A stretch of DNA of 64,000 bases from NCBI GenBank assembly GCA_046761045.1, contig JBHIFJ010000003.1, positions 4,835 through 68,834 of the forward strand, given 5' to 3'. The notes beneath the pieces were generated by a model. The model was not told the DNA's origin. It did no database searches and worked only from the letters and a program-made list of their open reading frames with translations. The position numbers and the translations under genes were made by a program. Source of the DNA: Thermoplasmata archaeon. Its GTDB lineage: Archaea; Thermoplasmatota; Thermoplasmata; RBG-16-68-12; JAGMCJ01. Of the stretch, positions 1 through 64,000 are shown in pieces (within the stretch, counting starts at the first letter, position 1; every line of letters begins with the position of its first letter).

Positions 1-457
1 TGAGGGCGCCAAAGAACGTCGAGACAACGAAATTGCGCAGGTCCATCTTCGCGATTCCGGCCGGAAATGAGATGAACGACCTGGTCCCAGGGAGAGAGTG
101 TCCGATGAAGATGGAGATTCTGCCGTACTTCTCGAACCATCGCTCTGCCCGCTCAAGATGCTCCTCTCTCAGCCTGAAGTACTTCCCGAACCTGAGAACG
201 AAGCCCCTACCGAAGTAGAGACCGATGAAGTAAGCGACCGTGGACCCCAGCGTTGCGCCCACTGTCGCGACTATTATGACCGCCCATAAGACAAACTGAC
301 CCTCATATGCCAGGGAGCCAGCAAGTGGCAGGATCGCCTCGCTCGGAATGGGCGTGATTACTCCTTCGATGAACATCGCCAGGAAGATGCCAGGGTAGCC
401 CAGTACAAGAACCAGGTCCCTTATGAAACCAACTACAACCACGATAATCGAGGACAT
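1..457 (-). CDS. DedA / SNARE-associated family membrane protein; the C-terminus lies beyond the window edge
   Basis: This ORF is absent from the ORF track because it is open at the window edge. The reverse-strand ATG at 457 gives MSSIIVVVVGFIRDLVLVLGYPGIFLAMFIEGVITPIPSEAILPLAG...LRFGKYFRLREEHLERAERWFEKYGRISIFIGH, which is a typical DedA core. Confidence 0.7.
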   Translation of the reverse strand, partial: MSSIIVVVVGFIRDLVLVLGYPGIFLAMFIEGVITPIPSEAILPLAGSLAYEGQFVLWAVIIVATVGATLGSTVAYFIGLYFGRGFVLRFGKYFRLREEHLERAERWFEKYGRISIFIGHSLPGTRSFISFPAGIAKMDLRNFVVSTFFGAL

Positions 458-487
458 TTGGCGGCGACTATGAGGCGGACACCTTAG

Positions 488-1738
488 TTAATGTTTTGCT
501 CCCACGTACTGGCCGGTCGGCTTGGCCACAACCTCCTCCTCGACTATGAGCTCTCCGCGCAGGAACGTTGCCAAGGGGAAGACACCTTTCCACCCCTCGT
601 ATGGGGTCCAGCCGCATCTGGAATGCAGGTCATCTGCTCTGATTTTCCGCGGTTTCTTGAGGTCGACGACAATCATGTCGGCATCGTATCCGATCTCGAT
701 CTTGCCCTTACTCAGGGAAAGCAGCTCCGCTGGTCTCTCACAGACTGCGTTGACGAACCTCTTGAGCGGTAGGCTTTTCAGCCTGACCCTCTCGAGCAGA
801 AGAGGGATCATCGTTTCCACACCTGGCATTCCCGCCGGGGCGGAGTCAAAACCCGCCTCCTTCTCCTCCAGTGTGTGAGGTGCATGGTCGGATGCGGCCA
901 CATCGATTCTTCCATCAGCAAAGGCAGACCAGAGGGCGTTCTGATCGCTCTTGTGCCTGATGGGTGGGTTCACCTTCGCCAAGGCCCCCAGGCCGCAATT
1001 TACATTGAGAAAGAGGTGATTGGGCGTCACCTCGCTCGTGAGCCCTGCACCAGCAAGCGATTCCACACCCCTCTTCGATGACAGGTGGGCTATGTGGATT
1101 CTACGAACGCCAACGAGCCGCTTTACCATCTGAATTCCGCTCACCTCAGCGCTGTCTGGCCTTGCCGAAAGGTGGTCCTCGAGCCTGCTTCCCGCCGCAT
1201 CTCTAATCCGATTGGGATCTTCACAATGAACGGAGATGAATTTTCCCACCGCGGAGAGTTCCTTTCTCAGGCCAAGCAACCCATCGAAGTCGCGGACCGC
1301 CAGATCCCCCGTCGAGATGGTCAAGTAGGTCTTGAGCGCGGTGGCGACCTCCGCGAGACCTCTGATATCGCTGTTTTCCGTGAGGGCCGCGTACAGCCCG
1401 AAGTCGACAAGTGCCTTCCTCTCCACAGCTTCGGCCTTGTCCTTAATCCTCTCCGGGGTCGTTGCCGGAGGGATCGTGTTCGGCATGTCGAAAACGCATG
1501 TAATTCCGCCAAAGGCCGCGGCTGTTGTGCCCGACAAGAAATCCTCCTTCCCCGTCATCCCAGGCTCGCGGAAGTGCACGTGCAGATCGATGCCAGCGGG
1601 AAGAATCAACCCGCCAAAGCGCAGCTTCTCGTCTCCCTTGAGAATCCGCTTGATTTCCCTTATCTTCCCGTTTTCCACGCCAATGCAACAATCCTGGGGG
1701 CCTCCACGAACGTATGCGCGACCCTCAATGATCTTCAT
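488..1738 (-). CDS. pyrC: Dihydroorotase (amidohydrolase superfamily)
   Basis: The 416-aa product carries the metal-binding motif DLHVHFREPG plus later HCED, IAHLSS and ASDHAPH motifs. Its length is typical of archaeal type I dihydroorotase. Confidence 0.8.
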   Translation of the reverse strand: MKIIEGRAYVRGGPQDCCIGVENGKIREIKRILKGDEKLRFGGLILPAGIDLHVHFREPGMTGKEDFLSGTTAAAFGGITCVFDMPNTIPPATTPERIKDKAEAVERKALVDFGLYAALTENSDIRGLAEVATALKTYLTISTGDLAVRDFDGLLGLRKELSAVGKFISVHCEDPNRIRDAAGSRLEDHLSARPDSAEVSGIQMVKRLVGVRRIHIAHLSSKRGVESLAGAGLTSEVTPNHLFLNVNCGLGALAKVNPPIRHKSDQNALWSAFADGRIDVAASDHAPHTLEEKEAGFDSAPAGMPGVETMIPLLLERVRLKSLPLKRFVNAVCERPAELLSLSKGKIEIGYDADMIVVDLKKPRKIRADDLHSRCGWTPYEGWKGVFPLATFLRGELIVEEEVVAKPTGQYVGAKH

Positions 1739-2336
1739 CCTTTCCTCCTAGGACGCGTCTCTCAATCTCCCCTCTCGGCGTTTTCTCCCCGAAAACCTCA
1801 GCGGAGAACCTGTATATCCTCGTGTCCTTGCTGAGCCAGTCCTCTGGCTTGAGGCCAGCCTTCATGCACGTGTTCGCCAGGAACTCCTCGACGCTCCATT
1901 CCCAGTCAACGGCGACTTGAGGCAGGAGAAGACCCCTGAAGATGCCCTTCCTGGCGATGAGTCCATCCTTTCCTATCTCGATTTCCGCCAAGTATTCCTT
2001 GGGCTTCTTGACTATGATCTCTTCGGGCGGAGTGAGCAGGCTCACCTCGATGACGATGCTATCCAGCTCATCCTCCCTTAGGGGCGGGAATCTCGGATCT
2101 CTTGTCGCCTCCTGCGCAGCCTTGACGAGCGCCTCCCTCAATGGAAAGAAGGGCTCAGGATATCCGATGCAGCCCCGGAGGAGTCTCTCTGGGTACGTGT
2201 CGATGGTGACAAAGACGCCTGACTTCGCCTCGAAGCTCTCGGGAAAATCGGTCTTGTACCCCTCGCCGCGAACATAGCTCTCGATTGTGCCCCTCGCCGC
2301 CCGAACGGCACGTTCCCCCTCTTCCTCGGAGTACAT
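1725..2336 (-). CDS. AMMECR1-domain protein
   Basis: The 203-aa product contains the LRGCIGYPEP motif and RDPRFPPL, both characteristic of AMMECR1. It overlaps the pyrC start by 14 nt, which suggests an operon. Confidence 0.85.
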   Translation of the reverse strand: MYSEEEGERAVRAARGTIESYVRGEGYKTDFPESFEAKSGVFVTIDTYPERLLRGCIGYPEPFFPLREALVKAAQEATRDPRFPPLREDELDSIVIEVSLLTPPEEIIVKKPKEYLAEIEIGKDGLIARKGIFRGLLLPQVAVDWEWSVEEFLANTCMKAGLKPEDWLSKDTRIYRFSAEVFGEKTPRGEIERRVLGGKDEDH

Positions 2337-2405
2337 CCGAGCACATAATCGGGATGCACAACTTAAACTCTTGGATATTCACAATCTTTAAATGAAGACA
2401 CCTCA

Positions 2406-2963
2406 TTGGGAGAACTCGTGCTGAGCAAAGGGGATCTGTCGGTTCCAGTCATGGAGGTCATGTCGAGGAATCCCGTCTCTGTCGGACCGAAGGAAACCGT
2501 CGACAAAGCCTCAAAGCTGATGAAAGACAGGAACATAGGCAGCTTGGTGGTCGTGAAGAACGGAAAGCCCGTCGGCATAATCACAGAGAAGGACATCGTG
2601 GCGAAGGTGGTCGCCGAGGACGCCAAGCCCTCTGCTGTCAAGGTGAAGGAGATCATGAGCAGTCCCGTGAAGACAATACATCCCCATGACTCAATCGAGG
2701 ATGCCGCCAAGCTCATGGCCGAGAGCAAGATCAGAAGGCTTGTCGTCGCAGACAAGAAGAAGCTTCTCGGGATCGTGACGGAGAACGACATTCTCTCCAT
2801 ATGGCCGAGCCTCATCGAGCTTACGAGAGAGGTCTCCAGAATATCCTCTGAGGACTATCAGGTTCGGGGCGTTCGGGGTTATTGTGAGATGTGCCGTGCT
2901 TTCACGTATGACCTCCAGGAGGTTCAAGGCCAGCTTGTGTGCAGGGATTGTCGCGAGAGATAA
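2406..2963 (+). CDS. CBS-pair protein with a C-terminal zinc ribbon
   Basis: Two CBS repeats are visible (VMSRNPVSV...GIITEKDI and IMSSPVKTI...GIVTENDI), followed by CEMC-x15-CRDC. The start is uncertain: the track start at 2406 is TTG, and GTG 2418 or ATG 2451 are alternatives. Confidence 0.75.
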   Translation: MGELVLSKGDLSVPVMEVMSRNPVSVGPKETVDKASKLMKDRNIGSLVVVKNGKPVGIITEKDIVAKVVAEDAKPSAVKVKEIMSSPVKTIHPHDSIEDAAKLMAESKIRRLVVADKKKLLGIVTENDILSIWPSLIELTREVSRISSEDYQVRGVRGYCEMCRAFTYDLQEVQGQLVCRDCRER

Positions 2964-3010
2964 TCACAACAAAAGCTTTATTATTGGACCCAAATCCTTC
3001 CGCTGTGAGA

Positions 3011-3424
3011 ATGAAGTTTGTGAAGATTTCTCAGGATGAACTGACCAGGGTAAGGCAGCTCTACGAGAGCATCATGTCCTTCGCCTGTCACGGACTCTTC
3101 TTTCGCGAAGGAATCCTTTACGGCACGGAGATCGCCAACATCGCGAAGAAGACCGAGGACACCTACTTCGACGTTGTCGCCAACATCATGAAGGCTCGAG
3201 GGTGGGTCGATTCGATCATTTTCGGGGACAACGAGGCAATCGTCAAGGGTTCCATTGAGATACGGTCGGGGGGCGGCACGGAAACGTGCCACAGGATTAG
3301 AGGAATCATAGCCAAGGTGTACGAGGAACATCTCGGCAGAAAAATGAGATGTATGGAGATGAGTTGTGAGAGTACGGGAAAGAACAGCTGTGTGTTCATA
3401 GTAGAACCAGAGACCATGGAGTGA
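3011..3424 (+). CDS. V4R-domain protein (4-vinyl-reductase-like small-molecule-binding domain)
   Basis: The C-terminal pattern CHRIRG...CMEMSCESTGKNSCVFIVE is typical of V4R. I place the start at ATG 3011, about 25-30 nt after the AT-rich box AAGCTTTATTATT, rather than at the overlapping track start 2939. Confidence 0.55.
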   Translation: MKFVKISQDELTRVRQLYESIMSFACHGLFFREGILYGTEIANIAKKTEDTYFDVVANIMKARGWVDSIIFGDNEAIVKGSIEIRSGGGTETCHRIRGIIAKVYEEHLGRKMRCMEMSCESTGKNSCVFIVEPETME

Positions 3425-3429
3425 CGAAT

Positions 3430-3774
3430 ATGGAAGAAATGCTCAAGGAGTTGAGAAAATCGTGCGGAGCGGTTGCATCCGCTCTTGTTGGAAAGGACGG
3501 TCTAGTGATGTCGTCCGATGTTCCAGACGAAGTCTCCCTCGAGACGTTTGGAATCATGAGTGCGACAATAGTCGGAGCCAGTGTCACGGCCGCAACAGAA
3601 CTGGGAAGGGAGGAACCCTCAAAGGTGACTGTGGACACCGGAGATCTGAGGGTGCTGATCTACAATGCAGGCAAGCGGAGCCTCCTGGTCGTCGCTGTTC
3701 CAAGTGATAAGAGCACAGAGGAGGTCGACGAATCCGTCAAAGACATCCTGGCCCATGCGAGGGAGCCCAAGTGA
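3430..3774 (+). CDS. Roadblock/LC7 (MglB-like) domain protein
   Basis: The sequence ...GAVASALVGKDGLVMSSD...ETFGIMSATIVGAS...LRVLIYNAGKRSLLVVAVP shows the classic Roadblock/LC7 pattern. The gene directly follows the V4R gene. Confidence 0.7.
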   Translation: MEEMLKELRKSCGAVASALVGKDGLVMSSDVPDEVSLETFGIMSATIVGASVTAATELGREEPSKVTVDTGDLRVLIYNAGKRSLLVVAVPSDKSTEEVDESVKDILAHAREPK

Positions 3775-5593
3775 GACCCAGCTCCTTGATTTTCTCCTCC
3801 GTGGGTTCTCCCTTTCTGTCCCATCCTCTCGCGATGAAGTAGTTGTCCAGCATCTTCTCCATCTCTTCTTCCGTCACGACATGGCCCTCGGACGCCCCTT
3901 CTGGAATCGGCATGGTCAGAATCCGCTTCGGCAGCCTGAAGTCCTCTCTTGTGATACCCTCCCTCAGGTTGAACATGTGCTTGAGATTGTTGACTCTCTC
4001 CCCCGTCTTCAGGATGTCCGATTCTGGAAACTCCAGGCCAGACACGGACTTGAGGATGTCAATGAAACCCTCCGCTAGGAAGTATCCCCGCGAGAATTTG
4101 CACACACCAAGGATGTCATAGACCGTCATGAGGTCCTCGAGCTCCATTATCTCGACCCCCTTGCCTTCTGCCGTGAACCTGTTCACGTTCTCGAATTTCC
4201 AGAACTTGCCGGTCAGTTCGAGGGCATATGCGCAACTGCGGAGGTGGCATGCACCTCTCGAGGATGTCATGAACGCAAGTGCCATGCCCTTTATCCCCCT
4301 GACATCGTAGGCGGGCGGTTCCATCCCCTTCACATGAACAGCGTAGTCCTCGGCTCCCTTTCCGATTCCCTTGCTGGCTCTTTTGACACCTTCTGCAAGC
4401 ACATCACCCAGTCCCTCCCTCCTCGCGATCATCTCGATGAGCCTCAACTCTGCCTCTGGATCCCCGAATCTCAGTTCCATCCCGCCTGCGTCCTCCTTCG
4501 TGAGAATCCCATCCTCGAAGAGATCCATCGCGAATGCCACGGCGGCACCCGCGGAGATGCCATCGAGACCGTAGAGATCGCACATTTCGTTCGCCTTGGC
4601 AAGCTTCTCGATCTCTCCCATCCCGCAGAGGCCGCCCAGTGAGAATAGCAGCTCATACTCGATGCCATCGATTCTTAGTCCAGCGTATTCTCCTTTCTCG
4701 ATGGAGAAGATTCTGCCACACGGCTTGGTGCAGGCGAAGCAGGCATTGTTCCTCTCTGTGTAGATTGGAGCCCAATGATATGGGTCGATTTCCTTCCTGC
4801 CGTCAAAGACGCCCTCCCGCCAGTTCCTCGTCGGGAAGGTCCCCTTCTCCGCGTTCATCCATTCAAGGAACTCTCCCGTTCCGTACTTCGTGTCGTCATT
4901 GAAGGCAGCGCTCTCAATCATCCTTTCGTGATACTCGAGACAGATATCCATCAGTCTAGTTGCGTCGTCCGGCACGAGGTCGCCCGTTCCCTTGACAGCA
5001 ATCGCCTTCAGGTTCTTCGAGCCCATCACAGCCCCGAGGCCGCCTCTTCCAGACTGCCTGTCCTCACAGTCAATGCACGCGAATCTGACGAGATTCTCCC
5101 CTGCGATTCCTATGGCCGCGATGACCGCATCGCCCTCATCCTTTCTGATGGCCTCTGCCGTCTCTCGTGTGTCCTCTCCCCACAGGTCCTCCGCACTTCT
5201 CACCTCAACGTTCTCGTCGTCGACGATTATGTAAGAGGGTGAATCCGCCTTTCCTGAGACGAGAAGGAGGTCGTATCCGGCCCGCTTGAGCTCACCCCCG
5301 ATTCTGGCTCCCATCACCGACTCAGCGATCGTTCCAGTCAGCGGAGACTTCGCGCAGAAGAGCGCCTTGCCTCCTGTTGGTACTGGGAAGCCATTGAAGA
5401 GCCCTGGAGCCATGGCAAGCAGGTTTGAAGGGCCGAGGGCGTCCGCGTGCGGCGCCATCTCGTCGTACAGGAACCTCGCGGCGAATCCAATCCCACCAAG
5501 ATACTTTTCGGCAAGCGATTTCGGAAGCGGTGACTTCTCAGACGACCGTGAGGCGAGATTCACTTTCAGGATTTCCCCCGCGAATCCCTTCAT
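3737..5593 (-). CDS. Aldehyde:ferredoxin oxidoreductase family enzyme (tungstopterin type)
   Basis: The 618-aa product has the AOR N-terminus (GEILKVNLASR...YLGGIGFAARFLYDE) and conserved CxxxC/GLDxIS-type blocks (CFACTKPCGR, DLYGLDGISAG). It is translationally coupled to an upstream ferredoxin gene. Confidence 0.9.
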   Translation of the reverse strand: MKGFAGEILKVNLASRSSEKSPLPKSLAEKYLGGIGFAARFLYDEMAPHADALGPSNLLAMAPGLFNGFPVPTGGKALFCAKSPLTGTIAESVMGARIGGELKRAGYDLLLVSGKADSPSYIIVDDENVEVRSAEDLWGEDTRETAEAIRKDEGDAVIAAIGIAGENLVRFACIDCEDRQSGRGGLGAVMGSKNLKAIAVKGTGDLVPDDATRLMDICLEYHERMIESAAFNDDTKYGTGEFLEWMNAEKGTFPTRNWREGVFDGRKEIDPYHWAPIYTERNNACFACTKPCGRIFSIEKGEYAGLRIDGIEYELLFSLGGLCGMGEIEKLAKANEMCDLYGLDGISAGAAVAFAMDLFEDGILTKEDAGGMELRFGDPEAELRLIEMIARREGLGDVLAEGVKRASKGIGKGAEDYAVHVKGMEPPAYDVRGIKGMALAFMTSSRGACHLRSCAYALELTGKFWKFENVNRFTAEGKGVEIMELEDLMTVYDILGVCKFSRGYFLAEGFIDILKSVSGLEFPESDILKTGERVNNLKHMFNLREGITREDFRLPKRILTMPIPEGASEGHVVTEEEMEKMLDNYFIARGWDRKGEPTEEKIKELGLTWAPSHGPGCL

Positions 5594-6039
5594 CTCCTCA
5601 CCTCCGCCAGGCTTCTGGCATTCTCATACTTCTCTGGAATGCCCTCCTCGTAGGTTATCGCCTCAAGCGAGCAGAACTTCACGCAGGTCGGGTCGCCGTC
5701 GCAGAGGTTGCACTTGAAGGCAACATCATTCCTCATGTGGATGGCATCGAAAGGACAGGCCTCGACACACTCCCCGCAGCCTATGCACTCCTCGCGAACG
5801 ACCTCAATCACAACACCGCTCACCTCCTTGATGCACTCGACCGGGCAAACCTCTGCGCATTCCTTGTTGCATGAGGCCCCCTGATTGCATACGACGGGAA
5901 CATTCCTGTCGATGCCCTTCCTGTGAACCCTTATTCGAGCCCATTCCTTGTTGGCGAGCTCTTCGTGATGAAGCGAGCAGGTCATCTCGCACATTCTGCA
6001 GCCAGTGCAGAGCTCCAAGTGCGGAACAATTGCCCTCAT
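5590..6039 (-). CDS. 4Fe-4S dicluster ferredoxin-domain protein (AOR partner)
   Basis: The 149-aa product has multiple CxxCxxCxxxC(P) motifs (CTGCRMCEMTC, CIGCGECVEACP, CNLCDGDPTCVKFC). It overlaps the AOR start by 4 nt. Confidence 0.85.
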   Translation of the reverse strand: MRAIVPHLELCTGCRMCEMTCSLHHEELANKEWARIRVHRKGIDRNVPVVCNQGASCNKECAEVCPVECIKEVSGVVIEVVREECIGCGECVEACPFDAIHMRNDVAFKCNLCDGDPTCVKFCSLEAITYEEGIPEKYENARSLAEVRR

Positions 6040-6123
6040 CCTATCCCCCTCTGAAATCTTTGGCAGGAATAAAAAGGCTGTTGTGTTGGAGCGAGCATAT
6101 CGCTTTCAATCGACAGCGAGATT

Positions 6124-7116
6124 CTAGTCCAAGTCGATATCGGAAAGCCTTGGTGCAGGAACAGACTCCTCTGCCTTGATCCTGGACTTTATCGCGAGTC
6201 TGACGGCACCCCGGATGTTTCCCGTCTGTTTCACTCTTACTGCTCTTCTCAGGAGATCGATAGCACCGGTCGTGTCCCCTCCCTTCTTCTCAACATGCGT
6301 AATCTTGGATTGCGCCCTTCTTACGGCGTCCTGAAATATCTTCATCTGCAGGACCGTGGTCTTTGCGATCTCGGCGCTGAGATTGGCGGCCCTGGTCGCC
6401 GAGAGGTAGTCGCCGCTCTCGTATGACTCCCTTGCGCTGATGAGGACGACCTCTGCTCGGGCAAGATCGGAAGGCACCTTGGACAGCTCCTCGTCGATTC
6501 TCGTCGACGCGCTCTCAATTGCCGCAACGGCGGATTCCCTAACACCTTCGTCACCGACCCATATGTTGGATCCGCAATCCGGGCATGTGCTCAACTCGGG
6601 GCCGACCTCTCTGTTGCACATCGGACAAAGGAACTCGGAGATGGACTTCCTCTCGGTCTCGAAGTCCAGCCATATCGCGGTTCCACAGCTTGAGCAACGG
6701 TCCTCCAGGAGGCTGACGACCACCCCGCAGACCGGACATCTGTAGTTGACATCCCTCTCTCTTTCCCTGTTGACGTAGTCGATTCCGCAATGAGGGCACT
6801 TGGTTGCATTTGGATCCACGATCTCATCGCAGAAGGGACATCTGAACTCGATTTCCTTTTCCTTGACCTCGATTCTGGGAGAACCACACATCTCACAGGC
6901 CTGGCCCTCAAGAGGACTCCCGCATACGAGACACATCGCCGTCGAATCCTCGGTCGGTGCGGGCAGCGGTTCCACGCCAACCTGTGTGTGCTGTCTATCC
7001 TTCTTGGGCTGGGCAGAGGGAGCTCCGCAGATGGGACACATCTCTTCGTCCCCATAGACAGCAGTGCAGATTCTGCAGACCCTCATCCTAGATGGCCGCA
7101 CGAACAATGCAGACAC
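6124..7116 (-). CDS. Protein with five tandem zinc ribbons and a C-terminal helical domain (function unknown)
   Basis: Five zinc ribbons are present: CRIC..CPIC, CLVC..CEMC, CPFC..CPHC, CPVC..CSSC and CPMC..CPDC. A helical tail of about 130 aa follows. The track start at 7116 is GTG, and ATG 7086 (MRVCRIC) is an alternative. Confidence 0.7.
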   Translation of the reverse strand: MSALFVRPSRMRVCRICTAVYGDEEMCPICGAPSAQPKKDRQHTQVGVEPLPAPTEDSTAMCLVCGSPLEGQACEMCGSPRIEVKEKEIEFRCPFCDEIVDPNATKCPHCGIDYVNRERERDVNYRCPVCGVVVSLLEDRCSSCGTAIWLDFETERKSISEFLCPMCNREVGPELSTCPDCGSNIWVGDEGVRESAVAAIESASTRIDEELSKVPSDLARAEVVLISARESYESGDYLSATRAANLSAEIAKTTVLQMKIFQDAVRRAQSKITHVEKKGGDTTGAIDLLRRAVRVKQTGNIRGAVRLAIKSRIKAEESVPAPRLSDIDLD

Positions 7117-7221
7117 TTCATTGATAGAAAAGCTTTTGGTGGCATTATCAGACCACGGAATCAGGTGGGTTGGACATCACTTTTCAGACACTGGGGAGGC
7201 AGCGCAACGATTTTATATGAT

Positions 7222-7250
7222 ACAAAAAAACGTACAAATGAGATTAAATA
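7222..7250 (+). promoter_or_regulatory. Shared operator-plus-TATA element, copy 1 (promoter of the membrane wHTH regulator)
   Basis: The sequence ACAAAAAAACGTACAAATGAGATTAAATA ends 25 nt before ATG 7275. Its spacing is identical to the copies at 8352 and 11383. Confidence 0.65.
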
Positions 7251-7274
7251 GTGGGACCAAGATAAAGAATACTG

Positions 7275-8273
7275 ATGGTGAGAGTGAGGTTCCTATCACT
7301 CGTTCTTCTTTCATCCTTTCTTGCATTTGGATTCATGATGGCGGGGGCTTCGGCCGGAGAAATGTTTGGTCAGGTTGCCGACATCGGCATGATTGACCAG
7401 ACACAGCTTTTCTTGCGCGTTCGCTCGGATTTCGACATCATTGACAGTGGAAGCGTCATCCCCATCTACGTGACTGTTGTCGATCAGCACGACGTTCCCG
7501 TACCTGGTGTGACAGTGAAGGTCTCTGTTGTGTCGCCCTCTGGGGAACGAGTTGACTCGTTGTACGTCACGGATTCCAATGGCGAGGTGACATTCGACTT
7601 CACAGCATCCACTCAAGGTCAGGATGAGTACGCAATCGAGTTCTTCGCGGAGAAGGTCAAATGCATACCCGATAACGACCGCCTATCAATGGTCGTCTTC
7701 GCGCCCTCTCCCCCCTTAAGCATCGAGGACGGAACGGAAGCGGTCTCCGTGGGGATAGGTGTTCTCGTCGCTGCCGCCTTTCTCAGCACGGAAGCTGGCT
7801 GGTACGCGATATTCAGAACGCTGATATTCCCGCTGTACACTAGACTCAGGAAGGAGGAGATACTCGATCACTTCGTTCGTGGGCAGATTTACGGTTTCAT
7901 AATGTCTCATCCAGGCGAGCACTACAATGCCATCAGAGGGTATCTGAAGGTCACGAATGGAACGCTCTCACATCACCTCAGGACATTGGAGATGCAGGGC
8001 TTCATAAAGTCACATCGAGATGGCGTCTTGAAGAGGTTCTATCCCGTTGACATGAGGATCCCACGGGATAAGGGCATAAAGCTCAGTGATCTTCAGATGG
8101 GTATGGTGGAGGTGATAAGGAGCTCCGATGGCGCCACGCAGGCTGACATCTGCAAGGAGCTCGGAGTGAGCCAGCAATGCGTGAGCTACAACCTCCGCAA
8201 CCTCAGTCGGGAGGGCGTTCTGAGGTTCGAGAGGGATGGAAGACTGAAGAGATATTATCTAGTAGACAACTGA
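7275..8273 (+). CDS. Membrane-tethered transcription regulator: signal peptide, Ig-like (Big_1-like) ectodomain, TM helix, two winged-helix HTH domains
   Basis: The domain order is as follows. An N-terminal hydrophobic signal (LSLVLLSSFLAFGFMMAGASA) is followed by an Ig-like block (IPIYVTVVDQHDVPVPGVTVKVSVVSPSGE..DSNGEVTFDF). A TM segment (VSVGIGVLVAAAFL) precedes two ArsR/MarR-like wHTH units (GEHYNAIRGYLKVTNGTLSHHLRTLEMQGFI and ATQADICKELGVSQQCVSYNLRNLSREGVL). Confidence 0.7.
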   Translation: MVRVRFLSLVLLSSFLAFGFMMAGASAGEMFGQVADIGMIDQTQLFLRVRSDFDIIDSGSVIPIYVTVVDQHDVPVPGVTVKVSVVSPSGERVDSLYVTDSNGEVTFDFTASTQGQDEYAIEFFAEKVKCIPDNDRLSMVVFAPSPPLSIEDGTEAVSVGIGVLVAAAFLSTEAGWYAIFRTLIFPLYTRLRKEEILDHFVRGQIYGFIMSHPGEHYNAIRGYLKVTNGTLSHHLRTLEMQGFIKSHRDGVLKRFYPVDMRIPRDKGIKLSDLQMGMVEVIRSSDGATQADICKELGVSQQCVSYNLRNLSREGVLRFERDGRLKRYYLVDN

Positions 8274-8351
8274 TGCAGGCAAGCGGGCCCGTGGGCAGTC
8301 GTTGGGGCCCACCTCGTAGGCACGAGGTGTACCAATAAGTTTAAATATTAT

Positions 8352-8380
8352 ACAAAACACCGTACAAATCTGCTTTTATA
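8352..8380 (+). promoter_or_regulatory. Shared operator-plus-TATA element, copy 2 (promoter of the ABC binding-protein gene)
   Basis: The sequence is ACAAAACACCGTACAAATCTGCTTTTATA. It lies about 108 nt upstream of ATG 8488, which is preceded by a GGAGGA Shine-Dalgarno-like site. Confidence 0.65.
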
Positions 8381-8487
8381 CGCTATTCGAAATTCGTTCT
8401 ACAGTTGGGTGCGGCTGCTTGTTGAGTAGACGCGCCGCGTAGGACGACAACCTAGAATTTGTGAGTAACCTGCATGCAGGAGGAAAA

Positions 8488-11319
8488 ATGATGAACGGGA
8501 AGAAACTAAGTGGAGTATCCGTCATCCTTTCTCTTGTTCTCGTGAGTGTGTTGGTCGTGGGATTGTTCCCGATCGGCGCACTCGCAGGAGAAGAGACAAG
8601 GGCGGAGAATATCTTGAGGGTGGGCGCCCAAGACGACACCAAGACCAGAAATATCTTCGGTGCAACAGATGTGTGGACATCGAATGTCTTGACGCCTGTG
8701 TATGAAGGTGTGGGTCAGGTAGACCCAGACACCGAGGACCCGATTCCCTATATCTTGAAAGGGATCGATGCCGATGACGATGGTGTATTAGATTTGGATG
8801 AGTACGGGGTCTACGGGAAAGAGACAGGAACTGAGGGCCGTGAGGTCACTGCCTACTATGATATGAACTGGGTGTACTCTCATGACGGCGTCCAGATGAC
8901 CATGGATGACCTGCTTTTCGGATACCACATAAACGCGCTGGATCCCCTCACGATATCCCTGGACGTTCTGAAGGACAAGAACAATCTCCCCGGGTCAAAC
9001 TACTCAACGAGCCGGTGGCTGAACGTTTGGCCGGTCCAGGGCAGCTGGGATCCTGCAATACCACTCGGACCCGACACTAGCCTGACATTCGCCCTTCATT
9101 TCTCGCAAACGGCAGACTACGCCAACTTCGTGAAGTACACGCTCAACGGTGCAACGGTAATGCCAAGACATGTCTGGGAGGGAACGGGCAAGATCTGTTT
9201 GGAGGCCACCAATGGTGTCTGCACCTCTTGGAAGGAGAACATTCACGCGGACTTCGGCTATGCATACGATCCAGTGACGCACAATGGCGTCCCTGCCGCG
9301 GCGCAGAACTCTTTTTCATACAGTGCCGCCGAGGAGTGGTTGCCAAGCGATGATGAGGTCATTGGAACTGGAGCATTCGAGTTCGACATCTGGAATCCCG
9401 GTGTGTCTGCCTTGCTCAACAGGTTCGAGGACTACTTCGGCGATGCCCTTGCCTGTACCAAGGACCCTGTGTCAGGGAAGTGCGCTGGCGAGTTCTACAA
9501 GTACATGCACAAACCCTACATCGAGGGGATGCTGTTCAAGATCTACAAGACGGCACAGGCAGCCGTCTTTGCGCTTCAGGCGGGAGAGATTGACGTTGTC
9601 TCCTGGTCCGTTCCTCCTGAGTTCGTCGGTGGACTGTTGGTCGACCCGAACATAGGAATCTTCAACACCGCCGAGAAGGGTTTCTTCTATCTTAGCTACA
9701 ACATGAGGATGTCTCCATTCGGCTATCCCAACAATGATCCGTCGCTGGGTGACGATGGTTTGTACCTGAGGAAGGCAATGGCCCATGTCATCGACAAGAA
9801 GACGATCGTGACGACGCTGCTGCAGAACTTCGGCGTTGCCGGAGACCAGCCGGTTAGTCCCGCCTTCACAACATTCTACAACGGCTCGGTTCAGAAGTAT
9901 GATTTCGAGCTGGATGCCGCAAGGCAACTTCTGGATGACCACTATACGGTTGGCGGACTCAGTCTCGGCTACGGACCCAACGGATACAGGAACCTTCCGA
10001 CCATAGGAGACCGCCCTGTCGACATACTGTGTCCGCAGGCAGACTACGATCCGATCAGGGCATCAGCATGCAACATGATCGCGGCAAACGCGAGGGACGT
10101 TGGACTGAACTTCCACGCAAAGCTCCTCGCATTCGGAGAGATCGTGACCAGACTCGACAATCGCGACATGGAGATGTGGGTCCTAGGGTGGAGAATCGGC
10201 TCAGATCCTCCAGACTACTATCACGCCTTCTTCTATTCTGGCAATGCACCTGCGGGGCAGAACTATGAGGGATTCCAGAACGAGACCTTTGATAATCTGA
10301 TTACCGCCGCTCGGGCAACGCTAGACGCAGACGAGCAGGCTGAACTGATTAAGGAGTGCAGCGGAATCCTCATGGATGCCGTGCCCTACGATGTCCTCTA
10401 CTTCAGAACGAACATCGAGGCCTACAGGTCGGATAGGTACGACAATTGGACCGTCGGACCCGCCGGATCCATTTTCGGAGGGTCCTTCTGGTCCAGGATA
10501 GGAATCCATGCGCCCTCTCCGGACGCATTGACGATTTCACCGCCAGTGATGAAATCCGATGTTGCATCAGGTTCGACCGAGGACGTTGCGGCCACGGTGA
10601 GGGATCCTGACGGCAATGTGGTGGCAGGCGCTCCCGTTCAGATGACACTGAGCGGTTCCGGGGCCCTCGGCAACCTGAGCATTCCTGGTGGAGAAACCGG
10701 AACTACCGTCAATGGCGTGACGAACATCAACGGGAAGTTGGTCGCGAAGTACCTCGCACCCACGGTGGCGAACGAGACAGAAGTGTTTGTATCCGCGCAG
10801 GCACTAGAGTTTGGGGAATATCCCGCCTCAACTGTGCAGTTCTCCCGAGTGGATGTTCATCCCCCAGGCACCCAATTCCTATCGGTACTGGTGGAACCGA
10901 CCTTCTTCGCTATTGAAGAGGGCGGTACGATGACAATCGAGGTGACGGTTACCGACCAGGCCGGCGTGGCTGTGGATGGAGCGCTTGTCAATCTGGTGAC
11001 GATTCCGTCAGGACCAACGCTCGCTCCAGACTCCGGAACAACGATAGTTGGATCAATCGGTACGATTGTCTTCACTGCGCCTGAGTCACTTCCGGAAGGC
11101 CTGGAGGAGCAGCTGTACACACTGACGGTCACCGCCAACCTGACCGGATACCTCCCAGCCGAAGACTCGAAGGATATCACTATCCTAGCTCCGACTTTGG
11201 CTGGAGGAGGCGGCGGTTCCAGAACGGAAGTTCCGGCGCTCGATGTCGTCGCGACCGTGGCGGTCATCGCGCTCGTGACCGTGAGCCTTGCTGTATACCG
11301 TGGAACGAAGAGAAGGTAA
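8488..11319 (+). CDS. ABC transporter substrate-binding protein, family 5 (Opp/Dpp type), with C-terminal Ig-like domains and a TM anchor
   Basis: The start is set at ATG 8488 after GGAGGA (the track start 8461 is GTG). A signal-anchor precedes a family-5 SBP core (YKTAQAAVFALQAGEIDV, FFYLSYNMR, LRKAMAHVIDK, GWRIGSDPPDYY). Two Big_1-like repeats, a Gly-rich linker, a TM helix and a KRR tail follow. Confidence 0.85.
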   Translation: MMNGKKLSGVSVILSLVLVSVLVVGLFPIGALAGEETRAENILRVGAQDDTKTRNIFGATDVWTSNVLTPVYEGVGQVDPDTEDPIPYILKGIDADDDGVLDLDEYGVYGKETGTEGREVTAYYDMNWVYSHDGVQMTMDDLLFGYHINALDPLTISLDVLKDKNNLPGSNYSTSRWLNVWPVQGSWDPAIPLGPDTSLTFALHFSQTADYANFVKYTLNGATVMPRHVWEGTGKICLEATNGVCTSWKENIHADFGYAYDPVTHNGVPAAAQNSFSYSAAEEWLPSDDEVIGTGAFEFDIWNPGVSALLNRFEDYFGDALACTKDPVSGKCAGEFYKYMHKPYIEGMLFKIYKTAQAAVFALQAGEIDVVSWSVPPEFVGGLLVDPNIGIFNTAEKGFFYLSYNMRMSPFGYPNNDPSLGDDGLYLRKAMAHVIDKKTIVTTLLQNFGVAGDQPVSPAFTTFYNGSVQKYDFELDAARQLLDDHYTVGGLSLGYGPNGYRNLPTIGDRPVDILCPQADYDPIRASACNMIAANARDVGLNFHAKLLAFGEIVTRLDNRDMEMWVLGWRIGSDPPDYYHAFFYSGNAPAGQNYEGFQNETFDNLITAARATLDADEQAELIKECSGILMDAVPYDVLYFRTNIEAYRSDRYDNWTVGPAGSIFGGSFWSRIGIHAPSPDALTISPPVMKSDVASGSTEDVAATVRDPDGNVVAGAPVQMTLSGSGALGNLSIPGGETGTTVNGVTNINGKLVAKYLAPTVANETEVFVSAQALEFGEYPASTVQFSRVDVHPPGTQFLSVLVEPTFFAIEEGGTMTIEVTVTDQAGVAVDGALVNLVTIPSGPTLAPDSGTTIVGSIGTIVFTAPESLPEGLEEQLYTLTVTANLTGYLPAEDSKDITILAPTLAGGGGGSRTEVPALDVVATVAVIALVTVSLAVYRGTKRR
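9448..9627 (+). repeat. Near-identical 180-nt tract shared with the paralogous SBP gene (copy A)
   Basis: Hand alignment to the reverse complement of 33554..33733 gives 6 mismatches in 180 nt. A run of 93 nt (9535..9627) is identical. Confidence 0.85.
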
Positions 11320-11337
11320 ACCCTTCTCACCCTTCCC

Positions 11338-11346
11338 TTTATTTTT
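11338..11346 (+). terminator. Oligo-T tract after the binding-protein gene (candidate archaeal terminator)
   Basis: The tract TTTATTTTT lies 19 nt after the TAA stop at 11317-11319. It is directly upstream of the internal promoter copy 3. Confidence 0.35.
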
Positions 11347-11382
11347 GGGCCCCGCGACGAGCCATTCGTGAGCCCACTGGCT

Positions 11383-11411
11383 ACAAAATCCCGTACAAAT
11401 GACGTTAAATA
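11383..11411 (+). promoter_or_regulatory. Shared operator-plus-TATA element, copy 3 (internal promoter for the permease and ATPase genes)
   Basis: The sequence ACAAAATCCCGTACAAATGACGTTAAATA ends 33 nt before ATG 11445. Confidence 0.65.
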
Positions 11412-11444
11412 TTAGATGAAGTATTGTTTGGCTCGGTAGTTCTT

Positions 11445-13157
11445 ATGAGACTGAGAAGCTTCCTCATCAGGAGGGCCTTACACACAGTCATCACGCTTGT
11501 TGTCATCCTGGTCCTCCTGTTCATAATCTTCAGAATGATGCCCGGGGATCCGACGAGATTCTTCATTGAACCGGGACAGCCACCGGACGTCAGGGACCGG
11601 CTTCTTGTCGATTTTGGATTCTCCAAGTGGACGACCGCTCCCGGAGTCTATCGTGTGGCCTCCTTCGAGGCCTTCGATGATGGTGCATACGGGATCAGGG
11701 TGGAAGTCAATGCCACAGGCGTCATCGAACCCCCTGAGTTCCACAATGAAACCCTTTACTCTTCATACGTGAGGGCGAAGCGATACTTCCCGAGCGAGGA
11801 TCCCTTGGTGATTTGGAATGTAACGTTCTCCGAGGCTCCCACGGGCAACATCACCGTGGGCCAGACCTTTAACGTTACTTTCGATGTGAAGTCACCGGAG
11901 GGAATGACAAGGATAGTCTCAATTGACCTGGTTAGAAACGATGACCCCAACCAGACGGTGACGCTCAACCTCACAGGGTCAGGTGCTCAGATTGGCGCGA
12001 GCGGTCAGTGGGGGAGATACACCACGACAATGAGCGCCACTCAGCCTGGGTTCTATAGAATGACCCTGTCCGTCCATGATTCCACGCTCGGTCTCACAGA
12101 AGAAGCGGAGTACGGCTACGCGGTCAATCCAAGCGACATTCATCCCTTTCAGCTCGTTGTTGGTGAGGGCAACATTTTCACCTCACGCAATGTGTTCGCG
12201 GAATCGATCGGGGAGCTGACCCTCGCCGTCAAGGTGGAGGTCGAAGGCAAGCTCGTACCCATCGACGACTCTGGCTTGGTGGGATATGTCACCTCTCCGA
12301 CGGGAGAGGTCTCCACGCTCCAGCCCCCTGATCAGCTGATACACCCTCAGATAGTGGTTCCGCTTCCAGTGTGGGAGCAATTCTGGGAGTACTTCACTTC
12401 CATGATAACAGGTGATTTCGGGATTTCCTTCTTCTCCAAGCGACCTGTTTGGGTTGAGATTGCCCAAAGGGCGCCCGCCACAATCCTCCTCTTCGGGACC
12501 GCACTTGCTCTTTCTGCCCTTATCGGCATCGGCATCGGAGCGATACTGGCGTGGCGGCGGGGAACAAGCCTGGAGATGTCAGCCATCGTTGTCAGCCTGT
12601 TCTTCTACTCCATGCCACTGTTCTGGTTTGGATTGATTCTGCTCTGGGCATTCGGCTTCAGGCTTCAGTGGTTCCCATTGGGCGGGATAGGCGGTGTGGA
12701 CGAAGCCGGAAGGCCACTTGAAGGCCTTGCCTATATCGCCGACATCTTGTGGCACATGACACTTCCCCTGGTCACGCTTATGATGGTCAATCTGGCGGGA
12801 TACGTCCTCCTCATGCGAAACTCGATGCTTGAAGTTCTCGGAGAGGACTATGTCACAACCGCAAAGGCCAAGGGCCTGAGCGAGAGGACCGTGATGTACA
12901 AGCATGCGGCAAGGAACGCGCTTCTGCCCGTTGCCACGGTCATCGCCCTTGGCGTGGGTGGCGTCATCAGTGGTGGCGTTCTCACGGAGACGATATTCTC
13001 CTGGCCCGGAATGGGCTACTTCCTTGTAACCTCCACGATACAGCAGGACTACCCAGCGGTTCAGGGTACATTCTTCCTCCTGGCAATAATGACTGTGCTG
13101 GCGAACGTGGCTGCAGACGTGCTGTATGCCTACCTTGATCCAAGGGTGAGGTTGTAG
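11445..13157 (+). CDS. ABC permease, OppB/DppB type, with an extracytoplasmic insertion of about 245 aa
   Basis: The start MRLRSFLIRRALHTVITLVV is a typical OppB N-terminus (the track start 11424 is TTG). Conserved GDFGISF and EDYVTTAKAKGL (EAA-loop) blocks are present. A beta-rich, sequon-rich insert separates TM1 from the GDFG block. Confidence 0.85.
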   Translation: MRLRSFLIRRALHTVITLVVILVLLFIIFRMMPGDPTRFFIEPGQPPDVRDRLLVDFGFSKWTTAPGVYRVASFEAFDDGAYGIRVEVNATGVIEPPEFHNETLYSSYVRAKRYFPSEDPLVIWNVTFSEAPTGNITVGQTFNVTFDVKSPEGMTRIVSIDLVRNDDPNQTVTLNLTGSGAQIGASGQWGRYTTTMSATQPGFYRMTLSVHDSTLGLTEEAEYGYAVNPSDIHPFQLVVGEGNIFTSRNVFAESIGELTLAVKVEVEGKLVPIDDSGLVGYVTSPTGEVSTLQPPDQLIHPQIVVPLPVWEQFWEYFTSMITGDFGISFFSKRPVWVEIAQRAPATILLFGTALALSALIGIGIGAILAWRRGTSLEMSAIVVSLFFYSMPLFWFGLILLWAFGFRLQWFPLGGIGGVDEAGRPLEGLAYIADILWHMTLPLVTLMMVNLAGYVLLMRNSMLEVLGEDYVTTAKAKGLSERTVMYKHAARNALLPVATVIALGVGGVISGGVLTETIFSWPGMGYFLVTSTIQQDYPAVQGTFFLLAIMTVLANVAADVLYAYLDPRVRL

Positions 13158-13158
13158 C

Positions 13159-16100
13159 ATGGTGTCCAAGCAGAGACTTTATGAGAGGTTTCGAAGCTAC
13201 TACAAGGCCTTCAAGCAGAACTGGGATCTCTTCAAGGCGAGCAGGATTGGCCTTGTTGGTCTTGGAATCCTCGTGTTCTTCTTGGTGATAGCTCTAATCA
13301 CGCCGGCCCTGAATCTTCGCGATCCCATAAACTGGAGAGCCCCCGAAGAGGATCTGATTAGGGTCGACCAGTACTGGTACGTTGACACATCAACGGTGCT
13401 GTTCAAGGCTGGAGACCCCATCAACACATCCATTGCCTTCAGGCTCATACCAAAGGAACTAGACCCCTCTTCGGATCGAATCTATTTCGCCTCCGGAGAT
13501 AAGGTCATTGCCCTGCGCCCGTCAACAGGACAGTCCGTTTGGTATGTCGGCAGCGAGTCCGATAAGGTTTGCTGTTTCCAAGCCGATTCCACGGTGACCG
13601 CGGGGCCGGTCGTGGTCAACTACGGTTCGGTCGACAGCCCGGAGTTCGCAGACTGGGTCCTGTATTTCGGAACTGAGAGCGGGGAGTTCTACCAGCTGAA
13701 TGAGGCTGGAACCCTCGAGATCGACCTGACGAGACGATCCTCACACATACCAACGGGGGAGGATGTCTTCACGGCCACGCTCGATAGCACCGTAACGGGT
13801 ATTGCCGTTTTCGCGGACGAGACATCCAATCGAAGGGCATATGAGAGGGTTTTCGTCGGGACCGAGGAGGGGAAGGTGTATGCCTTTTCCAGCATTTGGA
13901 AGGACGACGAGACCTGGTTCTACAATGTCAGCTCCAACCAATGGATGAGAGCATATCCGCAGGAACGTCCCTTCCCTCAAGACCGGCACGTCATGGCATA
14001 CAGTCCAGAGTCAAAGAAGGTCCTCCTCGTCAGCGGAGACAACGGTGTTGGGTCTCAGAGCGCGGACCTGGTCCAGACGTGGATATTCAACCTCACCAGT
14101 AAGGAGTGGACTGAGTTGGACAACCTCTCGAGTGCGCCCCCTTACAGGCGAGAGAGCGCAATGGCCTACGTTCCAAGCTGGAATTCCGCACTGATGTACG
14201 GTGGGAAGCAGAAGACCTCAATACTGGATGATATGTGGCAGTTCAACTTCACTACTGAGAGATGGAATCAGGTGAACTATAGCGGCGCCCCCGATTGGAG
14301 AAGCGGGCACTCGATGGCATACAGCAGCGGTGACAACGCAGTCTACATGTTCGGGGGAAGAGTTACGGACCTTAACAAGACGTTGAAGCTGAACCTCACA
14401 AGTCTTACGTGGTCTGATGTGCCGACTAACTCAAGCGCAATCGCCCGGATGGGCACATCCATGATATATGATGCTGCGAAGAACAGACTCATCATATTCG
14501 GTGGCGAAGAGTACGTTGAGGACAACGATAACAATCAGACCAAACTCTTGAACCTCTCCTCAGGTCAGTGGGGATACATCGAGAGCCCTCAGGACCTGAC
14601 CCCGAGGGCATGGCAGTCCCTCGCCTATGACAGTGTCACGAACACTGCAATTCTCTTTGGCGGTCTCGGCACGAACCCCGAGCGAATACAGGAAACGTGG
14701 CAGTTGAACCTCACGACCGACAACTGGACTCAACTGAACACAACCCTCATGCCCTCTGCACGTCACGGTTCCTCAACGGTCTTCTTGGACAGCTCGGAGA
14801 TGTTCCTCTTCGGGGGAGATGACTATCAACCCAGCGAGCTTTGGAACATGACAGCGCCTCGAGGACCAATCGTGATGGCGGATCTTCCCTTGATGATCAA
14901 GAATTCTCCCATGTTCTCACCCGCCGTTGCCTACTCCTCGGGCGGGAGCTATTCTGGTGAATACCTTGTCTTCAATGCTGGAGGATATCTGGCCAATGTC
15001 TTCACAAGGAACGGGTCATATGTATGGACCGATGAGGCCGCTCACGGATACATCTTGAACGGCACAATACTGATAGGAGACGATTGGTCTACGGCGCCGA
15101 TAATCTCCCAGCCAGAAGGCTCTATTCCTCCCCTGATATTCCTGGGGACCAGCAACGGTTTCATACACGCATTCTATCCCGAGGACGGAGGGGTCTACGA
15201 ACCTTGGGTCACGATCCCTCCTGGAGAGGAGTTCCCGGACGGAAAGCAGAACCAGAACAACTCCATAATCGGGATACAGGTCGCGAGGACCATCCTGGAC
15301 ATAGATGGGGGCGTTCTGACAAGGCCAGAGCCGTATGGCTCATACGTTTACGTGGGCTCGAGCACGGGCACCTTCTATGCCATCCAAAGGGACAGAATCA
15401 GGGAGCTGCCCGCGGGCAGGGCGCGCGGAATCTTTGAGGTACCTGTGCAACCAAGGGAGCAGTTCGTGTTCAACACACCCCCCTACTATCTCGTCGGGTC
15501 AAGTATCGTTCTCATTGCTGGATACAATGACAACGGAACCGCGAACGACTGGACCGATGACAGGAGCACGATATATTCCTTCAACACAGATGGCACTGTC
15601 TCATGGAAGCAGACATTTGATGCACGGATTAATGGCGCACTCAATGTGTGGAGGGACGAGCCTGGTTCCCGCCATCTCCACAAGAGCGTCTTTGCCGGAA
15701 TGACCGACGGAACGATTCAGGTCTATTCATCAAGCGGTGAGTACCTCGCTCCATTGCCGCCCACGTGGATGTCCTCCGTCCCAAGCGGAAACACGTATTG
15801 GCTCGGCACGGACAACCAGGGGAGGGACCTGTACAGTCAATGGATGTGGGGCACCCGTGTGGCTTTGACGGTCGGGCTGTTGGCGGCTTTCTTCTCCATT
15901 TCCATTGGCACGATCATAGGGCTGGTCTCTGGATATACCGGGGGCAAGGTCGACTCCGTTTTGATGAGATTCACGGACGTGATACTTGTCCTTCCAGGTC
16001 TCCCGCTCGTCATCATCCTGGCCGCTGTCCTCGGTGCCGGGATATGGAACATCATTCTGGTCATAACAATAGTGGGTTGGCCGGGAACAGCCAGAGTCAT

Positions 16101-16467
16101 AAGGTCCGAGGTTCTCTCTTTGAAGGAAAGGCCGTTCATCGACTCAGCGAGAGTAACGGGGGCAAGTAACATCAGGATAATGTTCAAACACATTGCCCCA
16201 AACGTCCTCCCGCTCGCCTTCCTCTACATGACGTTCGCCGTGAGCGGTGCGATTCTCACCGAGGCGGCACTGAGCTTCATCGGCCTAGGGGATGTGAACA
16301 CACCCAGCTGGGGACAGATGTTGATGTTCATCCAACAGTCCAACGTCCTGGGTTCCTGGTGGTGGCTTCTCCCGCCGGGTCTGGGCATCACATTCCTCTC
16401 GCTCGCGTTCTATCTAATCGGCAGAGGATATGAGCAAATAGTCAATCCACGTCTGAGGCAGAGGTGA
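13159..16467 (+). CDS. ABC permease, OppC/DppC type, carrying an ectodomain of about 830 aa built from nested beta-propeller repeats
   Basis: The 1102-aa product has an N-terminal TM helix. The canonical OppC core appears only from about residue 870 (YWLGTDNQGRDLYSQWMWGTRVAL ... PFIDSARVTGAS ...). Between the two lie six Kelch-like blades flanked by PQQ/BamB-like blades. Confidence 0.85.
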   Translation: MVSKQRLYERFRSYYKAFKQNWDLFKASRIGLVGLGILVFFLVIALITPALNLRDPINWRAPEEDLIRVDQYWYVDTSTVLFKAGDPINTSIAFRLIPKELDPSSDRIYFASGDKVIALRPSTGQSVWYVGSESDKVCCFQADSTVTAGPVVVNYGSVDSPEFADWVLYFGTESGEFYQLNEAGTLEIDLTRRSSHIPTGEDVFTATLDSTVTGIAVFADETSNRRAYERVFVGTEEGKVYAFSSIWKDDETWFYNVSSNQWMRAYPQERPFPQDRHVMAYSPESKKVLLVSGDNGVGSQSADLVQTWIFNLTSKEWTELDNLSSAPPYRRESAMAYVPSWNSALMYGGKQKTSILDDMWQFNFTTERWNQVNYSGAPDWRSGHSMAYSSGDNAVYMFGGRVTDLNKTLKLNLTSLTWSDVPTNSSAIARMGTSMIYDAAKNRLIIFGGEEYVEDNDNNQTKLLNLSSGQWGYIESPQDLTPRAWQSLAYDSVTNTAILFGGLGTNPERIQETWQLNLTTDNWTQLNTTLMPSARHGSSTVFLDSSEMFLFGGDDYQPSELWNMTAPRGPIVMADLPLMIKNSPMFSPAVAYSSGGSYSGEYLVFNAGGYLANVFTRNGSYVWTDEAAHGYILNGTILIGDDWSTAPIISQPEGSIPPLIFLGTSNGFIHAFYPEDGGVYEPWVTIPPGEEFPDGKQNQNNSIIGIQVARTILDIDGGVLTRPEPYGSYVYVGSSTGTFYAIQRDRIRELPAGRARGIFEVPVQPREQFVFNTPPYYLVGSSIVLIAGYNDNGTANDWTDDRSTIYSFNTDGTVSWKQTFDARINGALNVWRDEPGSRHLHKSVFAGMTDGTIQVYSSSGEYLAPLPPTWMSSVPSGNTYWLGTDNQGRDLYSQWMWGTRVALTVGLLAAFFSISIGTIIGLVSGYTGGKVDSVLMRFTDVILVLPGLPLVIILAAVLGAGIWNIILVITIVGWPGTARVIRSEVLSLKERPFIDSARVTGASNIRIMFKHIAPNVLPLAFLYMTFAVSGAILTEAALSFIGLGDVNTPSWGQMLMFIQQSNVLGSWWWLLPPGLGITFLSLAFYLIGRGYEQIVNPRLRQR

Positions 16468-16477
16468 TCCGGTGGCG

Positions 16478-17743
16478 ATGCTAGAAGTGAACAATCTCAA
16501 AACCTACTTCAGAATATTGAAGGGGACCGTGTACGCTGTTGACGGTGTCACGTTCCATCTCGATCGCGGTGAAACCATGGGCCTCGTGGGAGAATCTGGA
16601 TGCGGGAAGACAACGACCGCGTTTGCCATCACGAGGCTCCTTCCGTCCAACGGTAGAATCGTTGGAGGCGAGATCATCTTCGATGGCACTCTCATTGGTC
16701 GGGCCGACTTCCCCACCGAGCTCGCGGAGGTCCTGAAGGAACCACTGTGGCTCGAGGAGACCAAGGCACTCGTTGAAAGAAAGATGAACAGGCTCGCCAT
16801 CTCAGAGGGGGATCCCTCAACTGTGATGGAGTCAAGGATGCTGCTGGAGCAGGAGAGGGCATGTGTCGAGGAGGTCAATGCCATCCTCAACGATGCCAGC
16901 CTCTCAAAGGAGGAAATGAAGGGAGAGCTCGAGGACCTCGTTGATGGAGAACTCAATAGCTTCCTGGCAAGGCGGCGGAGGAGGCGAATCGAGCGGGAAA
17001 TCGAGGAGAAGATGATGGATATCAGGTGGAGCAAGATATCGATGATCTTCCAGGGAGCCATGAACGCCTTCAATCCGGTCTACAAGGTCGGTGATCAGAT
17101 CGTGGAGGCCCTGCTACGCCACGAGGACATGACGAAGGATGAGGCAAAGGAGAGGGTCCTTGAGCTGTTCGACCTCGTGGGTCTCGACCGCTCGCGAGTC
17201 ACAGGCTATCCGCACGAGTTCAGCGGCGGCATGAGGCAGAGGGCTATCATTGCCATGTCGCTTGCCTGCAACCCGCAGCTCATAATAGCCGACGAGCCAA
17301 CGACCGCGCTCGACGTCATCATGCAGGACAGAATACTCGGGGAGATCAGAGACCTTCAGAAAGAGTTCCACATTGCTATGATGATAATCACACACGACAT
17401 CTCGGTCGTCGCAGAGGTTTCTGAGACGATAGGAATCATGTATGCGGGGAAGCTCTTCGAGTTCGGCGACATAGTCTCCATCTTCGAGAGGTCTGCGAAC
17501 CCCTATACCATCGGGCTGACGGGGGCCTTCCCCAGCATCAAGGGCGAGCGAAAGAGGCTGATATCCATCCCCGGCTCCCCGCCGGACCTCTCAGCGCCAC
17601 CGCACGGATGCAGATTCCATCCCAGATGCAAATTCGCACAGGACATATGCAGGAAGGAGGAACCCAAGAGCGTCGAAGTGGCTAAGAACCACTGGTCCAT
17701 GTGCCATTTCGCCAGGGAGATATATTCGGGCCAACTCGCCTGA
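16478..17743 (+). CDS. ABC ATPase, OppD type, with a helical insertion of about 95 aa
   Basis: The Walker A motif (GESGCGKT), signature (FSGGMRQR), Walker B (LIIADEPTTALD) and the oligopeptide C-terminal Cys/His motif (HGCRFHPRC..C) are all present. A charged insert lies between IIFDG and ISMIFQG. Confidence 0.85.
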   Translation: MLEVNNLKTYFRILKGTVYAVDGVTFHLDRGETMGLVGESGCGKTTTAFAITRLLPSNGRIVGGEIIFDGTLIGRADFPTELAEVLKEPLWLEETKALVERKMNRLAISEGDPSTVMESRMLLEQERACVEEVNAILNDASLSKEEMKGELEDLVDGELNSFLARRRRRRIEREIEEKMMDIRWSKISMIFQGAMNAFNPVYKVGDQIVEALLRHEDMTKDEAKERVLELFDLVGLDRSRVTGYPHEFSGGMRQRAIIAMSLACNPQLIIADEPTTALDVIMQDRILGEIRDLQKEFHIAMMIITHDISVVAEVSETIGIMYAGKLFEFGDIVSIFERSANPYTIGLTGAFPSIKGERKRLISIPGSPPDLSAPPHGCRFHPRCKFAQDICRKEEPKSVEVAKNHWSMCHFAREIYSGQLA

Positions 17744-17752
17744 GGTGATAAG

Positions 17753-18958
17753 TTGGAAGCGTCAGAGGAAGCAGTTGCCGCGGAAATGGATGAGGACGTT
17801 GTCTATAGGGTCACGAATCTCAAGAAGCACTTCCCGATAAAGTCGGGATTCCTTGCCTCACTCTTTGGAAGGGAGAAGGTCGTTCACGCTGTGAATGGAG
17901 TTGATTTCTCGATCGGTGAAGGCGAGATTCTAGGGATGGTTGGCGAGTCCGGTTGCGGCAAGACAACATGCGGACGTCTCCTCGTCAGACTCGAGACGCC
18001 CACAGAGGGCCACATGTACTTCACCGGCAAGGACATCGCCGCGCTCAAGGGAAGGGAGCTGAAGGTGTTTCGCAGGGATGTCCAGATGGTCTTCCAGGAC
18101 CCATACGAATCGCTGAATCCGAGATTGACAGTCTTCGCAACCGTTGCGGAGCCCCTGGTCGTTCATGGTGTGGGAGAGTCCTCGGATGAGAGGGTGGACA
18201 TGGTGGCAAAGGCGCTCCAGTATGCGGAGCTGAAACCGCCTGAGGAGTTCATGTACAGGTATCCTCACGAGTTGAGCGGGGGGCAGAGGCAGAGGGTCGC
18301 GATTGCAAGAACCCTCGTGCTCCGGCCGAAGTTCATTGTGGCGGATGAGCCCGTGAGCATGCTCGACGTTTCCATCCGGGCTGGAATAATGAATCTCATG
18401 CTGAGCCTGAGAGAGCAGTACAAGATCCCGTTCCTCTTCATATCCCACGATGTGTCCGTGACCAGATATATGAGCCATAGAATCGCTGTCATGTATCTCG
18501 GGTTCATAGTGGAGCTCGGCTCATCGGAGGATGTCATCAAGGACCCGATGCATCCGTATACGGAGGCTCTGCTGTCGGCGGTTCCCGTTCCGGATCCAAA
18601 GGCCAAGCACGGAAGGGTGAAGATTAGGGGGGATCTTCCCAGCCCCATAGACCTCCCGCCCGGGTGCGTGTTCCATCCCAGATGCCTGTACCGTAAGGAC
18701 ATATGCGACAAGGAGCTGCCGCAGTTCAAGGAGGTGAGGCCTGGTCACTTCGCCCTGTGCCATTTCGCTGGGGAGCTTCCGATTAAGAGGCCTGATGACG
18801 AGGAGGTATTCGAGGAAGGTGTCTGCGACCTCTGCAAGGCCACAATCAAGAAGGGAATGCCGTTCGCGCGTTGCGACTGCAACAAGCTGTACCACGAATC
18901 TTGCGCCGGACAGCTCGGCGAATGCCCCGTGTGCAAGAAGGGTCTCCAGGTGGAGTGA
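17753..18958 (+). CDS. ABC ATPase, OppF type, fused to a C-terminal C4HC3 zinc finger
   Basis: The Walker A motif (GESGCGKT), signature (LSGGQRQR), Walker B (FIVADEPVSMLD) and PGCVFHPRC..C are present. The tail is C-x2-C-x12-C-x-C-x4-H-x2-C-x6-C-x2-C. The start is uncertain (TTG 17753 or ATG 17786). Confidence 0.85.
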   Translation: MEASEEAVAAEMDEDVVYRVTNLKKHFPIKSGFLASLFGREKVVHAVNGVDFSIGEGEILGMVGESGCGKTTCGRLLVRLETPTEGHMYFTGKDIAALKGRELKVFRRDVQMVFQDPYESLNPRLTVFATVAEPLVVHGVGESSDERVDMVAKALQYAELKPPEEFMYRYPHELSGGQRQRVAIARTLVLRPKFIVADEPVSMLDVSIRAGIMNLMLSLREQYKIPFLFISHDVSVTRYMSHRIAVMYLGFIVELGSSEDVIKDPMHPYTEALLSAVPVPDPKAKHGRVKIRGDLPSPIDLPPGCVFHPRCLYRKDICDKELPQFKEVRPGHFALCHFAGELPIKRPDDEEVFEEGVCDLCKATIKKGMPFARCDCNKLYHESCAGQLGECPVCKKGLQVE

Positions 18959-19545
18959 TGAACAGGTATGCACTGGTTATCGGGGTAGCCTTCGTCTTGG
19001 TGACAGTCTTCTCGGCCACCACTCTTGCCTTGACCGTAGACACGTACCAGGCCTTCACAGACGCCCGCATCAAGCTCACTCCATCGGCGGGCAACATCTA
19101 CATCAAGGAGGTGCGAATCCCTCTGATAAACTCCCTGGACACGGATGTTCGCGTGACGATTCTCGTGGAGGTGAACAACCCTACGAGGCTGGACGTCTGG
19201 GTGTACAACATCGAGTTCCAGCTCTGGATGCTCAACGAGAGCACGATGGGCAACATTGGCAACCCTCAGGCGATGGAGCAATCGTACGTGTGGACGGGTG
19301 GCTTCTTCCGGTATGATGACCCTGACTACTTCGTTCCGTCGGGGGGGAACGCCACGCTCCTATCCTCGCTCACTGTGACATCCAGGCCAAAGCTCGAGGC
19401 TCTCAACAAGACAGACGCACAGGGGAGGTACTATCCTTTCATAAGGGCAGACATGAGATACAATGTCGTGGACCTGGACATTGCCGTTCCGGTCCATGGA
19501 ATTTACTTCTTCAGCACGACAGGGGTGGAGCCCTATGAGGGTTAG
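18958..19545 (+). CDS. N-terminally anchored beta-rich surface protein (LEA_2/NDR1-like fold is possible)
   Basis: The ATG overlaps the OppF stop codon (TGATG). The N-terminus MNRYALVIGVAFVLVTVFSATTLA is a signal-anchor, and the rest is beta-rich with N-x-S/T sequons. The track ORF starts earlier, at 18871. Confidence 0.55.
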   Translation: MNRYALVIGVAFVLVTVFSATTLALTVDTYQAFTDARIKLTPSAGNIYIKEVRIPLINSLDTDVRVTILVEVNNPTRLDVWVYNIEFQLWMLNESTMGNIGNPQAMEQSYVWTGGFFRYDDPDYFVPSGGNATLLSSLTVTSRPKLEALNKTDAQGRYYPFIRADMRYNVVDLDIAVPVHGIYFFSTTGVEPYEG

Positions 19546-20083
19546 CAGGAAGTCCGTCTACAGCGGGTTGCTCGCGGTTCTGTGGACCTTCTGCGGAGCG
19601 ATTACTATGGCGAGCTTCTTCTTCATCTCCTTCTTCCCCGAGTATTCGCCCTTTGCCGAGGGGGAGATCGGGTTCAGCGTTATCTTTGCACCGCTCGCGG
19701 TCAGCTTCATGGTGGGTCTCCTCGCCAACGAGCACAATGTGTCCGTGATGATTCTTCTTTCGATATCGATAGTCTTCATTGCAGCCGTCATTGCGTTCCT
19801 GGCGGTGTACGCCCCCATTCTGTCCGGAATCGTGAGCAATGCCACCTATTTGCCGTCGACTGACGAGCAGAGGATGAGCATGGTCTTCTCCACGCTGTTT
19901 ATCATTCCCCTGACGGTGATAGGCACGGTTCTCGGAAAGGCCGTCGGCGGAGTGGTTCTACCCTCCGAGGAGGAGCTGATCGAGAGGAAGCTCCTGATCG
20001 AGCGGACGAGGGAGTGGCACGAGCGGATGGCGAGAAGGGATCCGGAGTCGGAGAAGTCGGAATCCACCTCCCCAGAGGAATAG
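19535..20083 (+). CDS. Polytopic membrane protein with an acidic C-terminal tail (function unknown)
   Basis: ATG 19535 overlaps the end of the previous gene by 11 nt. About four hydrophobic helices are followed by a charged tail (EEELIERKLLIERTREWHERMARRDPESEKSES). Confidence 0.55.
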   Translation: MRVSRKSVYSGLLAVLWTFCGAITMASFFFISFFPEYSPFAEGEIGFSVIFAPLAVSFMVGLLANEHNVSVMILLSISIVFIAAVIAFLAVYAPILSGIVSNATYLPSTDEQRMSMVFSTLFIIPLTVIGTVLGKAVGGVVLPSEEELIERKLLIERTREWHERMARRDPESEKSESTSPEE

Positions 20084-20125
20084 CCCGGGAAAGGCTTATC
20101 TACCTTCGGAATATCCATTTACAGA

Positions 20126-20198
20126 GGGCCTGTGGTCTAGTGGTTATGACGTCACCCTTACAAGGTGGAGGTCGGCGGTTCAAATCCGCCCAGGCCCA
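20126..20198 (+). tRNA. tRNA-Val (anticodon UAC)
   Basis: The sequence GGGCCTG/CAGGCCC forms a 7-bp acceptor stem. The anticodon stem is TCACC/GGTGG with loop CTTACAA, the T-arm is GGCGG-TTCAAAT-CCGCC, and the discriminator is A. There is no encoded CCA. Confidence 0.9.
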
Positions 20199-20503
20199 TC
20201 GCCGACTGGCATCATTGTGCGCCGAGTCCTCATTTCGGGGAGAGACACGAGATTGCTTTCGGACAGGATTCTCTCGATATGCCTCAAACCTTGTCCAATC
20301 TGGCCGTTCACGGGGCTCTGTACGGATTTCACGCTGTGAAGCGGGGATGGTGAGTGTGTCTCAAATCCAGCCTGGCTGGTGAAAGTGTCCATCGATGAGT
20401 TTCCTTTGTCGAGCCGCGTTTTGAAGGAGGCGAAGGATCACCGCGCAAAATCGCGGCGAATGTGCGACCGAAGGCATATGAGTATCTGCGTGTGCAGCCT
20501 GCT

Positions 20504-21265
20504 TTATCTCGGCGATTCCCACGCCGAAGCGACCATGAGATCCTTCAGCTTCCCGAGGTCAACTCCATTAAGGAGATAGATCCTTGAGTTCTCGAGATCG
20601 ATCATGTCGGACTTCAGAAGAGGTCCCATCGGCTTTGATCTTGGATCGTTCACTGCGAACCCCCCGCAGAAGTCATTGAAGGTCGGTATCACGATAAGCT
20701 CATCGGGGCTCCTCTCATATCTCTCCCCGCCTCCCTTGAACCTTGCTCTCAGCCAGCAGCGCTTCGTCATCCTCAGCCCGAGCCTGTCCACGAAAAGAAC
20801 TGAAGGATGGATATGGCCCATGCACAGCACACTGCCTTCCATGGCCTCAGGGCTCGGCCAGCTGAATCCGTGGGAGAATCCCACATCATTCAGCCTGAAG
20901 CCCTTGGGATTGTGCGACACAACGCCTTCCGGGAGAAAGCCCAGGACATACGCATCGTGATTCCCCGGTACAAGATGCACCTCCGTGACGACTTCCAGGA
21001 GACCCTCAAAGAAGGACGGGATCTCCCTTCTCTCTTGAGGGCTGACCCCTTTTATCTTATGCTTCAGATCGCCCACGATGACGACCCTTTCGGCCTTGCA
21101 TCGATCGATTATTGCGACCAGTCTTTCGAGCATTCTCTCTGTCTGTTTCGGGATTACGAATCCAGATTCGAAGAAGTCCAGTTCTATGCCGATGTGGAGG
21201 TCGGCCAGAATCACGGTCTTGCCGAAGAGGAGCGCAGGCTCGTCTGCAATGGGCTGTATTTCCAA
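20504..21265 (-). CDS. Calcineurin-like metallophosphoesterase
   Basis: The DLHIG, GDLKH, GNHD and GHIHP motifs occur in the canonical order. Confidence 0.8.
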   Translation of the reverse strand: MEIQPIADEPALLFGKTVILADLHIGIELDFFESGFVIPKQTERMLERLVAIIDRCKAERVVIVGDLKHKIKGVSPQERREIPSFFEGLLEVVTEVHLVPGNHDAYVLGFLPEGVVSHNPKGFRLNDVGFSHGFSWPSPEAMEGSVLCMGHIHPSVLFVDRLGLRMTKRCWLRARFKGGGERYERSPDELIVIPTFNDFCGGFAVNDPRSKPMGPLLKSDMIDLENSRIYLLNGVDLGKLKDLMVASAWESPR

Positions 21266-21275
21266 GCAGAATCAC

Positions 21276-22715
21276 CTATCTCTTCAGGTGGGCGTTGAGG
21301 ACGTCGGGTATCTCTGAAATGATATCGGTCGGAAGGAGCCCGTAGCCCAGTTTCTCAAAGGCCAGGTCTCCAGCAGATCCGCTCACAAAGGCGCCAATCC
21401 TTGCGGTGTTGAACGGCCCCACACCCCTCGAAAGAAGGGAGCCGCAGATCCCTGAGAGGACATCCCCTGTCCCGCCAACCGTCATCGCCTCGTTCCCTGT
21501 ACTGTTGAGCTTCAATCTTCCCTCCCCAGCGATTACGTCCACCGGCCCCTTGAGAAGCACGACGATATCGTTCTCCTTGGAGAAGGAATCGATTACACCA
21601 ATCCTATCGTCCAGCTTCTTCGGAATCTCGATTCCACTAAGCCTCTTGAACTCTGCTGCATGTGGGGTCACTATGCACCTCTTTCCCCTGATGACGCTGA
21701 GATCCTCTGCCACGGCAGTGATTCCATCGGCATCCACCAGAAATGGAATCTCGAGTTCTGAGACGAGGTCTCTGACCGTTCTCAGTGTGTCCCCCTCCCG
21801 CCCCAGCCCAGGTCCTATGACGACGGCATCAACATCATCGACCATGCTGAGGAGGACCTGAAGATTTCCTGGGTTTAGGAATTCCCCCTCCAGAGGACGC
21901 ACTATCAGATCGGGCGAGAAGGAGGCGATGACCCTCCAAACGCTTTCGGGAGTCGCAATCCGAGCGAGATCGCAGCCCATGCGAAGTGCGGATAGTCCTG
22001 CCAGCGCGGGGGCACCAGTGAACGGCCCACCTCCGACAACAAGGAGCCTTCCGTTGTCGCCTTTGTGGGATTCCATGGCGGGAAGGGGATAGTACACGAG
22101 TTCCCCAGGTCCAGTGAACTTCTCTGCGTCCTCTGGAATGCCTATGTCTGCTGTTATGATTCTTCCCGAGTTCTTCTCATTCATGCCTATCTTGACATCA
22201 TGAAATGTGACGGTTACAGTGGGAATTATCGCGGTGTCTGAACCGAGACCGCTGGGCACATCTACAGAGAGAACGGGCTTTCCGGAATCATTGATGAGGT
22301 TGATAAGCGATCTGAGCGGTTCTCTGACTTCTCCCTTGACCCCGATGCCAAGGATGGCGTCTACGATGACATCGGATTTCTCTATCTCGGAGGCGGCGGA
22401 ATCAACTCCCACTTGGACATCTCCATCATATCTCTCCAGGTTCTTCCTGGATATCTCGCTTCCAATGCTCTCCTTGGGCTTGGCCAGAACGATGACGGTC
22501 TTGCAGGTGCCGTGAAGAATCCTTGCCGCAACGAACGCGTCCCCTCCGTTGTTGCCGGTTCCGCATATGAATACGACTCTTCTTCCCTGAATCCCGAATT
22601 CCTCCAAGAGAGTGTCAGCAATCCTCTTCCCCGCATTCTCCATGAGCTGAGATGTTGGTACCCCAAGATATTCTGCATTTTTGTCGAGAACTCGAACCTC
22701 CTCAAAAGGAATCAT
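21276..22715 (-). CDS. nnr: Bifunctional NAD(P)H-hydrate repair enzyme (YjeF_N epimerase plus ADP-dependent dehydratase)
   Basis: The 479-aa product has an N-terminal YjeF_N block (GTGNNGGDAFVAAR) and a C-terminal carbohydrate-kinase block (HKGDNGRLLVVGG...GTGDVLSG). Confidence 0.85.
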   Translation of the reverse strand: MIPFEEVRVLDKNAEYLGVPTSQLMENAGKRIADTLLEEFGIQGRRVVFICGTGNNGGDAFVAARILHGTCKTVIVLAKPKESIGSEISRKNLERYDGDVQVGVDSAASEIEKSDVIVDAILGIGVKGEVREPLRSLINLINDSGKPVLSVDVPSGLGSDTAIIPTVTVTFHDVKIGMNEKNSGRIITADIGIPEDAEKFTGPGELVYYPLPAMESHKGDNGRLLVVGGGPFTGAPALAGLSALRMGCDLARIATPESVWRVIASFSPDLIVRPLEGEFLNPGNLQVLLSMVDDVDAVVIGPGLGREGDTLRTVRDLVSELEIPFLVDADGITAVAEDLSVIRGKRCIVTPHAAEFKRLSGIEIPKKLDDRIGVIDSFSKENDIVVLLKGPVDVIAGEGRLKLNSTGNEAMTVGGTGDVLSGICGSLLSRGVGPFNTARIGAFVSGSAGDLAFEKLGYGLLPTDIISEIPDVLNAHLKR

Positions 22716-22787
22716 CCGTCCTAATACCGCATTGCCATTACAAATCTTTCGGGAGAACTTGCTTATACTAGACCCATATGTTTATCG

Positions 22788-23972
22788 GTGCCGCCAAAAA
22801 GGAAGATTCTCTCACGCATTACGGCCGGCCTCTCGATGAACATCATCATACTGGCCTTTGTCAGTTTCCTGACTGACACTAGCAGCGAGATGATGTTGCC
22901 CCTCTTCCCGATATTCGTCACGGCTGTTCTGCTCGGGAATCCTATGATATTTGGACTCATCGAGGGGATAGCGGAGAGCACCGCCTCGCTGTTGAAGGTC
23001 GCCTCTGGCTTCTGGTCCGACAGAGCGAGAAGGAGGAAGAATCTCGTCGCGACCGGATATGGAGTGTCCTCCTTTTCGAAGCTGCTCTTCTATTTCTCAG
23101 TTTCATGGATCGATTTCACGGTCTGGAGGTTCTTCGAAAGGGTAGGAAAGGGAATCAGAACCTCTCCCAGAGACGCAATAATATCCGAATCGACGAGCAA
23201 GGAGACCACCGGCAAGGCCTTCGGTCTCCATCGGGCGATGGATACTGCTGGCGCCATCCTGGGGCCCCTCCTTGTGATTGCCCTTCTTCCCATTCTGTCT
23301 GGGGAAATCGGTGAGAGCATAAGAACGATCTTCCTGATCGCAGCGATTCCCGCCATAATCGCGTTCTCTATAGTCTTTCTCATCCGGGAGAAACCAGTTG
23401 AGAGGGCCCCGCCCAGGTCGTTCAAGGTGACCACCTCCCTCATCCCAAGGAACCTCAAGCTCTTCATCTTCGCCGCTACAGCATTCGAAATCGGCAACTT
23501 CTCGGTTCTCTTCCTCGTCTACCGCGGAACGGAACTGATCGGCAGGACGGAGTCCGTCATCGCATTGTATCTCCTTTTCAACATCACGTACGCGATTCTT
23601 GCCTTCCCGGCTGGCGCCCTTTCCGACAAGGTGGGTAAAAAGCGGATGATTGCCTTTGGCTACGGCATTTTCATAGTGACTTTCGCGGGTTTCATCTTCG
23701 CCTCCGATATCACCCATTTGATGTTGCTTTTCGCGGTTTTCGGCCTCAGCATGGCCACGCTTGACGGGGTTCAGAGAGCCTACGTGGCAGACATGTCACC
23801 CAGCAGCCTGAAGGCGACAGCGCTCGGCACCTATCATGCGTTCACAGGCGTCGCCAAGTTCCCCGCCAGCCTCATAGCAGGATTCCTGTGGATGTTCAGC
23901 CCCGCCTATGCTTTCCTCTACGGCATCATCATGGCCCTTGCGGGCCTGGCACTTCTGTCGAGGGTGGAGTAG
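22788..23972 (+). CDS. MFS transporter
   Basis: The 394-aa product has about 12 hydrophobic segments and an MFS loop motif (GFWSDRARRRK). The GTG start lies 18-26 nt after the TATA-like CTTATACTA. Confidence 0.75.
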   Translation: MPPKRKILSRITAGLSMNIIILAFVSFLTDTSSEMMLPLFPIFVTAVLLGNPMIFGLIEGIAESTASLLKVASGFWSDRARRRKNLVATGYGVSSFSKLLFYFSVSWIDFTVWRFFERVGKGIRTSPRDAIISESTSKETTGKAFGLHRAMDTAGAILGPLLVIALLPILSGEIGESIRTIFLIAAIPAIIAFSIVFLIREKPVERAPPRSFKVTTSLIPRNLKLFIFAATAFEIGNFSVLFLVYRGTELIGRTESVIALYLLFNITYAILAFPAGALSDKVGKKRMIAFGYGIFIVTFAGFIFASDITHLMLLFAVFGLSMATLDGVQRAYVADMSPSSLKATALGTYHAFTGVAKFPASLIAGFLWMFSPAYAFLYGIIMALAGLALLSRVE

Positions 23973-23973
23973 C

Positions 23974-24288
23974 TCACTTCCTGAGGGCCTTTCCGACAGC
24001 CTCCTCGACGCTCTTGACCTTCTTCGAAATCGCATTCACAGTCCCTCTCCGATCGTCTATCTTGATGTATGTCGAGACCCGCTCGGTGTCCTCCAGAACG
24101 GCCATGTGACACCTTCGAATGACGTCCATGACCTCATCGTACTCCCCCTCAATCACTGTTCCCATAGGATTCATCTGATATTCCAGCCCGCTCTCATCTA
24201 TTATCCTCAGGCACCTGGCCACCCACTTGCTGAGACTCACTCCCTCTCCGATGGGAAATATACTCACTTCAGCTAACATCCTAATCAC
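23974..24288 (-). CDS. MTH1187/YkoF-like (DUF77) thiamine-binding family protein
   Basis: The 104-aa product matches the family pattern with AEVSIFPIGEGVSLSKWVA...ESGLEYQMNPMGTVIEGEYDEVM. Confidence 0.7.
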   Translation of the reverse strand: MIRMLAEVSIFPIGEGVSLSKWVARCLRIIDESGLEYQMNPMGTVIEGEYDEVMDVIRRCHMAVLEDTERVSTYIKIDDRRGTVNAISKKVKSVEEAVGKALRK

Positions 24289-24792
24289 CTAAGGCAGCAC
24301 TCCCGCCTTTCTGAGCCTCAGAGCGCAGAAGTAGCAATAATCCTTTTCCTTGTCGTCCGTGTCCGCTAGGCAATTCGAGAACGTCATCACGCAGCTCCTG
24401 TTCGGGCAATGCCCTAGACCAAAGGTGTGACCCAGTTCGTGAAGGGCCTCCTTCGCTGCACGGGACTTGAAGACCTCCATGTCGTTGTCCCTCAATCTTC
24501 GGATTGAAATGAGAGCCGACCTCCCTCTGATGTCAGCGAGGCCAAATACGAAGTTCAAAGTGTCCTCATAGATGTCTACGTCGGTCACCCCCAGGACCTT
24601 GTCATGCTGATACTTCCTCGTCAAGTCCTTCAGGTCGGAGGCGAGGTACTGCTCCCTGCGTGCTCTGAAGGCAGAGGGAGGGACCTCTACCTCTGGAAGG
24701 ACATCGACCTCACCGAAGACAGAAAGCTCTGAAGAGAGGTGATTGAGGATGGAGTCATCCACATTACCGATGGGAAGAAGAGCGATCCTCAA
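24289..24792 (-). CDS. amzA: Archaemetzincin
   Basis: The signature HELGHTFGLGHCPNRSCVM plus C-terminal CYFC is the archaemetzincin zinc-site pattern. Confidence 0.85.
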   Translation of the reverse strand: MRIALLPIGNVDDSILNHLSSELSVFGEVDVLPEVEVPPSAFRARREQYLASDLKDLTRKYQHDKVLGVTDVDIYEDTLNFVFGLADIRGRSALISIRRLRDNDMEVFKSRAAKEALHELGHTFGLGHCPNRSCVMTFSNCLADTDDKEKDYCYFCALRLRKAGVLP

Positions 24793-24793
24793 T

Positions 24794-26251
24794 CTACCCC
24801 TTCACGACACCCATGGGTGACATTCGGGCGACAATGCTTGATAGTCCAGCGCCATCCGCTACTCGTACAACATCGAGGATGTCCTTGTAGACGTCAGGCG
24901 CCTCTTCCACGATTCCCTTCATGCTTGCCGCATGGACATATATCCCCTTCTTTTGGAGCTGGTTCTTGACCTGGTTCGCCCGGAACATCCTCGTGGCTTG
25001 CCTCCTGGACATTACCCGCCCAGCTCCATGACACGTGGATCCGAAGGTCTCCTTCATCGCCTTGTCCGTTCCCAGGAGCAGGAAGGAGTGGGTTCCCATG
25101 TCCCCCGGGATGAGAACTGGCTGCCCTATGTCCCTGTAGTCCGGGGGAACCTCCTGCTTGCCAGGGCCGAACGCTCTCGTCGCACCCTTTCTATGTATGC
25201 AGATTTTCTTTCTGTTTCCGTTGACCTCGTGCTCCTCGAACTTGGCGATGTTGTGAGCCACATCGTATATCACCCTCAGTCCGATATCCTCCGCGTCCTG
25301 ATGGAACACCTGTTCAAAGGATTCGCGCACCCAGTGGAGGATCAGCTGCCTGTTCGTCCAGGCGAAGTTCGCACCGCAGGCCATCGCGGCGAAGTAGTCC
25401 CTCCCCTCGGGTGAATCTATCGGTGCGCAGGCAAGCTGTCGGTCTGGGAGGCTGATTCCATACTTCCTGTAGGCCACCTCCATCCTGCGGATATAGTCGC
25501 TGGCTATCTGGTGGCCGCAACCTCTCGACCCGGTGTGGATCATCACGATTATCTGGTCCAGCTCTCTGACGCCCATTTTCCTAGCCGCCTCCTCATTTCG
25601 GATTTGGTCCACCTTCTGGATTTCGAGGAAGTGGTTACCCGCCCCGAGGCTTCCCAGCTGCGACTTTCCCCTTTCGATTGCCTTCTGACTCACCTTCTCG
25701 GAGTCAGCTCCCTCAAGGCAACCTCCTTCTTCGAGGTGCTCTAGATCATCCTCCCATCCATAGCCATTCTCGACCGCCCATCGGGCACCGTCCTCGAGGA
25801 CTCTCGTCAACGTCCCGTAATCAACCCTAACCTTGCCCTTGGAGCCGACTCCGGAGGGGACGTTGGAGAAGAATGTATCCACTATCTCCTTAAGCTTGGG
25901 TGCCACATCTCTCACTGTGAAATTCGTCGTGAGCATCCTCACGCCGCAGTTTATGTCGTAGCCGACACCGCCAGGTGAGATGACCCCTTCGTCGACATCC
26001 ATTCCAGCGACCCCGCCTATTGGGAATCCATAGCCCCAATGTATGTCCGGCATTGCCATGGACTTCTGAAGGATCCCAGGAAGTGTCGCGACATTGGCAA
26101 CCTGCTCGGGAGCGTTGTCTCTGATCACGCTCCTCATCATCTTCGAATCCACATAGATTAGTCCGCTGGTTCTCATTCCAGGCTTGTAGCTCTTCGGGAT
26201 CTCGTATCGAAACTCATCCACTCGGTTAAGCGGACCATTCCATCTTGTCAC
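24794..26251 (-). CDS. rtcB: RNA 3'-phosphate ligase RtcB (tRNA-splicing ligase)
   Basis: The 485-aa product carries conserved blocks [43 protein letters not shown] and CHGAGR. The start is GTG, about 33 nt after TTTAATAT. Confidence 0.9.
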
Positions 26252-26525
26252 GATTGCACCTTGCTGAAAGAGAGGTGAGTGGATATTAAAAGATTGCTCT
26301 CAACCGAGCCGACTGAAGGGGGAAGCGGATGTTGAAGTATGATCTCCTCTGCTCCCTGGAATGTTTTGAGAAGCACCCCCCACGCTGGTATCCCCTCACC
26401 CTATCGGTTGTACCTATAACCAAAATCCGCCAGAGCCAACTTTAGAGGCGGTCCTCCGCCCCCGTCTGTACCAAAAGCGCGACATCACTCATCTCTGGGC
26501 ACGCTTCTCAATTGCACCTTCCTCA

Positions 26526-27851
26526 TCAGTACTCGCTGAGAGTTCCCTCGATTCTTGCCTTCTTCTCGGAGTGTCGGTAGAAGAGGTAGCCGAGGAGCGG
26601 CGAGAGGACTCCGAAGAGCACGACGACAATCATTTCAATCTCGAAGGGAAGAAGCTCAGGAAAGCCCTTGGGGAATCCAATGAGGACGGATCTGAACGCG
26701 TCTATGGCATAGCTCACAGGTATCCACCTACTCACGTAGTCCACCACCACGGGTGGGAGCGCCTTGAAGGGGAAGAAGGCGGCACAGAATATCATGAAGA
26801 AGAACTGAAGGAAGTTCACGATAAGCGCCGCACTTTCCTTGATCTTGATCGTGAGACCTGCAATGACGAACGACAGACCAAGTATCCCCGACACCGTCAG
26901 GAAGAGAATTGCGAAAGCGAGAGCGATATTGTGCATGGGCAAGCCGCCGGCGACGATCGCCACGACGACCAGGGCAATCGAGGCAATCACGGAGATCCAC
27001 AGGAAAATCGCGAAGATTCTAGATACGAGGTTGCTGAACTTGTTGGCGGGTGTAAGGTACAGTGTTTCAAGGGTCCCTCGAAACTGCTCCTCTCTTATGG
27101 AGAATCCCACTTCCCAAAGTATGAAGCTGAGGAAGATGAATATGATGAACCCGTACATCATGACCCCTGCCAACCTGCTTCCTTGCGGGGTTAGGACCAT
27201 GTCAATCTGAGTGATGTGCACGACAGTGCCGTTGGCCGCATTCTGGAACCTCACGCTGAGGGCATCCACATTCTCGAGAGTTCCGTTCTCCCCGCCGAAC
27301 TCGGTGATGTTGAAAACGAGTGTCTCGTGGCCTCCCCTCAGTGTCTTCGCATCCGAGTCCCACCAAGTTCCGTTGTCGCTTGCATTCCCCTTGAGCCGTA
27401 TCGAGACATCGGCACTCATTCCATTGGGGGAGTAGAGCTGAATCTGCAGTTGCATGAAGATTGACCAATCGGACTTGCCTTCTGGATTCCTTTCGAGGCC
27501 ATATACGTGGCTGGGATCGGACAAGTTGAGGAAGACCACCATTGCCGCCTCTTCTCCATGTGGGCCACTCACCACCTGGGCGAAATACCCTTCCACGAAA
27601 CTCGTGGAATTATCCTCTGCCCAACCCACCAAGGATGCGTCCTCAAATGAATCGAGTGCCTGGGTAGGGGCCGAGAAGGCGAACACCGCAAACATGAACA
27701 TGAGGACCATGAGGAATATCTGAAGGAAGATGGCCCCGAAGGAGAGAGGATATCTGGAGAACTCGACTATCGTCTTCTTTGACATGGAGAGAAATGTGGC
27801 AAGGCTTTGCCTGGGTGAGAAGTCGGACAGCCCGAAGGGCTTTCTTACCAT
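26526..27851 (-). CDS. ABC-2 type exporter permease with an extracytoplasmic beta-sandwich insertion of about 165 aa
   Basis: The 441-aa product has TM1, then a sequon-rich beta-rich insert, then five to six TM helices typical of ABC-2 permeases. Confidence 0.7.
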   Translation of the reverse strand: MVRKPFGLSDFSPRQSLATFLSMSKKTIVEFSRYPLSFGAIFLQIFLMVLMFMFAVFAFSAPTQALDSFEDASLVGWAEDNSTSFVEGYFAQVVSGPHGEEAAMVVFLNLSDPSHVYGLERNPEGKSDWSIFMQLQIQLYSPNGMSADVSIRLKGNASDNGTWWDSDAKTLRGGHETLVFNITEFGGENGTLENVDALSVRFQNAANGTVVHITQIDMVLTPQGSRLAGVMMYGFIIFIFLSFILWEVGFSIREEQFRGTLETLYLTPANKFSNLVSRIFAIFLWISVIASIALVVVAIVAGGLPMHNIALAFAILFLTVSGILGLSFVIAGLTIKIKESAALIVNFLQFFFMIFCAAFFPFKALPPVVVDYVSRWIPVSYAIDAFRSVLIGFPKGFPELLPFEIEMIVVVLFGVLSPLLGYLFYRHSEKKARIEGTLSEY

Positions 27852-27859
27852 ATCCTTCT

Positions 27860-28729
27860 TCAGAACTGTCCCACCCCCTCGTTCTTCTTGATTCTTCTCT
27901 CTGTCCTAAGGAAGACGGTGTAGCCGATGAGCGGCAACACTGCCGCAAACACCAGGAGGACCGCCAGATCCAAGTACCATGTTCCGAAGAAGTATGCCAC
28001 ATCCAGGAGTGAGGCCCTCACACCGTTCGTCATCCACGTTGGCGGGAAGCTCAACGCTACGTAGCGAAGGAATGGCGGGAAAACGGTGATCGGGAAGAAG
28101 ATGCCCATGAAGAACGCCACAACCCATTGCATCACCTGTATGAGCGAATCGGCCTCCTTCACCTTGAGGATGAGGGCACCGAACGCGAAGCTTATCCCCC
28201 AGAGCGGGATGATTCCTATGCCGATGAACGCTAGTGCCAGCAAGAGATCGCCCTGGAATATGTTGATTTGGAAGATGAGTGAGCCAATCAGCATTGCGAA
28301 TGTAAAGGCCATGAGGGACCTGATCAGCGCATACAGGGTGACTCCGGAAAGGACCTCGGCCCTTTTGGCGGGAGAAGCATAGACGGACTCGAGCGTACCC
28401 GTCTCCATCTCCCTTCTTATCCAGTACCCAACGAGCCACAGCATCAGTGTTACCACTATGAACGTGTTCGCACCGATTAGCATGTACAGTTCGTAGTTCT
28501 CCGTTCCTGTCGTGTTCTCGAAATTCTGAGCCGCGGCCTGACCCGCAATTGCAACTCCGAGAAGTATGGGAAGAGCAGCCAGGATCACGGGGAGAAACAT
28601 GTCGAACAATATGGCGCCCTTGTAACGGAGCACTATCTTGAACCTCGCGATCAGGACAGTCTTCGTAATCCCGAGGGATGCCCTCATGGAGAGTTTCGAG
28701 AGGCCCAAGCCCCTGTGAACGGTCTTCAT
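27860..28729 (-). CDS. ABC-2 type exporter permease
   Basis: The 289-aa product has six hydrophobic segments. Its start overlaps the ATPase gene stop by 4 nt. Confidence 0.75.
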   Translation of the reverse strand: MKTVHRGLGLSKLSMRASLGITKTVLIARFKIVLRYKGAILFDMFLPVILAALPILLGVAIAGQAAAQNFENTTGTENYELYMLIGANTFIVVTLMLWLVGYWIRREMETGTLESVYASPAKRAEVLSGVTLYALIRSLMAFTFAMLIGSLIFQINIFQGDLLLALAFIGIGIIPLWGISFAFGALILKVKEADSLIQVMQWVVAFFMGIFFPITVFPPFLRYVALSFPPTWMTNGVRASLLDVAYFFGTWYLDLAVLLVFAAVLPLIGYTVFLRTERRIKKNEGVGQF

Positions 28730-29760
28730 CTGGTCTCCGCACCTTTTTCAGTTACCACCTCTCTGGTGTCGATGCTGAGTGACCTCCCCGTCTTGGCTAT
28801 GAAGAAGTCCTCCAACGTCACATCCTGAGGGCTGATGTACTCGATGCTCGCCTCTTCTTCCACGAGCGCTTCTATGATCGCGGGCAACAGCCTCCTGCTG
28901 TTATCACAGATTATTCCCAGCTTCGTCCTTCCGTTCGTCTCATCCTTCACGACCGCACTCTTGATTCCTGGGATCGCCAGTATCTTGTCCCTCGCAGACT
29001 CCGGTATCACGCCTTCCACGTCAATCACGCTCTCCTGCGGGATTGAGGATTTCAACTCGTTCGGCGGCCCGAGGGCGATTATCTCACCCCTGTCGATGAT
29101 TGCGACCCTGTCACAGAGCTCGTCGGCTTCAGCCATCAGATGGGTCGTGTAGATGACCGTGTGCCCCTCCTTGTTCAGGTTCTTGACTATGCTCCTGAGC
29201 CTCCTTGCTGCGTGAACGTCCATCGTCACTGTCGGCTCATCAAGGAAGAGTATAGGGGCATCGTTGATCAGCGATTTCGCAAACGCGAAGGTCATCTTCT
29301 GCCCGCTCGAGTATGTCTCCACGGTCCTGTCCACGAAATCGGACAGGTCGAGTAGGTCAATCAGATACTCTATTCTCTTCCTCCTGACATTCTTGGGGAT
29401 GTGATAGAGCGCTCCGAAATAGTCTAGGTTCTCCCTTCCCGTCAGCTTCCAATAGAGACCGCGCTCCCCCATCAGCATGCAACCTATGGAGGCGCGGACC
29501 TTGTTCTCCTCCTTCTGAAGATTGAAGCCATTGATCCAGGCTGTCCCTGATGTGGGGAGCAGAAGCGTCGTGAGGCACTTGATGAGGGTCGTCTTCCCTG
29601 CGCCGTTGGGCCCGAGCAGTCCGAAGACCTCACCATCGCAAATCTCGAGGCTGACATTCTTGAGGGCCTCAACCTTCTTCACCCGCTTTTCCCCTTTCTT
29701 CCTCTGCTTCGATGTGAAGACCTTGGAAATGTTCTCGACCAGGATGATGGGCTTTCTCAT
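28726..29760 (-). CDS. ABC exporter ATP-binding protein (DrrA/CcmA-like subfamily)
   Basis: The Walker A motif (GPNGAGKTT), signature (YSSGQKM) and Walker B (ILFLDEPT) are present. I place the start at ATG 29760 (MRKPIILVEN); the track start 29766 is TTG. Confidence 0.85.
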   Translation of the reverse strand: MRKPIILVENISKVFTSKQRKKGEKRVKKVEALKNVSLEICDGEVFGLLGPNGAGKTTLIKCLTTLLLPTSGTAWINGFNLQKEENKVRASIGCMLMGERGLYWKLTGRENLDYFGALYHIPKNVRRKRIEYLIDLLDLSDFVDRTVETYSSGQKMTFAFAKSLINDAPILFLDEPTVTMDVHAARRLRSIVKNLNKEGHTVIYTTHLMAEADELCDRVAIIDRGEIIALGPPNELKSSIPQESVIDVEGVIPESARDKILAIPGIKSAVVKDETNGRTKLGIICDNSRRLLPAIIEALVEEEASIEYISPQDVTLEDFFIAKTGRSLSIDTREVVTEKGAETR

Positions 29761-29783
29761 TGGCAACCGACTAGGATGAGCAC

Positions 29784-29793
29784 TTTATATAAA
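29784..29793. promoter_or_regulatory. Palindromic TATA box TTTATATAAA
   Basis: The box lies 24-33 nt upstream of the reverse-strand ATG at 29760, which is consistent with a leaderless transcript. Confidence 0.4.
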
Positions 29794-29909
29794 GGATTTG
29801 ACCACAAATGACACCCAGTTAGTCATCCAAGTCCGGGTCGACTGCGTCCTGACTCTCCCTGAGAACGACATCACAAACTTCATATTCTCTACTAGCAATC
29901 ATAAGTCAG

Positions 29910-30515
29910 ATGCCAAGGTCTGGCGAGACCCGCAAGGAAAAGGACCGCCTGGACAAGATGGAACGGCGTCTGAAGTCGCTTCAGAGACAGCTGGCTGAGG
30001 AAAAGAAAAAGACGAGGAGCTTGGAGAGGAAGCTGGAGACCCGCATCAAGCGCGAGGGTCTAATAATGGACGCCCTTCGAATCACGAGTAGAACCAAGCG
30101 GGGCGATGCGGGGCTGATGGGCGAGCTGAACGATGCCGTGATGAGACTGGAGGAGTACCTGCTGAGGACCAGCGAACGGATAGACAACATCCTGAGCGCC
30201 CTGAGGAGCCACAGAGACTTCCTGGTGAAGATGAACAGGAGACTGGACAAGGTCGGGACAAGAGAAAAGATGATGCTCGAGCTCGACATAATGAGAAACA
30301 CCCTCTGGATACTTGGCATGAACGGGGTCAGAATCGACGCCTCATTGGTGAGCGAGATAGAATCCCTGAAGGAGGATGCAGGGAAGGACACAGCCAAGGC
30401 TGCCGAACTCAAGGAAAGGAAGGATTCCATCGACAGGAAATTCGATGACGAACTCAAGAGAGTGGATCTGGAGAAGATATCACGCAAGAGTGGTGACATC
30501 CCTGGCTATCTGTGA
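29910..30515 (+). CDS. Coiled-coil protein (function unknown)
   Basis: The 201-aa product is highly charged with heptad-like sequence (LKSLQRQLAEEKKKTRSLERKLE...). It has no recognisable catalytic motif. Confidence 0.5.
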   Translation: MPRSGETRKEKDRLDKMERRLKSLQRQLAEEKKKTRSLERKLETRIKREGLIMDALRITSRTKRGDAGLMGELNDAVMRLEEYLLRTSERIDNILSALRSHRDFLVKMNRRLDKVGTREKMMLELDIMRNTLWILGMNGVRIDASLVSEIESLKEDAGKDTAKAAELKERKDSIDRKFDDELKRVDLEKISRKSGDIPGYL

Positions 30516-31381
30516 GCCTTTTCGATTGCCGCGATTGTCTCCCTTGTGAGGAAGGCCGCAAGCAGCGACGTGATGCCGTCATCGTGCGGCGGAGAGACCT
30601 CTGTGAAATCAACGCCCACGAGCCTGCTTCCCAGGAGGTCGATGAGCTCAGAGACCTGTGTCGGGGTCAATCCACACGGCTCAGGATTCCCGACGCCTGG
30701 AGCAAATGCCGGATCAATGACATCCAAGTCAATTGACAGGTAGATGTCTCTCCTTTCCACTAGGCTGAGAGCCTTTCTCGCCACCGTCCCCATGAGCTTC
30801 TTCTCGAAGATCTCGCTGGCGGGTATGTAGGACAGCCCGAGTTCCTTGGCATCTGTCAGCTCCTCTTTGGAGAGGGATCGGATGCCAATAGGGAGGACAT
30901 GGTCCGTGCCAACAATTTCTGATATGCGTCTGGTGACGCACGCATGGCTGTTCTTCTCGTCCTCGTATGAGTCCCTGAAATCGAGGTGGGCATCGAGGAT
31001 GATTACACCGACGTCATCGAGCCCTGCCACGACTGCGGGAGTGAAGGAATGCTCGCCACCCATCGCCACTGTGATCTTCCCAGACTCCAGGAATTTCCCT
31101 GAGATACCCTTCACTCGTTCCAATACATCCTCCACTCTGTCGGGGCACTCCACATCTCCTGTGTCATGGAAAGGAACATCGTTCAGATCGATGCCGTGTT
31201 CGTAGACGTAGCTTTCGAAGTTGTATGAAGCCTCTCTTATTTTCTCGGGTGCAAGTCTCGCCCCCTCCCTGAAGGTGGAGGTTCCGTCAAAGGGGACGCC
31301 GAAAATGACAAACTCCGCCTCCGCCAGGTTCGCACGCGCATCGGCGAACACGAGGGGGGCTGGCCTCATCGGAGGAATCAC
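30506..31381 (-). CDS. speB: Agmatinase (arginase/ureohydrolase family)
   Basis: The Mn-binding motifs GGEHS, DAHLD and SIDLDVIDPAFAPG are present. The gene is coupled to the aIF5A gene by a 4-nt overlap. Confidence 0.85.
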   Translation of the reverse strand: MIPPMRPAPLVFADARANLAEAEFVIFGVPFDGTSTFREGARLAPEKIREASYNFESYVYEHGIDLNDVPFHDTGDVECPDRVEDVLERVKGISGKFLESGKITVAMGGEHSFTPAVVAGLDDVGVIILDAHLDFRDSYEDEKNSHACVTRRISEIVGTDHVLPIGIRSLSKEELTDAKELGLSYIPASEIFEKKLMGTVARKALSLVERRDIYLSIDLDVIDPAFAPGVGNPEPCGLTPTQVSELIDLLGSRLVGVDFTEVSPPHDDGITSLLAAFLTRETIAAIEKAHR

Positions 31382-31764
31382 GTCCTGGTTATCTTTCTTC
31401 TTCCCATCGCCACAAGGTACTGGATCTCACTGCCAGGATTGAGCGAACCTTTCAGTTCATGTGAGATTGCCACGTTGAACGTCTCATACGTGTCGAGATC
31501 CATGAGTTGGACCTCAGAGCCCATCACTGCAAGAACCTGAGCCTTTCTCTTGTCAATCATCGGGACCTTCACCTTGTGGGTGACCGGATGCACGATACTT
31601 CTCTTTTGCTCATCGAAAAGCCCGACGGCCTCCACCCTAGCCTTCGCTTCTCCGTGCTTCCCAGGTTTCGATATGGTGATGCCGAGTATCCTGCAGGGCT
31701 CCCCGTCTATCAGTATGTATCTGTTTGGCTTGAGGGTTCTCAATTCAGCCTGAGTCCAAGACAT
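31378..31764 (-). CDS. Translation initiation factor 5A
   Basis: The 128-aa product carries the hypusine-loop motif SKPGKHGEAK and a C-terminal OB domain. Confidence 0.9.
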   Translation of the reverse strand: MSWTQAELRTLKPNRYILIDGEPCRILGITISKPGKHGEAKARVEAVGLFDEQKRSIVHPVTHKVKVPMIDKRKAQVLAVMGSEVQLMDLDTYETFNVAISHELKGSLNPGSEIQYLVAMGRRKITRT

Positions 31765-31861
31765 GGAAATTCCTCGCCAATGTAATGTGGGAGCCGCTTA
31801 TAACACTTTCAGCCTGGCGCAAGCTCCGGGCAAGGCGATATCCAGTCAGGACCGATTGCTC

Positions 31862-34705
31862 CTACCGTCTGCGTCTCTTGGGCTTCTTCATGACAAGCAG
31901 AGAGACCGCCACGACTATCACGATAATGACGGCAATTGCCCCTATCAGGAGGTATGTCATGTCCCCGCCGTGGTCTACCGCCTTCGGTTCGATGACCGTG
32001 AGAATGACCTCATAGGGATCCGAGCTTATTCCTCCATCCTGGGCCTCAACCACCAGTGCGTACTCTGCCTCTGTGCCTGGCACAGACGTGGGCGCCGTGA
32101 TGAGGAAGCTGACTTGTCCGCCAACGGTCATTCCGACATCGGGAGAGATGGTGGGACCACCAGTTTCGGGCGTCACAATGACTGTGGCTCCTTCGACCAG
32201 GTTTCCGTTCTGGTCTCGCACTTCCACTTCGAGTGGAAGGGTCCCTTTCGTCTGAACGATGTCACCAGCATCCCATCTCGGGAGAACAGACAGGAACGGA
32301 ACTCCCTTGGGATAAATCATGATATCAGCCCTGACCAGCCCAGTTTCTTCATCATCGAATCTCGCACTACTGTATAGGGTGACGCGGAGGGTCTCGTTCG
32401 CAGTTTCATTCATTGTCGGGGCATGGTAGGTTGCTATGAAGACACCGTTTATGTCGGATTCACCGGTCACTTCGAATCCCTGCTGGCTCTGATAGGTGAG
32501 GTTTCCCTTTAGGATGACGAGACCCATTGTTACCGTCGCGCCCTCACGAGGAGTACCATCCAGGTTCCTCACGGTGGCTTTCACCGCCCAGGTGCTCTCC
32601 TCCGTTTCAGTGCTAGCCGTCATTGCCGAGGGAACCTCCAACGAGATCCTCATCGTCTTCTTCACAGGTGCATGTATCCCAATCCAGGACCACCAGGAAC
32701 CTCCGAAAATGGAGCCAGCAGCCCCAACGGTCCAGTTCTCGAACCTATCCGATCTGTACGGCTCTATGTTGTTTCGGAAGTAGAGAACATCGTAGGGCAT
32801 TGCATCCGTCAAGAGGCCACTGCATTCCTTTATGATTGCAGTCTGCCTGTCGAGATCGAGAGTGGCGCGCGCTTCGGTGATAAGGCCGTCAAAGGTCTCA
32901 TTCTGAAACCCTGGATAGTTCTGTCCGGCCATGGCGTTTCCAGAGTAGAAGAAGGCGTAGTAGTAGTCAGGCGGATCGGAACCTATTCTCCAGCCGAGCA
33001 CCCACATTTCCATGTCCCTGTTGCTCAGCCTCTGGATTATCTCTCCAAATGCCAGAAGCTTCGCCTCGATGTTCAGTCCCACATCCCTCGCTTTTGCCGC
33101 GATCATGTTGCATGCAGATGCTCGGATGGGATCATAGTCTGCCTGTGGGCATAGTATCTCGATCTTTCGATCTCCTATCGACGGGAGATTCCTGTATCCG
33201 TTGGGTCCGTATCCCAGGGCGGGGCCTCCTATTGTGTAGTGGTCATCGAGTATCTGTCTCGCTGCGTCCAGATCGAACTCGTACTTGTGAACCGACGCAT
33301 TGTACCATCTCACGCTCGCAGAACTCACTGGCTGGTCCCCGCCGACGCCGAAGTTCTGAAGAAGCGTCGTCACGATAGTCTTCTTGTCGATCACATGAGC
33401 GATTGCCTTTCTTAGATAGAGACCATCGTCCCCATTCGCTGGGTCATTGGCCGGATAGCCGAATGGAGACTTCCGCATATTGTAGGCGAGGTAGAAGAAC
33501 CCCTTCTCGGCGGTCGTCTTTATCTCAACATCGGGATCCTCAATCAGCGGATTGACGAACTCAGGAGGAACGGACCAGGAGACAACGTCAATCTCTCCCG
33601 CCTGAAGCGCAAAGACGGCTGCCTGTGCCGTCTTGTAGATCTTGAACACCATTCCATCAATGTAGGGTTTGTGCATGTACTTGTAGAACTCGCCAGCACA
33701 CTTACCTGACACAGGGTCCTTGGTACAGGCAAGCACATCTGCCTTGTAGTCCCAGTACTTGTCTATTCGGACCGATACACCCTGATTCCATTCAGTGAAC
33801 TTGAATGGTCCCGTCCCGATGACGAGGTCGTCCTCCATAAGCCATGATTGTGCCTTGCTGAACTGGAACGCATCCGGGTCCGAGGCAGGAACGCCGTTGT
33901 GCTTCACGGGATCGTACGCATACTTGAAGTCTTCGTGGATGTTCTCCTGCCAGGTCAAACAGATACCGCTCTCGGCCTCCCTGCACACTTTCCCCGTGCC
34001 CTCCCATATGTGCCTTGGAAGGACGCTTCCCGCGTTCAATGTCCAATCCCTGAACCTGGCGTAGGTGGCCTGCTGGGAGAAGTGCAATGCGAACGTCAGT
34101 GATTCATTCTCACCGACCGGAACCTGGTCATCGAAGTCTGCCTGGACAGGCCAGACGTTCAGCCATCTGTTGGTCGTGTAGTTGGTCCCTGGCAGGTTGT
34201 TCTTGTCTTTGAGGACATCGAGGGAGGTTGTGAGCGGATCCAGGGCGTTGAGGTGGTAGGCGAAGAGAATGTCGTCCACGGTTGCCTGGACACCGTCATG
34301 GAAGTAGACCCCGTTCAGGTCATAGTATGCCGTGACCTCACGCGGATCTGTGCCGCTCTTCTTTGCATAGACCCCATACTCGTCGAGCTCGAAGATCCCG
34401 TCTTCGTCAGCGTCTATTCCCAAGAGATTGTAGGGAACAGGATCCTCTGTTGCTGGGTCAACCTGACCTACACCCTCATATATGGGGCCCAGAACGTTGC
34501 TGCTCCAGACATCGTTCACGGCCAGCATGTTCCTTGACTTCATGTCGTCTTGGGCACCGATTTTCAGAATCAGCTCCTGTCTTGTCTCGCTGGCCTGAGC
34601 CATCTGCGCCCAGGTCCCGAGAAAAGCCAGAAGAACGAATGCCATCATCACAGCGAGAGCAATCACCCGTCCCTTCATTTCACGTCTCCTTTTTGCACCA
34701 GTCAT
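31862..34705 (-). CDS. Second family-5 ABC substrate-binding protein, a paralogue of 8488..11319, with Ig-like tail and TM anchor
   Basis: The protein is collinear with the first SBP and, by eye, about 70-75 percent identical over the core. Its Ig-like tail is divergent, followed by a TM helix and KKPKRRRR. I place the start at ATG 34705 (the track start 34726 is TTG, only 11 nt from the TATA box). Confidence 0.85.
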   Translation of the reverse strand: MTGAKRRREMKGRVIALAVMMAFVLLAFLGTWAQMAQASETRQELILKIGAQDDMKSRNMLAVNDVWSSNVLGPIYEGVGQVDPATEDPVPYNLLGIDADEDGIFELDEYGVYAKKSGTDPREVTAYYDLNGVYFHDGVQATVDDILFAYHLNALDPLTTSLDVLKDKNNLPGTNYTTNRWLNVWPVQADFDDQVPVGENESLTFALHFSQQATYARFRDWTLNAGSVLPRHIWEGTGKVCREAESGICLTWQENIHEDFKYAYDPVKHNGVPASDPDAFQFSKAQSWLMEDDLVIGTGPFKFTEWNQGVSVRIDKYWDYKADVLACTKDPVSGKCAGEFYKYMHKPYIDGMVFKIYKTAQAAVFALQAGEIDVVSWSVPPEFVNPLIEDPDVEIKTTAEKGFFYLAYNMRKSPFGYPANDPANGDDGLYLRKAIAHVIDKKTIVTTLLQNFGVGGDQPVSSASVRWYNASVHKYEFDLDAARQILDDHYTIGGPALGYGPNGYRNLPSIGDRKIEILCPQADYDPIRASACNMIAAKARDVGLNIEAKLLAFGEIIQRLSNRDMEMWVLGWRIGSDPPDYYYAFFYSGNAMAGQNYPGFQNETFDGLITEARATLDLDRQTAIIKECSGLLTDAMPYDVLYFRNNIEPYRSDRFENWTVGAAGSIFGGSWWSWIGIHAPVKKTMRISLEVPSAMTASTETEESTWAVKATVRNLDGTPREGATVTMGLVILKGNLTYQSQQGFEVTGESDINGVFIATYHAPTMNETANETLRVTLYSSARFDDEETGLVRADIMIYPKGVPFLSVLPRWDAGDIVQTKGTLPLEVEVRDQNGNLVEGATVIVTPETGGPTISPDVGMTVGGQVSFLITAPTSVPGTEAEYALVVEAQDGGISSDPYEVILTVIEPKAVDHGGDMTYLLIGAIAVIIVIVVAVSLLVMKKPKRRRR
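33554..33733 (-). repeat. Near-identical 180-nt tract shared with the paralogous SBP gene (copy B)
   Basis: This is the inverted copy of 9448..9627. The identical 93-nt run is 33554..33646. Confidence 0.85.
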
Positions 34706-34736
34706 GGTTCTCCCCGTCCATTCCAAAGCCCTAGGG

Positions 34737-34766
34737 GTTTATAAGAAATTTGGTATATCTTTTTGT
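34737..34766 (-). promoter_or_regulatory. Degenerate fourth copy of the shared operator-plus-TATA element
   Basis: The reverse strand reads ACAAAAAGATATACCAAATTTCTTATAAAC. The architecture is the same, but the second half-site carries a 1-nt insertion (TACCAAAT). Confidence 0.45.
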
Positions 34767-34889
34767 ATCACCGCTTCCATGCCAGAGCGACATTCCGTGT
34801 TCCAATTTGCCAAATAGCAGTGACCATGGGGGTTTTCTGTACAGATTCTCAACCTTGAACACCAAAGCCAGACACGGTGCTTGAGGTAG

Positions 34890-35936
34890 TTAGCCTCTCC
34901 TTCTTCTTCCGCGCCCCTTTGGCTTTGGAGCCTCCTTTCGACTCTGTTTTATTTGTCCTAGTGTCTCTTCCAAGGCCTTTCTGAGCTCCGGGGCGATCAG
35001 TCTTCCCGAGTAGAAGTCCGCTCTTGCGGCAATGCATATTTTCCCCGCGTACGCTCTGGCAATGGCCCCTCGTTGCCAGTACGGAGAACGATGGACGTCG
35101 GGATGCTGAAACAAAACACCATGCTTCGGAGGTTTCGTCTTGCTTTTCAGATGCCTGAATAGAGCTTTCTCGGCTCCGAGCAGTTGGATGGTTCCGGAGG
35201 GCATTCTTGCCAATCGCCCGAGACCACCGGCCAGATCGATAAGCCTGGCACCTATGATGGGTCCAGCGATCTCGGCGACATTCGGTGCAAACGATCTCAT
35301 CTCGCTCTCGATGTATTTCTGGATGGAATCCTTGCTCGACTTGGCCTCCGCTATGAGACTCGCTAGTTCCGAGACAGTCTGCTCATCTTCAGGAGTTAGG
35401 TCAGATCCAATAGATTCCACATCGCTCATCTCCGGGATGTTCTTCCTGCCACCATGTTCAGAAATCAGCCGGATGAACGTGTCACTGTCGACGATCTTCT
35501 CCAGCTCGGGAAAGTGGAGCCCATACCACTCTCGGAGCCTGCCATGGAGGATGTTTACTGCCTTTTCCAGATCGTCCAGGGCATTGATCGCCTGCGAGAT
35601 GTGACTGTCTCTTCCCACGGTCTTGGCCATTCTCTCCCTGGCCACCAGGATCATGGCCTCGTGGAGCAATTCCCGCCCGAAATCGTAGTCTTCTGGCGGT
35701 ATGAAGGGAAGCTCGATATCTATCATGACCCCTCCAATCTTCTCCAGTCTGCTCTCCACGGCGAAGAATTCATCGAGGTCCTTGACAAGCTCCTTCTCCT
35801 CCGCTAGGATTCTGAAATCTCCTACCCTCTTCATTCTTGCCGCAATCTCCCTCGCGTTCTTTGGGAATGTCTTGTGTCTCACTATCCTATCCCCATCGAG
35901 GAGGAAAGAGCCAAACCAGGTCGTGAGAAGAATCAA
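34890..35936 (-). CDS. Nop5 (Nop56/58) C/D-box RNP core protein
   Basis: The 348-aa product has the NOP-domain blocks LREWYGLHFPEL, GPIIGARLI, LLGAEKALFRHL and PKHGVLFQHP, and a basic tail. Confidence 0.85.
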   Translation of the reverse strand: MILLTTWFGSFLLDGDRIVRHKTFPKNAREIAARMKRVGDFRILAEEKELVKDLDEFFAVESRLEKIGGVMIDIELPFIPPEDYDFGRELLHEAMILVARERMAKTVGRDSHISQAINALDDLEKAVNILHGRLREWYGLHFPELEKIVDSDTFIRLISEHGGRKNIPEMSDVESIGSDLTPEDEQTVSELASLIAEAKSSKDSIQKYIESEMRSFAPNVAEIAGPIIGARLIDLAGGLGRLARMPSGTIQLLGAEKALFRHLKSKTKPPKHGVLFQHPDVHRSPYWQRGAIARAYAGKICIAARADFYSGRLIAPELRKALEETLGQIKQSRKEAPKPKGRGRRRRG

Positions 35937-35959
35937 TTCACTTCCCCCGAAGGCGGACG

Positions 35960-36472
35960 CTAGGTGAATTCGACCTCAAAGTGATCGCCTTTTGGGACTA
36001 TCGTTATGATATTTCGATGGGCAAGGTATTCAACAGCCCTTTCAACTTCGTCTGGCTCTATATTCGTGGCCTCGGACACCTTGTGTGTGAGATATCTCAT
36101 ATGGTCCTCAACAGGAAGAAAGAAGTGACCAGCGATCTTGAGCTTTGTGTGAATGAACTGGCCAACCCGCAACTCAGTGGTCGAGTAGTATGCCTCCTTC
36201 CCGGTGTGAAGGAATTCCCCCTTGTAGGCATTGCACTCCGGGCATCTGTATCGTGGGATGTCCGTCTCATCCGTTACAAGGATCAGATCGCCTCTTCCGC
36301 ACCGCTCGCATCGCAGGTTGACAAGTGGCTCCTTCACGGTCTTCACATCGAGAACTGAGGGGTTGTCCGACAGTAGGGCAATGTCCGTCCCGCATCTCGG
36401 GCAGGCCGTTTCATCCTCTAACCTACAGTCGCAAATGGGACACCTTGTCATTGAACCCCAATCGGCACTCAC
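35960..36472 (-). CDS. Double zinc-ribbon protein with an uncharacterised C-terminal domain
   Basis: The 170-aa product carries CPICDC..CPRC and CERC..CPEC. Confidence 0.5.
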   Translation of the reverse strand: MSADWGSMTRCPICDCRLEDETACPRCGTDIALLSDNPSVLDVKTVKEPLVNLRCERCGRGDLILVTDETDIPRYRCPECNAYKGEFLHTGKEAYYSTTELRVGQFIHTKLKIAGHFFLPVEDHMRYLTHKVSEATNIEPDEVERAVEYLAHRNIITIVPKGDHFEVEFT

Positions 36473-36502
36473 ATTATAGAAGTTTCCGAGCCGAGAAGCT
36501 CG

Positions 36503-37471
36503 CTATTCAGCGAGACCCTTGATCTCGTAGGTCTTGTGTATGCCCCGCTCCGTTATTATGCTCGTGATCAGATCCGCACGCGTGATATCGAAGGCGGGGT
36601 TTCTTGCCTTGGTGCCTTCTGGAGCTATCCTTGTTCCGCCAACTTCCAGAACCTCCTCCTCGCCTCTTTCTTCGATGGGGATGCTCTGTCCGTCGGCGAG
36701 GGAGAAGTCTATGGTGGTCGTTGGTGCCGCCACATAGAACCTCACCGCGTTGTCCTTTGCGATGAGCGCCTTCTCGTACGTGCCTATCTTGTTTGCGACA
36801 TCGCCGTTTGCCGCTATTCTGTCTGCGCCGACTATGACAATATCGATTTCGCCAGACTGCATCAGGCGTCCTGCCGCGTTGTCCACGATTATTGCGTGGT
36901 CTATGCCCTCGTTTTTCAGCTCCCAAGCTGTGAGCTTTGCTCCCTGCAATCTCGGGCGAGTCTCGTCCACATACACGAAGATATTCTTCCCGCTCTTGTG
37001 TGCTTCTCGCATGGGTGCCAGGGCAGTCCCGTAGTCCACGGTTGCCAATGCCCCAGCATTGCAGTGGGTCAGAATGGAATCTCCACTGCGGATGATTTCA
37101 TCGCCATTGCGTCCGATTCTGCTGCACATCTCTGCGATTTGGGATGCGTATTCTTTGGCCGCCTTGACTGCTGGTGTGCCTTTCTCAATCTCCTTCATGA
37201 CATGGTCAATGGCATGGAAGAGATCGTGTGCGGTGGGTCGGGTTTTCCTCAGCCGTGCAGCTGCTTCGTCCAAGGGCTCCTTTCTCACGGCCGCGAGAGC
37301 GACACCGTACGCTGCAGTGGCCCCGATCGCTGGAGCTCCCCTCACGACCATGGTCTCAATCGCCCTGGCGACCTCCTCGACGGTTCTTGCCCGATAGAAC
37401 TTGACCTCATATGGCAGGAGATTCTGGTCGATCAGCCAGACATTGTCATCGTGCATCCACACTGTCTTCAA
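36503..37471 (-). CDS. mtnA: Methylthioribose-1-phosphate isomerase / eIF-2B-related family
   Basis: The 322-aa product has the N-terminal pattern LIDQNLLPYEV...VRGAPAIGATAAYG and CNAGALATVDYGTAL, both typical of MtnA-type isomerases. Confidence 0.75.
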   Translation of the reverse strand: MKTVWMHDDNVWLIDQNLLPYEVKFYRARTVEEVARAIETMVVRGAPAIGATAAYGVALAAVRKEPLDEAAARLRKTRPTAHDLFHAIDHVMKEIEKGTPAVKAAKEYASQIAEMCSRIGRNGDEIIRSGDSILTHCNAGALATVDYGTALAPMREAHKSGKNIFVYVDETRPRLQGAKLTAWELKNEGIDHAIIVDNAAGRLMQSGEIDIVIVGADRIAANGDVANKIGTYEKALIAKDNAVRFYVAAPTTTIDFSLADGQSIPIEERGEEEVLEVGGTRIAPEGTKARNPAFDITRADLITSIITERGIHKTYEIKGLAE

Positions 37472-37508
37472 GTCGCGGACATCCCCGTCAACGACGACCC
37501 TCAGGATA

Positions 37509-37736
37509 TCACCTCTTCTTCAGCGAACTCAAGAGGTCGGACAGGCGAGGGGGCTCGAGTTCCTTCTTCATGTCGCTTTCCAGAGAGTCATAGTATGATA
37601 TCTGGCCCTCCACTCTGGCGAGCTCCTTGAGGATGTCATCCTCCTCCTCCGACAATCTCCGGAGCTCCTCTTCAAGCTCTTTCCGCCTGAACCTCCACCG
37701 CTCGTACTCCTGTTGCAGTGCGTCGAGCTCCTTCAT
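37509..37736 (-). CDS. Small acidic coiled-coil protein
   Basis: The 75-aa product is heptad-rich. It lies 3 nt downstream of the preceding small ORF. Confidence 0.45.
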   Translation of the reverse strand: MKELDALQQEYERWRFRRKELEEELRRLSEEEDDILKELARVEGQISYYDSLESDMKKELEPPRLSDLLSSLKKR

Positions 37737-37739
37737 TCT

Positions 37740-37991
37740 TCACCTCATCGACTCGATTCTCACCATTGAAATCTCTCGAGGGACCGCCGCCTCCTTGACC
37801 GAGGCCATCACCCTGTCGAAACGCACCAATTGCCTGTTCACATTCTCAAGCTCTTTCAGAACGACCCTCTTCTTCCTCCTCACCCTCTCCAGCTTGGTCT
37901 GAAGGAAGTCCTTTCTTCTCTTCCACTTCCTCTGCTCCTCGAGAGTCATCAGGACGTTTCTCAGTGGCATCGTTTTTCTCGGTCCAATCAC
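37740..37991 (-). CDS. Small basic coiled-coil protein
   Basis: The track ORF is 83 aa. A likely ATG (MPLRNVL...) lies at 37970. A TTTTATAT box is present upstream on the reverse strand near 38010. Confidence 0.4.
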   Translation of the reverse strand: MIGPRKTMPLRNVLMTLEEQRKWKRRKDFLQTKLERVRRKKRVVLKELENVNRQLVRFDRVMASVKEAAVPREISMVRIESMR

Positions 37992-38271
37992 AGTACCGGA
38001 TATAAAAGGATACCGCCAAGCCCTCTTGGTGATGTAGAATGAATGGTTGATGGTGTCCTTTCGTCCCTTCTCTTGGAAACTTCAAAGTGATGCTGGCTTT
38101 CTTGACTCACAATTCCAGAAAGGACTCTTTTTGGTCATTTAGACCAACGATTCTACATCACCAGCCCTCTTGCCCCAACCGTACTGTCATCCGATCAATG
38201 GGCGTGGATGGACTGACTTGAGGAGGGCAGCTCCGAGGGTCCAGTAGCCGGAGGGTCGGGCAAATCCATCT

Positions 38272-38925
38272 CTACGCCCCGCCGCCAACGACATCGTCGG
38301 TGAGGCATATCTCAGCAAACGCGTATGCCAGATTCAGTAGGGTTCCCACATGCATATCTTCCGAGACGCTGGCCGTCGCGTCCGCCACGAACCTGACCCA
38401 GAGGTCTCGAAAGAACGCATCCCTGGCGGTCGATTCGCAACAGATGTTTGTCATCACGCCGCAGATGACCACCTCCCTGATTCGTCTTGATCGCAGAATC
38501 GTGTCCAGCCCAGTGCCGTAGAACGCACTGTACCGATTCTTGTGTATGACCGAATCCTCGGGTCTCGGAGCGATGGATTCGTGGATGTTGGCCTCGTCCG
38601 TATCCTCTATGCAATGGTCATCCCACCACTCCCCCAGAATGCCGAGGTCGGAGCCATCTGGCCGGTGGATGTGAGCAGTGTAAATGACGGGTCTCCCCTC
38701 GTCATGGTAGTGGTCTATGAGCCTCTTCACATTCGGAAGTATCGCATTCCCTGCGTCCTCTAGTGACGGGACTCTCGACCCGATGAAGAACTTCTGCATG
38801 TCTATGACAAGGAGTGCGGAGCCCTCCATGCCAACAGGCGATCTGTGAACGTTGAACTTGCCGATTCTCCTCATCCATTCTTTCGACTTCCTTCTGAGAT
38901 TCTCTGGGGTGACCCTATCTCTCAT
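38272..38925 (-). CDS. Isochorismatase-family cysteine hydrolase
   Basis: The 217-aa product has ALLVIDMQ, a catalytic-type Cys in VICGVMTNICCEST, and K/D positions consistent with the family. Confidence 0.75.
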   Translation of the reverse strand: MRDRVTPENLRRKSKEWMRRIGKFNVHRSPVGMEGSALLVIDMQKFFIGSRVPSLEDAGNAILPNVKRLIDHYHDEGRPVIYTAHIHRPDGSDLGILGEWWDDHCIEDTDEANIHESIAPRPEDSVIHKNRYSAFYGTGLDTILRSRRIREVVICGVMTNICCESTARDAFFRDLWVRFVADATASVSEDMHVGTLLNLAYAFAEICLTDDVVGGGA

Positions 38926-39092
38926 GGTTCGCGCCTGTCATCAACTCTCTGCCTGAAGTCTTCTGTGAATGAGGGAGTTGCGGTCATGTCTTCCATCCCG
39001 CGTCCAGGCATAGCAAGGCCTTTCCGCAGGGTTCATGCGAATTCATGATGAATCGCTGACGGAACAAGCACCAGTGTTGGGTCCCCAAGCAG

Positions 39093-39908
39093 CTACCTGG
39101 GCTTCTTCACGATTATGGAGTTCGCCAGGATTGAGTTGGGTATGGTTACCTGCTCGCCCTTGTCGGTCTTGAGTATGGTCCCGTACCTGCCTACAAGCAG
39201 CACAACCCCGCTGTGCTCATTCACCATTATTTGGTCTCCGACCTTGAGGGCCTTTGACACCGACGCATATGCGCTGACGTTTGCCGCGACCTCCTTGCCG
39301 CCTATTCCGAAGGATATCGCCAAGGCCAGGCCGAGAGCGCCAATAAGCACTGTGAAGGTCCAGACGAGTAGAGTTGTATCCACACCGATCAGCCCGAGGG
39401 CCATGACCACCGCGATGAATATGACGAGCCACTTGACCAAGGTTGCCGTGGTCTCAGCCGTCAAGGGAACATCTGCCTCCTTCATTGGTTGCTCAATCCG
39501 CTTGGAGAGCCAGGTCCCAAGCCAGAGACCGCCCAGGGCCACAAGCACGGCTCCAAAGACCCTCGGAAGGTACTCGATGATCAGCGTCACGAACTGGGCA
39601 ATCACGTCGAACTTGAGGAAGTTCAAAGCCATGGCGATGAAGAACAGGAATACGAACCAGAACACGAGCAGGCCTAGTATGTCTGGCAATCCTCTGAAGC
39701 CAACGCTCCTCACGGTTTCCACGAGTCCGGTCTCCCTAAAGAGCTCGTCAAACCTCAGCCGATATAGAAGCTTGACCACCAGCCACTTCACGACCTTGGA
39801 TACAATGTAGCCGATGATCAGGATCGCTATGGCGAAGATCAGTCCGATTATGACGAACTCCCATAGCCACAATGTTCCTTCCCACAACCACTGTATGAAA
39901 TCAACCAT
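39093..39908 (-). CDS. MscS-like mechanosensitive channel family protein
   Basis: The 271-aa product has several TM helices followed by the beta-domain pattern VGDQIMVNEHSGVVLLVGRYGTILKTDKGEQVTIPNS. Confidence 0.55.
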   Translation of the reverse strand: MVDFIQWLWEGTLWLWEFVIIGLIFAIAILIIGYIVSKVVKWLVVKLLYRLRFDELFRETGLVETVRSVGFRGLPDILGLLVFWFVFLFFIAMALNFLKFDVIAQFVTLIIEYLPRVFGAVLVALGGLWLGTWLSKRIEQPMKEADVPLTAETTATLVKWLVIFIAVVMALGLIGVDTTLLVWTFTVLIGALGLALAISFGIGGKEVAANVSAYASVSKALKVGDQIMVNEHSGVVLLVGRYGTILKTDKGEQVTIPNSILANSIIVKKPR

Positions 39909-39998
39909 TCTCTCATCTCCTCATAGGCACATCCCAGGATACTAGGGGATGCCATTACTTCCGCTCTAATAAACGTTTCTGAAGAACCGACTGGCTGC

Positions 39999-40178
39999 CT
40001 AATCAGTGAGGACTATGGCACCCCTCGGACATTCCTCAGCGCAGACCGCGCATCCCTCGCACTTATCGTCATTCAGGATTGCCTTCACCGCCACGATTCT
40101 TATCGCACCCTTCGGGCAGACCTTGGCGCAGAAACCGCAGCCGCCAAAACAGAGGGCATCAACAATCCTCGCCTTCAA
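39999..40178 (-). CDS. Small 2x[4Fe-4S] ferredoxin (59 aa, non-ATG start)
   Basis: This ORF is too short for the ORF track. The reverse strand encodes (L)KARIVDALCFGGCGFCAKVCPKGAIRIVAVKAILNDDKCEGCAVCAEECPRGAIVLTD-stop. The only in-frame start after the upstream TAA is TTG at 40178. Confidence 0.6.
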   Translation of the reverse strand: MKARIVDALCFGGCGFCAKVCPKGAIRIVAVKAILNDDKCEGCAVCAEECPRGAIVLTD

Positions 40179-40199
40179 GGATAAGTCCCCGTATCGTGC

Positions 40200-40382
40200 T
40201 TATGCTCTACCTCTCTCGAGGTCCTGTTTCCTCTGCCTCAGCTCTTCAATCTCTTCCTCGGTTCCCTCAATCGCCATGAGCATCTCGGGCTTCACTGAAT
40301 GTGCTGGAAGGCTTCTTCGGAGTTCCTCCAGCTTCAGGGTGAGATCTCTTATTCTAGCCTCGATTTCGTCTGCGTCGTCCAA
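40200..40382 (-). CDS. Small coiled-coil protein (60 aa)
   Basis: The TTG start lies about 30 nt after a GCTATATCT box. The product is charged and helical. The ferredoxin ORF follows 21 nt after its stop codon. Confidence 0.4.
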   Translation of the reverse strand: MDDADEIEARIRDLTLKLEELRRSLPAHSVKPEMLMAIEGTEEEIEELRQRKQDLERGRA

Positions 40383-40473
40383 CAGAAGTCCTATCGAAAG
40401 CCAATTAGATATAGCTTTTCAACGGCGTCCTCCGTTACCTTTAAGAAATCCACTCGCCTTTTGCGATGTGGAA

Positions 40474-40546
40474 GGGCTCATGGTCTAGCGGTTATGACGT
40501 CTCTCTCACACGGAGAAGGTCGCCGGTTCGAATCCGGCTGAGCCCA
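40474..40546 (+). tRNA. tRNA-Val (anticodon CAC)
   Basis: The acceptor stem is GGGCTCA/TGAGCCC. The anticodon stem is TCTCT/GGAGA with loop CTCACAC, the T-arm is GCCGG-TTCGAAT-CCGGC, and the discriminator is A. Confidence 0.9.
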
Positions 40547-40681
40547 TGCAAAAGCATTGCTGCTTCTAGAAATGGAGTCCTCGGGATTCGATGGAACTTC
40601 TTGCCGCAACTCAAATTCATCGTATCGACTTGGGCGATGGCGCTAGCTGTCAAGAGAGAATAGAGCGAGGAGGTCTCTCCT

Positions 40682-41068
40682 CTATGTGAACTCGTTCTTG
40701 GATATCGCTACCAGAATCAGGCCGATGAGGCCAAAGATGAAGAACCCGAACAGCAGTGAGAATATGCCGCCCACTATTGCGAGGCCGAAGTGCTTCCTCT
40801 GCATGGCGAATACACCACCCAATATCCCTATCAGGCTGAGCAATATCCATATGATCCCGCATATGGCGAAGATGCCGCCAAGGTCGAAACCAACCGTTGG
40901 GATTGGCAGGAACAGTGAACCTGCCCATATCATCATCGCTCCGCCTATGATTCCAGCTAGCGCACCAATTATTATGAGGATACCACCGATAACGGGCTTG
41001 GCTGTCTTCTCCACAACTGGGCCCGCAGGATACGGTGGTGGTCCTGCGGTTTCTTGCATCATGTCCAT
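40682..41068 (-). CDS. Small polytopic membrane protein
   Basis: The 128-aa product has a Pro-rich N-terminus and three to four Gly/Ile-rich helices. Confidence 0.5.
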   Translation of the reverse strand: MDMMQETAGPPPYPAGPVVEKTAKPVIGGILIIIGALAGIIGGAMMIWAGSLFLPIPTVGFDLGGIFAICGIIWILLSLIGILGGVFAMQRKHFGLAIVGGIFSLLFGFFIFGLIGLILVAISKNEFT

Positions 41069-41227
41069 CCCGAGGCGGGATTATTCTCCATCTATTTTAT
41101 TGTTTTCCCATTATTCAATAGAACTCGCCGATTCAACATGCAGAACGAACATCCAGTTCCTGCAGCGGGGAATGGCCGCTGGCACATCCTTCCTCGTGCG
41201 AATCTGGGCGTCCAGGCGGGAATGCAG

Positions 41228-41731
41228 CTAGATCTGGTTCAGGAAGTAGTCCTGATCCACTATCTCATAGACATTGGACCCCTTCTTCCACGGACGCAAC
41301 TTCCTCATCCGTGCGAGCGTTGCCAGGGATGCAGCTATGTTCTGGGGCCTCACGTACTTCGACTTGATGGACCTCGGCCTCACGTACCTCAGATTCTCGT
41401 TCCTCTCCAGGGCCGTCTTGATTCTCCTGGAGACGTACAAAAGATTGGCCTCCAGCGGATCCGGATAGTTCTCGTCTCTGAGCCTGAATCTTCTATCCTT
41501 GCCATCGAACTCGATGTGCCCGAGCTTGAGGAGCACAAAGGGGTAACCGCTCAGATAGTCCTCTCCTCTGAACACCTCATGACGCGCCTCCTCGAGGATG
41601 TCGGCAAGTCCGTCGATGACATCTATGGATTCGTTCGCCTTTTCGATTATTCTGTCTACGAAGATGACCAGGCGTCGCCTGTACTCCTTGCTGAACTTGC
41701 CAGTCCTTCGGAAAGTCTTGCCCAACGTCAT
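41228..41731 (-). CDS. Hypothetical protein
   Basis: The 167-aa ORF has normal amino-acid composition and no recognisable motif. Confidence 0.4.
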   Translation of the reverse strand: MTLGKTFRRTGKFSKEYRRRLVIFVDRIIEKANESIDVIDGLADILEEARHEVFRGEDYLSGYPFVLLKLGHIEFDGKDRRFRLRDENYPDPLEANLLYVSRRIKTALERNENLRYVRPRSIKSKYVRPQNIAASLATLARMRKLRPWKKGSNVYEIVDQDYFLNQI

Positions 41732-41904
41732 TGAATTCCTTCTCTGCCGCTAGCCTCCTCATTTCTGTGATTGTTTGCCAGAATAAATATGTTTGTCAAG
41801 TCCCTCGGAGGCAAAGTGGCTTCAATGTCCTCGTCATCATGTTGAAGTCCATCCACCAGCCAAGGAGGATATTCATTGAAAGCGGGCGTGAGCAGGACAT
41901 AGAG

Positions 41905-42417
41905 ATGATGTCGGAGATGTCTCGCGAGGACCTCATCGAGCTTGTCTTCCTCCATATGAGGAACCTCTACGCGGTCGATGGGCTGTACTTCTTGGGCATT
42001 GAGGAACGGTATGGCACTTCGATCGCCACCGAGATTGATGCCTATGTGTGGAGGCGGATGGGAACGATTGAGGCGAGGAGACTGAAGAAGAGGCTCAATC
42101 TTCAGGGAAACGATGTCAAGAGCCTGATGAAGGCATTGAGGCTGACCAGCTGGGCGCTGGACATAGAGGACAAGGAGGTCGAGGTGCTGGAGAATCGTGG
42201 TCTCATCAGGAACACGAATTGTCGCGTCCAGACAACAAGGGCAAGAAAGGGATTGGAGGAGTTCCCGTGCAAGGAGGTCAGAATGGGCTTTATGGAGTCT
42301 TTTGCCAAGGAATTCAACCCTGACATCGAGGTCAAGTGCATCGTCTGCCCACCGGACGAACATCCTGAGGGTCTGTGGTGCGAATGGGAGTTCTCAAATG
42401 AGGGGAGTGATGACTAG
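41905..42417 (+). CDS. Hypothetical cytosolic Cys-containing protein
   Basis: I place the start at ATG 41905 (MMSEMSRED...). A C-terminal Cys pattern is present (NCRV..FPCK..CIVCPP..WCEW). The family is not recognised with confidence. Confidence 0.45.
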   Translation: MMSEMSREDLIELVFLHMRNLYAVDGLYFLGIEERYGTSIATEIDAYVWRRMGTIEARRLKKRLNLQGNDVKSLMKALRLTSWALDIEDKEVEVLENRGLIRNTNCRVQTTRARKGLEEFPCKEVRMGFMESFAKEFNPDIEVKCIVCPPDEHPEGLWCEWEFSNEGSDD

Positions 42418-42426
42418 CCTTCCGTC

Positions 42427-43635
42427 GTGATTCTCCCCACTGCATTATTGCCTGTTTCAGCACCGGCGGATAATCCTCTCCAGGTGAATCTATCTGCGAT
42501 TGTGTGCGGGGCGTCCTGTCACCAGGGAGAGCATCATCCCTACTATGATGAGTGGAGACTGAGCGGCCACGCAGACTCATTGGACAATCTCAGGTTCGCC
42601 ATCGGAGCGGCGGAGGATTCTTGCCTTGAGTGTCATTCTGCCGACTACATCCTCGCCAACGCCTCAAGCAAGCCTGCGCTCGAGACCGCCAAGTACGGAA
42701 TCACATGTGCGCTTTGCCATGACCCGCACAACGCACAGAATCCGAGACAACTCCGCTGGCCTTCTGACGAACTTTGTGCGAAGTGTCACAACCCGGAGGG
42801 AGCGCTTCCCGGAGATCCGATATATCACCCCCAATCATCGATGAGGGATGGCAGAAGCGGAGCTCCCATTCTGGGCGAACCCTTCATGCCGGACGTTGAG
42901 TGCGCTGATTGTCACATGTACCAGCCTAACATCACAGGACACAGTTTCAGACCGAAGGCTGAGGCCTGCGTCGGATGCCACAGCAACTACTCGATCGAAA
43001 CTGCAGAGACCCAGATTAGTGACTGGGGAACCCAGACGTGGACGGTGATTGTTGAAGTCCACGAGACAGTTGTGCTTTCCGAAAGAGCGATTGAGGATGC
43101 CCCAGGCTACGGGTTCTCAGACAGTACCATAGACATTGCCGTGGACCTCTGCAATGAGGCGAACTACTCGTTATCCTTCGTCGTCGCTGATGGTAGCGGC
43201 GGTGCCCATAATCCCGCCTTTGCTAGTGCGCTCCTGAACTTCTCTGAGGATAGAAGCTATGAACTCATTGCACTTCTTACTCCAGGAACTGTGAGAGGCA
43301 GAGTCGTCGATGCCGCCGGCACTCCAGTCGAGGGCGTCCTTATTGAAAAGGACGGAAAAGTGTGGGGGACATCAGAGGACAACGGAACATTCGAGTTCAG
43401 GTTTGCCCCCGGTACCCATTCTTTTGACCTGAAGCTAAAAGGGTCCTCTGTTGGAAGCATGGATTCAGTCGTTGTCGGAGGCCAGGTGGCAAACGTTGGT
43501 GACATCGTTGCGACAGGTGAGGATTTGGGGGCTCTGATCCTCCTGGCCGTTGGCATCATCATCCTCCTGTCGACCATTGTTGTATACTTGCTTTTCAGAC
43601 TCAGGAAGTTGGGATCCCACAGAGAGGAGGACTAG
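42427..43635 (+). CDS. Membrane-anchored multihaem cytochrome c with a CarboxypepD_reg-like beta domain
   Basis: Five CxxCH motifs are present (CLECH, CALCH, CAKCH, CADCH, CVGCH) plus one CxxxCH (CGASCH). A VRGRVVDAAGTPVEGV...DNGTFEF domain and a C-terminal TM helix follow. The start is GTG and the N-terminal signal is weak. Confidence 0.8.
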   Translation: MILPTALLPVSAPADNPLQVNLSAIVCGASCHQGEHHPYYDEWRLSGHADSLDNLRFAIGAAEDSCLECHSADYILANASSKPALETAKYGITCALCHDPHNAQNPRQLRWPSDELCAKCHNPEGALPGDPIYHPQSSMRDGRSGAPILGEPFMPDVECADCHMYQPNITGHSFRPKAEACVGCHSNYSIETAETQISDWGTQTWTVIVEVHETVVLSERAIEDAPGYGFSDSTIDIAVDLCNEANYSLSFVVADGSGGAHNPAFASALLNFSEDRSYELIALLTPGTVRGRVVDAAGTPVEGVLIEKDGKVWGTSEDNGTFEFRFAPGTHSFDLKLKGSSVGSMDSVVVGGQVANVGDIVATGEDLGALILLAVGIIILLSTIVVYLLFRLRKLGSHREED

Positions 43636-43761
43636 ATCTCAGTCTATGGGAGAGGAACAAGCGATTCTGATCGCCCCGAAGACTTCGATTGACACATTCT
43701 GGGGAAATCGAAAGCCCAGCCGTAGTGGCGTCATTCAACCAAGAGGAGAAGGACGCGTCCT

Positions 43762-43902
43762 TCAGGCAAGGAACCAGATTACAGAGGAAACTACAATGAT
43801 GAGGAGAATGACCACCAGTCGGATGAGTATGCTCAGATTCTGGTTTATTGCCTCGATTCCCTCCACGATTACAAGGTCCTTGTCCAATCCCCTATGAGTC
43901 AT
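43762..43902 (-). CDS. Small tail-anchored membrane protein (46 aa)
   Basis: This ORF is too short for the ORF track. It encodes MTHRGLDKDLVIVEGIEAINQNLSILIRLVVILLIIVVSSVIWFLA. GAAGGTGA lies 7 nt upstream of the ATG, and the ORF sits just downstream of tatA. Confidence 0.35.
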   Translation of the reverse strand: MTHRGLDKDLVIVEGIEAINQNLSILIRLVVILLIIVVSSVIWFLA

Positions 43903-43935
43903 CTGCTATTCACCTTCCAGCTCTCGAGATTGTCG

Positions 43936-44334
43936 TCACAGGCTCAGCTTTTCAGAGATTGACTTCCTCAGCTCGTCGACACCAGTGCCCTCGACATCCA
44001 AGCCAAGGGCTTTGGCAACCGCCACGACACCCTTCTTGTTTGCCAGGTCGACGGCATCCATTACTTCGATACTCAACTGATCGTCAGTCCTGCCCTTTGT
44101 GCTGATGTTGAGGGCCCTTGCAGCTCTCATCACCATAGATTCTCCGGGAATAGCCCCTCCACTCTCATATGATTGTCTCAATTCCCTTTCGATTTCCATC
44201 CTTCCTCTTCGAAACTCTCCCATCGCCTTTCCAAGTGCTCTGGCAAGTTCCGGAATCTTTCGTGCTCCAAAGAGGAGAACGAGCACAATGACTAAAAGGA
44301 CAACCACCTCGGGTCCAGGATCAAAGAGTCCCAT
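43936..44334 (-). CDS. tatA: Twin-arginine translocase TatA/E with an extended C-terminus
   Basis: The N-terminus LLVIVLVLLFGARKIPELARALGKAMGEFRRG is the canonical TatA TM helix, hinge and amphipathic helix. Confidence 0.8.
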   Translation of the reverse strand: MGLFDPGPEVVVLLVIVLVLLFGARKIPELARALGKAMGEFRRGRMEIERELRQSYESGGAIPGESMVMRAARALNISTKGRTDDQLSIEVMDAVDLANKKGVVAVAKALGLDVEGTGVDELRKSISEKLSL

Positions 44335-44393
44335 GTCAATACCTCCTTCTCTTCGAATCCATTCCGGTATTCAGTCCCATATGTCCACCCGTG

Positions 44394-45230
44394 CTACTGC
44401 CCCGAACCATTCTTCCCACCGCCTTTTTCCATTCTCACAGATAGAGAGTAGCCCAGAGCATAGAGAGCGAGCATGGGTAGTGATACCATCATCATGGTTA
44501 TTCCGCTCCCATCAGGAGTAATTACCGCACCAAAGATAAATATTGCTACTGCCGAGTATCTCCAGTTTCTCCTCCAGAAGCGCGCATCGACCACACCCAG
44601 AAACGTGATTCCACTCATTATGATTGGCAATTCGAAAGCAAGGCCGAAGGAAAAGAGGAAAAGGAGAGTGAAATCGACAAACTCTGATGGATTCAAATAC
44701 GTATTGTCCACGAGATTGAAGGCGATGGAATAAAGGAAGTCATATACGAAGGGGAGTACAAACATATAGGCAAAGACTGCACCTGTAATGAAAAGCAATG
44801 CAGAGGGAACGGAGATTTGCAGTAGAAGCCGTTTTTCTCTGCGCCTCAGAGCTGGCGCGAGGAACCTCCCCATCTGGTGGACGATTACGGGCATGGCGAA
44901 TAGAATCGAAAGAAACAGAGCGATTTTGAACTCGACAAGGATGGCATCCGTGGGACCCATAACAGCTGTTTCCACTCCTTCAGGTACGAGGTCAGCCTCC
45001 ATTTTTCCAAAGAACTGAATGGCAATTGGATGGAAGACATTCACGGTCGGGTAGACAACTGGGAGACCTAGGACTTGGGTTGTATCCGCTTCCACCAGAA
45101 TGAAGATAACAAAAAGGAGCATGATGACCGCCAATATCCTGAGGATTCTCTTTCTGAACTCGTCAAGATGGTCCAGGAACCCCATCTTTGCGCCTTCCTT
45201 CATATCTTCGACCCCGGCTCCAGCCTCCAC
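44394..45230 (-). CDS. tatC: Twin-arginine translocase TatC
   Basis: The FLDHLDEFRKRIL N-terminal motif is followed by six TM segments. Confidence 0.85.
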   Translation of the reverse strand: MEAGAGVEDMKEGAKMGFLDHLDEFRKRILRILAVIMLLFVIFILVEADTTQVLGLPVVYPTVNVFHPIAIQFFGKMEADLVPEGVETAVMGPTDAILVEFKIALFLSILFAMPVIVHQMGRFLAPALRRREKRLLLQISVPSALLFITGAVFAYMFVLPFVYDFLYSIAFNLVDNTYLNPSEFVDFTLLFLFSFGLAFELPIIMSGITFLGVVDARFWRRNWRYSAVAIFIFGAVITPDGSGITMMMVSLPMLALYALGYSLSVRMEKGGGKNGSGQ

Positions 45231-45512
45231 ACCCTAGCCCAGGCCCTCTGCGTCGTCTCAGCACGACCAAGGCGGCAGGCCGAATAATGAAAAGGATGAA
45301 TCCGATAAAAGACTGTTGGTTCGCTTCAAAGGATAGCCCTGGCGGTCGATGCGGGAGTCATCTCCTGAAGTATGTCTGAAAGGACGGCGAATGTTAATGT
45401 GGTTTGGAGCCTGTTCTTGCCAATCTAGGATTCCCTCCACCTAACCGGAGGACACAAATCCACTTCACAATCTCGATCCGACTGAGTGATCAAAACTGAG
45501 GAAGCCGACTTT

Positions 45513-46856
45513 CTACTGCTCACTTGTCTCAGCCGAGATTAGCACTTCTTCTGACACATGCTCATCAGCGGCTGGAGCCTCTGAGACCTCCCATACCGAA
45601 ATGATGGGGAAGATCTTCGTGAACAACAGAAAGAGAAATGCGAACCCCGCCAAGGCGCCAGCAGTTATCGACCATTCGACCCATGTTGGTACATACGATC
45701 CCCACATCATTCCAATCTGAGGCCGCGCTAGAGCTGGAACAGTGATTATGAAGCGTTTGATCCACATACCTATGTTTACAAGGACTGAGGCAAAGACGAC
45801 ACCGGTGATAGTTCTGGTTCTTGGTATGGCGAGGATGAAGGCAGGTATGACCAGCCCTCCTATCACGAAAGTCCAGAAGTAGAGCGCATATGAACCGCCA
45901 AAGATTGCCTCCAGTAATTCGGCTTCGCCTTCCATCCCCACATATCCAGAGGTCAAGTATTCGCTTACAGTGAAGTACATGTACGCAATGTTAAGTGTTA
46001 GGAGCATTAGTCCGAGGTACTGGAAGTGACGAGGCGTCAGGAAGTGCTCAAGGCCATAGACTTTGCGGAGTATTGCCATTGCGATGATTATCGATGCAAT
46101 GCCCGAGAAGATTGCACCGACAACGAAATAGGGCCCGAATATTGTGCTGTGCCAACCCGCTCTCGACGTCATTCCGAATATCCACGATACGACTGTGTGG
46201 ACGGAGACAGCGATAGGCACTATCAAAACTGCCATTATGCCTATTCCCCGTTCCAGTCTCTTCTTCTGTTCCTCAGTTGCTTTCCAATTCAGGGAAAGCA
46301 CACTGTAAAGTTTCATTCTCCAAGGAGAGACATTCTTCAACTTCTCCTTGCATCTCGCGAGATCTGGAATCATTGGAAGGTAGAGATAGATGATGCTCCC
46401 ACTAATGTAGGTCGCAATGGAGATGAAGTCCCAGAGGATTGCCGACTGCATTCTACCGAAGAGAAGGATATGATGCAGTCGGTCTGGGCGGCCCATGTCC
46501 ACGATGATCATGGAAGCACCTATGACGAGGGCAAAAACGGTGATGGCCTCCGCCATTCGGGTGATAGGCCTTCTCCACTCAGCCTTAGTGAGCCTCAGAA
46601 TCGCAGAGATGAGGGTTCCCGCATGACTTATTCCGATGAAGAAGACGAAGTTTGTGATGTACAAGCCCCAAATCACTATGTCCCACATCCCAGTAACCGC
46701 AAGACCTTCGGAGAGCTGGACATAGTACGCGTAGATGCCTATGGAGATAATCACGAGGAGGATTGCGAATGTTCCGTAGAACCCCCTTCCTGAGCCTATC
46801 AGGGGCCTGAAGATGATTTCTTCCATCTCGTCCTCAGTCAGGGAATCCTTGTCCAT
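45513..46856 (-). CDS. NrfD/PsrC-family quinone-interacting membrane subunit (10-helix type)
   Basis: The 447-aa product has about ten hydrophobic helices. Its N-terminal region (YGTFAILLVIISIGIYAYYVQLSEGLAVTGM...VIWGLYITNFVFFIGISHAGTLISAILRL) is typical of the NrfD family. Confidence 0.75.
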   Translation of the reverse strand: MDKDSLTEDEMEEIIFRPLIGSGRGFYGTFAILLVIISIGIYAYYVQLSEGLAVTGMWDIVIWGLYITNFVFFIGISHAGTLISAILRLTKAEWRRPITRMAEAITVFALVIGASMIIVDMGRPDRLHHILLFGRMQSAILWDFISIATYISGSIIYLYLPMIPDLARCKEKLKNVSPWRMKLYSVLSLNWKATEEQKKRLERGIGIMAVLIVPIAVSVHTVVSWIFGMTSRAGWHSTIFGPYFVVGAIFSGIASIIIAMAILRKVYGLEHFLTPRHFQYLGLMLLTLNIAYMYFTVSEYLTSGYVGMEGEAELLEAIFGGSYALYFWTFVIGGLVIPAFILAIPRTRTITGVVFASVLVNIGMWIKRFIITVPALARPQIGMMWGSYVPTWVEWSITAGALAGFAFLFLLFTKIFPIISVWEVSEAPAADEHVSEEVLISAETSEQ

Positions 46857-46868
46857 TTCTCACCAACT

Positions 46869-47630
46869 CTAGCTGCGGGGAAGGTAGTACACTCTTGGGT
46901 GCGTGCCAAACTCTTCTTTGAATCTGTAGGCATACCTCTCCTTGGTTACCTCTGAGACTCTCAAGAGATCCTGACCGTTCGACACGGCATCTTCAGCCAA
47001 GTCACCGTAGTATATCGCCCCTGAGGGACAACCAGAAACGCAAGGGGGAAGCAGCCCTTTCTCACCATGAGTTACACAGAAATCGCATTTCTCAACCACA
47101 CCTCTCTGGTGTGGCCAGGGCTCTTCCGGAGAGTACTCGTGTGACAGCTCCTCTGGAGTGTGTGGAGGCTCGCTCCAGTTGAAGTATCTAGCGGAATAGG
47201 GGCATGCGGTCATACAGTATCGACAACCTATGCACCTGTTGTGGTCTATGAGCACGATTCCGTCCTTCCTCCGGTATGTTGCGCCAACAGGACACACATT
47301 TCGGCAAGGAGGGTTCTCGCAATGCATGCAGGGTCTTGGGAAGTTGTAGGATGGCGCGAGGGGGTTGTCGCGTATTCTGTATACCTTGATCCACTCTTGG
47401 TTGAATGGAATGAAATGAGCATCTTGACAGGCTTTCGTGCAGGCACCGCATCCATCACACTTGTCCAGGTCGATGATCATCCCCCACTTCCTCTGTGAGA
47501 GCTCCCTTTCTGTCAATGCCTCAACGGATGGGAGAAGCCTTTGGAAGCCTGTGATGCCCAACAGGGAAGCACCGATTCCAGCCCCGGCGAGGCCTACTAT
47601 CTTGATGAAACGTCTTCTATCCATGCTCAT
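46869..47630 (-). CDS. Tat-exported 4x[Fe-S] subunit (NrfC/PsrB/DmsB/ActB2-like)
   Basis: I place the start at ATG 47630 (MSMDRRRFIKIVGLAGAGIGA, a twin-arginine signal), which overlaps the upstream stop as ATGA. Four Cys clusters are present (CDGCGACTKAC, CMHCENPPCRNVCP, CIGCRYCMTACP, CDFC..C..C). Confidence 0.85.
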   Translation of the reverse strand: MSMDRRRFIKIVGLAGAGIGASLLGITGFQRLLPSVEALTERELSQRKWGMIIDLDKCDGCGACTKACQDAHFIPFNQEWIKVYRIRDNPLAPSYNFPRPCMHCENPPCRNVCPVGATYRRKDGIVLIDHNRCIGCRYCMTACPYSARYFNWSEPPHTPEELSHEYSPEEPWPHQRGVVEKCDFCVTHGEKGLLPPCVSGCPSGAIYYGDLAEDAVSNGQDLLRVSEVTKERYAYRFKEEFGTHPRVYYLPRS

Positions 47631-48649
47631 GGTCTCCCTCGACTCGACTCTTCCTTTCCCGCTTTGGAGATTCGATGAAGTTGATATAGGACATAGGCGA
47701 AAGTCAGCCATACCCCCAGAACCACGCTTATGACAACAGCAACGATTTCAAGCGGCGCCCCGCCTATGAGAAGAGGTTGATCCTCCTCCGGTGCAAGAAT
47801 GCCTATTTCCGCGGTTGCGTTTGACGATTCCAGGAGGGACGTGCCCTCGAAATAGGCCTCCACTTCGAAGATTCCCCTTTCAGACGCCGAATCCAGATGA
47901 TATGCGTAGCCGTCATTGTCGGTTGCATTTGACCCTATTTGTAGCTTGCCGTATGTCGTCATCCTGAAGAAGATCACCTCAAAGCCCACTAGCGGGTCTC
48001 CCTCCATGTCTGTCAGCCTCGCGGAAATCGTGAATGATTCATCTCGCTGAACCTCTGCTGGAGCGACCAAGGTCATGTTTGTGGCCTCCTGGGGAAGACC
48101 AGTCACAACAAAGGTCAGGGCCTCGGCTTCTTCAAACCAAGGATCAGAGTTTCCGCCATGATGCACCCGAGCGGTCAGATTATAAGTCCCTCCACTGAAT
48201 GGAGCCAGCAAAAGCCATTCAAAGGAAACCGTCGAGCCCTCTCCGGGCGAAGTCTTCTTGACGTAGTTGTTTGTGGCACCGTTTGGATCCGTTACGATTC
48301 TCCATCCATCGGTTGACGGCTGATCAGAGTCGCTACCCGTCATGGATTTAAGGAGAAAGACACCGATTATCAGTTGGCTGGAAAGAAGATCCTCGGTCAC
48401 ATTGACGATTACGGTTACCTCCTCATTTGGCTCCGGAGTCAGAGTCGAGGCCCATATCTCCACAATGCCCGAACCTCTTCGGGGCTCCCCCGTATGGCAG
48501 ACGCATCCACCATAGCTGAATTTTCCGTCACCCGCACCTCCCGAAAAGCTACTAACCCCGCCAATGAGCAGAATCTGTACGACCACCAAGGCAAGAATGA
48601 CCAAAGCCGGAATCCTCTCCTTTCCCGTTCTTGAGCCTCTGAACGCCAT
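47627..48649 (-). CDS. Doubly anchored surface protein with a C-x-C-H motif and an Ig-like domain (function unknown); first large gene of the NrfCD operon
   Basis: The 340-aa product has an N-terminal TM helix, YGGCVCHTGEP, a beta-rich domain of about 150 aa, a Big_1-like block (FTISARLTDMEGDPLVGFEVIF...DNDGYAYH) and a C-terminal TM helix. Confidence 0.65.
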   Translation of the reverse strand: MAFRGSRTGKERIPALVILALVVVQILLIGGVSSFSGGAGDGKFSYGGCVCHTGEPRRGSGIVEIWASTLTPEPNEEVTVIVNVTEDLLSSQLIIGVFLLKSMTGSDSDQPSTDGWRIVTDPNGATNNYVKKTSPGEGSTVSFEWLLLAPFSGGTYNLTARVHHGGNSDPWFEEAEALTFVVTGLPQEATNMTLVAPAEVQRDESFTISARLTDMEGDPLVGFEVIFFRMTTYGKLQIGSNATDNDGYAYHLDSASERGIFEVEAYFEGTSLLESSNATAEIGILAPEEDQPLLIGGAPLEIVAVVISVVLGVWLTFAYVLYQLHRISKAGKEESSRGRP

Positions 48650-48697
48650 GAAGCTACTTCCTTTTCCAGCTAGATCCTGATTTCGTTGCCATCTCTC

Positions 48698-48817
48698 CTA
48701 TTCTTTTTTCTGGGAACCCCTTGTCCCGGTCTCAGCGTTGTCACTTCTGACCTCAGCCGTAAGCGCAATTAGCGCTACTGCGAAGAGGAATACAGCAAGA
48801 AGTACCGAAGCATTCAC
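48698..48817 (-). CDS. Possible single-TM micropeptide upstream of the NrfCD operon
   Basis: The reverse strand encodes (V)NASVLLAVFLFAVALIALTAEVRSDNAETGTRGSQKKE. Only GTG or CTG starts are available, and AGGAGG lies upstream. This ORF is not in the ORF track. Confidence 0.25.
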   Translation of the reverse strand: MNASVLLAVFLFAVALIALTAEVRSDNAETGTRGSQKKE

Positions 48818-48924
48818 TAGACTTCTAGTAGACAGACGAATGGACCTCCTTATAGTTGGGCAATTAACAGTGTTAAGATAAGAAGATATTTATCACTTGC
48901 GAATAGCTTTCTCAACAACTTGCG

Positions 48925-49470
48925 ATGTATCCGCCTCGTCCAAGCAACTTGGTTCTCCACACCTTTTTCGAGGACCAATCCTCTCTCTCATCGCATTCGG
49001 GAACCACTTCTAGCTATGTAGTCACAGTGACAGGCGGTCCATCGATTACATATGGATACTACGTCGTCTTCATCGATCCAGATGGCAGAAGCATAGACTC
49101 TCTGGGCAATCTCCTGTTCAATGTTGGGCCCAATTCCGTCACCAGGGTCGGAGAAACCAACACCTTCGTTGTTGAGTTTGAATCGCCCAGGTACGCAGTG
49201 GACCTGACCATGAAAGTCTCGGCGGTCTCTGCCGATAATAGTCTCAATCCTCTTGGGGATGGATGGAATTACACCACCAAGGAGGTTGGGGTTGAGTATC
49301 CAGTCAGTTCGGAGTTTCCAGGTCTTGACATATCATCATCGATTTATCTGATCGGGACATCCATACTGTCTCTTGGTCTCCTGTTTTGGCTCACTATCTT
49401 TTTCGTTGACAGAAAGATCAAGAAGGAGGTGGTTTACACTGGAAGAGAAGCTGAAGAAGGAAATGAGTAG
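48925..49470 (+). CDS. C-terminally anchored protein of unknown function; first gene of the Rieske/cyt b operon
   Basis: The 181-aa product has no N-terminal signal and a beta-rich body, and ends with one TM helix (IYLIGTSILSLGLLFWLTIFFV) and a short charged tail. Its stop overlaps the Rieske ATG (ATGAGTAG). Confidence 0.55.
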   Translation: MYPPRPSNLVLHTFFEDQSSLSSHSGTTSSYVVTVTGGPSITYGYYVVFIDPDGRSIDSLGNLLFNVGPNSVTRVGETNTFVVEFESPRYAVDLTMKVSAVSADNSLNPLGDGWNYTTKEVGVEYPVSSEFPGLDISSSIYLIGTSILSLGLLFWLTIFFVDRKIKKEVVYTGREAEEGNE

Positions 49471-50005
49471 AAGAGACTTCATCACGACGGCGGCCAAAGG
49501 AGCAGTCGTGGCAGGTCTCGGTCTTGCCTCAGTTGAGGCCGCCTATCTCTTTAGCTTCTTCGGAGCGACACCGGGCTTTATGCCCGATTGGAAGGGAGTT
49601 CTTCCCGAGCTGGACGGTGATGGCTTCTTGGTCTTCAAAGAGGTGTTTGTCACTGAGGATGAAGTCCTTGAGGTTATCGAAAAGACAGGTAGTTTCATTT
49701 TCCTCTTCCCCGGAGTGTTTCACGGAAGAAGTGAAACGCTTCCTGGGTTGGTGTCCAGGGACGGTGAGGGGATTTTGCATGCAGCATCCAGGAAGTGCAC
49801 GCATGAAGGATGCCTAGTGGACTTCCGAGACGATATTGTGGTCGGCTCGAAAAGCCTTCAGAAGATATGGTATTGTCGCTGCCACGATGCGGTGTTTGGC
49901 TCTCAAAACGGTGAGGTTCTGGCTGGTCCGCCTCCATCGTCGCTTCCCCAGTTTGACATAGAGATCATTGGCGATGGAGCAAAGATCAAGCTAGTTGAGC
50001 GGTGA
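49464..50005 (+). CDS. Rieske 2Fe-2S protein with a twin-arginine signal
   Basis: The N-terminus MSRRDFITTAAKGAVVAGLGLA is a Tat signal. Cluster box I is CTHEGC and box II is CRCHDAVF. Confidence 0.85.
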
Positions 50006-50735
50006 TTCGGTGAGAGTAGCTGACAAACTGCGGTTGCCTGACTTCCCCAAGCTCTTTCAAAGAATGATGGGCTGGATACTGAAGAGCGCTGGAATGGAAG
50101 ATACGGTGGGGCACCAGCTACTCAAGGGCGTCCCCAGGCATGCCAGGAATCCCATGTACTGTCTCGGAGGCATAACCCTGGTTGCTTTCGTCATACAGGC
50201 AATGAGCGGTGTCTTTCTCGCAACCTACTATGTGCCGTCCGTCGATCATGCCTGGGACAGCATTAGATACATCGAGCAGAACGTCGCATTCGGATACATA
50301 ATCAGGAATATACATCGCTGGACAGCGAACATAATGGTAGTCGCGCTTGTCCTTCATACTCTGAGGGTATACTTCACAAGGGCCTTCAGATCTCCCAGAG
50401 AACTCACCTGGATGATAGGTGTCATGCTCTTCTTCCTAACAGTTGGTGTGGCATTCACAGGGTACACTCTTCCTTGGGATCAGCGTGCCTATTGGGCAGC
50501 AACAGTCGGCACGAACTTGATCACCGCATTGAGCGGCACACCTTTCATAGGCTCGAGGCTGGACCCCCTCACTGTGTTCCTCAGAGAGATTTTCATAGGC
50601 GGTGGCGAGATCGGACCCTCGACCCTGACACGCTTCTACGGTTTTCATATTCTTGTCTTCCCTGGAAGCATCATGCTGTTTATGCTCATTCACTTCTATC
50701 TTGTCAGAAAGCATGGAATTGCAGGTCCTCTGTGA
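49995..50735 (+). CDS. Cytochrome b, N-terminal (b6-like) four-helix subunit
   Basis: The haem-ligand His pairs lie in NIHRW...LHTLRVY and GFHILVF...LIHFYLVRKHG, and the PWDQ motif is present. The start is TTG 49995 or GTG 50010. Confidence 0.85.
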   Translation: MSGDSVRVADKLRLPDFPKLFQRMMGWILKSAGMEDTVGHQLLKGVPRHARNPMYCLGGITLVAFVIQAMSGVFLATYYVPSVDHAWDSIRYIEQNVAFGYIIRNIHRWTANIMVVALVLHTLRVYFTRAFRSPRELTWMIGVMLFFLTVGVAFTGYTLPWDQRAYWAATVGTNLITALSGTPFIGSRLDPLTVFLREIFIGGGEIGPSTLTRFYGFHILVFPGSIMLFMLIHFYLVRKHGIAGPL

Positions 50736-50746
50736 GGGTGTGAAGA

Positions 50747-51196
50747 ATGGTCGCTAGGAAGAGAAAGATTGAACCCGGAGCGCTGAGGTCACGCCCATTC
50801 TGGCCGGGATTCCTAATGGAGGAGCTGGCAGCTCTGATTGTGTTTCTCGGATTTGTGCTGCTGTTGGCCTCCGCTCTCCATCCTTCAATGGTCTTCGAGC
50901 CCGGGCTCAGGAGTACGGAACTCAGAAGGTTGGAATCACCAGCTGACCCGTTCACTACCCCTCCTAGAATCCTCCCCGAGTGGTATTTCCTTGCGACCTA
51001 CGAACTGCTGAAATTCATGGCCCCTTGGTTGGCAATGATGCTGGTTGGCCTTTTCTCGATTGGCTTTTTCCTCGTGCCCTTCATAGACAGATTCCTCTCT
51101 AGGTTCCGCATCGGGGACTGGATAATGAGATTCTCGGGCATTGGAATCGTCATTCTTTTCATAGTTCTCACGCTTAGGGGGATGGGTCTGATTTGA
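50747..51196 (+). CDS. Cytochrome b C-terminal domain / subunit IV-like protein
   Basis: The Qo-site PEWY motif is present (ILPEWYFLATYELLKF), with three TM helices. Confidence 0.8.
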   Translation: MVARKRKIEPGALRSRPFWPGFLMEELAALIVFLGFVLLLASALHPSMVFEPGLRSTELRRLESPADPFTTPPRILPEWYFLATYELLKFMAPWLAMMLVGLFSIGFFLVPFIDRFLSRFRIGDWIMRFSGIGIVILFIVLTLRGMGLI

Positions 51197-51498
51197 CGGA
51201 GGATTCCATGGCAGAAGAGGAGAAGGAATCAGTGCTTTCCAGGATCAAGCCATTATTGGCGATCCTCCTATTCATATCAATCGCTGGTTTCTCGGCAAGT
51301 CAAGTCATGTCGGCGATTCAGGTCCTGGCAACCGGGTTTGACCTCCTTTGGCTTCTTGAGCTTCTTTTCTTCGGCTTCCTCCTCGCCCTCTCTTTTGCTG
51401 TTCTTGTCTCAATAATATATCTTCTTGATCGATCACAAGGAAAAGTGAAGAGACGGATCGCGTTCTTTGAGAGTGTGTTTGGTGATGACAATGAATGA
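51193..51498 (+). CDS. Small membrane protein co-transcribed with the cyt b genes
   Basis: The 101-aa product has two to three TM helices. Its start overlaps the upstream stop by 4 nt. Confidence 0.5.
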   Translation: MTEDSMAEEEKESVLSRIKPLLAILLFISIAGFSASQVMSAIQVLATGFDLLWLLELLFFGFLLALSFAVLVSIIYLLDRSQGKVKRRIAFFESVFGDDNE

Positions 51499-51796
51499 GG
51501 GAACCGTCAAGCGGCTCGCGGTCTCATTCAAGATTACTCTCTTGATTATCCTTGTTGTTCTGGTCTATCTAGTGGTGGAGAGCTGGCTTGCTGAGCGCTT
51601 CGCTGAGACCGCCTTTCTGATTGGCATATCATTTATGCTTGTTGCGGAAATCGTCTACTTCTTTGAAAGAGCGTTCACTCCAGGCGAAACATGGTGGACA
51701 ATTGACGGCTATAAGGCGGGGCTCATAGAGAACAGCCCGGGTGAGGAAGAGCCCCCCTCTGCAGAGGAACCGTCTTCTCGAAAGGCTGCGGATTGA
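51467..51796 (+). CDS. Small membrane protein co-transcribed with the cyt b genes
   Basis: The track ORF is 109 aa, and ATG 51485 is probably the true start. The product has two TM helices and an acidic, Pro-rich tail. Confidence 0.45.
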   Translation: MRVCLVMTMNEGTVKRLAVSFKITLLIILVVLVYLVVESWLAERFAETAFLIGISFMLVAEIVYFFERAFTPGETWWTIDGYKAGLIENSPGEEEPPSAEEPSSRKAAD

Positions 51797-51802
51797 TGAG
51801 TT

Positions 51803-52180
51803 TCAATCCTCATTCAAGACTCGAAGGTCCCCACAATCAGGTCGGCTGAATGACCACCTATTTCCAAATATCTGCGTTTGGCACATCACACAGAGCTTGC
51901 AGAGTAGCCTGGACCTTTCTTCGTCACTTACTCCTGTGACGACCGCCTCTGCCATGTCGTGAATACTCTTGGACATTTCGGGGAAGTCCTCGAGTGTTTT
52001 GTCGGACCCTCTTCTTCTCGTCGTGTACTGGCTAATGGCGGCCTGTGTGACCCCAAGCAGTTCTGCGGTCTTAGTCTGACTCAAGCCATATTCGTTGAGA
52101 ATAATCGCAGCCAACCTCGCCCTTATGTTTGGGAGAATCTCTATGACGATTGCTTCACATGGCTGTTTCCTATCGGTCAT
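51803..52180 (-). CDS. XRE-type HTH transcription regulator with a C-terminal Cys cluster
   Basis: I place the start at Met103 of the track ORF (MTDRKQPCEA...). The HTH is LSQTKTAELLGVTQAAISQY and the C-terminal Cys cluster is CKLCVMC. The gene sits between the cyt b operon and the ccm operon. Confidence 0.6.
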   Translation of the reverse strand: MTDRKQPCEAIVIEILPNIRARLAAIILNEYGLSQTKTAELLGVTQAAISQYTTRRRGSDKTLEDFPEMSKSIHDMAEAVVTGVSDEERSRLLCKLCVMCQTQIFGNRWSFSRPDCGDLRVLNED

Positions 52181-52391
52181 TTGACTCCAACATCGCTGAA
52201 GTGATATAATTCTGTTGAGCTTGTGAGACGCCCCTTTTCCTCCGTCGCGAACAGATTCCTCATGACTCGATGGACGCGCCAAGATGCACGACATATGACA
52301 GACTTTATAACCGAGCTTTGAGATTCCTGCCTTGGGAGGAAGGAGTTCCCGCCTGGCACCGTATCTTCGCCGAGTTCGCCAGTTCCTCTCA

Positions 52392-53135
52392 ATGGTCGGT
52401 AACATGAGGAATGGGGAGAGAAGTCCGCAGCCTGTTGCCATAGAAGCCGAGAATCTGACGAAGAAGTTCGGATCGATAACGGCCATTCGCAGCCTGAGCC
52501 TTAAGGTCTTGCGTGGTCAAGTCTCCACTCTCTTCGGACCTAACGGTGCAGGGAAGACGACACTCATAAGGATTCTCAGCACACTTTCCCGCCCGACGTC
52601 AGGGAGCATCCATGTGGATGGAATGGACGCCTCCAACAACGGAAGAGAGGTGAGGAGGAGAATCGGAGTCGTTCTCCACGAACCTCTGCTCTATGACGAC
52701 CTGACAGCCGCTGAGAACCTCAGGTTCTACAGCAGGATGTACGGTGCTCGTGTGACGAGAGTCGACGAGCTCCTGGACACCTTCGGATTGAGGCACAGGA
52801 GAAACGACAGAGTCGCCACACTCTCGAGCGGTATGGTGAAGAGATTGTCAATAGCCAGAGCGATGGTTCACAATCCCGAGATTCTGATATTCGATGAGCC
52901 CTTCTCGAGCCTGGACACTGATTCCATCCGGAAGGTGATATCATTGATAGACGCTCTTCGTGGTGAGGGAAAGACGGTTCTTCTTGCGACACATCACCTC
53001 AGTGAGGGCTATGAGGTCGGTGAGCGGCTCATCGCCATGAGAAAGGGGCGGATTGTCTTTGACAAGAGGAAGACTGAGATGAGTCTCGGTGTCTTCGAGG
53101 CCGCGTATGAAGAACTGACGGGGGCGGGTGCTTGA
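52392..53135 (+). CDS. ccmA: Haem exporter ATPase CcmA
   Basis: The Walker A motif (GPNGAGKTT), signature (LSSGMVKR) and Walker B (ILIFDEP) are present. The gene is followed by ccmB and ccmC. The start is uncertain (ATG 52392 or ATG 52404). Confidence 0.8.
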   Translation: MVGNMRNGERSPQPVAIEAENLTKKFGSITAIRSLSLKVLRGQVSTLFGPNGAGKTTLIRILSTLSRPTSGSIHVDGMDASNNGREVRRRIGVVLHEPLLYDDLTAAENLRFYSRMYGARVTRVDELLDTFGLRHRRNDRVATLSSGMVKRLSIARAMVHNPEILIFDEPFSSLDTDSIRKVISLIDALRGEGKTVLLATHHLSEGYEVGERLIAMRKGRIVFDKRKTEMSLGVFEAAYEELTGAGA

Positions 53136-53809
53136 CTCTTGGCGCGTTGAGGATTGCGCAGAAGGATCTGAACATAGAACTGAGAACAAGGGAGAGGATG
53201 ACGTCCATGATTCTGCTGAGCCTAGTCATAGTCCTGTCCTTCAGGTTCGCCTTCTTCGGTTTCGATGTGGACCTCAGTGAAAGCCCTGAATTGGTGGCTC
53301 CCATTCTGTGGACGACGATATTCTTCGCGGGGGTCATGGGCCTGGAGTCCTCTTTCTCCTATGAGAAGGAAAACAAGTACCTTGATGGACTCCTTCTGCT
53401 TCCCACGAGCCGATATTCAATCTACCTGGGGAAGATGCTCTCCAACCTCTTGTTCCTGATTGCGATAGACATCGCGACGCTTATCTTCGTCGTCGCATTC
53501 TTCGCCTACGATCCTGGAGGCTCCTTCCTTGCCCTGTTCGGTGTCGTTCTCCTCGGGACCTTCAGCTTCGTCGCTATGGGCACTCTTGTCTCAGGTATGA
53601 CAATTAGCGCTAGGGCCCGCCAGGCTCTCCTCCAAATCGCGCTCATCCCGCTTATCGTCTTCACTATCGTAATCCCTGCCGTCGTGGCAACATCGAAGGT
53701 CGTGTTGGGAAGCGGCGACCTTGGGCCGGAACTCAGAATCTTGGGCGGGTTCGGGATACTAAGTCTGCTCCTTGCCTACGTCTTGTTTGGTTATCTTCTG
53801 GAGGGATAA
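53132..53809 (+). CDS. ccmB: Haem exporter membrane protein CcmB
   Basis: The 225-aa product has six TM helices and begins with the AQKDLNIELRTRE-type N-terminus typical of CcmB. Its start overlaps ccmA by 4 nt. Confidence 0.75.
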   Translation: MTLGALRIAQKDLNIELRTRERMTSMILLSLVIVLSFRFAFFGFDVDLSESPELVAPILWTTIFFAGVMGLESSFSYEKENKYLDGLLLLPTSRYSIYLGKMLSNLLFLIAIDIATLIFVVAFFAYDPGGSFLALFGVVLLGTFSFVAMGTLVSGMTISARARQALLQIALIPLIVFTIVIPAVVATSKVVLGSGDLGPELRILGGFGILSLLLAYVLFGYLLEG

Positions 53810-53810
53810 C

Positions 53811-54776
53811 ATGGAAAGAAGGAAGATGCTGGATCTTGTGATTGGGACTTTGGCCGTAGCTCTTGTGTGCGCGACCATCCTCGCGGCTTTCTACTACGCC
53901 CCACTTGAGCCCTTGGATGTATCTACCGTTAAATACAACGAATCAGACTACACAGACGGAGACATACGTGTGAAGGGAGTCGTTCAGAGCCTTTCCGGGA
54001 CTGACTTTTCCCTTAGGGATGTGACATCCAACGATACGCTGGACGTTTCCTATACTGGCTCGGACGACCTCGCCTCTCGGATTGCGAACGGAGACACTGT
54101 CTATGTCCTCGGAGAATATGAGCCAGGCGAAGGTCTGACAGTTAGGGAAGTGGAGATTGCGGATGACCCTGGCGAACCAGCAGGTTGGACATCGCCTTAC
54201 TCCGCGAAGATATTCTACCTTCACGTTCCTGCGGCGTGGACCTCATTCCTCGCCTTTGGCATCGTCCTCGTTGGCAGCGTAGTATATCTCTGGAGAGGTG
54301 ATCAGAAATGGGATATCTGGGCTCTTTCCTCGGCTGAAGTGGGACTGGTATTCTGCACGGTCGCTGTCATCTCTGGAGCCTTGTGGGCCAGGGCTGAGTG
54401 GGGCTACTACTGGAATTGGAGCGACACGAAGCTCTTTTCAACGTTTGTCCTATGGCTTGTGTTCATTGCGTACGTGGCCATAAGGAGCGGGGCGGTAAGG
54501 CATGAAAGCATACCACGGGTGGCCGCAATCTTCGGCATATTGGGATTCGCCGCTGTGCCCATATCATTCGTTTCATCAAGGATTTGGACAAGCATTCACC
54601 CCAATGTGATTGCCACATCTCAAGGCCATCTCTCTCCAGAAGCTGGGACGGTTCTGCTGCTGGGGGTTCTTGCCTTCACGTCCGTCTACGCGACACTTTT
54701 TTCTATGCGGACTGCAATAGAGAGGTCAGCGGTTGAGATTCAGAACCTAAAGGAGAAGTTGGAGGCGGGAGAATGA
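53811..54776 (+). CDS. ccmC: CcmC haem lyase/exporter with an OB-like insertion of about 90 aa in the first external loop
   Basis: The external His motif IFYLHVPAAW, the Trp-rich motif WGYYWNWSDTKL and a second external His (SIHPN) are present. The insertion lies between FYYAPLEP and the first His. Confidence 0.8.
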   Translation: MERRKMLDLVIGTLAVALVCATILAAFYYAPLEPLDVSTVKYNESDYTDGDIRVKGVVQSLSGTDFSLRDVTSNDTLDVSYTGSDDLASRIANGDTVYVLGEYEPGEGLTVREVEIADDPGEPAGWTSPYSAKIFYLHVPAAWTSFLAFGIVLVGSVVYLWRGDQKWDIWALSSAEVGLVFCTVAVISGALWARAEWGYYWNWSDTKLFSTFVLWLVFIAYVAIRSGAVRHESIPRVAAIFGILGFAAVPISFVSSRIWTSIHPNVIATSQGHLSPEAGTVLLLGVLAFTSVYATLFSMRTAIERSAVEIQNLKEKLEAGE

Positions 54777-54916
54777 TAGGCGTTGAGCAGTTCTACTGGG
54801 CCTACCTAATCATCTGGGCCGGAATCGTCCTCTATGTGCTATTTCTCACTCATAAGCAGAGCAAGATAGAGGAAGAGATCGACTTACTCAAGGAGGTCAT
54901 GGAAAGTGGAAAGTGA
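54773..54916 (+). CDS. ccmD: CcmD-like small membrane protein (47 aa)
   Basis: This ORF is too short for the ORF track. Its ATG overlaps the ccmC stop (ATGA). It encodes MIGVEQFYWAYLIIWAGIVLYVLFLTHKQSKIEEEIDLLKEVMESGK, a single TM helix plus a charged tail. It sits between ccmC and ccmE. Confidence 0.6.
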   Translation: MIGVEQFYWAYLIIWAGIVLYVLFLTHKQSKIEEEIDLLKEVMESGK

Positions 54917-55304
54917 GGAACCGGGGAAGCCGAAATATGGGGCCAAGAAGAAGCTGGTTCTCCAGATCGTCGCCGTCCTCGCGATTATTGTCGTCCTTGT
55001 CGTGATTTTCTTGAGTTCCGCGCCAGCTGACCCCTACGACACGGTAGGCATGGTGATGTCCAATCCATCGAAATACGTCAATGAGAATGTGGAAGTCAGA
55101 GGGAGAGTTGAGGCCTGGTCTCCTTCCTACAGAACATTCAACCTGACAGGGGACGGCGAAACAGTGGCTGTCAGCTATGACGTTCTTCCTGATGCATTCG
55201 CAAACGGGAAGGATGTCGTGGTCAAGGGCTTGTTTCACCACAATGGAATCACCTATCAGATAGATGCGAGCGATATCATAGTTGGGTGCTCATCGAGATA
55301 CTGA
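54906..55304 (+). CDS. ccmE: CcmE haem chaperone, archaeal variant with a C-x-x-x-Y haem-binding motif
   Basis: The product has an N-terminal TM anchor and an OB-fold body (VEVRGRVEAW...FNLTGDGETVAVSYDVLPDAFANGKDVVVKG). The C-terminal motif is VGCSSRY in place of HxxxY. The start is GTG. Confidence 0.8.
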   Translation: MESEEPGKPKYGAKKKLVLQIVAVLAIIVVLVVIFLSSAPADPYDTVGMVMSNPSKYVNENVEVRGRVEAWSPSYRTFNLTGDGETVAVSYDVLPDAFANGKDVVVKGLFHHNGITYQIDASDIIVGCSSRY

Positions 55305-55327
55305 GGATCACGGGATTGGGCGGTGGC

Positions 55328-55963
55328 ATGAGAAGAATCGCCTTGACTGCTGTTGTCCTTCTTGGATTGGGCCTGGTTCTCCTTCTCTCCCTTGACTTCT
55401 ACGTTGCTGAAACGGCCTCCGCTGCCGATTTCACGGTCATGGACATCGATGGCAACGATTTTACTCTCTCTGATAACAGGGGCAAGATCGTCCTTCTGGA
55501 GTTCATGACCATCGATTGCCCGTCATGCGCGGACCAGACGGAGAAACTCAAGCCTGTGAGGGAGAAGTATGACGAGACAGAAGTCATCATTATCTCATTG
55601 AGTGTCAGTCCCCTTGACAACGCCAGCACTCTGCAGGACTATCGAAACGCTCACCAAGCTGACTGGATGTTCGCGGCGGACGTCGAGGACGTCGCCTACT
55701 CCTATGGCGTTGACTCGGTGCCACATATGTGCATAATCAGCGGTGACGGCAGAATAGCATCCACCTATTCGGGCCCGCCCTTGGGTGCAGATGAGGTTTC
55801 CAGCAGAATCGACCAAGCGATTTTCTTGACAGACCCGGTGAGAACGATTGCCTTGCCCGTGCTCTCTCTCGGTCTGATATTGGCGGCGCTCTGCCTGCTC
55901 ATCTTTCTTGGCTACACGAAGAGGAGCATCATAAAGGAGCAACTGTTCGGCGGAGCCAAGTAA
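55328..55963 (+). CDS. Membrane-anchored thioredoxin-like protein (CcmG/TlpA/ResA-like)
   Basis: An N-terminal TM helix is followed by a thioredoxin fold with the active site CPSC (LLEFMTIDCPSCADQ). A C-terminal TM helix is also present. Confidence 0.75.
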   Translation: MRRIALTAVVLLGLGLVLLLSLDFYVAETASAADFTVMDIDGNDFTLSDNRGKIVLLEFMTIDCPSCADQTEKLKPVREKYDETEVIIISLSVSPLDNASTLQDYRNAHQADWMFAADVEDVAYSYGVDSVPHMCIISGDGRIASTYSGPPLGADEVSSRIDQAIFLTDPVRTIALPVLSLGLILAALCLLIFLGYTKRSIIKEQLFGGAK

Positions 55964-55964
55964 C

Positions 55965-56192
55965 CTACTTCTCCCGGGCTCGCTCGATTCCCTCATCCGG
56001 GTACTTGTAGAATCGGTACGTGATCACTGCGAACGCCAGGACTATGAAGGCCACCCCAATGAGAAGGATGCTCTCCTGGTACCTGCTGGCGAGTCCTCTA
56101 AGGATTCCGTACAGAAACGCACTTGCGCTCAACGCAAAGAGGACGACGATTAGAACCAGCATGACTGAAAACCTGGTCTCATCGATCTTCAT
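55965..56192 (-). CDS. Small two-helix membrane protein
   Basis: The 75-aa ORF is preceded by GGGAGGAGAGG directly upstream of its ATG. Confidence 0.45.
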   Translation of the reverse strand: MKIDETRFSVMLVLIVVLFALSASAFLYGILRGLASRYQESILLIGVAFIVLAFAVITYRFYKYPDEGIERAREK

Positions 56193-56279
56193 CGCCTCTC
56201 CTCCCTACTAGCGGTTTCCACCTCCAAGAACATCAGTTGCCTCTTCTGTCTTCCACCAAGCCTGTCAACGTTGTAGAAG

Positions 56280-56525
56280 ATGGTTGCGACTGAGTATACC
56301 AGCACTGCGGTTGCGCACAAGCTCATTCGCATCATCTACTCCATGATGATCGAGAGGAAGGAGTACGAGCATCTGACTGAGAGGAATGTTATGAAGAAGA
56401 AGCAGGCAATGAGGCGGAGGTCCTCCAAGGTGAGGGAACGGGATCTCTCCTCCACTATCGGGAACTTCACCCCGGAGGTCCTCGACAAGATTAAGAAGGA
56501 GGTTGCGTTATCTTCAATGGCATAA
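56280..56525 (+). pseudogene. C-terminal fragment of an IS110-family-like transposase
   Basis: The fragment ATEYTSTAVAHKLIRIIYSMMIERKEYEH resembles the conserved ..A(I/V)VA.ARKL..I(I/V)(Y/W).ML.. C-terminal helix of IS110-type transposases. An in-frame stop lies 2 codons upstream of its ATG, and no catalytic N-terminal part is present. Confidence 0.4.
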
Positions 56526-56729
56526 GGGTTTTTCAGAGGAGTGACAGGAGACACAGTCATCGTCTCTCGTGCCAAAGAAATCGTTGGACGCGTCCGTTCC
56601 TCCAATGCTGGGCTCGGTCTTCACATGGGCATAGGCCATCAAGAGGATGAATGCGGCAAGGCATGCGATGAGGAACCTCGTCCATGGGGTTCCTCTCATG
56701 CTTCTCAAGGACCTTGACATTCCACCCAT
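56514..56729 (-). pseudogene. Truncated membrane-anchored c-type cytochrome (NapC/NrfH-like N-terminus)
   Basis: The 71-aa product has a TM helix (WTRFLIACLAAFILLMAYA), then DDDCVSCHSSEKPLCH-stop. The ORF ends 10 residues after its only CxxCH motif and abuts the transposase fragment. Confidence 0.4.
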
Positions 56730-56779
56730 GAGTATAACGCCGCATTATGTCATAAAGGTTACCACGTGGGCGGGGAAGA

Positions 56780-58267
56780 CTAGCCCTTTCTCTGATCGAG
56801 TCTCTTCATTATTTCTATGGCCCGCTTCTTGTAATCCCCGACCAACTTCTCGTAGACGCTCTCAGAAACCTCTCCATCGTCCCTTTTCTTCTGAATTTCC
56901 TTTATCGCCCTCAGCAACTTCTGCTTTTCATCCTTGAGGGCCACTAGCTCTGGATCCTCGCCTGTTTCCTCCACTTCCTTCAGCTCCGATTCGTACTTGC
57001 CTTTCAGGTCTTCATAGAACTTCTCAGAAATGTGACCCGCAGAGAAGGCCGCTTCCGCCTCCTCAAGTGCCGCCAGTATCTCATCCCTCCTCGCCTCGCT
57101 AGGGCCATTGCCCTCATCCTCCTCACGTGTCTCCTTTCTTTTCTTCATCATCAGGGCAACGAGGAGGACGGTTACGACGAGCAGTGCAATCCCCGAGACT
57201 ACCAGCAGGGAGAGATTCTCCGCTTCCTCCCCCCACTCAATGATTACCTGCATACTTTCCCCTGCCTCAAGGGCTCCAACTATGACATGGAAGTCCACTT
57301 CACCTTGGTTGTGCTCCCAGTGCACGAAGTCCGCGGGAGGAGTTATATCTGTCCCCTCGTTTGTGAACAGCCACAGACTGTATTCTGTCACGTTGTATAG
57401 GACGGTCTTATTGAATATCATTGATTTTTTGATGTCACCCCTTGCCTCCAAGCTGAGGCGATATGGTATCTCAATGACCGTCTTGTACGGCGGCAGCCCC
57501 ACGACAAGCTTGAAGGATTTCGTCTCATACGCCTGCAATGTCGTGTTGTCGATTTCTGATCCGTTGTCATAGATGTGCGCGGTCCAATTCGTCGGTAGGC
57601 CTTTCACCGACAAGAAAATCGTCTGATTCCACGATTCTTCGTTTGTGACGTTTATCGTCTGGTTGGTCAATATCATCTCTGGAATCACGCTCTGAGACCG
57701 AATTCGTGTATCCATGCGTTCTTGGTCTGCCCACACCGTCACCCCGTGTCCCCCTTGAACCGAGGTCCTTGTCTCGTTTTCCAGCCCAACCGTGATGTTG
57801 ATCGGGATGGAATGCCAGGAGGAGCCGTTCGCGTTGGAGGCATTGAGCTGAAGAAACGCTTCCTGTCCGAAATAGGAGAGCATCTCTCCTTCGCTGAATG
57901 GGGTGAAGGAAATCACATCCTCATCAGATGCCAATCGGATAAACGAAAAGCATCTGAGATCTGATCCGTCAACCACTTTCACGACCATGCCCGCAGGATT
58001 CGGACACATCGACGAGAGCACAAGAGCCGATTGGGGCAGCCACGAATAGAGGGTTCCATTGAATGGTGAGTTTCCGCTGTTGTTGAAGTATATCCTTTCC
58101 GTTATTCCGAAGGTTGTGTAATCAGAGGCCTGTTCCATGTTGATTGCGTACACATCAGTCTCGAAGCCACGAGTTTCAACGCCGTTTGCCGTTGCATTAC
58201 TGATTGTGGGGAGGGCAAGAACGGAAGTGATGCATAGCAAGGCATAGAGAGGGGTCTTTCCTTTCAT
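56780..58267 (-). CDS. Sequon-rich surface protein with a TM anchor and a cytoplasmic tail carrying two SHOCT-like repeats; coupled to ccmF
   Basis: The product has a signal peptide, an ectodomain of about 340 aa with many N-x-S/T sequons, and a TM helix. The tail contains GHISEKFYEDLKGKYE and GEVSESVYEKLVGDYK. Its ATG overlaps the ccmF stop (ATGA). Confidence 0.6.
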   Translation of the reverse strand: MKGKTPLYALLCITSVLALPTISNATANGVETRGFETDVYAINMEQASDYTTFGITERIYFNNSGNSPFNGTLYSWLPQSALVLSSMCPNPAGMVVKVVDGSDLRCFSFIRLASDEDVISFTPFSEGEMLSYFGQEAFLQLNASNANGSSWHSIPINITVGLENETRTSVQGGHGVTVWADQERMDTRIRSQSVIPEMILTNQTINVTNEESWNQTIFLSVKGLPTNWTAHIYDNGSEIDNTTLQAYETKSFKLVVGLPPYKTVIEIPYRLSLEARGDIKKSMIFNKTVLYNVTEYSLWLFTNEGTDITPPADFVHWEHNQGEVDFHVIVGALEAGESMQVIIEWGEEAENLSLLVVSGIALLVVTVLLVALMMKKRKETREEDEGNGPSEARRDEILAALEEAEAAFSAGHISEKFYEDLKGKYESELKEVEETGEDPELVALKDEKQKLLRAIKEIQKKRDDGEVSESVYEKLVGDYKKRAIEIMKRLDQRKG

Positions 58268-60948
58268 TGGGCGTCCTCCAGCATTTGAATCTCTCTTTTC
58301 AGAGCCTCTTCATACTCCTCGTCCGTCCTCGGCGGCTTCTCACGTATTGTCACATCCTTCTCTCTCACTGGATAGAAGTCAGATACTGTTCGTGCGGATA
58401 TTCCGGTTGCCATTATCCAGACACCACTCCAGACGAGTCCAGTCAGCGGTATGAGTTCCACGCTGATCTGAATAGCACTAACGCTTGAACTTATGAACTT
58501 TTCGAAGTTGTTCCTTTCGGCATTCGCAAACACCCACCCATCATCAATCGTAAAGAAGCCGATGACGATGAAGTAGATGTCGATGGCATGTTCAGAGTGA
58601 ACGAACACCTCGGACATGTAGCGTCCGGTAGTGCCCACATCGAATTCCGACCATGTCATTCTTAGAACAGCTGAACCTATCGGACCGCTCGGGTCAGATA
58701 TTCTGAGACTCACTTCTACAGTCTCGTACAGAGGGTCTGTGTCCGAACTCACTCCGCTTGATCCTGCGATTTCGAATGTGTATCCCTCGTTCGTATCCAG
58801 GGTCCAGCCAGTGAATAGCTGCTCATTCTCGTAGGTCATTGGCAGGAATGTGCTTGCAGCATATCCAATGATAAGCAGAGCGGCCCCCAAATGTATGAGA
58901 TGAGCGCCTGCTGTCACCAAAGGCTTTCGCACTGTCCGTCTCCAAGATGATGATTCAGGGAAGTCATTGCGATTCCGCAGGGTGAGCGCAAGAGCAATCG
59001 CGGAGAGAACCAGGCCTGCCATGAATCCAATTGAGGCCAGACCAAGAACCCCACCCAGAAGGGCTAGACGGAAGTCCCCTCCCCTCAATGTGCTGATGCC
59101 AGCCACAAATGGCACAATCGAAGCCAGGAAGCCCATGAGAAGCATTGGGAGGCTTGTGTGAAAGCTCAACGGACCAAACCAGATCCTCGAGGGCCCGGAT
59201 CCCCACATGACCATTCCCAGGATGGATGAGAATATAAGCAACAATCCAGCGAGCTTCAGATTCTTGCTTGTACCCTTCTTCGAGGAAATCTTCGCTATCT
59301 TGTATCCTGCAGTTGCCAAGATTCCCAGTGAGACTGGAATGTAGACAAAGAAGTACCGATTGGCGAAGATGACGAATCCAAACACAGTCGTGGCGACAAT
59401 CAGACCGATAACATAGAACGAGAACCCCGGGCTCACGTGCCCCCAAGAGAGGCAAAGTATGAGGACAGCACCGAGGGGTATCAGAAGTAGTGGCAGACGC
59501 GACTCGAAACTCTCCGGCTTCAAGCCGTTTATGCCCTGCATCATGAGGAGAAAGGTCGCCACGAACCAGACCGAGAGAATCAGAACCGTGATTATCATCC
59601 ATGTGTCCATGGACAGAATAGGGGCCTTCTCTTCCTTGTTCCGTTCTGCGTCCGTCTCTGAGGTCATAACCACCCAGATGAACGGGCCGCCGATGAGCAA
59701 GAAGAGGAGAACTGCAATTCCGAGCAATATGTTGCCAAGACCTATCATCCTGGAAATCTCGAAGAAGGCTGAAAGGGTGTCCGTTACACGAAAGGCGATT
59801 GGTGCGAGCAGCAAGCCGAAGATGACCAGATAGGTGTAGCCAACGATTCTCGACCTCCCTCCCTTCCTTCTTGTTCTGAGAAATCGCCACAGGAAGAATA
59901 TCATTCCAATCAGCAGCGTGAAGAGCATTATGGAGATGAAGAAGGTGCTTTCCTGTGATGCATTGAGGACGAAGATCAGCTTGTCCGCAGGATCAAAGGG
60001 AATGCCCTCCGAGCCTCCAGCGAAGGCGTGGATAGAGTCCACGAAGCCGCTCCTTGTCTCGAAGGTTGTGAACAGCACAAGTGTGAAGCTGAGGATTCCG
60101 AGCAATGGGGCTAGATCCCTATACGATCCCTTTCTCCGGTTCCAGAACACCGCGTGCAAAAACGCCGTAAGCGAAATCCACGGAAGGAGGTTGGCGGTCT
60201 CCACAGGATCCCATCCCCAATACCCGCCCCAGCCCAGGACGATGTAAGCCCAAAGAGCACCGATGATGATGCCGAGAGTCATGAACAACCATGAGATGCG
60301 ACCGAACAAGAGCGCATCGAAGGTCCATCTCTCATCATCGGACGCGAGGAGGGCAATGGCCGCCGAAAATGGAATGCTGCAAAAAGCGTAGGCGGCGAAC
60401 TCGATGGGAGGATGGACGACCATGAGCGGTGTCACAAGAAGCGGATTCAGACCCCTTCCTTGTGGCCAACTGATCAGACTCGCTATGGATGTCGGTGCGA
60501 ACATCTCCAGTCTGAGTATGATGACAACAAACAGGACGAGGATGACCGCTTCCATCAAGAACATCCAATCCTGGAACCTGTCTGAGCTGCGTTTCTTTTT
60601 CGATCTCAGATTCCATGCGCTCACTTGAAGAAAGAGGAACAGAGCCAGGAAGAAGGTCCAGAGAAACACTGACCCTTTTCCTCCCGCCCAAACGCCTGCG
60701 AGCTTGTAGAACCATTCGTAGTCTGTTGATGAGTGAGAGTGCACGTATTCGATGGTCATGTCAGAGGACAGGAAGTCGTAGACCAGGAGGAAGAATGAGA
60801 AGGACACAAACAGGAAGGCGAGGAATGCCAGGATCCAAAGGACCTTCGCCTCTATTTCTAGGATTCCGAGCATCTTGAGGACCGTGAGGACCACGGCAAG
60901 AATCCCGACCGCAAAAGCCACCCACAGCAGAACATCGCCGACATGCAT
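58264..60948 (-). CDS. ccmF: Cytochrome c haem lyase CcmF (with CcmF_C-like extension)
   Basis: The 894-aa polytopic product carries the Trp-rich motif GWGGYWGWDPVE. The C-terminal region is soluble plus one TM helix. Confidence 0.85.
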   Translation of the reverse strand: MHVGDVLLWVAFAVGILAVVLTVLKMLGILEIEAKVLWILAFLAFLFVSFSFFLLVYDFLSSDMTIEYVHSHSSTDYEWFYKLAGVWAGGKGSVFLWTFFLALFLFLQVSAWNLRSKKKRSSDRFQDWMFLMEAVILVLFVVIILRLEMFAPTSIASLISWPQGRGLNPLLVTPLMVVHPPIEFAAYAFCSIPFSAAIALLASDDERWTFDALLFGRISWLFMTLGIIIGALWAYIVLGWGGYWGWDPVETANLLPWISLTAFLHAVFWNRRKGSYRDLAPLLGILSFTLVLFTTFETRSGFVDSIHAFAGGSEGIPFDPADKLIFVLNASQESTFFISIMLFTLLIGMIFFLWRFLRTRRKGGRSRIVGYTYLVIFGLLLAPIAFRVTDTLSAFFEISRMIGLGNILLGIAVLLFLLIGGPFIWVVMTSETDAERNKEEKAPILSMDTWMIITVLILSVWFVATFLLMMQGINGLKPESFESRLPLLLIPLGAVLILCLSWGHVSPGFSFYVIGLIVATTVFGFVIFANRYFFVYIPVSLGILATAGYKIAKISSKKGTSKNLKLAGLLLIFSSILGMVMWGSGPSRIWFGPLSFHTSLPMLLMGFLASIVPFVAGISTLRGGDFRLALLGGVLGLASIGFMAGLVLSAIALALTLRNRNDFPESSSWRRTVRKPLVTAGAHLIHLGAALLIIGYAASTFLPMTYENEQLFTGWTLDTNEGYTFEIAGSSGVSSDTDPLYETVEVSLRISDPSGPIGSAVLRMTWSEFDVGTTGRYMSEVFVHSEHAIDIYFIVIGFFTIDDGWVFANAERNNFEKFISSSVSAIQISVELIPLTGLVWSGVWIMATGISARTVSDFYPVREKDVTIREKPPRTDEEYEEALKREIQMLEDAQ

Positions 60949-61206
60949 TCGCTATCCTCGCATGTTTTCGGTACTTCCATCCTCTTCCATAACCCTCTCG
61001 ATTTTCCAGGACGCCGTTCCTTCCAAGCGAAGTTGAGCGTCTCCTGCGAGTTATACTTGGCGACTATTTTAACGTTGCGAGATTCTGGAATTTGCCCAGA
61101 GGGGGTCGATGATTGACTTGGGCCTGTCGCGGCTTCAGTCCTCTGGAGGGCTCGTCGTGTATCCTCATAAACCTTTTGATAGGTCTGTCATATTCCGCTT
61201 CTTAAT

Positions 61207-61329
61207 ATGCCAAAGAAGAAAGCCAAGGCAAAGAAGGTTCGATGCGCGGCGAAGACCAAGGCTGGTAAGAGATGCAAGAGATATGCATCGGGCAGGTCCA
61301 AATACTGCGCGGCTCACAAGAGGAAGTAA
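61207..61329 (+). CDS. Small basic CCCH zinc-knuckle protein (40 aa)
   Basis: This ORF is too short for the ORF track. It encodes MPKKKAKAKKVRCAAKTKAGKRCKRYASGRSKYCAAHKRK, with the pattern C-x9-C-x10-C-x2-H. An AT-rich box (CCTTTTGATA) lies about 35 nt upstream. Confidence 0.55.
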   Translation: MPKKKAKAKKVRCAAKTKAGKRCKRYASGRSKYCAAHKRK

Positions 61330-61515
61330 TCGGGGAAAGAACCTATCCCTTGCTTGCCAGCATTCCGGACGATGTGTGTCCATGTTTCACTTCAGAGTTA
61401 TTTTTCACTGCGTGCGATGCAATTGAGGCCCCTCTCTTGTTCTCTGACGCCCGAGTTGTTTCTCCGCCAAACCAAAGGAAAGTCTAATATCGCAGGCTTT
61501 CAGATTTACATTGGC

Positions 61516-62016
61516 ATGACCAACTACGCTGAGGACTTGGAGGCCACGAAGGGTCTGCCCGACGTATTCGAACTGGTCAAGAAGGCGGTTGAGCAGGAGC
61601 TGGGGAAGAAGAGGGCTGGCCTCATGCTCGGCCTCTCCGAGCTCGGCGGGACCAGGTCTGGATGGATCGGGGCCTATTACCCTGTATCGTCGAACATCAT
61701 CGTGATGAACAAGACGTCGCTGAGGCTGATTGGGGAAACCAATCCATCATTGGTGAAGTCGTATTCCTTCCATATACTGCTTCACGAGTACCTCCACACA
61801 ATTGGCATAATAGACGAGAGAAGGACACGTCAAGAGGCCGTGGGGATAAGCAGGAGGCTCTTTGGGCCTGACCATCCAGCAACCAAAATGGCAGAGGACA
61901 TCACGGAATTCTTTGACTACATCGTGTATCCTGTGTACGGCTGGATTCCACCGGAGCAATCCCAGCTTGAAATAGTAGAGGGCTTCGACAGGTCAAGTGT
62001 GACCTATATCACGTAG
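61516..62016 (+). CDS. Putative minimal zinc metalloprotease (HExxH)
   Basis: I place the start at ATG 61516 (MTNYAEDLEA...). A single HEYLH motif is present in a protein of about 166 aa. The family is not recognised. Confidence 0.45.
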   Translation: MTNYAEDLEATKGLPDVFELVKKAVEQELGKKRAGLMLGLSELGGTRSGWIGAYYPVSSNIIVMNKTSLRLIGETNPSLVKSYSFHILLHEYLHTIGIIDERRTRQEAVGISRRLFGPDHPATKMAEDITEFFDYIVYPVYGWIPPEQSQLEIVEGFDRSSVTYIT

Positions 62017-62057
62017 TTTTGGCAAGCTTTATCCTAACCCTCTCCATCTCGCTGCAC

Positions 62058-62447
62058 ATGCTGCGAATTGGGGAGGTAATGAAGAAGAGCATAATCACAA
62101 TCGATGAGAACGCAACGATCCACGAGGCGTGCATGCTTATGGGGGAGAACCACATCGGAAGCCTCGTGGCCACTCGCGATGGGAAGCCAATCGGCATCTT
62201 CACCGAAAGGGACTTCCTCTCCAAGGTGGTGTGCGCAGGAGCCGACCCTGGCCAGGTTAGGGTCTCAGAGTATATGTCCGAACCGCTGATAACTGTAAAC
62301 CCTCGCTTCACCGTGAGAGAGGCGGCGCGGATAATGAAGGACATGAAAATCAAGCGGCTATTGGTCGTGGACGGAGAGGAGATTGTCGGCATCTTTACGG
62401 CGGCGGATCTCGTTGAGGTCATAGCCGAGACACCTTTCGATTTCTGA
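62058..62447 (+). CDS. CBS-pair protein
   Basis: Two CBS repeats are present (VMKKSIITID...GIFTERDF and YMSEPLITVN...GIFTAADL). The start is uncertain (ATG 62058 or ATG 62079). Confidence 0.75.
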   Translation: MLRIGEVMKKSIITIDENATIHEACMLMGENHIGSLVATRDGKPIGIFTERDFLSKVVCAGADPGQVRVSEYMSEPLITVNPRFTVREAARIMKDMKIKRLLVVDGEEIVGIFTAADLVEVIAETPFDF

Positions 62448-62458
62448 GAGATGAAACC

Positions 62459-62671
62459 ATGGAAAAAGCAGTGTGTGAGGTTTGTGACAACGAATTCGAG
62501 ATGAGCGAGTACGAGAAGAAGCTCAGGAAGTGCCAGTGGTGTGGAAAGACGATTTGCTTCGACTGCACACACTACATGGGCTCAAAGAAGGCAGGGCTCT
62601 ACAGGGACTACATAGACGTCATACGCGTCTGCAAGGAGTGTCAGCCAAAGGTCAAGGAGAGGGCCGAGTGA
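62459..62671 (+). CDS. Stand-alone eight-Cys FYVE/RING-like treble-clef zinc finger protein
   Basis: The 70-aa product has the pattern CEVC-x15-CQWC-x4-CFDC-x21-CKEC. The segment LRKCQWCGKTICFDC resembles the FYVE core RHHCRxCGxxxCxxC. Confidence 0.6.
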   Translation: MEKAVCEVCDNEFEMSEYEKKLRKCQWCGKTICFDCTHYMGSKKAGLYRDYIDVIRVCKECQPKVKERAE

Positions 62672-62693
62672 TGCCCCTTTCCGATGTCGTTGT

Positions 62694-63806
62694 CTAGCCG
62701 GATAGCTCTGCCATGACCTGTGGGAATGCGCTGGTGAATCTTTGGCATTCGTCCTCGGGAACAGAAAACGAGACGCGCACGAACCTTTCGCCGAATCGCC
62801 TGCTCACATAGGTGCCCGCTCGCAGGAAAATGCCGTGCTCGAGCAGGAGCTTCTCTTGAATCCTTTCGGGGATGACGCCAGTGTTGCCGACGTCAATCAC
62901 GAACATGTTCGTGTAGGATGGGTATACAGGGAGGAACGCCCCCGGGCATTTCTCGACCGCGTCCCTTATCATTGCCTGGTTCCTTCTGCAGATTCCCACG
63001 ACCGTCGATATCCACTCCCTTTTTGTCTGAAGGGCTGCCAAGGCGGCTCTCTGCGCGAGAATGTTCACCGAGAGTGCATTTGTGTTGTACTTCGCGAACA
63101 GATCCGTGAGGTCGGGGCTGGCAAGGGCCGCACCGATTCTCATTCCTGCCAGCCCGCAGTTCTTTGAGAAGCTGTATATGAGAATCGACTTTTCAGGGTA
63201 GAACTCCGACGTCACGTGATGGTCATCTGCAAAGTCTCTGTAGGTGATATCATCCAGAAGATACAGATTGTTGTCCATCGCTATCTCCGAGATTGCTCTG
63301 ACCTCTTCGCCATTGTATCCGCTTCCGAGAGGATTGAGCGGATCGATGAGAAGCACAATCTTCGTCTTCTTTGTGATCGCTTCGTTTACACTGTCAGGGG
63401 TAATCTTCCACGGGCTTGCGTACACTGGAATCTCGATCGTCTTTGCATTGCTGAGGGAAATCTGGTGATGGATGGGCAGGAAGCTCGGGTCGGTAGCGAT
63501 GACCTCGTCCCCCCTCTTGAGAAGCGCCCTTGTCACTATGTAGAGGGCTTCGATTCCGCCATTGGTGAGGAGCACATCATAGTCCGGGACCCCCAAGTCC
63601 TCCTTTATCGCCTCAGGGAGTCCAAAGAGACCGTTTTTGTACGGATAGAGGGCATATTCTCTCCTCTCGACAGCCTCGTGTACGGCTTCCTGTATTGCTG
63701 GTGTCGTGAAGAGTGTGTTCGTGTTTTGACTCATCCAAACGGTCTTGTCCCTGTTCTGGTGTGCATATAGAAAGGGGTCCATGATCTCACCTGTTCTGGC
63801 GGTCAT
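62694..63806 (-). CDS. Class I/II PLP-dependent aminotransferase
   Basis: I place the start at ATG 63806 (MTARTGEIMDPF...), with ATG 63782 as an alternative. The YSFSKNCGLAGMRIG block holds the PLP-lysine motif (SxSK), and NPLNPLG and the overall length fit the family. Confidence 0.8.
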   Translation of the reverse strand: MTARTGEIMDPFLYAHQNRDKTVWMSQNTNTLFTTPAIQEAVHEAVERREYALYPYKNGLFGLPEAIKEDLGVPDYDVLLTNGGIEALYIVTRALLKRGDEVIATDPSFLPIHHQISLSNAKTIEIPVYASPWKITPDSVNEAITKKTKIVLLIDPLNPLGSGYNGEEVRAISEIAMDNNLYLLDDITYRDFADDHHVTSEFYPEKSILIYSFSKNCGLAGMRIGAALASPDLTDLFAKYNTNALSVNILAQRAALAALQTKREWISTVVGICRRNQAMIRDAVEKCPGAFLPVYPSYTNMFVIDVGNTGVIPERIQEKLLLEHGIFLRAGTYVSRRFGERFVRVSFSVPEDECQRFTSAFPQVMAELSG

Positions 63807-64000
63807 GTGGATTCGGTACAAATCTAAATTCTTTGCGGTGAAAACGCCGTCGAACCTGGGTGTCTGCGAAGCAACTCCCAGGATGAGCTTTCGGCTACAG
63901 CTAATGCCGGAACTGACAAGCAGAGGCAACATAAGCCAGTACATTCACTCAGCCCTCCCCCTGAACCTTAAGTTCGGCTACAGCTATTGCCGAAACTCTT

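Follow-up and report, generated by a model that had tools for sequence, protein, structure and literature searches.

A conserved direct-repeat element that very probably controls peptide-importer genes and their regulator in uncultured Thermoplasmata

Genes of the locus

The window, a 64-kb stretch of DNA from a Thermoplasmata archaeon, carries on its plus strand a regulator gene, here called REG (7275-8273), followed by a peptide-importer locus. The next gene (8488-11319) encodes an Opp/Dpp-type SBP (SBP_bac_5; Pfam, NCBIfam) with a C-terminal Ig-like stalk and anchor. It is followed by oppB (11445-13157), oppC (13159-16467), which contains a Kelch propeller insert, oppD (16472-17743) and oppF (17753-18958), all on the plus strand and assigned from Pfam matches. 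The order REG-SBP-OppB-OppC is syntenic in about 30 loci. A paralogous gene, SBP2, lies on the minus strand (31862-34705/34726); its product is 62% identical to SBP.

REG has a predicted layout of signal peptide, extracellular Ig-like domain, a single TM helix and two cytoplasmic wHTH domains (Pfam, AlphaFold model, Foldseek). Its Pfam matches are Big_1, the HVO_0163_N HTH and MarR_2/HTH_5/HTH_20. The AlphaFold model has a pLDDT of 83.5 and a pTM of 0.35; at this pTM the model is no guide to how the two wHTH domains are oriented to each other. Foldseek matches the ectodomain to macroglobulin/CARDB-like Ig folds and the model also to the tandem winged helices of TFIIIC and Pol III subunits, in both cases as domain-level analogues only. 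A PDB sequence search with REG returned only weak ArsR/MarR matches. REG has 212 uncharacterised homologues; invariant residues concentrate in both recognition helices. Literature searches on HVO_0163, archaeal transmembrane regulators and the regulation of archaeal oligopeptide transporters returned nothing on the motif described below or on the protein.

Copies of the repeat in the window

The initial annotation described three gapless 29-nt copies of a promoter element in this locus. They stand at 7221, 8351 and 11382 with the pattern TACAAAA-N3-CGTACAAAT-N4-TTWWATA; all are intergenic and on the plus strand, and they front REG, SBP and oppB, as had been assigned. With three mismatches allowed, the full pattern has three matches in the 64 kb versus none in 100 shuffles. 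The exact 9-mer CGTACAAAT is found at those three sites only on both strands of the 64 kb, and at all three it lies 4 nt before a TATA box (TTAAATA or TTTTATA), which agrees with the gap first reported. The proposed 12-nt internal period is also real: a repeat search recovers the family together with its own 12-nt-shifted self-match. The same search identifies the sites as direct repeats, without palindromic symmetry.

The shorter form TACMAA-N6-TACMAA has exactly four matches in the window versus none in shuffles; these are the three main sites and 34750-34767 on the minus strand. The latter is part of a degenerate fourth site before SBP2 (TACAAAA-N5-TACCAAA-N4-TTATAAA, 34738-34767, minus strand), in which the TTATAAA box is at the identical offset. 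With a PWM trained on sites chosen by pattern, the main sites score 41 bits (7221), 44 bits (8351, the best in the window) and 40 bits (11382), while the degenerate fourth copy of the initial annotation, at 18 bits versus 40-44, ranks next in the 64 kb. At the scan threshold of 8 bits, the only further match in the window is one of 8.4 bits, in which the 11382 site overlaps itself with a shift of 12 nt. Distal modules (see below) and several lineages normally have the TACCAA variant; the general form across loci is TAC(A/C)AA-N6-TAC(A/C)AA, ending 4 nt 5' of a TATA box.

The copies do not behave as a mobile repeat, as the repeat search found them confined to promoters. Rfam at its gathering threshold identified two tRNAs only in the whole window and no RNA family at the repeat.

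Promoter architecture

In the REG promoter, the putative operator occupies 7221-7239 on the plus strand (TACAAAA at 7221-7227, CGTACAAAT at 7231-7239), with a TAC-to-TAC spacing of 12 bp. It is preceded by a TATA-like box, TATA1 (TTTTATAT, 7211-7218), and followed by TATA2 (TTAAATA, 7244-7250), which ends 24 nt 5' of the ATG at 7275. The distance from TATA end to start codon is mostly 20-25 nt in REG orthologues; this fits a leaderless promoter, in which the operator would lie at about -36 to -55.

The SBP promoter contains a proximal operator of the same form (TACAAAA-N3-CGTACAAAT, 8351-8369), which was found by pattern and PWM and has orthologous sites elsewhere, and a TATA2 box (TTTTATA, 8374-8380). 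In SBP promoters the module is present twice, the additional distal copy lying 33 bp upstream with a TATA-like box of its own. In the window this distal module spans 8329-8347 on the plus strand, with GTACCAA at 8329-8335 and TATA1 (TTTAAATA) at 8340-8347; in the repeat search, 8329-8350 matched the proximal half-site and its TATA box at 77-82%. The arrangement ACAAA-N5-GTACCAcAA-N3-TTATATA is kept in 32 SBP promoters. A GGTGCGG or GGGTGAAA block is likewise kept 25-27 nt 3' of TATA2 and likely marks the SBP mRNA start. The core of the element is as first described; its extent is larger, taking in the upstream TATA-like box and, at SBP, the distal module.

An oligo-T tract, TTTATTTTT, follows the SBP stop codon at 11338-11346 on the plus strand, 5' of the oppB site, where the initial annotation had placed it. 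Oligo-T tracts are established archaeal terminators. T5-T9 tracts are kept at this position behind SBP in close relatives, and the tract is a probable terminator. Beyond it lies the internal permease promoter (11382-11411, plus strand), found by pattern and PWM, with the operator at 11382-11400 and the TATA box at 11405-11411, ending 33 nt 5' of the oppB ATG. The sites thus share an intergenic position, a fixed offset to TATA and a TATA box correctly placed relative to the gene start, as expected of a core-promoter operator.

TATA1 was read directly from the sequence and falls outside all search patterns used. An A/T box at its offset is kept in most regulator and SBP promoters. The activator model discussed below does not account for the conserved TATA1. 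That TATA1 serves the divergent zinc-ribbon gene as its promoter was considered and rejected, because the box is equally kept at SBP promoters, whose upstream neighbour runs in the same direction.

Conservation in related Thermoplasmata

Conservation was examined in 80 REG-family loci (806 kb) gathered by protein homology alone. The site is found about 25 nt 5' of the REG start in 36 orthologous loci and before the next gene, SBP, in 33; four further REG-family loci have variants with the same architecture. REG orthologues with a site are 38-86% identical to REG of the window, and the TATA offset of the repeat is unchanged down to about 40% regulator identity. The repeat is kept at these orthologous promoters where the flanking DNA can no longer be aligned.

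Among the 80 loci, REG paralogues and homologues of 30-34% identity have no site at that position. The motif co-occurs with orthologous REG, and the two groups of regulators also differ in the recognition helix of wHTH2, which reads SQQxVSYNL in orthologues versus a PPTVNYH type in paralogues. The site before oppB has a narrower distribution, occurring only in close relatives (loci L002, L143-L145, L026 and L055).

In the genome collection, where the best match to the window is 86% identical, the exact pattern occurs in 38 stretches, of which Thermoplasmata-lineage MAGs account for 30. Genes 3' of these matches are REG, SBP or oppB and, in a few cases, genes for membrane or secreted proteins. 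A relaxed pattern (ACAAAN5RTACAAATN4TTWWATA) is unsuited to counting, since most of the matches listed are chance occurrences in AT-rich bacteria; the new Thermoplasmata among the matches listed again have the site before REG, SBP or oppB. A palindrome, ACAAATTTGT, present in many SBP promoters of the Methanomassiliicoccales type was considered and set aside, as it is not kept at REG or oppB promoters or in the window.

Specificity of the element

A motif that occurred at many unrelated promoters would be a general BRE/TATA flavour. This is not supported by the window, where about 25 other promoters have TATA boxes and neither GTACAAAT nor a TACMAA repeat, and where all four sites front REG, SBP, oppB or SBP2. 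In the 806 kb of related loci, matches of at least 20 bits lie at REG, SBP and oppB promoters with one exception, a tandem pair in locus L204 (27 and 23 bits). Within the 64 kb and the 806 kb, the element therefore marks a small, functionally coherent gene set; the exact-pattern scans of the collection complete the scope of this comparison.

The initial annotation had proposed a dedicated operator abutting the BRE, with autoregulation and separate control of SBP and permease. The specificity and conservation of the sites support this proposal. Since the repeat marks importer and regulator promoters in many uncultured Thermoplasmata, it very probably acts as a dedicated switch, not described before, in the regulation of peptide-importer genes and of their own regulator.

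Mode of action

The explanation we prefer, and hold tentatively, is that the repeat is a candidate operator for REG, which would positively control a small peptide-uptake regulon. The putative binder is the cytoplasmic tandem wHTH part of this type-I membrane protein, at about residues 180-332; either each wHTH would contact one half-site or two REG molecules would bind head to tail. The proximal half-site, YGTACAAAT, ends 4 nt 5' of TATA and would thus abut or overlap the BRE. Archaeal activators typically bind directly upstream of the BRE, as at the EarA sites and the ara-box described below (PMC5512572), and by this rule the position of the operator counts for activation. Membrane-bound archaeal activators also exist, namely ArnR and ArnR1 (PMC6396743).

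The regulon would comprise the leaderless gene of REG itself, between one and three genes for peptide SBPs and, with a weaker site, the orphan paralogous SBP gene. In this clade it would also include oppBCDF, under a promoter of its own behind the probable oligo-T terminator. REG would be positively autoregulated. Output would be graded by site number and quality: SBP has four half-sites, REG and oppB have two each, and the site of SBP2 is degenerate. The Ig-like ectodomain would sense a signal outside the cell.

Activation is favoured only slightly over repression. The TATA boxes come close to consensus and may make the promoters strong unaided, which fits repression equally; the proximal half-site lies over BRE positions -5 to -7, so a bound factor could instead compete with TFB. 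REG may thus act at the same operator as a repressor, an unlikely but serious alternative. It would occlude the BRE (and TATA1 at SBP and REG) and block TFB/TBP until an external signal or proteolysis of the membrane protein lifted repression, and its own gene would be negatively autoregulated. The overlap of the proximal half-site with BRE positions speaks for this, as does TATA1 of the SBP promoters, which lies between half-sites 2 and 3; TATA2 boxes such as TTTTTATA, TTAAATA and TTATATA should need no help. Known TrmB-family regulators of archaeal sugar ABC systems are repressors, a precedent for this mode. Repressors that overlap the promoter are also the commonest archaeal mode (PMC5512572). 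Against repression, the greater part of the site is upstream of the BRE rather than over the TATA box or the TSS, and sites graded in number and quality across promoters are more readily understood as graded activation. The bacterial membrane-tethered regulators ToxR and CadC are activators. The archaeal example retrieved, ArnR/ArnR1, is an activator as well (PMC6396743).

A more elaborate reading, which we consider improbable, is a transmembrane one-component circuit that senses through the transporter and acts on a twin-TATA promoter switch. The Ig-like ectodomain of REG, homologous to the membrane-proximal stalk domain of SBP, would read either the state of the transporter or of its peptide-binding protein, or extracellular proteolysis; what it reads would be relayed directly to DNA held at the membrane. 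With TATA modules 33 bp apart, the bound factor would close TATA1 and activate the downstream TATA2. If true, the protein-degrading Thermoplasmata of sediments would share a conserved device for sensing nutrients.

It is decidedly improbable that the repeat is a real operator of another factor encoded elsewhere, such as a global peptide or amino-acid regulator, with REG as a mere target. Some MAGs do have the motif before two small membrane proteins and a NosD-like secreted protein, which speaks for such a factor. However, REG adjoins a site in virtually every locus, the motif tracks orthologous REG with its specific wHTH2 helix and is absent near paralogues, and the two non-identical half-sites match two non-identical wHTH domains.

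A class-specific core-promoter element, that is, an extended BRE read by a TFB or TBP paralogue, would explain the fixed TATA offset and the 3' AAAT, which resembles the A-rich stretch 1-2 nt 5' of TATA at ordinary promoters of the window. The element nevertheless covers about 19 bp, with the second half-site 12 bp further up and far beyond a BRE of 6-7 bp; within the 64 kb and the 806 kb it is restricted to one small functional gene set, and it is duplicated as a distal module. This reading is accordingly very improbable. Functionless shared descent of duplicated promoter cassettes, spread with SBP duplication, is scarcely credible, and the conservation pattern comes near to refuting it already: SBP and SBP2 are paralogues and the distal module resembles a tandem duplication of the proximal one, but the motif fronts the non-homologous genes REG, SBP and oppB and is near-invariant where flanks are unalignable and proteins just 40% identical.

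Significance for uncultured Thermoplasmata

To our knowledge, transcription regulation in uncultured Thermoplasmata is essentially uncharted. The element and its putative binder provide a concrete, testable regulon, with an operator sequence, a candidate regulator of clear domain layout and peptide-uptake promoters in many MAGs. They offer a test case for how a membrane-tethered archaeal factor meets the BRE/TATA machinery, for how one polypeptide with two different wHTH domains reads a direct repeat, and for the uncoupling of peptide-SBP expression from permease expression. The motif could also serve in the annotation of peptide-uptake regulons from metagenomes. Among these uncultured lineages is 'Proteinoplasmatales' SG8-5, which one account implicates in catabolic protein degradation in marine sediments (PMC9123169).

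Comparison with known systems

TrmB of Thermococcales is a soluble sugar-binding repressor with a palindromic TGM operator. Like REG, it is encoded inside a binding-protein-dependent ABC locus; as proposed for REG, it controls the transporter and its own gene from a core-promoter operator. Unlike TrmB, REG is membrane-anchored, and the operator here is a direct repeat. REG scores 21.3 bits against the Pfam TrmB model, below the cut-off of 25.6, and has no sugar-binding domain, which places it outside this family.

ToxR and CadC are single-pass membrane proteins in which an extracytoplasmic domain is coupled directly to a wHTH that binds direct repeats, and their function is often tied to a transporter or co-sensor. 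REG shares the coupling of an extracytoplasmic domain to wHTH and the direct repeats beside the core promoter; Pfam, NCBIfam and PDB sequence searches detected no homology between them. ToxR has its DNA-binding domain at the N-terminus, uses an OmpR-type wHTH and acts at bacterial sigma-70 promoters; REG differs in all three respects, including its opposite topology.

ArnR and ArnR1 of Sulfolobus acidocaldarius act on surface-structure genes through boxes at -43 to -84, two of which are required for binding (PMC6396743). The boxes are inverted repeats, TCGAC-N5-GTCGA; ArnR lacks an ectodomain and combines an N-terminal HTH with a HAMP/sensor domain and two C-terminal TM helices (PMC6396743). 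These proteins resemble REG as membrane-anchored one-component regulators with boxes upstream of the BRE/TATA. REG is, in contrast, a type-I protein whose tandem wHTH is C-terminal and whose extracellular part is an Ig-like domain, and its putative sites are direct repeats; on this layout (Pfam, AlphaFold model) and these repeats (repeat search) it does not belong to the ArnR type.

The araS gene encodes an ABC sugar-binding protein and in this parallels the SBP promoter described here. In the Sulfolobus solfataricus arabinose promoter an ara-box lies directly upstream of the BRE, its factor being called unidentified, and the fla promoter of Methanococcus maripaludis carries four EarA sites of 6 bp beside a strong TATA box (PMC5512572). 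Both resemble the element in having short repeated or boxed sites directly 5' of the BRE/TATA of an inducible promoter. REG has no established homology to EarA; the HTH models recognised among its Pfam and NCBIfam matches are of the ArsR, MarR and HVO_0163 types only, and the likeness to EarA is one of site placement. The element described here differs from both in its sequence, its strict 12-bp spacing and its second TATA module, and in a putative factor that would be an autoregulated membrane protein with two wHTH domains.

Probable operator sites within the window

Three 29-nt copies of the promoter element (TACAAAA-N3-9-mer-N4-TATA) are read directly at 7222, 8352 and 11383 (7221, 8351 and 11382 counting the leading T), where the initial annotation had placed them. 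The pattern ACAAAA-N3-CGTACAAAT-N4-TTWWATA has exactly three matches in the window with up to three mismatches tolerated and none in shuffled sequence; the exact 9-mer is unique to the three sites across both strands of the 64 kb. The 12-nt direct repeat reported within the element is also recovered independently by a repeat search, which returns the family together with a 12-nt-shifted self-match.

The relaxed pattern TACMAA-N6-TACMAA yields four window matches, all intergenic (none in shuffles): the three sites and 34750-34767 (-). This proposed degenerate fourth copy is the next-best site of the window, since a position weight matrix (PWM) built from related, pattern-selected sites scores it at 18 bits (the three sites score 40-44 bits) and finds nothing further at an 8-bit threshold except the 11382 site overlapping itself at a 12-nt shift (8.4 bits). 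A TTATAAA box lies at equal offset, 32 nt 5' of the likely ATG of an orphan paralogue of the substrate-binding protein (SBP) gene, with 62% identity to the first SBP.

The element is not a general promoter flavour. Upstream regions were surveyed for every window gene having an intergenic gap; about 25 promoters have TATA-like boxes 25-35 nt 5' of the start codon, with short A-rich stretches 1-2 nt upstream of the boxes. Neither GTACAAAT nor a TACMAA repeat occurs in any of the approximately 25 other window promoters with such boxes, so the spread to many unrelated promoters that would have counted against a dedicated operator was not seen. The sequence evidence supports a dedicated operator, and a gene-specific operator of some factor is very likely. 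The element matches no Rfam family; the sole Rfam matches in the window are two tRNA genes (20126-20198 and 40474-40546).

Genes behind the sites

The window belongs to a Thermoplasmata archaeon: it carries genes for Nop56/58, aIF5A and aldehyde:ferredoxin oxidoreductase, and it is most closely related to Thermoplasmata MAGs. In the predicted layout of the regulator REG (7275-8273, +), a signal peptide and a Big_1/macroglobulin-like Ig domain are followed by one transmembrane helix and, on the cytoplasmic side, two wHTH domains, of which the first is of HVO_0163_N and the second of MarR/ArsR type; all 212 homologues carry generic annotations. SBP (8488-11319, +) is an Opp/Dpp-type family-5 protein with an Ig-like stalk. 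Its stop codon is followed by a TTTATTTTT tract (11338-11346, by direct reading), the third site and oppBCDF (11445-18958).

Both permeases are oversized: the OppC-like protein (13159-16467) has 1102 aa, about 600 of which form a Kelch beta-propeller insert, and the OppB-like protein (11445-13157) has 570 aa. Extracellular inserts this large are unusual for ABC permeases. Divergent from REG is a gene for a 330-aa double zinc-ribbon protein (6124-7116, -), which is kept upstream of REG in several lineages (32-72% identity).

Promoter architecture

The general operator is TAC(A/C)AA-N6-TAC(A/C)AA, the proximal half of which, YGTACAAAT, stops 4 nt short of TTWWATA. In REG promoters the TATA box mostly ends 20-25 nt before the start codon, which is the geometry of leaderless archaeal mRNAs with TATA centred near -26. 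On the transcription starts so predicted, the half-sites would lie at about -36 to -44 and -49 to -55. The overlap with BRE claimed for the operator thus holds for the proximal AAT (BRE positions -5 to -7); the distal half-site lies further upstream.

Two features go beyond the earlier description. One is TATA1 (7211-7218 and 8340-8347), a TATA-like box that precedes the distal half-site by 2-3 nt. Most REG and SBP promoters across lineages have kept it, although it was outside every search pattern; the oppB promoter lacks it. Its possible roles are those of a second promoter, a TBP decoy or a wing contact. SBP promoters also carry an entire second module, ACAAA-N5-GTACCAcAA-N3-TATA1; successive TACs are then 12, 21 and 12 bp apart, and the module period is 33 bp; the repeat search identifies 8329-8350 as a 77-82% copy of the proximal half-site and TATA box. 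The oppB promoter has the proximal module only, and its site is present only among the window's close relatives.

A conserved block 25-27 nt 3' of the TATA box in SBP promoters (GGTGCGG here, GGGTGAAA elsewhere) probably marks the mRNA start. Within the predicted SBP leader (8405-8437 and 8470-8484), CCGGTGCG...CGCGCCGG form a stem of 8 bp that is conserved, comparison of seven close relatives showing one or two compensatory pairs in it, and a CTGCATGCAG palindrome adjoins the GGAGG Shine-Dalgarno sequence; these may serve leader stability or translation.

Conservation in related genomes

In six of eight loci fetched by REG protein similarity alone, the exact 9-mer precedes both REG and SBP. 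Scanning GTDB, with each species represented by one genome, for exact matches to TACAAA-N4-YGTACAAAT-N4-WTWWATA returned 38 stretches, 30 of them in MAGs of Thermoplasmata, Methanomassiliicoccales or 'Proteinoplasmatales SG8-5', with one to four matches per MAG. Downstream are REG homologues (42-86% identity), family-5 SBP genes and oppB.

As an unbiased test, 80 REG-family loci (806 kb) were fetched by protein profile and then PWM-scanned. In 36 loci with a full-length REG orthologue a site ends about 25 nt 5' of the REG start, and in 33 loci a site directly follows REG, before SBP; additional strong matches occur upstream of SBP paralogues. REG-SBP-OppB-OppC synteny is kept in about 30 loci. 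Four high-GC orthologues without a match keep the architecture in variant letters (CTAAATA-N3-CACAA-N5-CTACCAAA-N4-CTAAATA), and further orthologues have GCACAAAT, ATACAAAT or GTACCAAA. Within this set, no site occurs at the equivalent position in paralogues matching the cytoplasmic part only or in 30-34% homologues.

In a few MAGs, operator and TATA box precede other genes (L010 2363, L040 1169, L027 4454 (-), L013 7279), encoding a small polytopic membrane protein that is conserved and without Pfam match, a NosD-like beta-helix secreted protein and a small membrane protein; these are possible extra regulon members. A look-alike, GTGATACAAAC..GTGTACAAATATCTTTTTATATTTC, is conserved in bacterial Labilibaculum and Marinifilum genomes (L018 5794, L024 7290 (-), L043 4796 (-), L031 1721 (-)) and probably represents a Bacteroidota promoter or operator with no relation to the element described here.

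Proposed regulation

Invariant residues are concentrated in both REG recognition helices. All family members share the wHTH1 helix, NGTLSHHLRTLE; the wHTH2 helix, SQQxVSYNL, is common to REG orthologues, and paralogues have PPTVNYH-type helices. The motif therefore goes with a single group of orthologous regulators and a single recognition helix. Because of this co-occurrence, and because two non-identical wHTH domains match two half-sites that also differ from each other and are spaced by one helical turn, REG is the likely factor that binds the operator. Several double-wHTH paralogues in Thermoplasmata MAGs (L180-L213, e.g. L183, L186, L187 and L204) match REG in the cytoplasmic wHTH part, have differing wHTH2 recognition helices and lack the TACAAA operator; each may have an operator of its own.

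REG would bind the operator and activate transcription, with positive autoregulation and an output graded by site number and quality. Activation is slightly favoured because of operator position: the typical binding place of archaeal activators is directly upstream of BRE, and repressors overlap the promoter or sit downstream (PMC5512572). Repression is a serious rival of nearly equal probability, since the TATA boxes are near-consensus and the operator overlaps BRE.

Comparison with known systems

Activator arrangements are found in EarA, with four 6-bp sites beside a strong TATA box, and in the ara-box of the S. solfataricus arabinose promoter (PMC5512572); ArnR and ArnR1 are membrane-bound archaeal activators with boxes at -43 to -84 (PMC6396743). 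By analogy, the operator here may work alike. REG is excluded from the ArnR group by topology and by ArnR's inverted repeats; it also falls below the TrmB family threshold, and the operator has no palindrome. Literature searches found nothing on the motif or on REG. Among bacteria, the ToxR/CadC systems are comparable, and REG and the operator might act in a similar manner.

In kind, the system would be an archaeal operator close to the promoter, paired with a local regulator that controls its own gene. Unusual traits are the membrane-tethered, ectodomain-bearing regulator with tandem wHTH domains and the duplicated operator-plus-TATA module. The REG ectodomain (Ig-like, aa 45-145) has weak homology to the last Ig-like stalk domain of SBP (aa 798-903; 29% identity, pairwise E 8e-5); this likeness hints at a shared surface-layer context or direct interaction.

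What the first reader, a model, noticed from the sequence alone, without database searches (positions are those of the whole stretch)
7275..8273. One-component transmembrane transcription factor with an Ig-like sensor outside and two winged helices inside
The predicted topology is signal peptide, Big_1-like ectodomain, one TM helix, then two ArsR/MarR-like wHTH domains in the cytoplasm. The gene has the shared operator in its own promoter and lies directly upstream of the ABC operon. Its ectodomain is of the same Ig-like type as the C-terminal tails of both SBPs. One speculative mechanism is that SBP occupancy is sensed by Ig-to-Ig contact at the membrane and relayed to DNA bound at the membrane, in a ToxR/CadC-like manner.
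Basis: inference. Interest (0 to 1): 0.65.

Follow-up and report, generated by a model that had tools for sequence, protein, structure and literature searches.

The report
Membrane-anchored archaeal regulator of peptide transporter
This gene very probably encodes a transcription factor anchored in the cell membrane of an uncultured vent archaeon, with a small Ig-like domain outside and two DNA-binding domains inside, which controls itself and the neighbouring nutrient importer through a conserved DNA repeat next to each promoter; it is the smallest member of a large, unstudied family.

Summary
ORF 7275-8273 (+) encodes 332 aa. The order is an N-terminal signal-like helix, an Ig-like beta-sandwich, one TM helix, then two tandem winged helices (PF24266-type and MarR/ArsR-type).

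A direct repeat, YACAAAR-N5-TACAAAT, lies 4 nt upstream of a TATA box. It occurs four times in 64 kb and none is expected by chance. The sites precede the regulator, SBP1, the permease genes and a distant paralogous SBP2.

In 42 informative Thermoplasmatota loci (39-86% identity):
- 34 have the SBP_bac_5/Opp-type ABC operon immediately downstream.
- 5 more have it within 8 kb.

A matrix built from the window sites alone finds the element in those loci, in the regulator and SBP promoters. It finds none beside paralogues. One paralogue clade has a different repeat of the same geometry at its own TATA box.

I read it as an autoregulated transmembrane one-component regulator of the importer. It is probably an activator, judging from the position abutting BRE/TATA. 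DNA binding is inferred, not shown.

The Ig-to-Ig sensing of SBP occupancy is unsupported. The domains are of the same type, but cognate pairs are no more alike than non-cognate pairs.

It resembles ToxR/CadC only by analogy, because the topology is inverted. I rate it a new variant of a known kind.

The parts
7211..7218 (+). Upstream TATA-like box (TTTTATAT), 2 nt before the first half-site. It is probably the remnant or partner of a tandem 33-nt unit.
   Evidence: Sequence read. The consensus of 81 sites shows a conserved TTATATA at this position.
7221..7239 (+). Direct-repeat element TACAAAA-AAACG-TACAAAT in the regulator's own promoter (putative autoregulatory operator).
   Evidence: The same site lies 33-47 nt before the start codon in 28 of 49 orthologue loci.
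7244..7250 (+). TATA box (TTAAATA), 4 nt after the element and 24 nt before the ATG. This implies a leaderless or near-leaderless mRNA.
   Evidence: spacing statistics. The transcription start is inferred from the usual archaeal TATA-to-start distance, not measured (no RNA runs).
7275..8273 (+). Coding sequence of the transmembrane regulator, 332 aa plus stop.
7275..7355 (+). Signal peptide or N-terminal hydrophobic helix (aa 1-27): R3 and R5, a hydrophobic core, then A-S-A before G28.
   Evidence: Hydropathy and charges; helix 2-22 in the model; an N-terminal hydrophobic segment is found in nearly all orthologues. Cleavage is inferred.
7404..7703 (+). Extracellular Ig-like beta-sandwich (aa 44-143), Big_1/macroglobulin-like.
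   Evidence: Big_1 at 31.8 bits; pLDDT above 90. Foldseek: C5 MG4 (6rpt, E 8e-7), alpha-2-macroglobulin (2p9r), CARDB (3idu). Profile hits to invasin and intimin.
7731..7790 (+). Transmembrane helix (aa 153-172), ending in the near-invariant T-E-x-G-x-Y motif (T172, E173, G175, Y177).
7791..7856 (+). Juxtamembrane helix (aa 173-194) with the invariant P-L-Y-x-R motif (P186 L187 Y188 R190; the preceding F185 is near-invariant). There is no flexible linker before wHTH1.
   Evidence: Invariant columns; continuous helix 173-211.
7857..8048 (+). Winged helix 1 (aa 195-258), PF24266 HTH_HVO_0163_N type. Its recognition helix NGTLSHHLRTLE is conserved across the whole family, paralogues included.
   Evidence: (5duk_A, E 1e-5).
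8076..8261 (+). Winged helix 2 (aa 268-329), MarR/ArsR type. Its recognition helix S-Q-Q-x-V-S-Y-N-L-R is specific to the orthologues, so it is the likely reader of specificity.
   Evidence: ArsR 6j05, AdcR 3tgn; MepR and ArsR at rmsd 1.1-1.5 A.
8340..8380 (+). SBP1 promoter: upstream TATA-like box (8340-8347), element TACAAAA-CACCG-TACAAAT (8351-8369), TATA box TTTTATA (8374-8380).
   Evidence: Conserved upstream of the SBP gene in 31 of 49 orthologue loci.
8488..11319 (+). SBP1: SBP_bac_5 solute-binding protein with Ig-like tail domains and a C-terminal TM anchor. The likely start is ATG 8488, after GGAGG.
11382..11411 (+). Internal promoter before the permease genes: element TACAAAA-TCCCG-TACAAAT plus TATA box TTAAATA. 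It follows a T-rich stretch (11337-11346) after the SBP1 stop codon.
   Evidence: The same site is present in the close relatives L001, L008, L010-L012.
11445..18958 (+). Transporter genes: OppB-like permease (11445-13157), OppC-like permease with a Kelch beta-propeller (13159-16467), and two ATPases with the oligo_HPY domain (16472-17743, 17753-18958).
34738..34767 (-). Fourth copy of the element plus TATA box (TACAAAA-AGATA-TACCAAA-TTTC-TTATAAA), upstream of the orphan SBP2.
31862..34705 (-). SBP2: a paralogous SBP_bac_5 protein, 62% identical to SBP1, with an Ig-like tail. It is a probable member of the same regulon.

Best explanation
The gene encodes a single-pass, type-I transmembrane one-component transcription regulator.

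Predicted layout:
- A Sec-type signal sequence puts a roughly 100-residue Ig-like domain outside the cell.
- One TM helix follows.
- Almost without a linker come two tandem winged-helix domains in the cytoplasm.

Inferred steps:
- The tandem winged helices bind the direct repeat YACAAAR-N5-TACAAAT. wHTH2 supplies the specificity.
- The repeat sits 4 bp upstream of the TATA box, about -36 to -54, abutting the BRE. It is found at four promoters: the regulator's own, SBP1, the permease/ATPase genes and the distant SBP2.
- The protein therefore autoregulates and sets the expression of an Opp/Dpp-type (probably peptide) ABC importer.
- Because the site lies just upstream of BRE/TATA, the most likely action is activation by helping TFB/TBP onto the promoter. 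I put this at about 55%, against repression by occlusion.
- The cue is extracellular and reaches the DNA-binding module through the TM and juxtamembrane helix. What the small Ig-like domain touches is unknown.
- All targets encode membrane or secreted proteins and lie next to the regulator gene. Coupled transcription, translation and membrane insertion would therefore keep the DNA near the membrane-bound factor.

Shown here: the domain order, the element and its four copies, the synteny, and the way the element changes together with the regulator subfamily.
For: 1. Architecture. Pfam, hydropathy and two AlphaFold2 models agree. The single winged helices superpose on MepR/MarR and ArsR at 1.1-1.5 A.

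2. Element. There are four copies in 64 kb and none in shuffles, all directly upstream of a TATA box and of the regulator or transporter genes.

3. Synteny.
- Regulator followed by SBP_bac_5, two permeases and two ATPases at 78, 50, 50, 44 and 41% identity, with different upstream neighbours.
- 34 of 42 informative loci have the SBP gene immediately downstream; 39 of 42 have it within 8 kb.

4. Independent test. A matrix built only from the four window sites gives:
- 81 hits of at least 16 bits in 616 kb of orthologue loci, 72 of them followed by N4 plus TATA;
- sites in the regulator promoter in 28 of 49 loci and in the SBP promoter in 31 of 49;
- 5 hits in 461 kb of paralogue loci, none with a TATA box;
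- 0.4 hits per 100 kb in shuffles.

5. Co-variation.
- The wHTH2 recognition helix is nearly invariant in orthologues (Q300, Q301, S304, Y305, N306). It differs in paralogues (0.32 identity, against 0.70 for wHTH1).
- A paralogue clade of about 810-890 aa carries, at its own TATA box, a repeat of the same 7-5-7-4-7 geometry but a different sequence (TTCCAAC-N5-TACTACA-N4-TTTAAATA). It is found in 13 loci, against 0.012 expected per window. The regulator gene is the only thing these loci share with the orthologue loci.

6. Precedents. Archaeal activators bind just upstream of BRE/TATA: TFB-RF1 on an ABC transporter operon (PMC5937170) and the membrane-bound ArnR at -43 to -84 (PMC6396743).
Against: - No binding, expression or topology experiment exists. 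No RNA runs cover this sequence, so transcription starts are inferred.
- Only about 20 structured residues separate the TM helix from wHTH1. That may hinder DNA binding at the membrane.
- wHTH1 is conserved across paralogues that have different or no detectable elements, so its role is unclear.
- Three of 42 loci lack the SBP operon downstream. In L024 other ABC systems follow instead.
- 21 of 49 orthologue loci show no site of at least 16 bits upstream of the regulator. Some lack the upstream sequence and some have weaker sites.
- Activation versus repression cannot be decided from position alone. A second TATA-like box upstream of the repeat complicates the reading.
Confidence: 0.7

Rival explanations
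1. The regulator's Ig-like ectodomain contacts the membrane-proximal Ig-like domain of the SBP tail. It thereby reads whether the SBP is loaded, making the importer a co-sensor.
For: - Both domains are Big_1-like. Each sits directly before a TM segment, so at the same height above the membrane.
- In about 20 of 28 loci the ectodomain's best match within its own SBP is that last Ig domain.
- Co-sensing through transport proteins is known in bacteria (own knowledge: LuxP-LuxQ, TorT-TorS, LysP-CadC).
Against: - Cognate pairs are no more similar than non-cognate pairs (mean rank 12.4 of 28, 14.5 expected).
- No similarity is detectable in the L004, L005, L035, L048-L051 clade, which still keeps the synteny and the element.
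- The conserved ectodomain residues are the generic Big_1 fold signature.
- The permeases also carry large extracellular domains that could equally be the partner.
Confidence: 0.15
2. The same protein and the same operator, but it acts as a repressor. Bound next to or over the BRE/TATA, it blocks TFB/TBP, and the external cue releases it.
For: - The second half-site ends only 4 bp from the TATA box, so it overlaps the expected BRE.
- If the upstream TATA-like box were the real one, the repeat would cover the transcription start.
- Many ArsR/MarR-type proteins are repressors (own knowledge).
Against: - In all sites the well-conserved TATA box is the downstream one.
- Its distance to the regulator's ATG (about 22-26 nt) fits a leaderless start.
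- Characterised archaeal factors that bind just upstream of BRE/TATA activate.
Confidence: 0.3
3. The membrane form is an inactive precursor. A protease cuts in or near the TM helix and releases the soluble tandem winged-helix module, which then binds the element (regulated intramembrane proteolysis).
For: - The linker between the TM helix and wHTH1 is very short.
- The near-invariant T-E-x-G-x-Y motif at the cytoplasmic end of the TM could be a recognition or helix-breaking feature.
Against: - No protease gene is linked to the locus in the neighbourhoods read.
- The known archaeal membrane-bound factor ArnR binds DNA as full-length protein (PMC6396743).
- The motif could equally serve signal transmission.
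Confidence: 0.15
4. The protein is not the factor that binds the element. It is an accessory membrane subunit of the transporter whose winged helices make protein contacts, and a different regulator reads the repeat.
For: - Tandem winged helices also occur in proteins that do not bind DNA, such as ScpB and ESCRT-II, which appear among the fold matches.
- wHTH1 is conserved irrespective of the element.
Against: - The element sits in the regulator's own promoter.
- It changes sequence together with the regulator subfamily in loci that share no other gene.
- Both domains match ArsR/MarR DNA-binding families above Pfam cut-offs and superpose on DNA-bound MepR.
Confidence: 0.07

Closest known systems
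ToxR / TcpP / CadC (bacterial transmembrane transcription regulators)
   Same: - Single-pass membrane protein with a cytoplasmic winged-helix DNA-binding part and an extracytoplasmic sensor.
- Acts on nearby genes.
- Binds a direct repeat with about one helical turn between half-sites. The ToxR box is TNAAA-N5-TNAAA (PMC8517210); here it is TACAAAA-N5-TACAAAT.
   Different: - The orientation is inverted: a signal peptide and the sensor at the N-terminus, and the DNA-binding module at the C-terminus.
- There are two tandem ArsR/MarR-type winged helices instead of one OmpR-type domain (no Trans_reg_C hit).
- There is almost no linker between the membrane and the DNA-binding part.
- The promoter is archaeal, with TATA/BRE.
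ArnR / ArnR1 of Sulfolobus acidocaldarius (the characterised archaeal membrane-bound transcription factors)
   Same: - Archaeal one-component factors that stay in the membrane.
- They bind repeated boxes upstream of BRE/TATA (-43 to -84) and activate (PMC6396743).
   Different: - ArnR has an N-terminal HTH, a cytoplasmic HAMP/sensor part, two C-terminal TM helices and no ectodomain.
- Its boxes are inverted repeats.
- It is a crenarchaeal archaellum regulator, not a transporter regulator.
Transmembrane transcription regulators as a class (Demey et al. 2023, PMC10269533)
   Same: It fits the class definition of a predicted DNA-binding domain plus at least one TM region. The survey found about 4 such proteins per archaeal genome, mostly single-pass.
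   Different: The passages I read and the terms I searched did not mention this family, its tandem winged-helix module, its operator or its link to an ABC importer.
Pfam PF24266 (HTH_HVO_0163_N) and PDB 5duk ('putative DNA binding protein', 77 aa)
   Same: wHTH1 matches PF24266 above its cut-off. The family profile matches 5duk_A at E 1e-5.
   Different: Those are stand-alone or N-terminal domains with no published function found. Here the domain follows a TM helix and is paired with a second winged helix.
ArsR/SmtB and MarR family regulators (e.g. ArsR 6j05, MepR, AdcR/ZitR)
   Same: wHTH2 has the same fold and sequence signature: Pfam hits above cut-off, and rmsd 1.1-1.5 A over 62-67 residues.
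   Different: - Those are soluble homodimers on palindromic operators, with metal or ligand sites and dimerisation helices.
- This protein is membrane-anchored and carries two different winged helices in one chain (38% identical to each other).
- Its site is a direct repeat.
TFB-RF1 and TrmB/TrmBL1 (Thermococcales regulators of ABC transporter operons)
   Same: - Archaeal control of ABC transporter genes from sites adjoining BRE/TATA.
- TFB-RF1 binds just upstream of a weak BRE and recruits TFB (PMC5937170).
   Different: They are soluble cytoplasmic proteins of other families, with palindromic sites and cytoplasmic ligands.

Membership tests
Transmembrane transcription regulator (TTR, sensu Demey et al. 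2023) | A predicted DNA-binding domain | tested here: met
   PF24266, MarR_2, HTH_20, HTH_24 and HTH_5 all score above their Pfam cut-offs. Structural matches to MarR and ArsR.
Transmembrane transcription regulator (TTR, sensu Demey et al. 2023) | At least one predicted transmembrane region | tested here: met
   Hydrophobic segment aa ~154-180 with acidic-outside and basic-inside flanks; helix 153-170 in the model; conserved in orthologues.
Transmembrane transcription regulator (TTR, sensu Demey et al. 2023) | Regulates transcription while in the membrane | not testable with these tools
   Only comparative inference is available: the operator in its own and target promoters.
ToxR/CadC-type regulators | N-terminal cytoplasmic OmpR-type (Trans_reg_C) winged helix | tested here: not met
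   Trans_reg_C is not among the 25 best of 36 Pfam families listed at E up to 1. The DNA-binding domains are C-terminal and match ArsR/MarR-type families.
ToxR/CadC-type regulators | Type II topology (N-terminus in, C-terminal periplasmic sensor) | tested here: not met
   N-terminal signal-like helix, then the ectodomain, TM helix and C-terminal cytoplasmic module.
ArnR family | N-terminal HTH, HAMP/sensor domain, two C-terminal TM helices | tested here: not met
   Different domain order and no HAMP hit. The ArnR architecture is taken from PMC6396743.
Pfam PF24266 HTH_HVO_0163_N | Score above the gathering threshold | tested here: met
   43.8 bits against 31, aa 202-259. Also present in all listed homologues and paralogues.
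MarR family | MarR-type winged helix | tested here: met
   MarR_2 at 38.0 bits against 27, and MarR at 29.8 against 24.6, aa 270-323. MepR superposes at rmsd 1.1 A with 30% identity.
MarR family | N- and C-terminal helices forming the homodimer interface; palindromic operator | tested here: not met
   No such helices flank wHTH2 in the models. The element is a direct repeat.
ArsR/SmtB metalloregulators | ArsR-type HTH | tested here: inconclusive
   Pfam HTH_5 and HTH_20 score above their cut-offs. NCBIfam HTH_metalloreg scores 51.2 bits, below its cut-off of 55.
ArsR/SmtB metalloregulators | Metal-binding ligand sets (alpha3N or alpha5 sites) | not tested
   There are only two Cys in the cytoplasmic part and neither is in an invariant column. 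Site geometry was not examined.
Big_1 (bacterial Ig-like domain group 1) | Score above the gathering threshold | tested here: inconclusive
   31.8 bits against 34.9 in this protein. Many homologues carry a precomputed Big_1 hit. The fold matches MG, Big_1 and CARDB-type sandwiches.

The most novel reading that the evidence does not exclude
The Thermoplasmatota may use this module (signal peptide, exchangeable ectodomain, TM helix, tandem winged helices) as a general way to signal from outside to promoter, acting on DNA held at the membrane.

In the small subfamily studied here, the Ig-like ectodomain would dock on an extracellular part of the importer: the SBP tail, or the Kelch or insert domains of the permeases. 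Transport activity itself would then be the signal. The factor would activate by recruiting TFB/TBP from a site fused to the TATA box.
Probability: 0.15. Interest if true: 0.8.

Novelty: new variant of a known kind. Interest (0 to 1): 0.55.

Why it matters
- Membrane-bound transcription factors are barely studied in archaea. As far as I found, ArnR and ArnR1 are the only characterised cases.
- Here is a large family: 419 clusters at 50% identity with E up to 1e-30. Its topology is inverted relative to ToxR/CadC, and its ectodomains are exchangeable (Ig-like, FG-GAP, beta-helix/NosD, CARDB).
- For the smallest subfamily there is a defined operator, a defined regulon and a fixed promoter geometry.
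- The question of how a membrane-tethered factor works with the TBP/TFB machinery therefore becomes directly testable with a 160-residue soluble fragment and 60-bp DNA fragments.
- It also suggests how uncultured, probably peptide-degrading sediment and vent Thermoplasmatota tune their main nutrient importer.

Tried and rejected
1. RNA evidence for transcription starts. The stretch is held by four hydrothermal-vent metagenome runs, but no RNA run could be listed.

2. Known RNA elements in the intergenic regions. Only one sub-threshold snoRNA-like match, inside the SBP1 coding sequence.

3. A test for specific pairing of the ectodomain with its own SBP tail. Cognate versus non-cognate BLAST scores gave no signal.

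4. Similarity of the ectodomain to the extracellular inserts of OppB or OppC. None found.

5. An error of mine. In some searches the 'SBP1' query was one base out of frame (8489 instead of 8488). I found this and redid the analysis with the same counts. The earlier SBP hits had come from the correct SBP2 query.

6. My first pattern searches used wrong spacings. They were corrected.

7. Two element-like sites in L073 (minus strand, 11535 and 11578) lie upstream of an 853-aa protein with no Pfam hit. This was uninformative.

8. Names of paralogue clusters gave no taxonomy beyond Thermoplasmatota.

9. Literature searches for HVO_0163, and for this family linked to Thermoplasmata oligopeptide transporters, found no functional study.

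10. I did not attempt a fused-chain complex prediction. The tool returns no interface information, and only about 28 paired sequences were available.

11. The sigma-70 promoter scan was not used, because the organism is an archaeon.
Full report
**What is there**

The ORF at 7275-8273 (+) encodes 332 residues. Pfam places three domains:
- A Big_1-like domain at aa 55-116, at 31.8 bits, just under the 34.9 cut-off.
- An HTH_HVO_0163_N winged helix at aa 202-259, at 43.8 bits against 31.
- A second, MarR/ArsR-type winged helix at aa 270-323. MarR_2, HTH_20, HTH_24 and HTH_5 all score above their cut-offs.

NCBIfam gives only a sub-threshold ArsR/SmtB match.

Hydropathy finds exactly two hydrophobic segments, aa ~4-26 and ~154-180:
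- The N-terminus carries R3 and R5, and an A-S-A motif precedes G28.
- The stretch before the second segment is acidic. The stretch after it is basic.
- The segment between them is strongly acidic (7 K/R, 22 D/E). The C-terminal part is basic (25 against 17).

An AlphaFold2 model built on 43 homologues has mean pLDDT 84.7:
- helix 2-22;
- a beta-sandwich at 46-142, with pLDDT above 90;
- helix 153-170;
- one long helix, 173-211, that runs straight into the first winged helix (to 257);
- a second winged helix at 272-329.

A separate model of aa 168-332 has pLDDT 81.7 and pTM 0.65.

Fold and profile comparisons:
- The sandwich resembles macroglobulin MG domains, CARDB and invasin/intimin Big_1 domains.
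- Each winged helix superposes on MepR/MarR and ArsR at 1.1-1.5 A.
- wHTH1 matches PDB 5duk.
- The two winged helices are 38% identical to each other, so they are an internal duplication.

Cleavage of the signal peptide is inferred.

**The DNA element**

A direct repeat, TACAAAA-N5-TACAAAT, is followed after 4 nt by a TATA box. It occurs at four places:
- 7221-7250, before the regulator;
- 8351-8380, before SBP1;
- 11382-11411, before the permease genes, after a T-rich stretch that follows the SBP1 stop;
- 34738-34767 on the minus strand, before a second SBP that is 62% identical to SBP1.

Shuffled sequence gives none. In a matrix scan of the window the four sites score 21-28 bits, against 15.7 for the next best.

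In the regulator's promoter the TATA box ends 24 nt before the ATG. That fits a leaderless transcript. The repeat would then lie at about -36 to -54, touching the expected BRE. The transcription start is inferred, because no RNA data exist. No Rfam family matches the intergenic regions.

**Relatives and synteny**

The protein has more than 120 full-length homologues, all from Thermoplasmata/Thermoplasmatota metagenome bins. They are named only 'winged helix-turn-helix', 'MarR' or 'ArsR' regulators.

Five contigs were read with called genes, at 78, 50, 50, 44 and 41% identity. In each the regulator sits directly upstream, on the same strand, of an SBP_bac_5 gene, two permeases and two ATPases. 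The upstream neighbours differ.

A scan of one genome per species returned 80 loci, all Thermoplasmatota. Of 42 non-duplicate orthologue loci with enough downstream sequence:
- 34 have the SBP gene within 900 bp.
- 5 have it 4.7-7.4 kb away. In one clade this is because of an insertion that includes a Cdc48-like ATPase.
- 3 have none. In L024 other ABC systems follow instead.

**The element travels with the regulator**

A matrix made only from the four window sites was run on the other loci.

| Sequence set | Hits of at least 16 bits | Followed by N4 plus TATA |
|---|---|---|
| Orthologue loci (616 kb) | 81 | 72 |
| Paralogue loci (461 kb) | 5 | 0 |
| Shuffles | 0.4 per 100 kb | not counted |

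In the orthologue loci the sites fall in the regulator's promoter in 28 of 49 loci, mostly 33-37 nt before the start codon. They fall in the SBP promoter in 31 of 49.

The consensus is ttatAtAntatACAAAAnnccGTACAAATnnnnTTaTATA. A second TATA-like box lies just upstream. Several SBP promoters carry two 33-nt units in tandem.

**A larger family**

The C-terminal module (TM end plus two winged helices) finds many clusters at 50% identity:
- 419 at E up to 1e-30;
- 2477 at E up to 1e-10.

In the 150 best hits listed the module lies at or near the C-terminus of proteins of about 160-1850 aa; the short ones are probably fragments.

Paralogues in the same genomes keep the topology. They carry large, different ectodomains: FG-GAP plus He_PIG, beta-helix/NosD plus Big_7, CARDB, and NPCBM-associated. 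No Opp operon lies nearby.

Conservation of the two recognition helices differs:
- wHTH1 is conserved between orthologues and paralogues (0.70 identity).
- wHTH2 is not (0.32). Orthologues share S-Q-Q-x-V-S-Y-N-L-R.

One paralogue clade of about 810-890 aa has, at its own TATA box, TTCCAAC-N5-TACTACA-N4-TTTAAATA.
- The 7-5-7-4-7 geometry is the same, but the half-sites are different.
- It occurs in 13 loci, usually as the only such site in 16 kb. The chance expectation is 0.012 per window.

The regulator gene is the only thing these loci share with the orthologue loci. This is the strongest available argument that the protein itself reads the repeat, and that autoregulation beside the TATA box is a family trait.

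**Mechanism**

My best reading, at 0.7, is an autoregulated transmembrane one-component regulator of the Opp/Dpp-type importer.

Activation seems somewhat more likely than repression. Archaeal factors that bind just upstream of BRE/TATA activate: TFB-RF1 on an ABC transporter operon (PMC5937170) and membrane-bound ArnR (PMC6396743). A site this close to the BRE could also occlude it, however.

The very short, structured connection between the TM helix and wHTH1, with the near-invariant T-E-x-G-x-Y and P-L-Y-x-R motifs, allows two readings. It suggests rigid transmission of a signal. It also raises the question of whether DNA can be bound at the membrane. Release by proteolysis remains a rival.

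**The Ig-to-Ig idea**

The ectodomain and the last Ig-like domain of the SBP tails are of the same type, and both sit next to a TM segment. Three observations weaken the idea:
- Cognate pairs are no more alike than non-cognate pairs.
- One clade shows no similarity at all.
- The conserved ectodomain residues are generic fold residues.

The idea is not excluded, but nothing specific supports it. The permeases' large extracellular domains are equally plausible partners.

**Comparison and novelty**

The protein fits the broad class of transmembrane transcription regulators (PMC10269533). It fails the defining features of ToxR/CadC (an OmpR-type N-terminal domain and type II topology) and of ArnR. 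I found no study of this family.

I rate it a new variant of a known kind, with interest 0.55. The anatomy and the regulon are well supported by comparative evidence and are readily testable. The sensing mechanism, the sign of regulation and the DNA binding itself remain unproven.

Noticed in passing
window 13159-16467 (+): The OppC-like permease is 1102 aa. About 800 residues between its N-terminal TM helix and the BPD_transp_1 core form a Kelch-type beta-propeller, presumably extracellular (Pfam Kelch_KLHDC2_KLHL20_DRC7 at 1e-50). It is conserved in relatives (L001, L005). In L003 and L006 an insert of similar size has no Kelch hit.
   Followed up: partly
window 11445-13157 (+): The OppB-like permease (570 aa) has an insert of about 300 residues with no Pfam match, between BPD_transp_1_N (aa 5-40) and the core (aa 361-569). 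Every membrane component of this importer therefore carries extra extracellular mass.
   Followed up: no
window 8488-11319 (+) and 31862-34705 (-): Two SBP_bac_5 proteins, 62% identical, each with Big_1-like Ig tail domains. SBP1 ends in a C-terminal TM anchor seen in its sequence. The second gene is an orphan 23 kb away but carries the same promoter element. In L004, L005, L035 and L048-L051 the extra SBP gene sits directly upstream of the regulator instead.
   Followed up: partly
window 11320-11411: A T-rich stretch (CTTTATTTTT, 11337-11346) follows the SBP1 stop codon. After it comes an internal promoter with the element. This suggests that SBP1 is transcribed separately from, and probably more strongly than, the permease genes. 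The internal site is present only in close relatives.
   Followed up: partly
window 6124-7116 (-): A 330-aa protein with several double zinc ribbons (DZR, 2e-12) and a helical C-terminal half is transcribed divergently from the regulator. The same neighbour occurs in L001, L004 and L005, but not in L003 or L006.
   Followed up: no
window 3737-6039 (-): By its sequence and by Pfam calls on the syntenic genes in L001, L004 and L005, this is an aldehyde:ferredoxin oxidoreductase (618 aa) with a 4Fe-4S ferredoxin gene. I ran no Pfam scan on the window copies. The pair would fit a peptide- or amino-acid-fermenting lifestyle.
   Followed up: no
window 20126-20198 and 40474-40546 (+): Two tRNA-Val genes (anticodons TAC and CAC). 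They appeared first as a 79% identical 75-nt repeat.
   Followed up: yes
L071, L077, L082-L086 and others, just upstream of the ~815-aa paralogue genes: This paralogue clade has its own conserved promoter element, (A/T)T(T/A)C(C/A)AAC-N5-TACTA(C/T)A-N4-TTTAAATA. Its geometry is the same as that of the window element.
   Followed up: partly
L013, L014, L017, L032 (between the regulator and the SBP gene): In this 53%-identity clade about 7.3 kb is inserted between the regulator and the SBP gene. The insert holds two genes without Pfam hits, a Cdc48-like double AAA ATPase and an oppositely oriented NosD/Big_5 protein.
   Followed up: partly
L073 11535-11600 (-): Two element-like sites 43 nt apart (19.8 and 18.7 bits) lie upstream of an 853-aa ORF with no Pfam match. 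L073 is from the complete genome CP070767.1. This may be a further regulon member.
   Followed up: partly
window 8274-8330: A GC-rich inverted repeat (GGGCCC ... GGGGCCC) lies between the regulator's stop codon and the SBP1 promoter. It was not analysed.
   Followed up: no

Follow-up and report, generated by a model that had tools for sequence, protein, structure and literature searches.

An elaborated Opp/Dpp-type ABC importer locus with a candidate regulator and operator in an uncultured Thermoplasmata archaeon

Within the window (the whole 64-kb stretch of DNA analysed here), positions 8461-20083 of the + strand hold seven ORFs, which encode homologs of SBP, OppB, OppC, OppD and OppF followed by two small membrane proteins, here called g6 and g7. 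All five canonical importer parts are matched by Pfam and NCBIfam models. All seven genes of the initial annotation are present, but that annotation placed the start of the unit too far downstream: it begins earlier, with a regulator gene (7275-8273) and the operator before it (7221-7239), and it also takes in a second SBP gene (31862-34726, - strand). The genes are as follows.

7275-8273, + strand: membrane-anchored regulator, 332 aa, the eighth gene of the locus; signal/TM, Big_1 Ig-like ectodomain, TM (~aa 153-171), two winged-helix domains
8488-11319, + strand: SBP, 943 aa, with its ATG after GGAGG (the ORF itself opens at GTG 8461); after the signal peptide comes an SBP_bac_5 core of enlarged size, which two Big_1 Ig-like domains and a Gly linker join to the TM anchor at the C terminus
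11445-13157, + strand: OppB/DppB-type permease, 570 aa; TM1 and scoop-motif helices kept, then an insert, then the BPD_transp_1 TMD
13159-16467, + strand: OppC/DppC-type permease, 1102 aa; OppC_N TM1, propellers, BPD_transp_1 TMD (aa 871-1102)
16472-17743, + strand: OppD/DppD-type ATPase, 423 aa, with a charged insert between Walker A and Q-loop
17753-18958, + strand: OppF/DppF-type ATPase, 401 aa, with a C-terminal zinc-finger tail
18958-19545, + strand: g6, 195 aa, its ATG overlapping the OppF stop; N-terminal TM anchor and ~170-aa β-rich ectodomain
19535-20083, + strand: g7, 182 aa; four TM helices and a charged cytoplasmic tail
31862-34726, - strand: paralogous SBP, 954 aa, 62% identical to SBP and with a like Ig-Ig-TM tail

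Each canonical subunit had been described as carrying an extra module, and all of the listed modules are indeed present in SBP, OppB, OppC, OppD and OppF. The tight coupling described for the genes also holds: the OppB TAG is followed by 1 nt and the OppC ATG, the OppF TGA and the g6 ATG overlap as TGATG, and the g7 ATG (19535) lies inside the end of g6, an overlap of 11 nt. The further claim that this coupling implies a single assembly is one that we do not carry forward, as its basis is operon structure.

SBP matches SBP_bac_5 (E 9.6e-39), and its closest solved relatives are DppA proteins (E 5e-18), although its core is ~130 aa larger than DppA. Its tail matches Big_1 in two stretches and ends in a TM helix at aa 918-936 of the 943-aa form; an oligo-T tract lies 3' of the stop. 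The two Ig-like domains and the anchor are thus as initially described, but the anchor is no oddity, since a C-terminal TM anchor is the norm among archaeal Opp-class binding proteins (PMC3387779). The Sulfolobus and Aeropyrum proteins share with SBP an N-terminal signal peptide and this anchor, whereas their stalk is a glycosylated Ser/Thr stretch and that of SBP consists of two Big_1 Ig-like domains and a Gly linker (PMC3387779). The paralogous SBP is probably a second binding protein serving one common translocator.

In OppB, the TM1 and scoop region stands at 68% identity and the TMD matches E. coli DppB/OppB (Foldseek, E 5e-10). Just after the SBP-docking scoop motif, a tandem β-sandwich of two Ig/CARDB-like domains is inserted (aa 57-306, ~245 aa). 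The spacing from PGDP to GDFG is 290 aa, compared with 44 in a canonical relative, indicating an insert of ~245 aa, in agreement with the length first proposed for this ectodomain. The ectodomain has an all-β fold, with matches to CARDB, NPC2, Wzt-CBD and C3 MG domains. A β-rich, Ig-like domain in an extracytoplasmic loop of a type I importer TMD is also found in MalFGK2-MalE, where the MalF P2 periplasmic loop (~180 aa, TM3-TM4) touches the binding protein. By analogy, MalF P2 may be the best precedent for the role of the OppB insert and perhaps for that of the OppC propellers too, although it belongs to another importer family, occupies another loop and is smaller (~180 aa vs ~245 + 820 aa here), and MalF has no propeller.

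OppC has TM1 at aa 30-48 and its next TM at aa 905-923, so that its ectodomain spans ~855 aa, compared with the ~830 aa of β-propeller repeats in the initial annotation. The scaffold is a BamB/PQQ-like propeller (aa 55-247 and 567-870; PQQ_2 is above cut-off for it in relatives), and one of its loops holds a nested Kelch propeller of six blades (aa 248-566, nt 13900-14856). Kelch families score far above cut-off (172.5 bits vs 50), and the ectodomain matches both six-bladed Kelch proteins (TM 0.65-0.79) and, across ~850 columns, double-propeller proteins. The folds are those of BamB/PQQ-type and Kelch (KLHDC2, Keap1, LZTR1) propellers, the Kelch part having six four-stranded blades; unlike in those proteins, a loop of one propeller here houses the other, and the pair separates TM1 from TM2 in an ABC permease. 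At the point of head insertion, relatives have no head, a Kelch propeller, a module of ~48-aa repeats or a GH32N/GH130-like propeller. The two TMDs together bear ~1100 ectodomain residues. The Kelch head holds 14 N-x-S/T sequons and the OppB ectodomain 7, each a count reached in 0 of 500 shuffles, and none occurs in OppD or OppF. We take this sequon load as sequence-based support for extracellular exposure of both modules.

The two ATPases share C-x5-C-x6-C-x17-C, the spacing of the E. coli DppD/DppF [4Fe-4S] cluster ligands, in their C-terminal Cys4 motifs (C380/C386/C393/C411 in OppD, of [4Fe-4S] type; C305/C311/C318/C336 in OppF). The distance from Walker A to Q-loop in OppD is 141 aa, compared with 57-63 in canonical relatives. 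The charged insert is thus present, at ~80-85 aa instead of the ~95 aa first given; it is 40% D/E/K/R, ends in an RRRRRR run and is probably helical. Together with the replaced canonical linker, the non-canonical stretch covers ~aa 77-183 (nt 16700-17020). The tail of OppF reads C-x2-C-x12-C-x-C-x4-H-x2-C-x6-C-x2-C (~aa 355-397, nt ~18815-18943), a RING/PHD-like C4HC3 zinc finger with eight ligands, as had been proposed, and the eight positions stay C or H in 7 orthologs. Matches to zf-C3H2C3 (E 2.8e-4) and Prok-RING_1 (2.6e-3) are weak, both being under gathering cut-offs. The C4HC3 order and the cross-brace-compatible spacings are those of binuclear RING/PHD treble-clef fingers, including Prok-RING_1 (PF14446) and zf-C3H2C3 (PF17122), whereas the very short last loop (6 aa) and the fusion to an ABC ATPase set the OppF finger apart. 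No ubiquitin-like system is evident near it.

The g6 family is narrow, with 18 representatives among 1.84 billion, and it occurs only in these operons; the position of g6 is kept in 49 of 94 surveyed sequences, and most of the others are cut before that point. The g7 tail carries a conserved T-R-x-W-H-E helix. Within the OppD-insert group, the zinc finger and the g7 tail co-occur perfectly (20 clusters vs 9) in a pattern that maps to two clades; exceptions to this pairing are L069 and L080, which have the tail without the finger, and L087 and L088, which have the finger without g7. Conserved gene order and translational coupling suggest that g6, g7 and the regulator may co-assemble with the transporter.

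The regulator carries two winged-helix domains, HTH_HVO_0163_N (202-259) and MarR_2 (270-323), and its Ig domain shares 29% identity with the second Ig domain of SBP (E 7e-6). It has 212 homologs, those listed being alike in length and Pfam domains, and its gene lies directly 5' of SBP in L007, L009-L013 and many metagenome loci. A direct repeat, TACAAAA-N5-TACAAAT, which we designate the operator, precedes the genes for the regulator, SBP, OppB and the paralogous SBP 12 kb off. Three perfect copies and one with two mismatches lie in the 64 kb, compared with 0.09 expected.

7221-7239, + strand: operator copy 1, TACAAAAAAACGTACAAAT, 36 nt before the regulator ATG, ending 5 nt 5' of the TATA-like ATTAAATA
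8351-8369, + strand: operator copy 2, TACAAAACACCGTACAAAT, upstream of SBP, with TATA-like boxes on both sides
11382-11400, + strand: operator copy 3, TACAAAATCCCGTACAAAT, with the TATA-like TTAAATATTA 4 nt and the OppB ATG 45 nt downstream
34749-34767, - strand: operator copy 4, TACAAAAAGATATACCAAA, with 2 mismatches; the paralogous SBP lies 23 nt downstream

Each copy in the window has a TATA-like box just downstream, and the operator sits over the BRE region. The repeat is conserved across the family: it matches 26 times in ~1 Mb of related loci, always on the operon strand and just upstream of SBP, regulator or OppB genes; the opposite strand of the same loci has zero. Transporter-linked control is familiar from membrane-integrated one-component regulators such as ToxR and CadC with LysP, and likewise from control of the MalK-MalT type. 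Like ToxR and CadC-LysP, the present regulator is a membrane-anchored DNA-binding protein with an extracytoplasmic domain, encoded beside a transporter. Unlike them, it is archaeal and reversed in order: an ectodomain with homology to the SBP stalk comes first, and two wHTH domains form the C-terminal part.

Among 491 relatives detected, we retrieved 80 metagenome loci with the same architecture, which is also found in six GTDB genome contigs (Thermoplasmata MAGs) and in contigs for P0015, P0017, P0022, P0024, P0077 and P0113. The modules thus co-occur far outside the window and are not randomly distributed, and the same insert boundaries in dozens of independent assemblies show that the long ORFs are not chimeras, two outcomes on which the initial annotation had made its reading depend. 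The propeller ectodomain is present in all complete OppCs surveyed, the OppB insert in every locus with a measurable OppB loop but one (L082), and the OppD insert in 44 of 52 non-redundant operon clusters. Identity among relatives is 29-50% for the extras and 69-86% for the cores, while the size and position of the extras are kept. The Kelch head, the zinc finger, the OppD insert and g6/g7 are each lacking in some relatives. The modules were accreted stepwise and form no indivisible set; since most extras are missing in some relative, those that are absent are not essential to the basic machine.

The importer core is kept in full, with scoop motif, EAA loops, Walker A/B, signature, H-loop and both [4Fe-4S] Cys4 motifs. 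For this reason the locus is best read as an importer, and we depart from the initial view of a surface machine distinct from a plain peptide transporter. E. coli DppABCDF/OppBCDF and M. tuberculosis Opp/Dpp (PDB 8z1y, 8z21) are type I ABC importers of the PepT family (PMC12136057), and the present system shares with them the five-component set, the OppB/DppB TMD fold, the scoop-motif region after TM1, the identical cluster-ligand spacing and the oligo_HPY C-terminal domains on both ATPases. It differs from them in the SBP tether of two Ig domains and a TM helix, the additions to OppB (~245 aa), OppC (a double propeller of ~820 aa) and OppD (~80-85 aa), the RING-like tail of OppF, the two additional membrane proteins g6 and g7, and a regulator that is anchored in the membrane and has a dedicated operator. 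The Opp system of Mycoplasma (JCVI-syn; NCBIfam MMSYN1_0165-0168) likewise has enlarged OppB, OppD and OppF, and its OppD model (561 positions) aligns to the present OppD on both flanks of the Walker A-Q-loop insertion; it is bacterial, however, its inserts are not visibly homologous, and it has no propeller OppC, zinc finger, g6 or g7. Our literature search gave no paper on the system described here, in line with the initial annotation, which did not recognize the overall architecture as a described one. Since the set recurs in dozens of independently assembled metagenome contigs, the locus is a real, undescribed variant of the familiar Opp/Dpp-type importer.

We somewhat favor the view that this is a nutrient importer of an uncultured Thermoplasmata archaeon and the most elaborate form of a lineage-wide family, and its substrate is most probably peptides. 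With similar, moderate confidence we propose a self-regulated eight-gene regulon for an Opp/Dpp-family (PepT-type, type I) ABC importer with an extracellular scaffold and a cytoplasmic platform. In this proposal, whose core steps are backed by homology, a membrane-tethered cluster-C SBP (two paralogs) would take an oligopeptide-class ligand outside the cell and dock onto OppB/OppC via the kept OppB scoop motif, and uptake would be powered by two ATPases that are catalytically complete and both have a C-terminal domain of [4Fe-4S] type. For the extra modules we infer the following roles. The OppB β-sandwiches and the nested double propeller of OppC would form an extracellular crown around the docking site, OppC being a BamB-like scaffold for an exchangeable head (Kelch here) that is predicted from its sequons to be heavily N-glycosylated. 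As the cell lacks an outer membrane, such a crown may hold or guide the tethered SBPs and probably pre-binds substrate. Both g6 and g7 would be accessory membrane subunits, and a cytoplasmic interaction platform with a regulatory role may consist of the helical insert of OppD, the RING-like finger of OppF and the tail of g7. The regulator, with its two tandem wHTH domains and its SBP stalk-like ectodomain, would bind the putative operator before all four transcription units, tying expression to the state of the transporter.

It is unlikely, though conceivable, that the locus encodes an ordinary peptide importer with lineage-specific decorations that share no mechanism, the ectodomains filling out the glycocalyx or envelope of a wall-poor archaeon, the zinc finger and the insert in the NBD being neutral or stabilizing, and g6/g7 being merely co-transcribed. 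The extras do change 2-3 times faster than the cores, most are absent from some relative that retains the rest, the high sequon count suggests a surface-coat role, and large inserts occur at the same NBD site in Opp ATPases of wall-less Mycoplasma (NCBIfam MMSYN1_0167 alignment). However, their size, position and fold hold down to 42-50% carrier identity, across soil, sediment and subsurface assemblies; all eight zinc ligands are conserved, the narrow g6 family is limited to these operons, g6/g7 and OppF show translational coupling, and the gene set is accompanied by a regulator and an operator dedicated to it. Quite improbable in our judgment is a mis-joining of reads into chimeric ORFs or an error of gene calling, improbable to the point of being negligible: nothing was found in its favor, domain order and insert borders are shared by dozens of independent assemblies (NCBI, JGI, ENA, Logan), the OppB sequence of this window is on 4 contigs, and GC content is even along the operon.

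Many archaeal and Thermotoga Opp-class systems import sugars, and we regard it as rather doubtful that this system is an oligosaccharide or glycan importer, with the propeller head as a lectin or tethered glycosidase that captures or trims polymer at the surface and passes products to SBP, as a single-membrane analog of a utilisome. Such a role would suit one relative, P0023, where matches to Glyco_hydro_32N (36.2 bits, cut-off 22.1) and Glyco_hydro_130 (33.2, cut-off 26) take the place of Kelch in a putatively GH-like head. The Kelch region resembles sialic-acid mutarotase (NanM-type) models, and the OppB insert CBM_4_9 and the Wzt carbohydrate-binding domain, yet weakly, the CBM and NanM matches being far under cut-offs. 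Against a glycan substrate, Dpp/Opp peptide systems give the top matches for SBP, permeases and ATPases, the conserved neighborhood has no glycoside hydrolases, and one relative adjoins a 2631-aa S8 peptidase instead. We consider it very improbable that the ABC chassis spends ATP on moving its large ectodomains, as MacB, LolCDE or FtsEX would, or that this is an adhesion or surface machine, as in the initial annotation, and not primarily a transporter. The ~1100 ectodomain residues on two TMDs and an exchangeable head, which suggests varied external partners, would fit such a device; the type I importer TMD fold, the dedicated full-length SBP, the conserved scoop motif and the EAA loops do not, and to our knowledge the known mechanotransmitters have a different TMD fold and no SBP. 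A related order, Ca. Proteinoplasmatales, experimentally degrades protein, its protein catabolism having been shown by isotope probing (PMC9123169), which also argues for the peptide importer that we prefer over a glycan importer.

Counted against the peptide reading, oligosaccharides are a frequent cargo of archaeal Opp-class systems, and the GH-like head is found in one relative. In its favor, a member of the family is apparently present in Ca. Proteinoplasmatales SG8-5.

We found seven consecutive ORFs at this locus, and Pfam and NCBIfam searches identified the first five of them as an SBP_bac_5 substrate-binding protein (SBP), OppB/DppB-type and OppC/DppC-type permeases, and OppD-type and OppF-type ATPases. 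Two small membrane proteins, g6 and g7, are coded 3' of OppF. A single nucleotide separates OppB from OppC, OppF and g6 overlap as TGATG, and g6 and g7 overlap by 11 nt; the first two of these junctions bear out the tight linkage of start and stop codons reported in the initial annotation. A regulator gene, an operator and a second SBP gene, all of which that annotation had missed, were also found. Positions in the window are:

7275-8273: regulator gene, upstream of the SBP gene
8461-20083 (+): seven ORFs, in the order SBP, OppB, OppC, OppD, OppF, g6, g7
31862-34726 (-): second SBP gene, unlinked to the operon
34749-34767 (-): operator copy belonging to the second SBP gene

The SBP is a cluster-C binding protein (PF00496, E 9.6e-39, 134 bits versus a cut-off of 32.4) whose best PDB match is DppA. 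PF00528 matches OppB at 145 bits and OppC at 101.9 bits; BPD_transp_1_N is above its cut-off in OppB, and OppC_N falls just under its cut-off in OppC (20.6 versus 23.9 bits, E 4.1e-4). The top NCBIfam matches of the two permeases are OppB/DppB/NikB-type and OppC-type models, below equivalog cut-offs, and EAA-like segments (AKAKGLSE... and DSARVTGAS...) are readable in the permeases. Likewise, both ATPases contain ABC_tran and oligo_HPY domains (Pfam) and complete catalytic motifs: GESGCGKTT, SGG(M/Q)RQR, ADEP and (T/S)HD. In each, four cysteines that are invariant in all seven orthologues are spaced C-x5-C-x6-C-x17-C, which is exactly the spacing of the [4Fe-4S] ligands of E. coli DppD and DppF. 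By sequence, the core belongs to the PepT (Opp/Dpp) family, with every testable sequence-level defining feature found, and homology shows that it is a complete type I importer of the Opp/Dpp type: the SBP is tethered, the docking motif is retained, and both ATPases are predicted to be active and cluster-bearing.

The initial annotation had proposed that every one of these subunits carries an extra module, and all of the modules that it listed were found on their subunits by Pfam and NCBIfam searches, transmembrane (TM) prediction and motif distances. Assembly chimerism, which it had named as a possible source of the long ORFs, is excluded: the architecture recurs with the same insert boundaries in independent NCBI, JGI, ENA and Logan assemblies, down to ~42% OppC identity. 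The nearest genome contigs are Thermoplasmata MAGs (OppC identity 69-77%), the architecture is also present in 80 retrieved metagenome loci, of 491 relatives detected, and GC content is uniform over the operon.

In OppB, the PGDP and GDFG motifs lie 290 aa apart, compared with 44 aa in a canonical relative, indicating an insert of ~245 aa. An AlphaFold model built from a 31-sequence alignment (ectodomain pLDDT mostly 75-90) shows aa 57-306 as all-β, resembling the Ig-like β-sandwiches of CARDB, NPC2, Wzt-CBD and C3 MG domains. The transmembrane domain of the model matches E. coli DppB and OppB, and Foldseek matched OppB to 8z1y_A. The insert starts directly after two short helices that occupy the position of the scoop motif of DppB, the element that reaches into the cleft of DppA (PMC12136057), and the N-terminal region that holds these helices is well conserved (68% identity).

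The OppC ectodomain lies between TM helices at aa 30-48 and aa 905-923, and strong Kelch matches fall in this interval (PF24681, 172.5 bits versus a cut-off of 50; PF24981, 151.4 bits). Foldseek searches with the ectodomain returned KLHDC2, Keap1 and LZTR1 (TM 0.65-0.79), as well as double-propeller proteins over ~850 columns. In an alignment of 22 homologues, a conserved scaffold (aa 55-247 and 567-870) is broken by the Kelch region (aa 248-566), and the model shows six four-stranded blades in this Kelch head in addition to about seven or eight scaffold blades. In the window protein the scaffold reaches 22.7 bits against PQQ_2 (cut-off 27.6), with an all-β model and double-propeller matches. 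In the OppC proteins of two head-less related loci, L087 and L084, it is PQQ_2/BamB-like above the cut-off, at 61.7 and 64.1 bits. Taken together, the interrupted scaffold, the blade model and the PQQ_2 matches of head-less relatives indicate that one propeller is nested in a loop of another, and that the head is exchangeable. Six OppC homologues (P0019-P0022, P0025 and P0026) lack a head at the Kelch insertion point and have at most a short residual stretch there, and a seventh, P0024, has a module of ~48-aa repeats. In P0023 (1052 aa), a GH32N/GH130-like head replaces Kelch at aa 222-478 (Glyco_hydro_32N, 36.2 bits, cut-off 22.1; Glyco_hydro_130, 33.2 bits, cut-off 26) and is predicted to be a five-bladed GH-like propeller on an ABC permease. 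This head-swapping hot spot hints at specialization for substrates or partners.

The Kelch head (319 aa, window 13900-14856) contains 14 N-x-S/T sequons and the OppB ectodomain contains 7, numbers that none of 500 shuffles reached in either case, and OppD and OppF contain no N-glycosylation sequons. Most of the six Kelch blades carry a sequon at one shared blade position (W-x-[FL]-N-[LFV]-[ST]...W), and the sequon of the second blade is kept in most Kelch-bearing homologues. This pattern suggests that the Kelch head is periodically N-glycosylated, and it agrees with the predicted topology and with an outer surface that is glycosylated.

On the cytoplasmic side, the distance from Walker A to the Q-loop in OppD is 141 aa, compared with 57-63 aa in canonical relatives. 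The insert that had been proposed for this subunit is therefore present, at ~80-85 aa rather than the ~95 aa estimated earlier. It is 40% charged, and a model of Mycoplasma OppD has a long insertion at the same site of the nucleotide-binding domain. The insert ends, after a strongly acidic helix, in RRRRRR (aa about 160-166, window 16950-16970), and R169 and R171 are invariant in seven orthologues; lipid head groups, nucleic acid or an acidic protein surface are possible partners of the arginine run. The OppF tail reads C-x2-C-x12-C-x-C-x4-H-x2-C-x6-C-x2-C, and its ligands are conserved in orthologues in cross-brace order (C358, C361, C/H374, C376, H381, C/H384, C391 and C394), with a variant of the finger in related loci L087 and L088. 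It matches RING-type models weakly and under the Pfam cut-offs (zf-C3H2C3, E 2.8e-4, 21.3 bits, cut-off 27; Prok-RING_1, E 2.6e-3, 18.1 bits, cut-off 29.1), and the operon neighborhood showed no ubiquitin-like genes.

The two remaining proteins of the operon are a single-pass protein with an ectodomain of ~170 aa (g6) and a protein of four TM helices followed by a charged tail with a T-R-x-W-H-E helix (g7). Neither matches a Pfam or PDB family, and profile searches of PDB sequences gave nothing below E 0.08. A phmmer search with g6 returned only 18 hits among 1.84 billion representatives. Three of these are giant repeat proteins that repeatedly match g6 residues 107-172, have unrelated Pfam content and in two cases carry a T9SS CHU_C signal; we judged them to be compositional matches. 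We also rejected assignment of g6 to the LEA_2/WHy domain, which was matched by one of seven orthologues at E 0.035 with no PDB profile match; a conserved N-P motif is its sole reminiscence of that domain.

We scored the modules in all loci by motif-to-motif distances, which we preferred to ORF lengths because ORFs over-extend gene starts in GC-rich loci. Grouping the operons at 95% OppD-core identity yielded 52 clusters. The resulting versions form a series.

Versions of the operon, with the modules added at each tier
Tier 1 (simplest), loci L082, L084, L087, L088 and L092: BamB-like propeller on OppC, canonical OppD
Tier 2, loci L069, L077, L080 and L083: large OppB insert and g6 added (g7 in L069 and L080), OppD canonical
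Tier 3, 44 of 52 clusters: OppD insert added
Tier 4, one large clade: zinc finger added
Tier 5, subclades inside tier 4: head added (Kelch, ~48-aa repeat module or GH-like propeller)

A neighbor-joining tree suggests that the modules accreted stepwise. This tiered pattern takes the place of the separately distributed decorations that the initial annotation had considered as the outcome that would undo its proposal. The window holds the maximal module version. Both g6 and g7 are absent from the tier 1 loci that continue past OppF (L084, L087 and L092), the C4HC3 finger is already present on OppF in L087 and L088, and of the tier 2 loci only L069 and L080 extend upstream, both showing the regulator and operator. 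The extras are 29-50% identical, compared with 69-86% for the cores, indicating faster evolution, yet their length and position are kept. Within the group that has the OppD insert, 20 clusters have both the zinc finger and the g7 tail, 9 have neither and none is discordant. We did not accept this as independent evidence of contact and kept it only as a weak hint, since the tree places the two classes in two clades, L069 and L080 have the tail without the finger, and L087 and L088 have the finger without g7. A different state is seen in locus L011, from a complete 1.99-Mb genome (CP070767.1), where the operon ends within OppC (11697-13208) and unrelated genes follow. The called OppC product is 357 aa long and ends within the Kelch region; the operon has either decayed here or been rearranged.

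The regulator consists of a signal/TM segment (aa 6-24), a Big_1 Ig-like ectodomain, a second TM segment (aa 153-171) and two winged-helix domains, which match HTH_HVO_0163_N at 43.8 bits (cut-off 31) and MarR_2 at 38 bits (cut-off 27). It has 212 homologues, and the 120 matches listed are of similar length (a few are partial) with the same Pfam domains. In most related loci whose contig extends far enough, its gene lies directly 5' of SBP. The Ig domain of the regulator and the membrane-proximal one of the SBP share 29% identity (E 7e-6).

The operator is a direct repeat, TACAAAA-N5-TACAAAT, with half-sites 12 bp apart. Three perfect copies occur in the 64-kb window, 5' of the regulator, SBP and OppB genes, and a fourth copy with two mismatches lies 5' of the second SBP gene, a total of 4 versus 0.09 expected. 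Each of the three copies at the main locus ends 4-5 nt before a TATA-like box. In ~1 Mb of related loci, we found 26 hits with at most two mismatches, all on the operon strand and just 5' of SBP (20), the regulator (5) or OppB (1), and none on the opposite strand. The regulator, with its two winged-helix domains, is the obvious candidate to bind this repeat. Acting at the operator, it would control all four transcription units, and it may sense the transporter through its Ig domain, which resembles the SBP stalk.

The tail of the SBP comprises a Big_1 match in two stretches and a C-terminal TM helix, an anchor of the kind usually found in archaeal Opp-class binding proteins (PMC3387779). The second SBP (954 aa) is 62% identical to the first and shares the Ig-Ig-TM tail. 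At loci L010 and L011, an additional SBP of 1135-1236 aa adjoins the operon. Directly 3' of the stop codon of the first SBP is an oligo-T tract, CCCTTTATTTTTGG (window 11320-11345), which is followed by the third operator copy and its TATA-like box. This arrangement suggests that transcription partly terminates after SBP and that OppB through g7 have a promoter of their own, so that the SBP could be made in excess.

How might these parts work together? The OppB β-sandwiches and the OppC double propeller would make an extracellular crown around the SBP docking site, for which the nearest precedent is the MalF P2 loop that grips MalE. In a cell that has no outer membrane, such a crown could hold both tethered SBPs in place and orient them, and the variable OppC head could pre-bind substrate. 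The g6 and g7 proteins would be accessory subunits, given their translational coupling and strict co-occurrence, and the OppD arm, OppF finger and g7 tail could form a cytoplasmic platform for protein interactions. A further reading, which we regard as unlikely, is that all eight products make up one sensory-transport machine, an archaeal "trigger transporter" with a surface capture platform. The glycosylated crown and lineage-specific head would then capture polymer-derived substrate and place the tethered SBPs, the Ig ectodomain of the regulator, a homologue of the SBP stalk, would compete for the same docking site, and the OppD arm, OppF finger and g7 tail would hold or release its winged-helix pair. 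Transport flux would thereby directly set transcription from the TACAAAA-N5-TACAAAT promoters.

As to the substrate, oligosaccharides are possible: the head is GH-like in one OppC relative, and sugars are frequent cargo of archaeal Opp-class systems. Peptides are most likely. We favor them because the best matches are to Dpp and Opp proteins, an S8 peptidase gene lies beside one relative, and protein is catabolized by Ca. Proteinoplasmatales, as determined by isotope probing (PMC9123169). The peptidase gene, at locus L013 (17315-21210), starts ~530 nt after g7 and encodes a Peptidase_S8 protein of 2631 aa that contains β-propeller and Ig-like domains and may be an extracellular protease partner of a peptide importer. 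Members of the family are widely distributed among Thermoplasmata of sediment and soil, and since a related order degrades detrital protein, the system may be one of the chief ways in which these archaea take in peptide carbon.

Few membrane machines are understood as well as type I ABC importers, whose permeases normally expose almost nothing on the outer face. In this family the two permeases bear over 1000 residues of folded ectodomain, including one propeller within another, and the ATPases carry a RING-like finger and a helical arm. Two private membrane subunits are added, as is a regulator that is tethered to the membrane and has a clean, conserved operator. This regulator is a rare candidate for membrane-anchored control of transcription in archaea with a testable DNA site, and the series of simple to complex versions allows the function of the add-ons to be asked. 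Our literature searches found nothing describing a propeller-bearing OppC, nested propellers whose heads are exchangeable, an ABC ATPase that bears a RING-like finger, the g6/g7 pair, or the membrane-anchored regulator with its operator; no archaeal-transporter paper among those found mentions kelch, and the single HVO_0163 paper concerns another matter. Public annotations read only "ABC transporter permease subunit", "kelch repeat-containing protein" or "MarR family regulator". The family, whose functional meaning we infer, is of real interest to workers on ABC transporters and on archaeal regulation.

Several conserved neighbors (DZR zinc-ribbon, Metallophos, YjeF/Carb_kinase, MatE and Nuo genes) were considered as functional partners and were set aside as reflecting synteny, not function. 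A gene for a 330-aa multi-DZR protein lies divergently upstream of the regulator (window 6124-7116, minus strand); it is also upstream of the locus in L010 and L011, where the extra SBP gene stands between it and the regulator. A tRNA-Val(TAC) gene (window 20126-20198, plus strand) begins 43 nt after the g7 stop codon, and a second, tRNA-Val(CAC), is found at 40474-40546. An unrelated ABC-2-type exporter operon, with one ATPase and two ABC2_membrane proteins, occupies window positions 26526-29766 on the minus strand.
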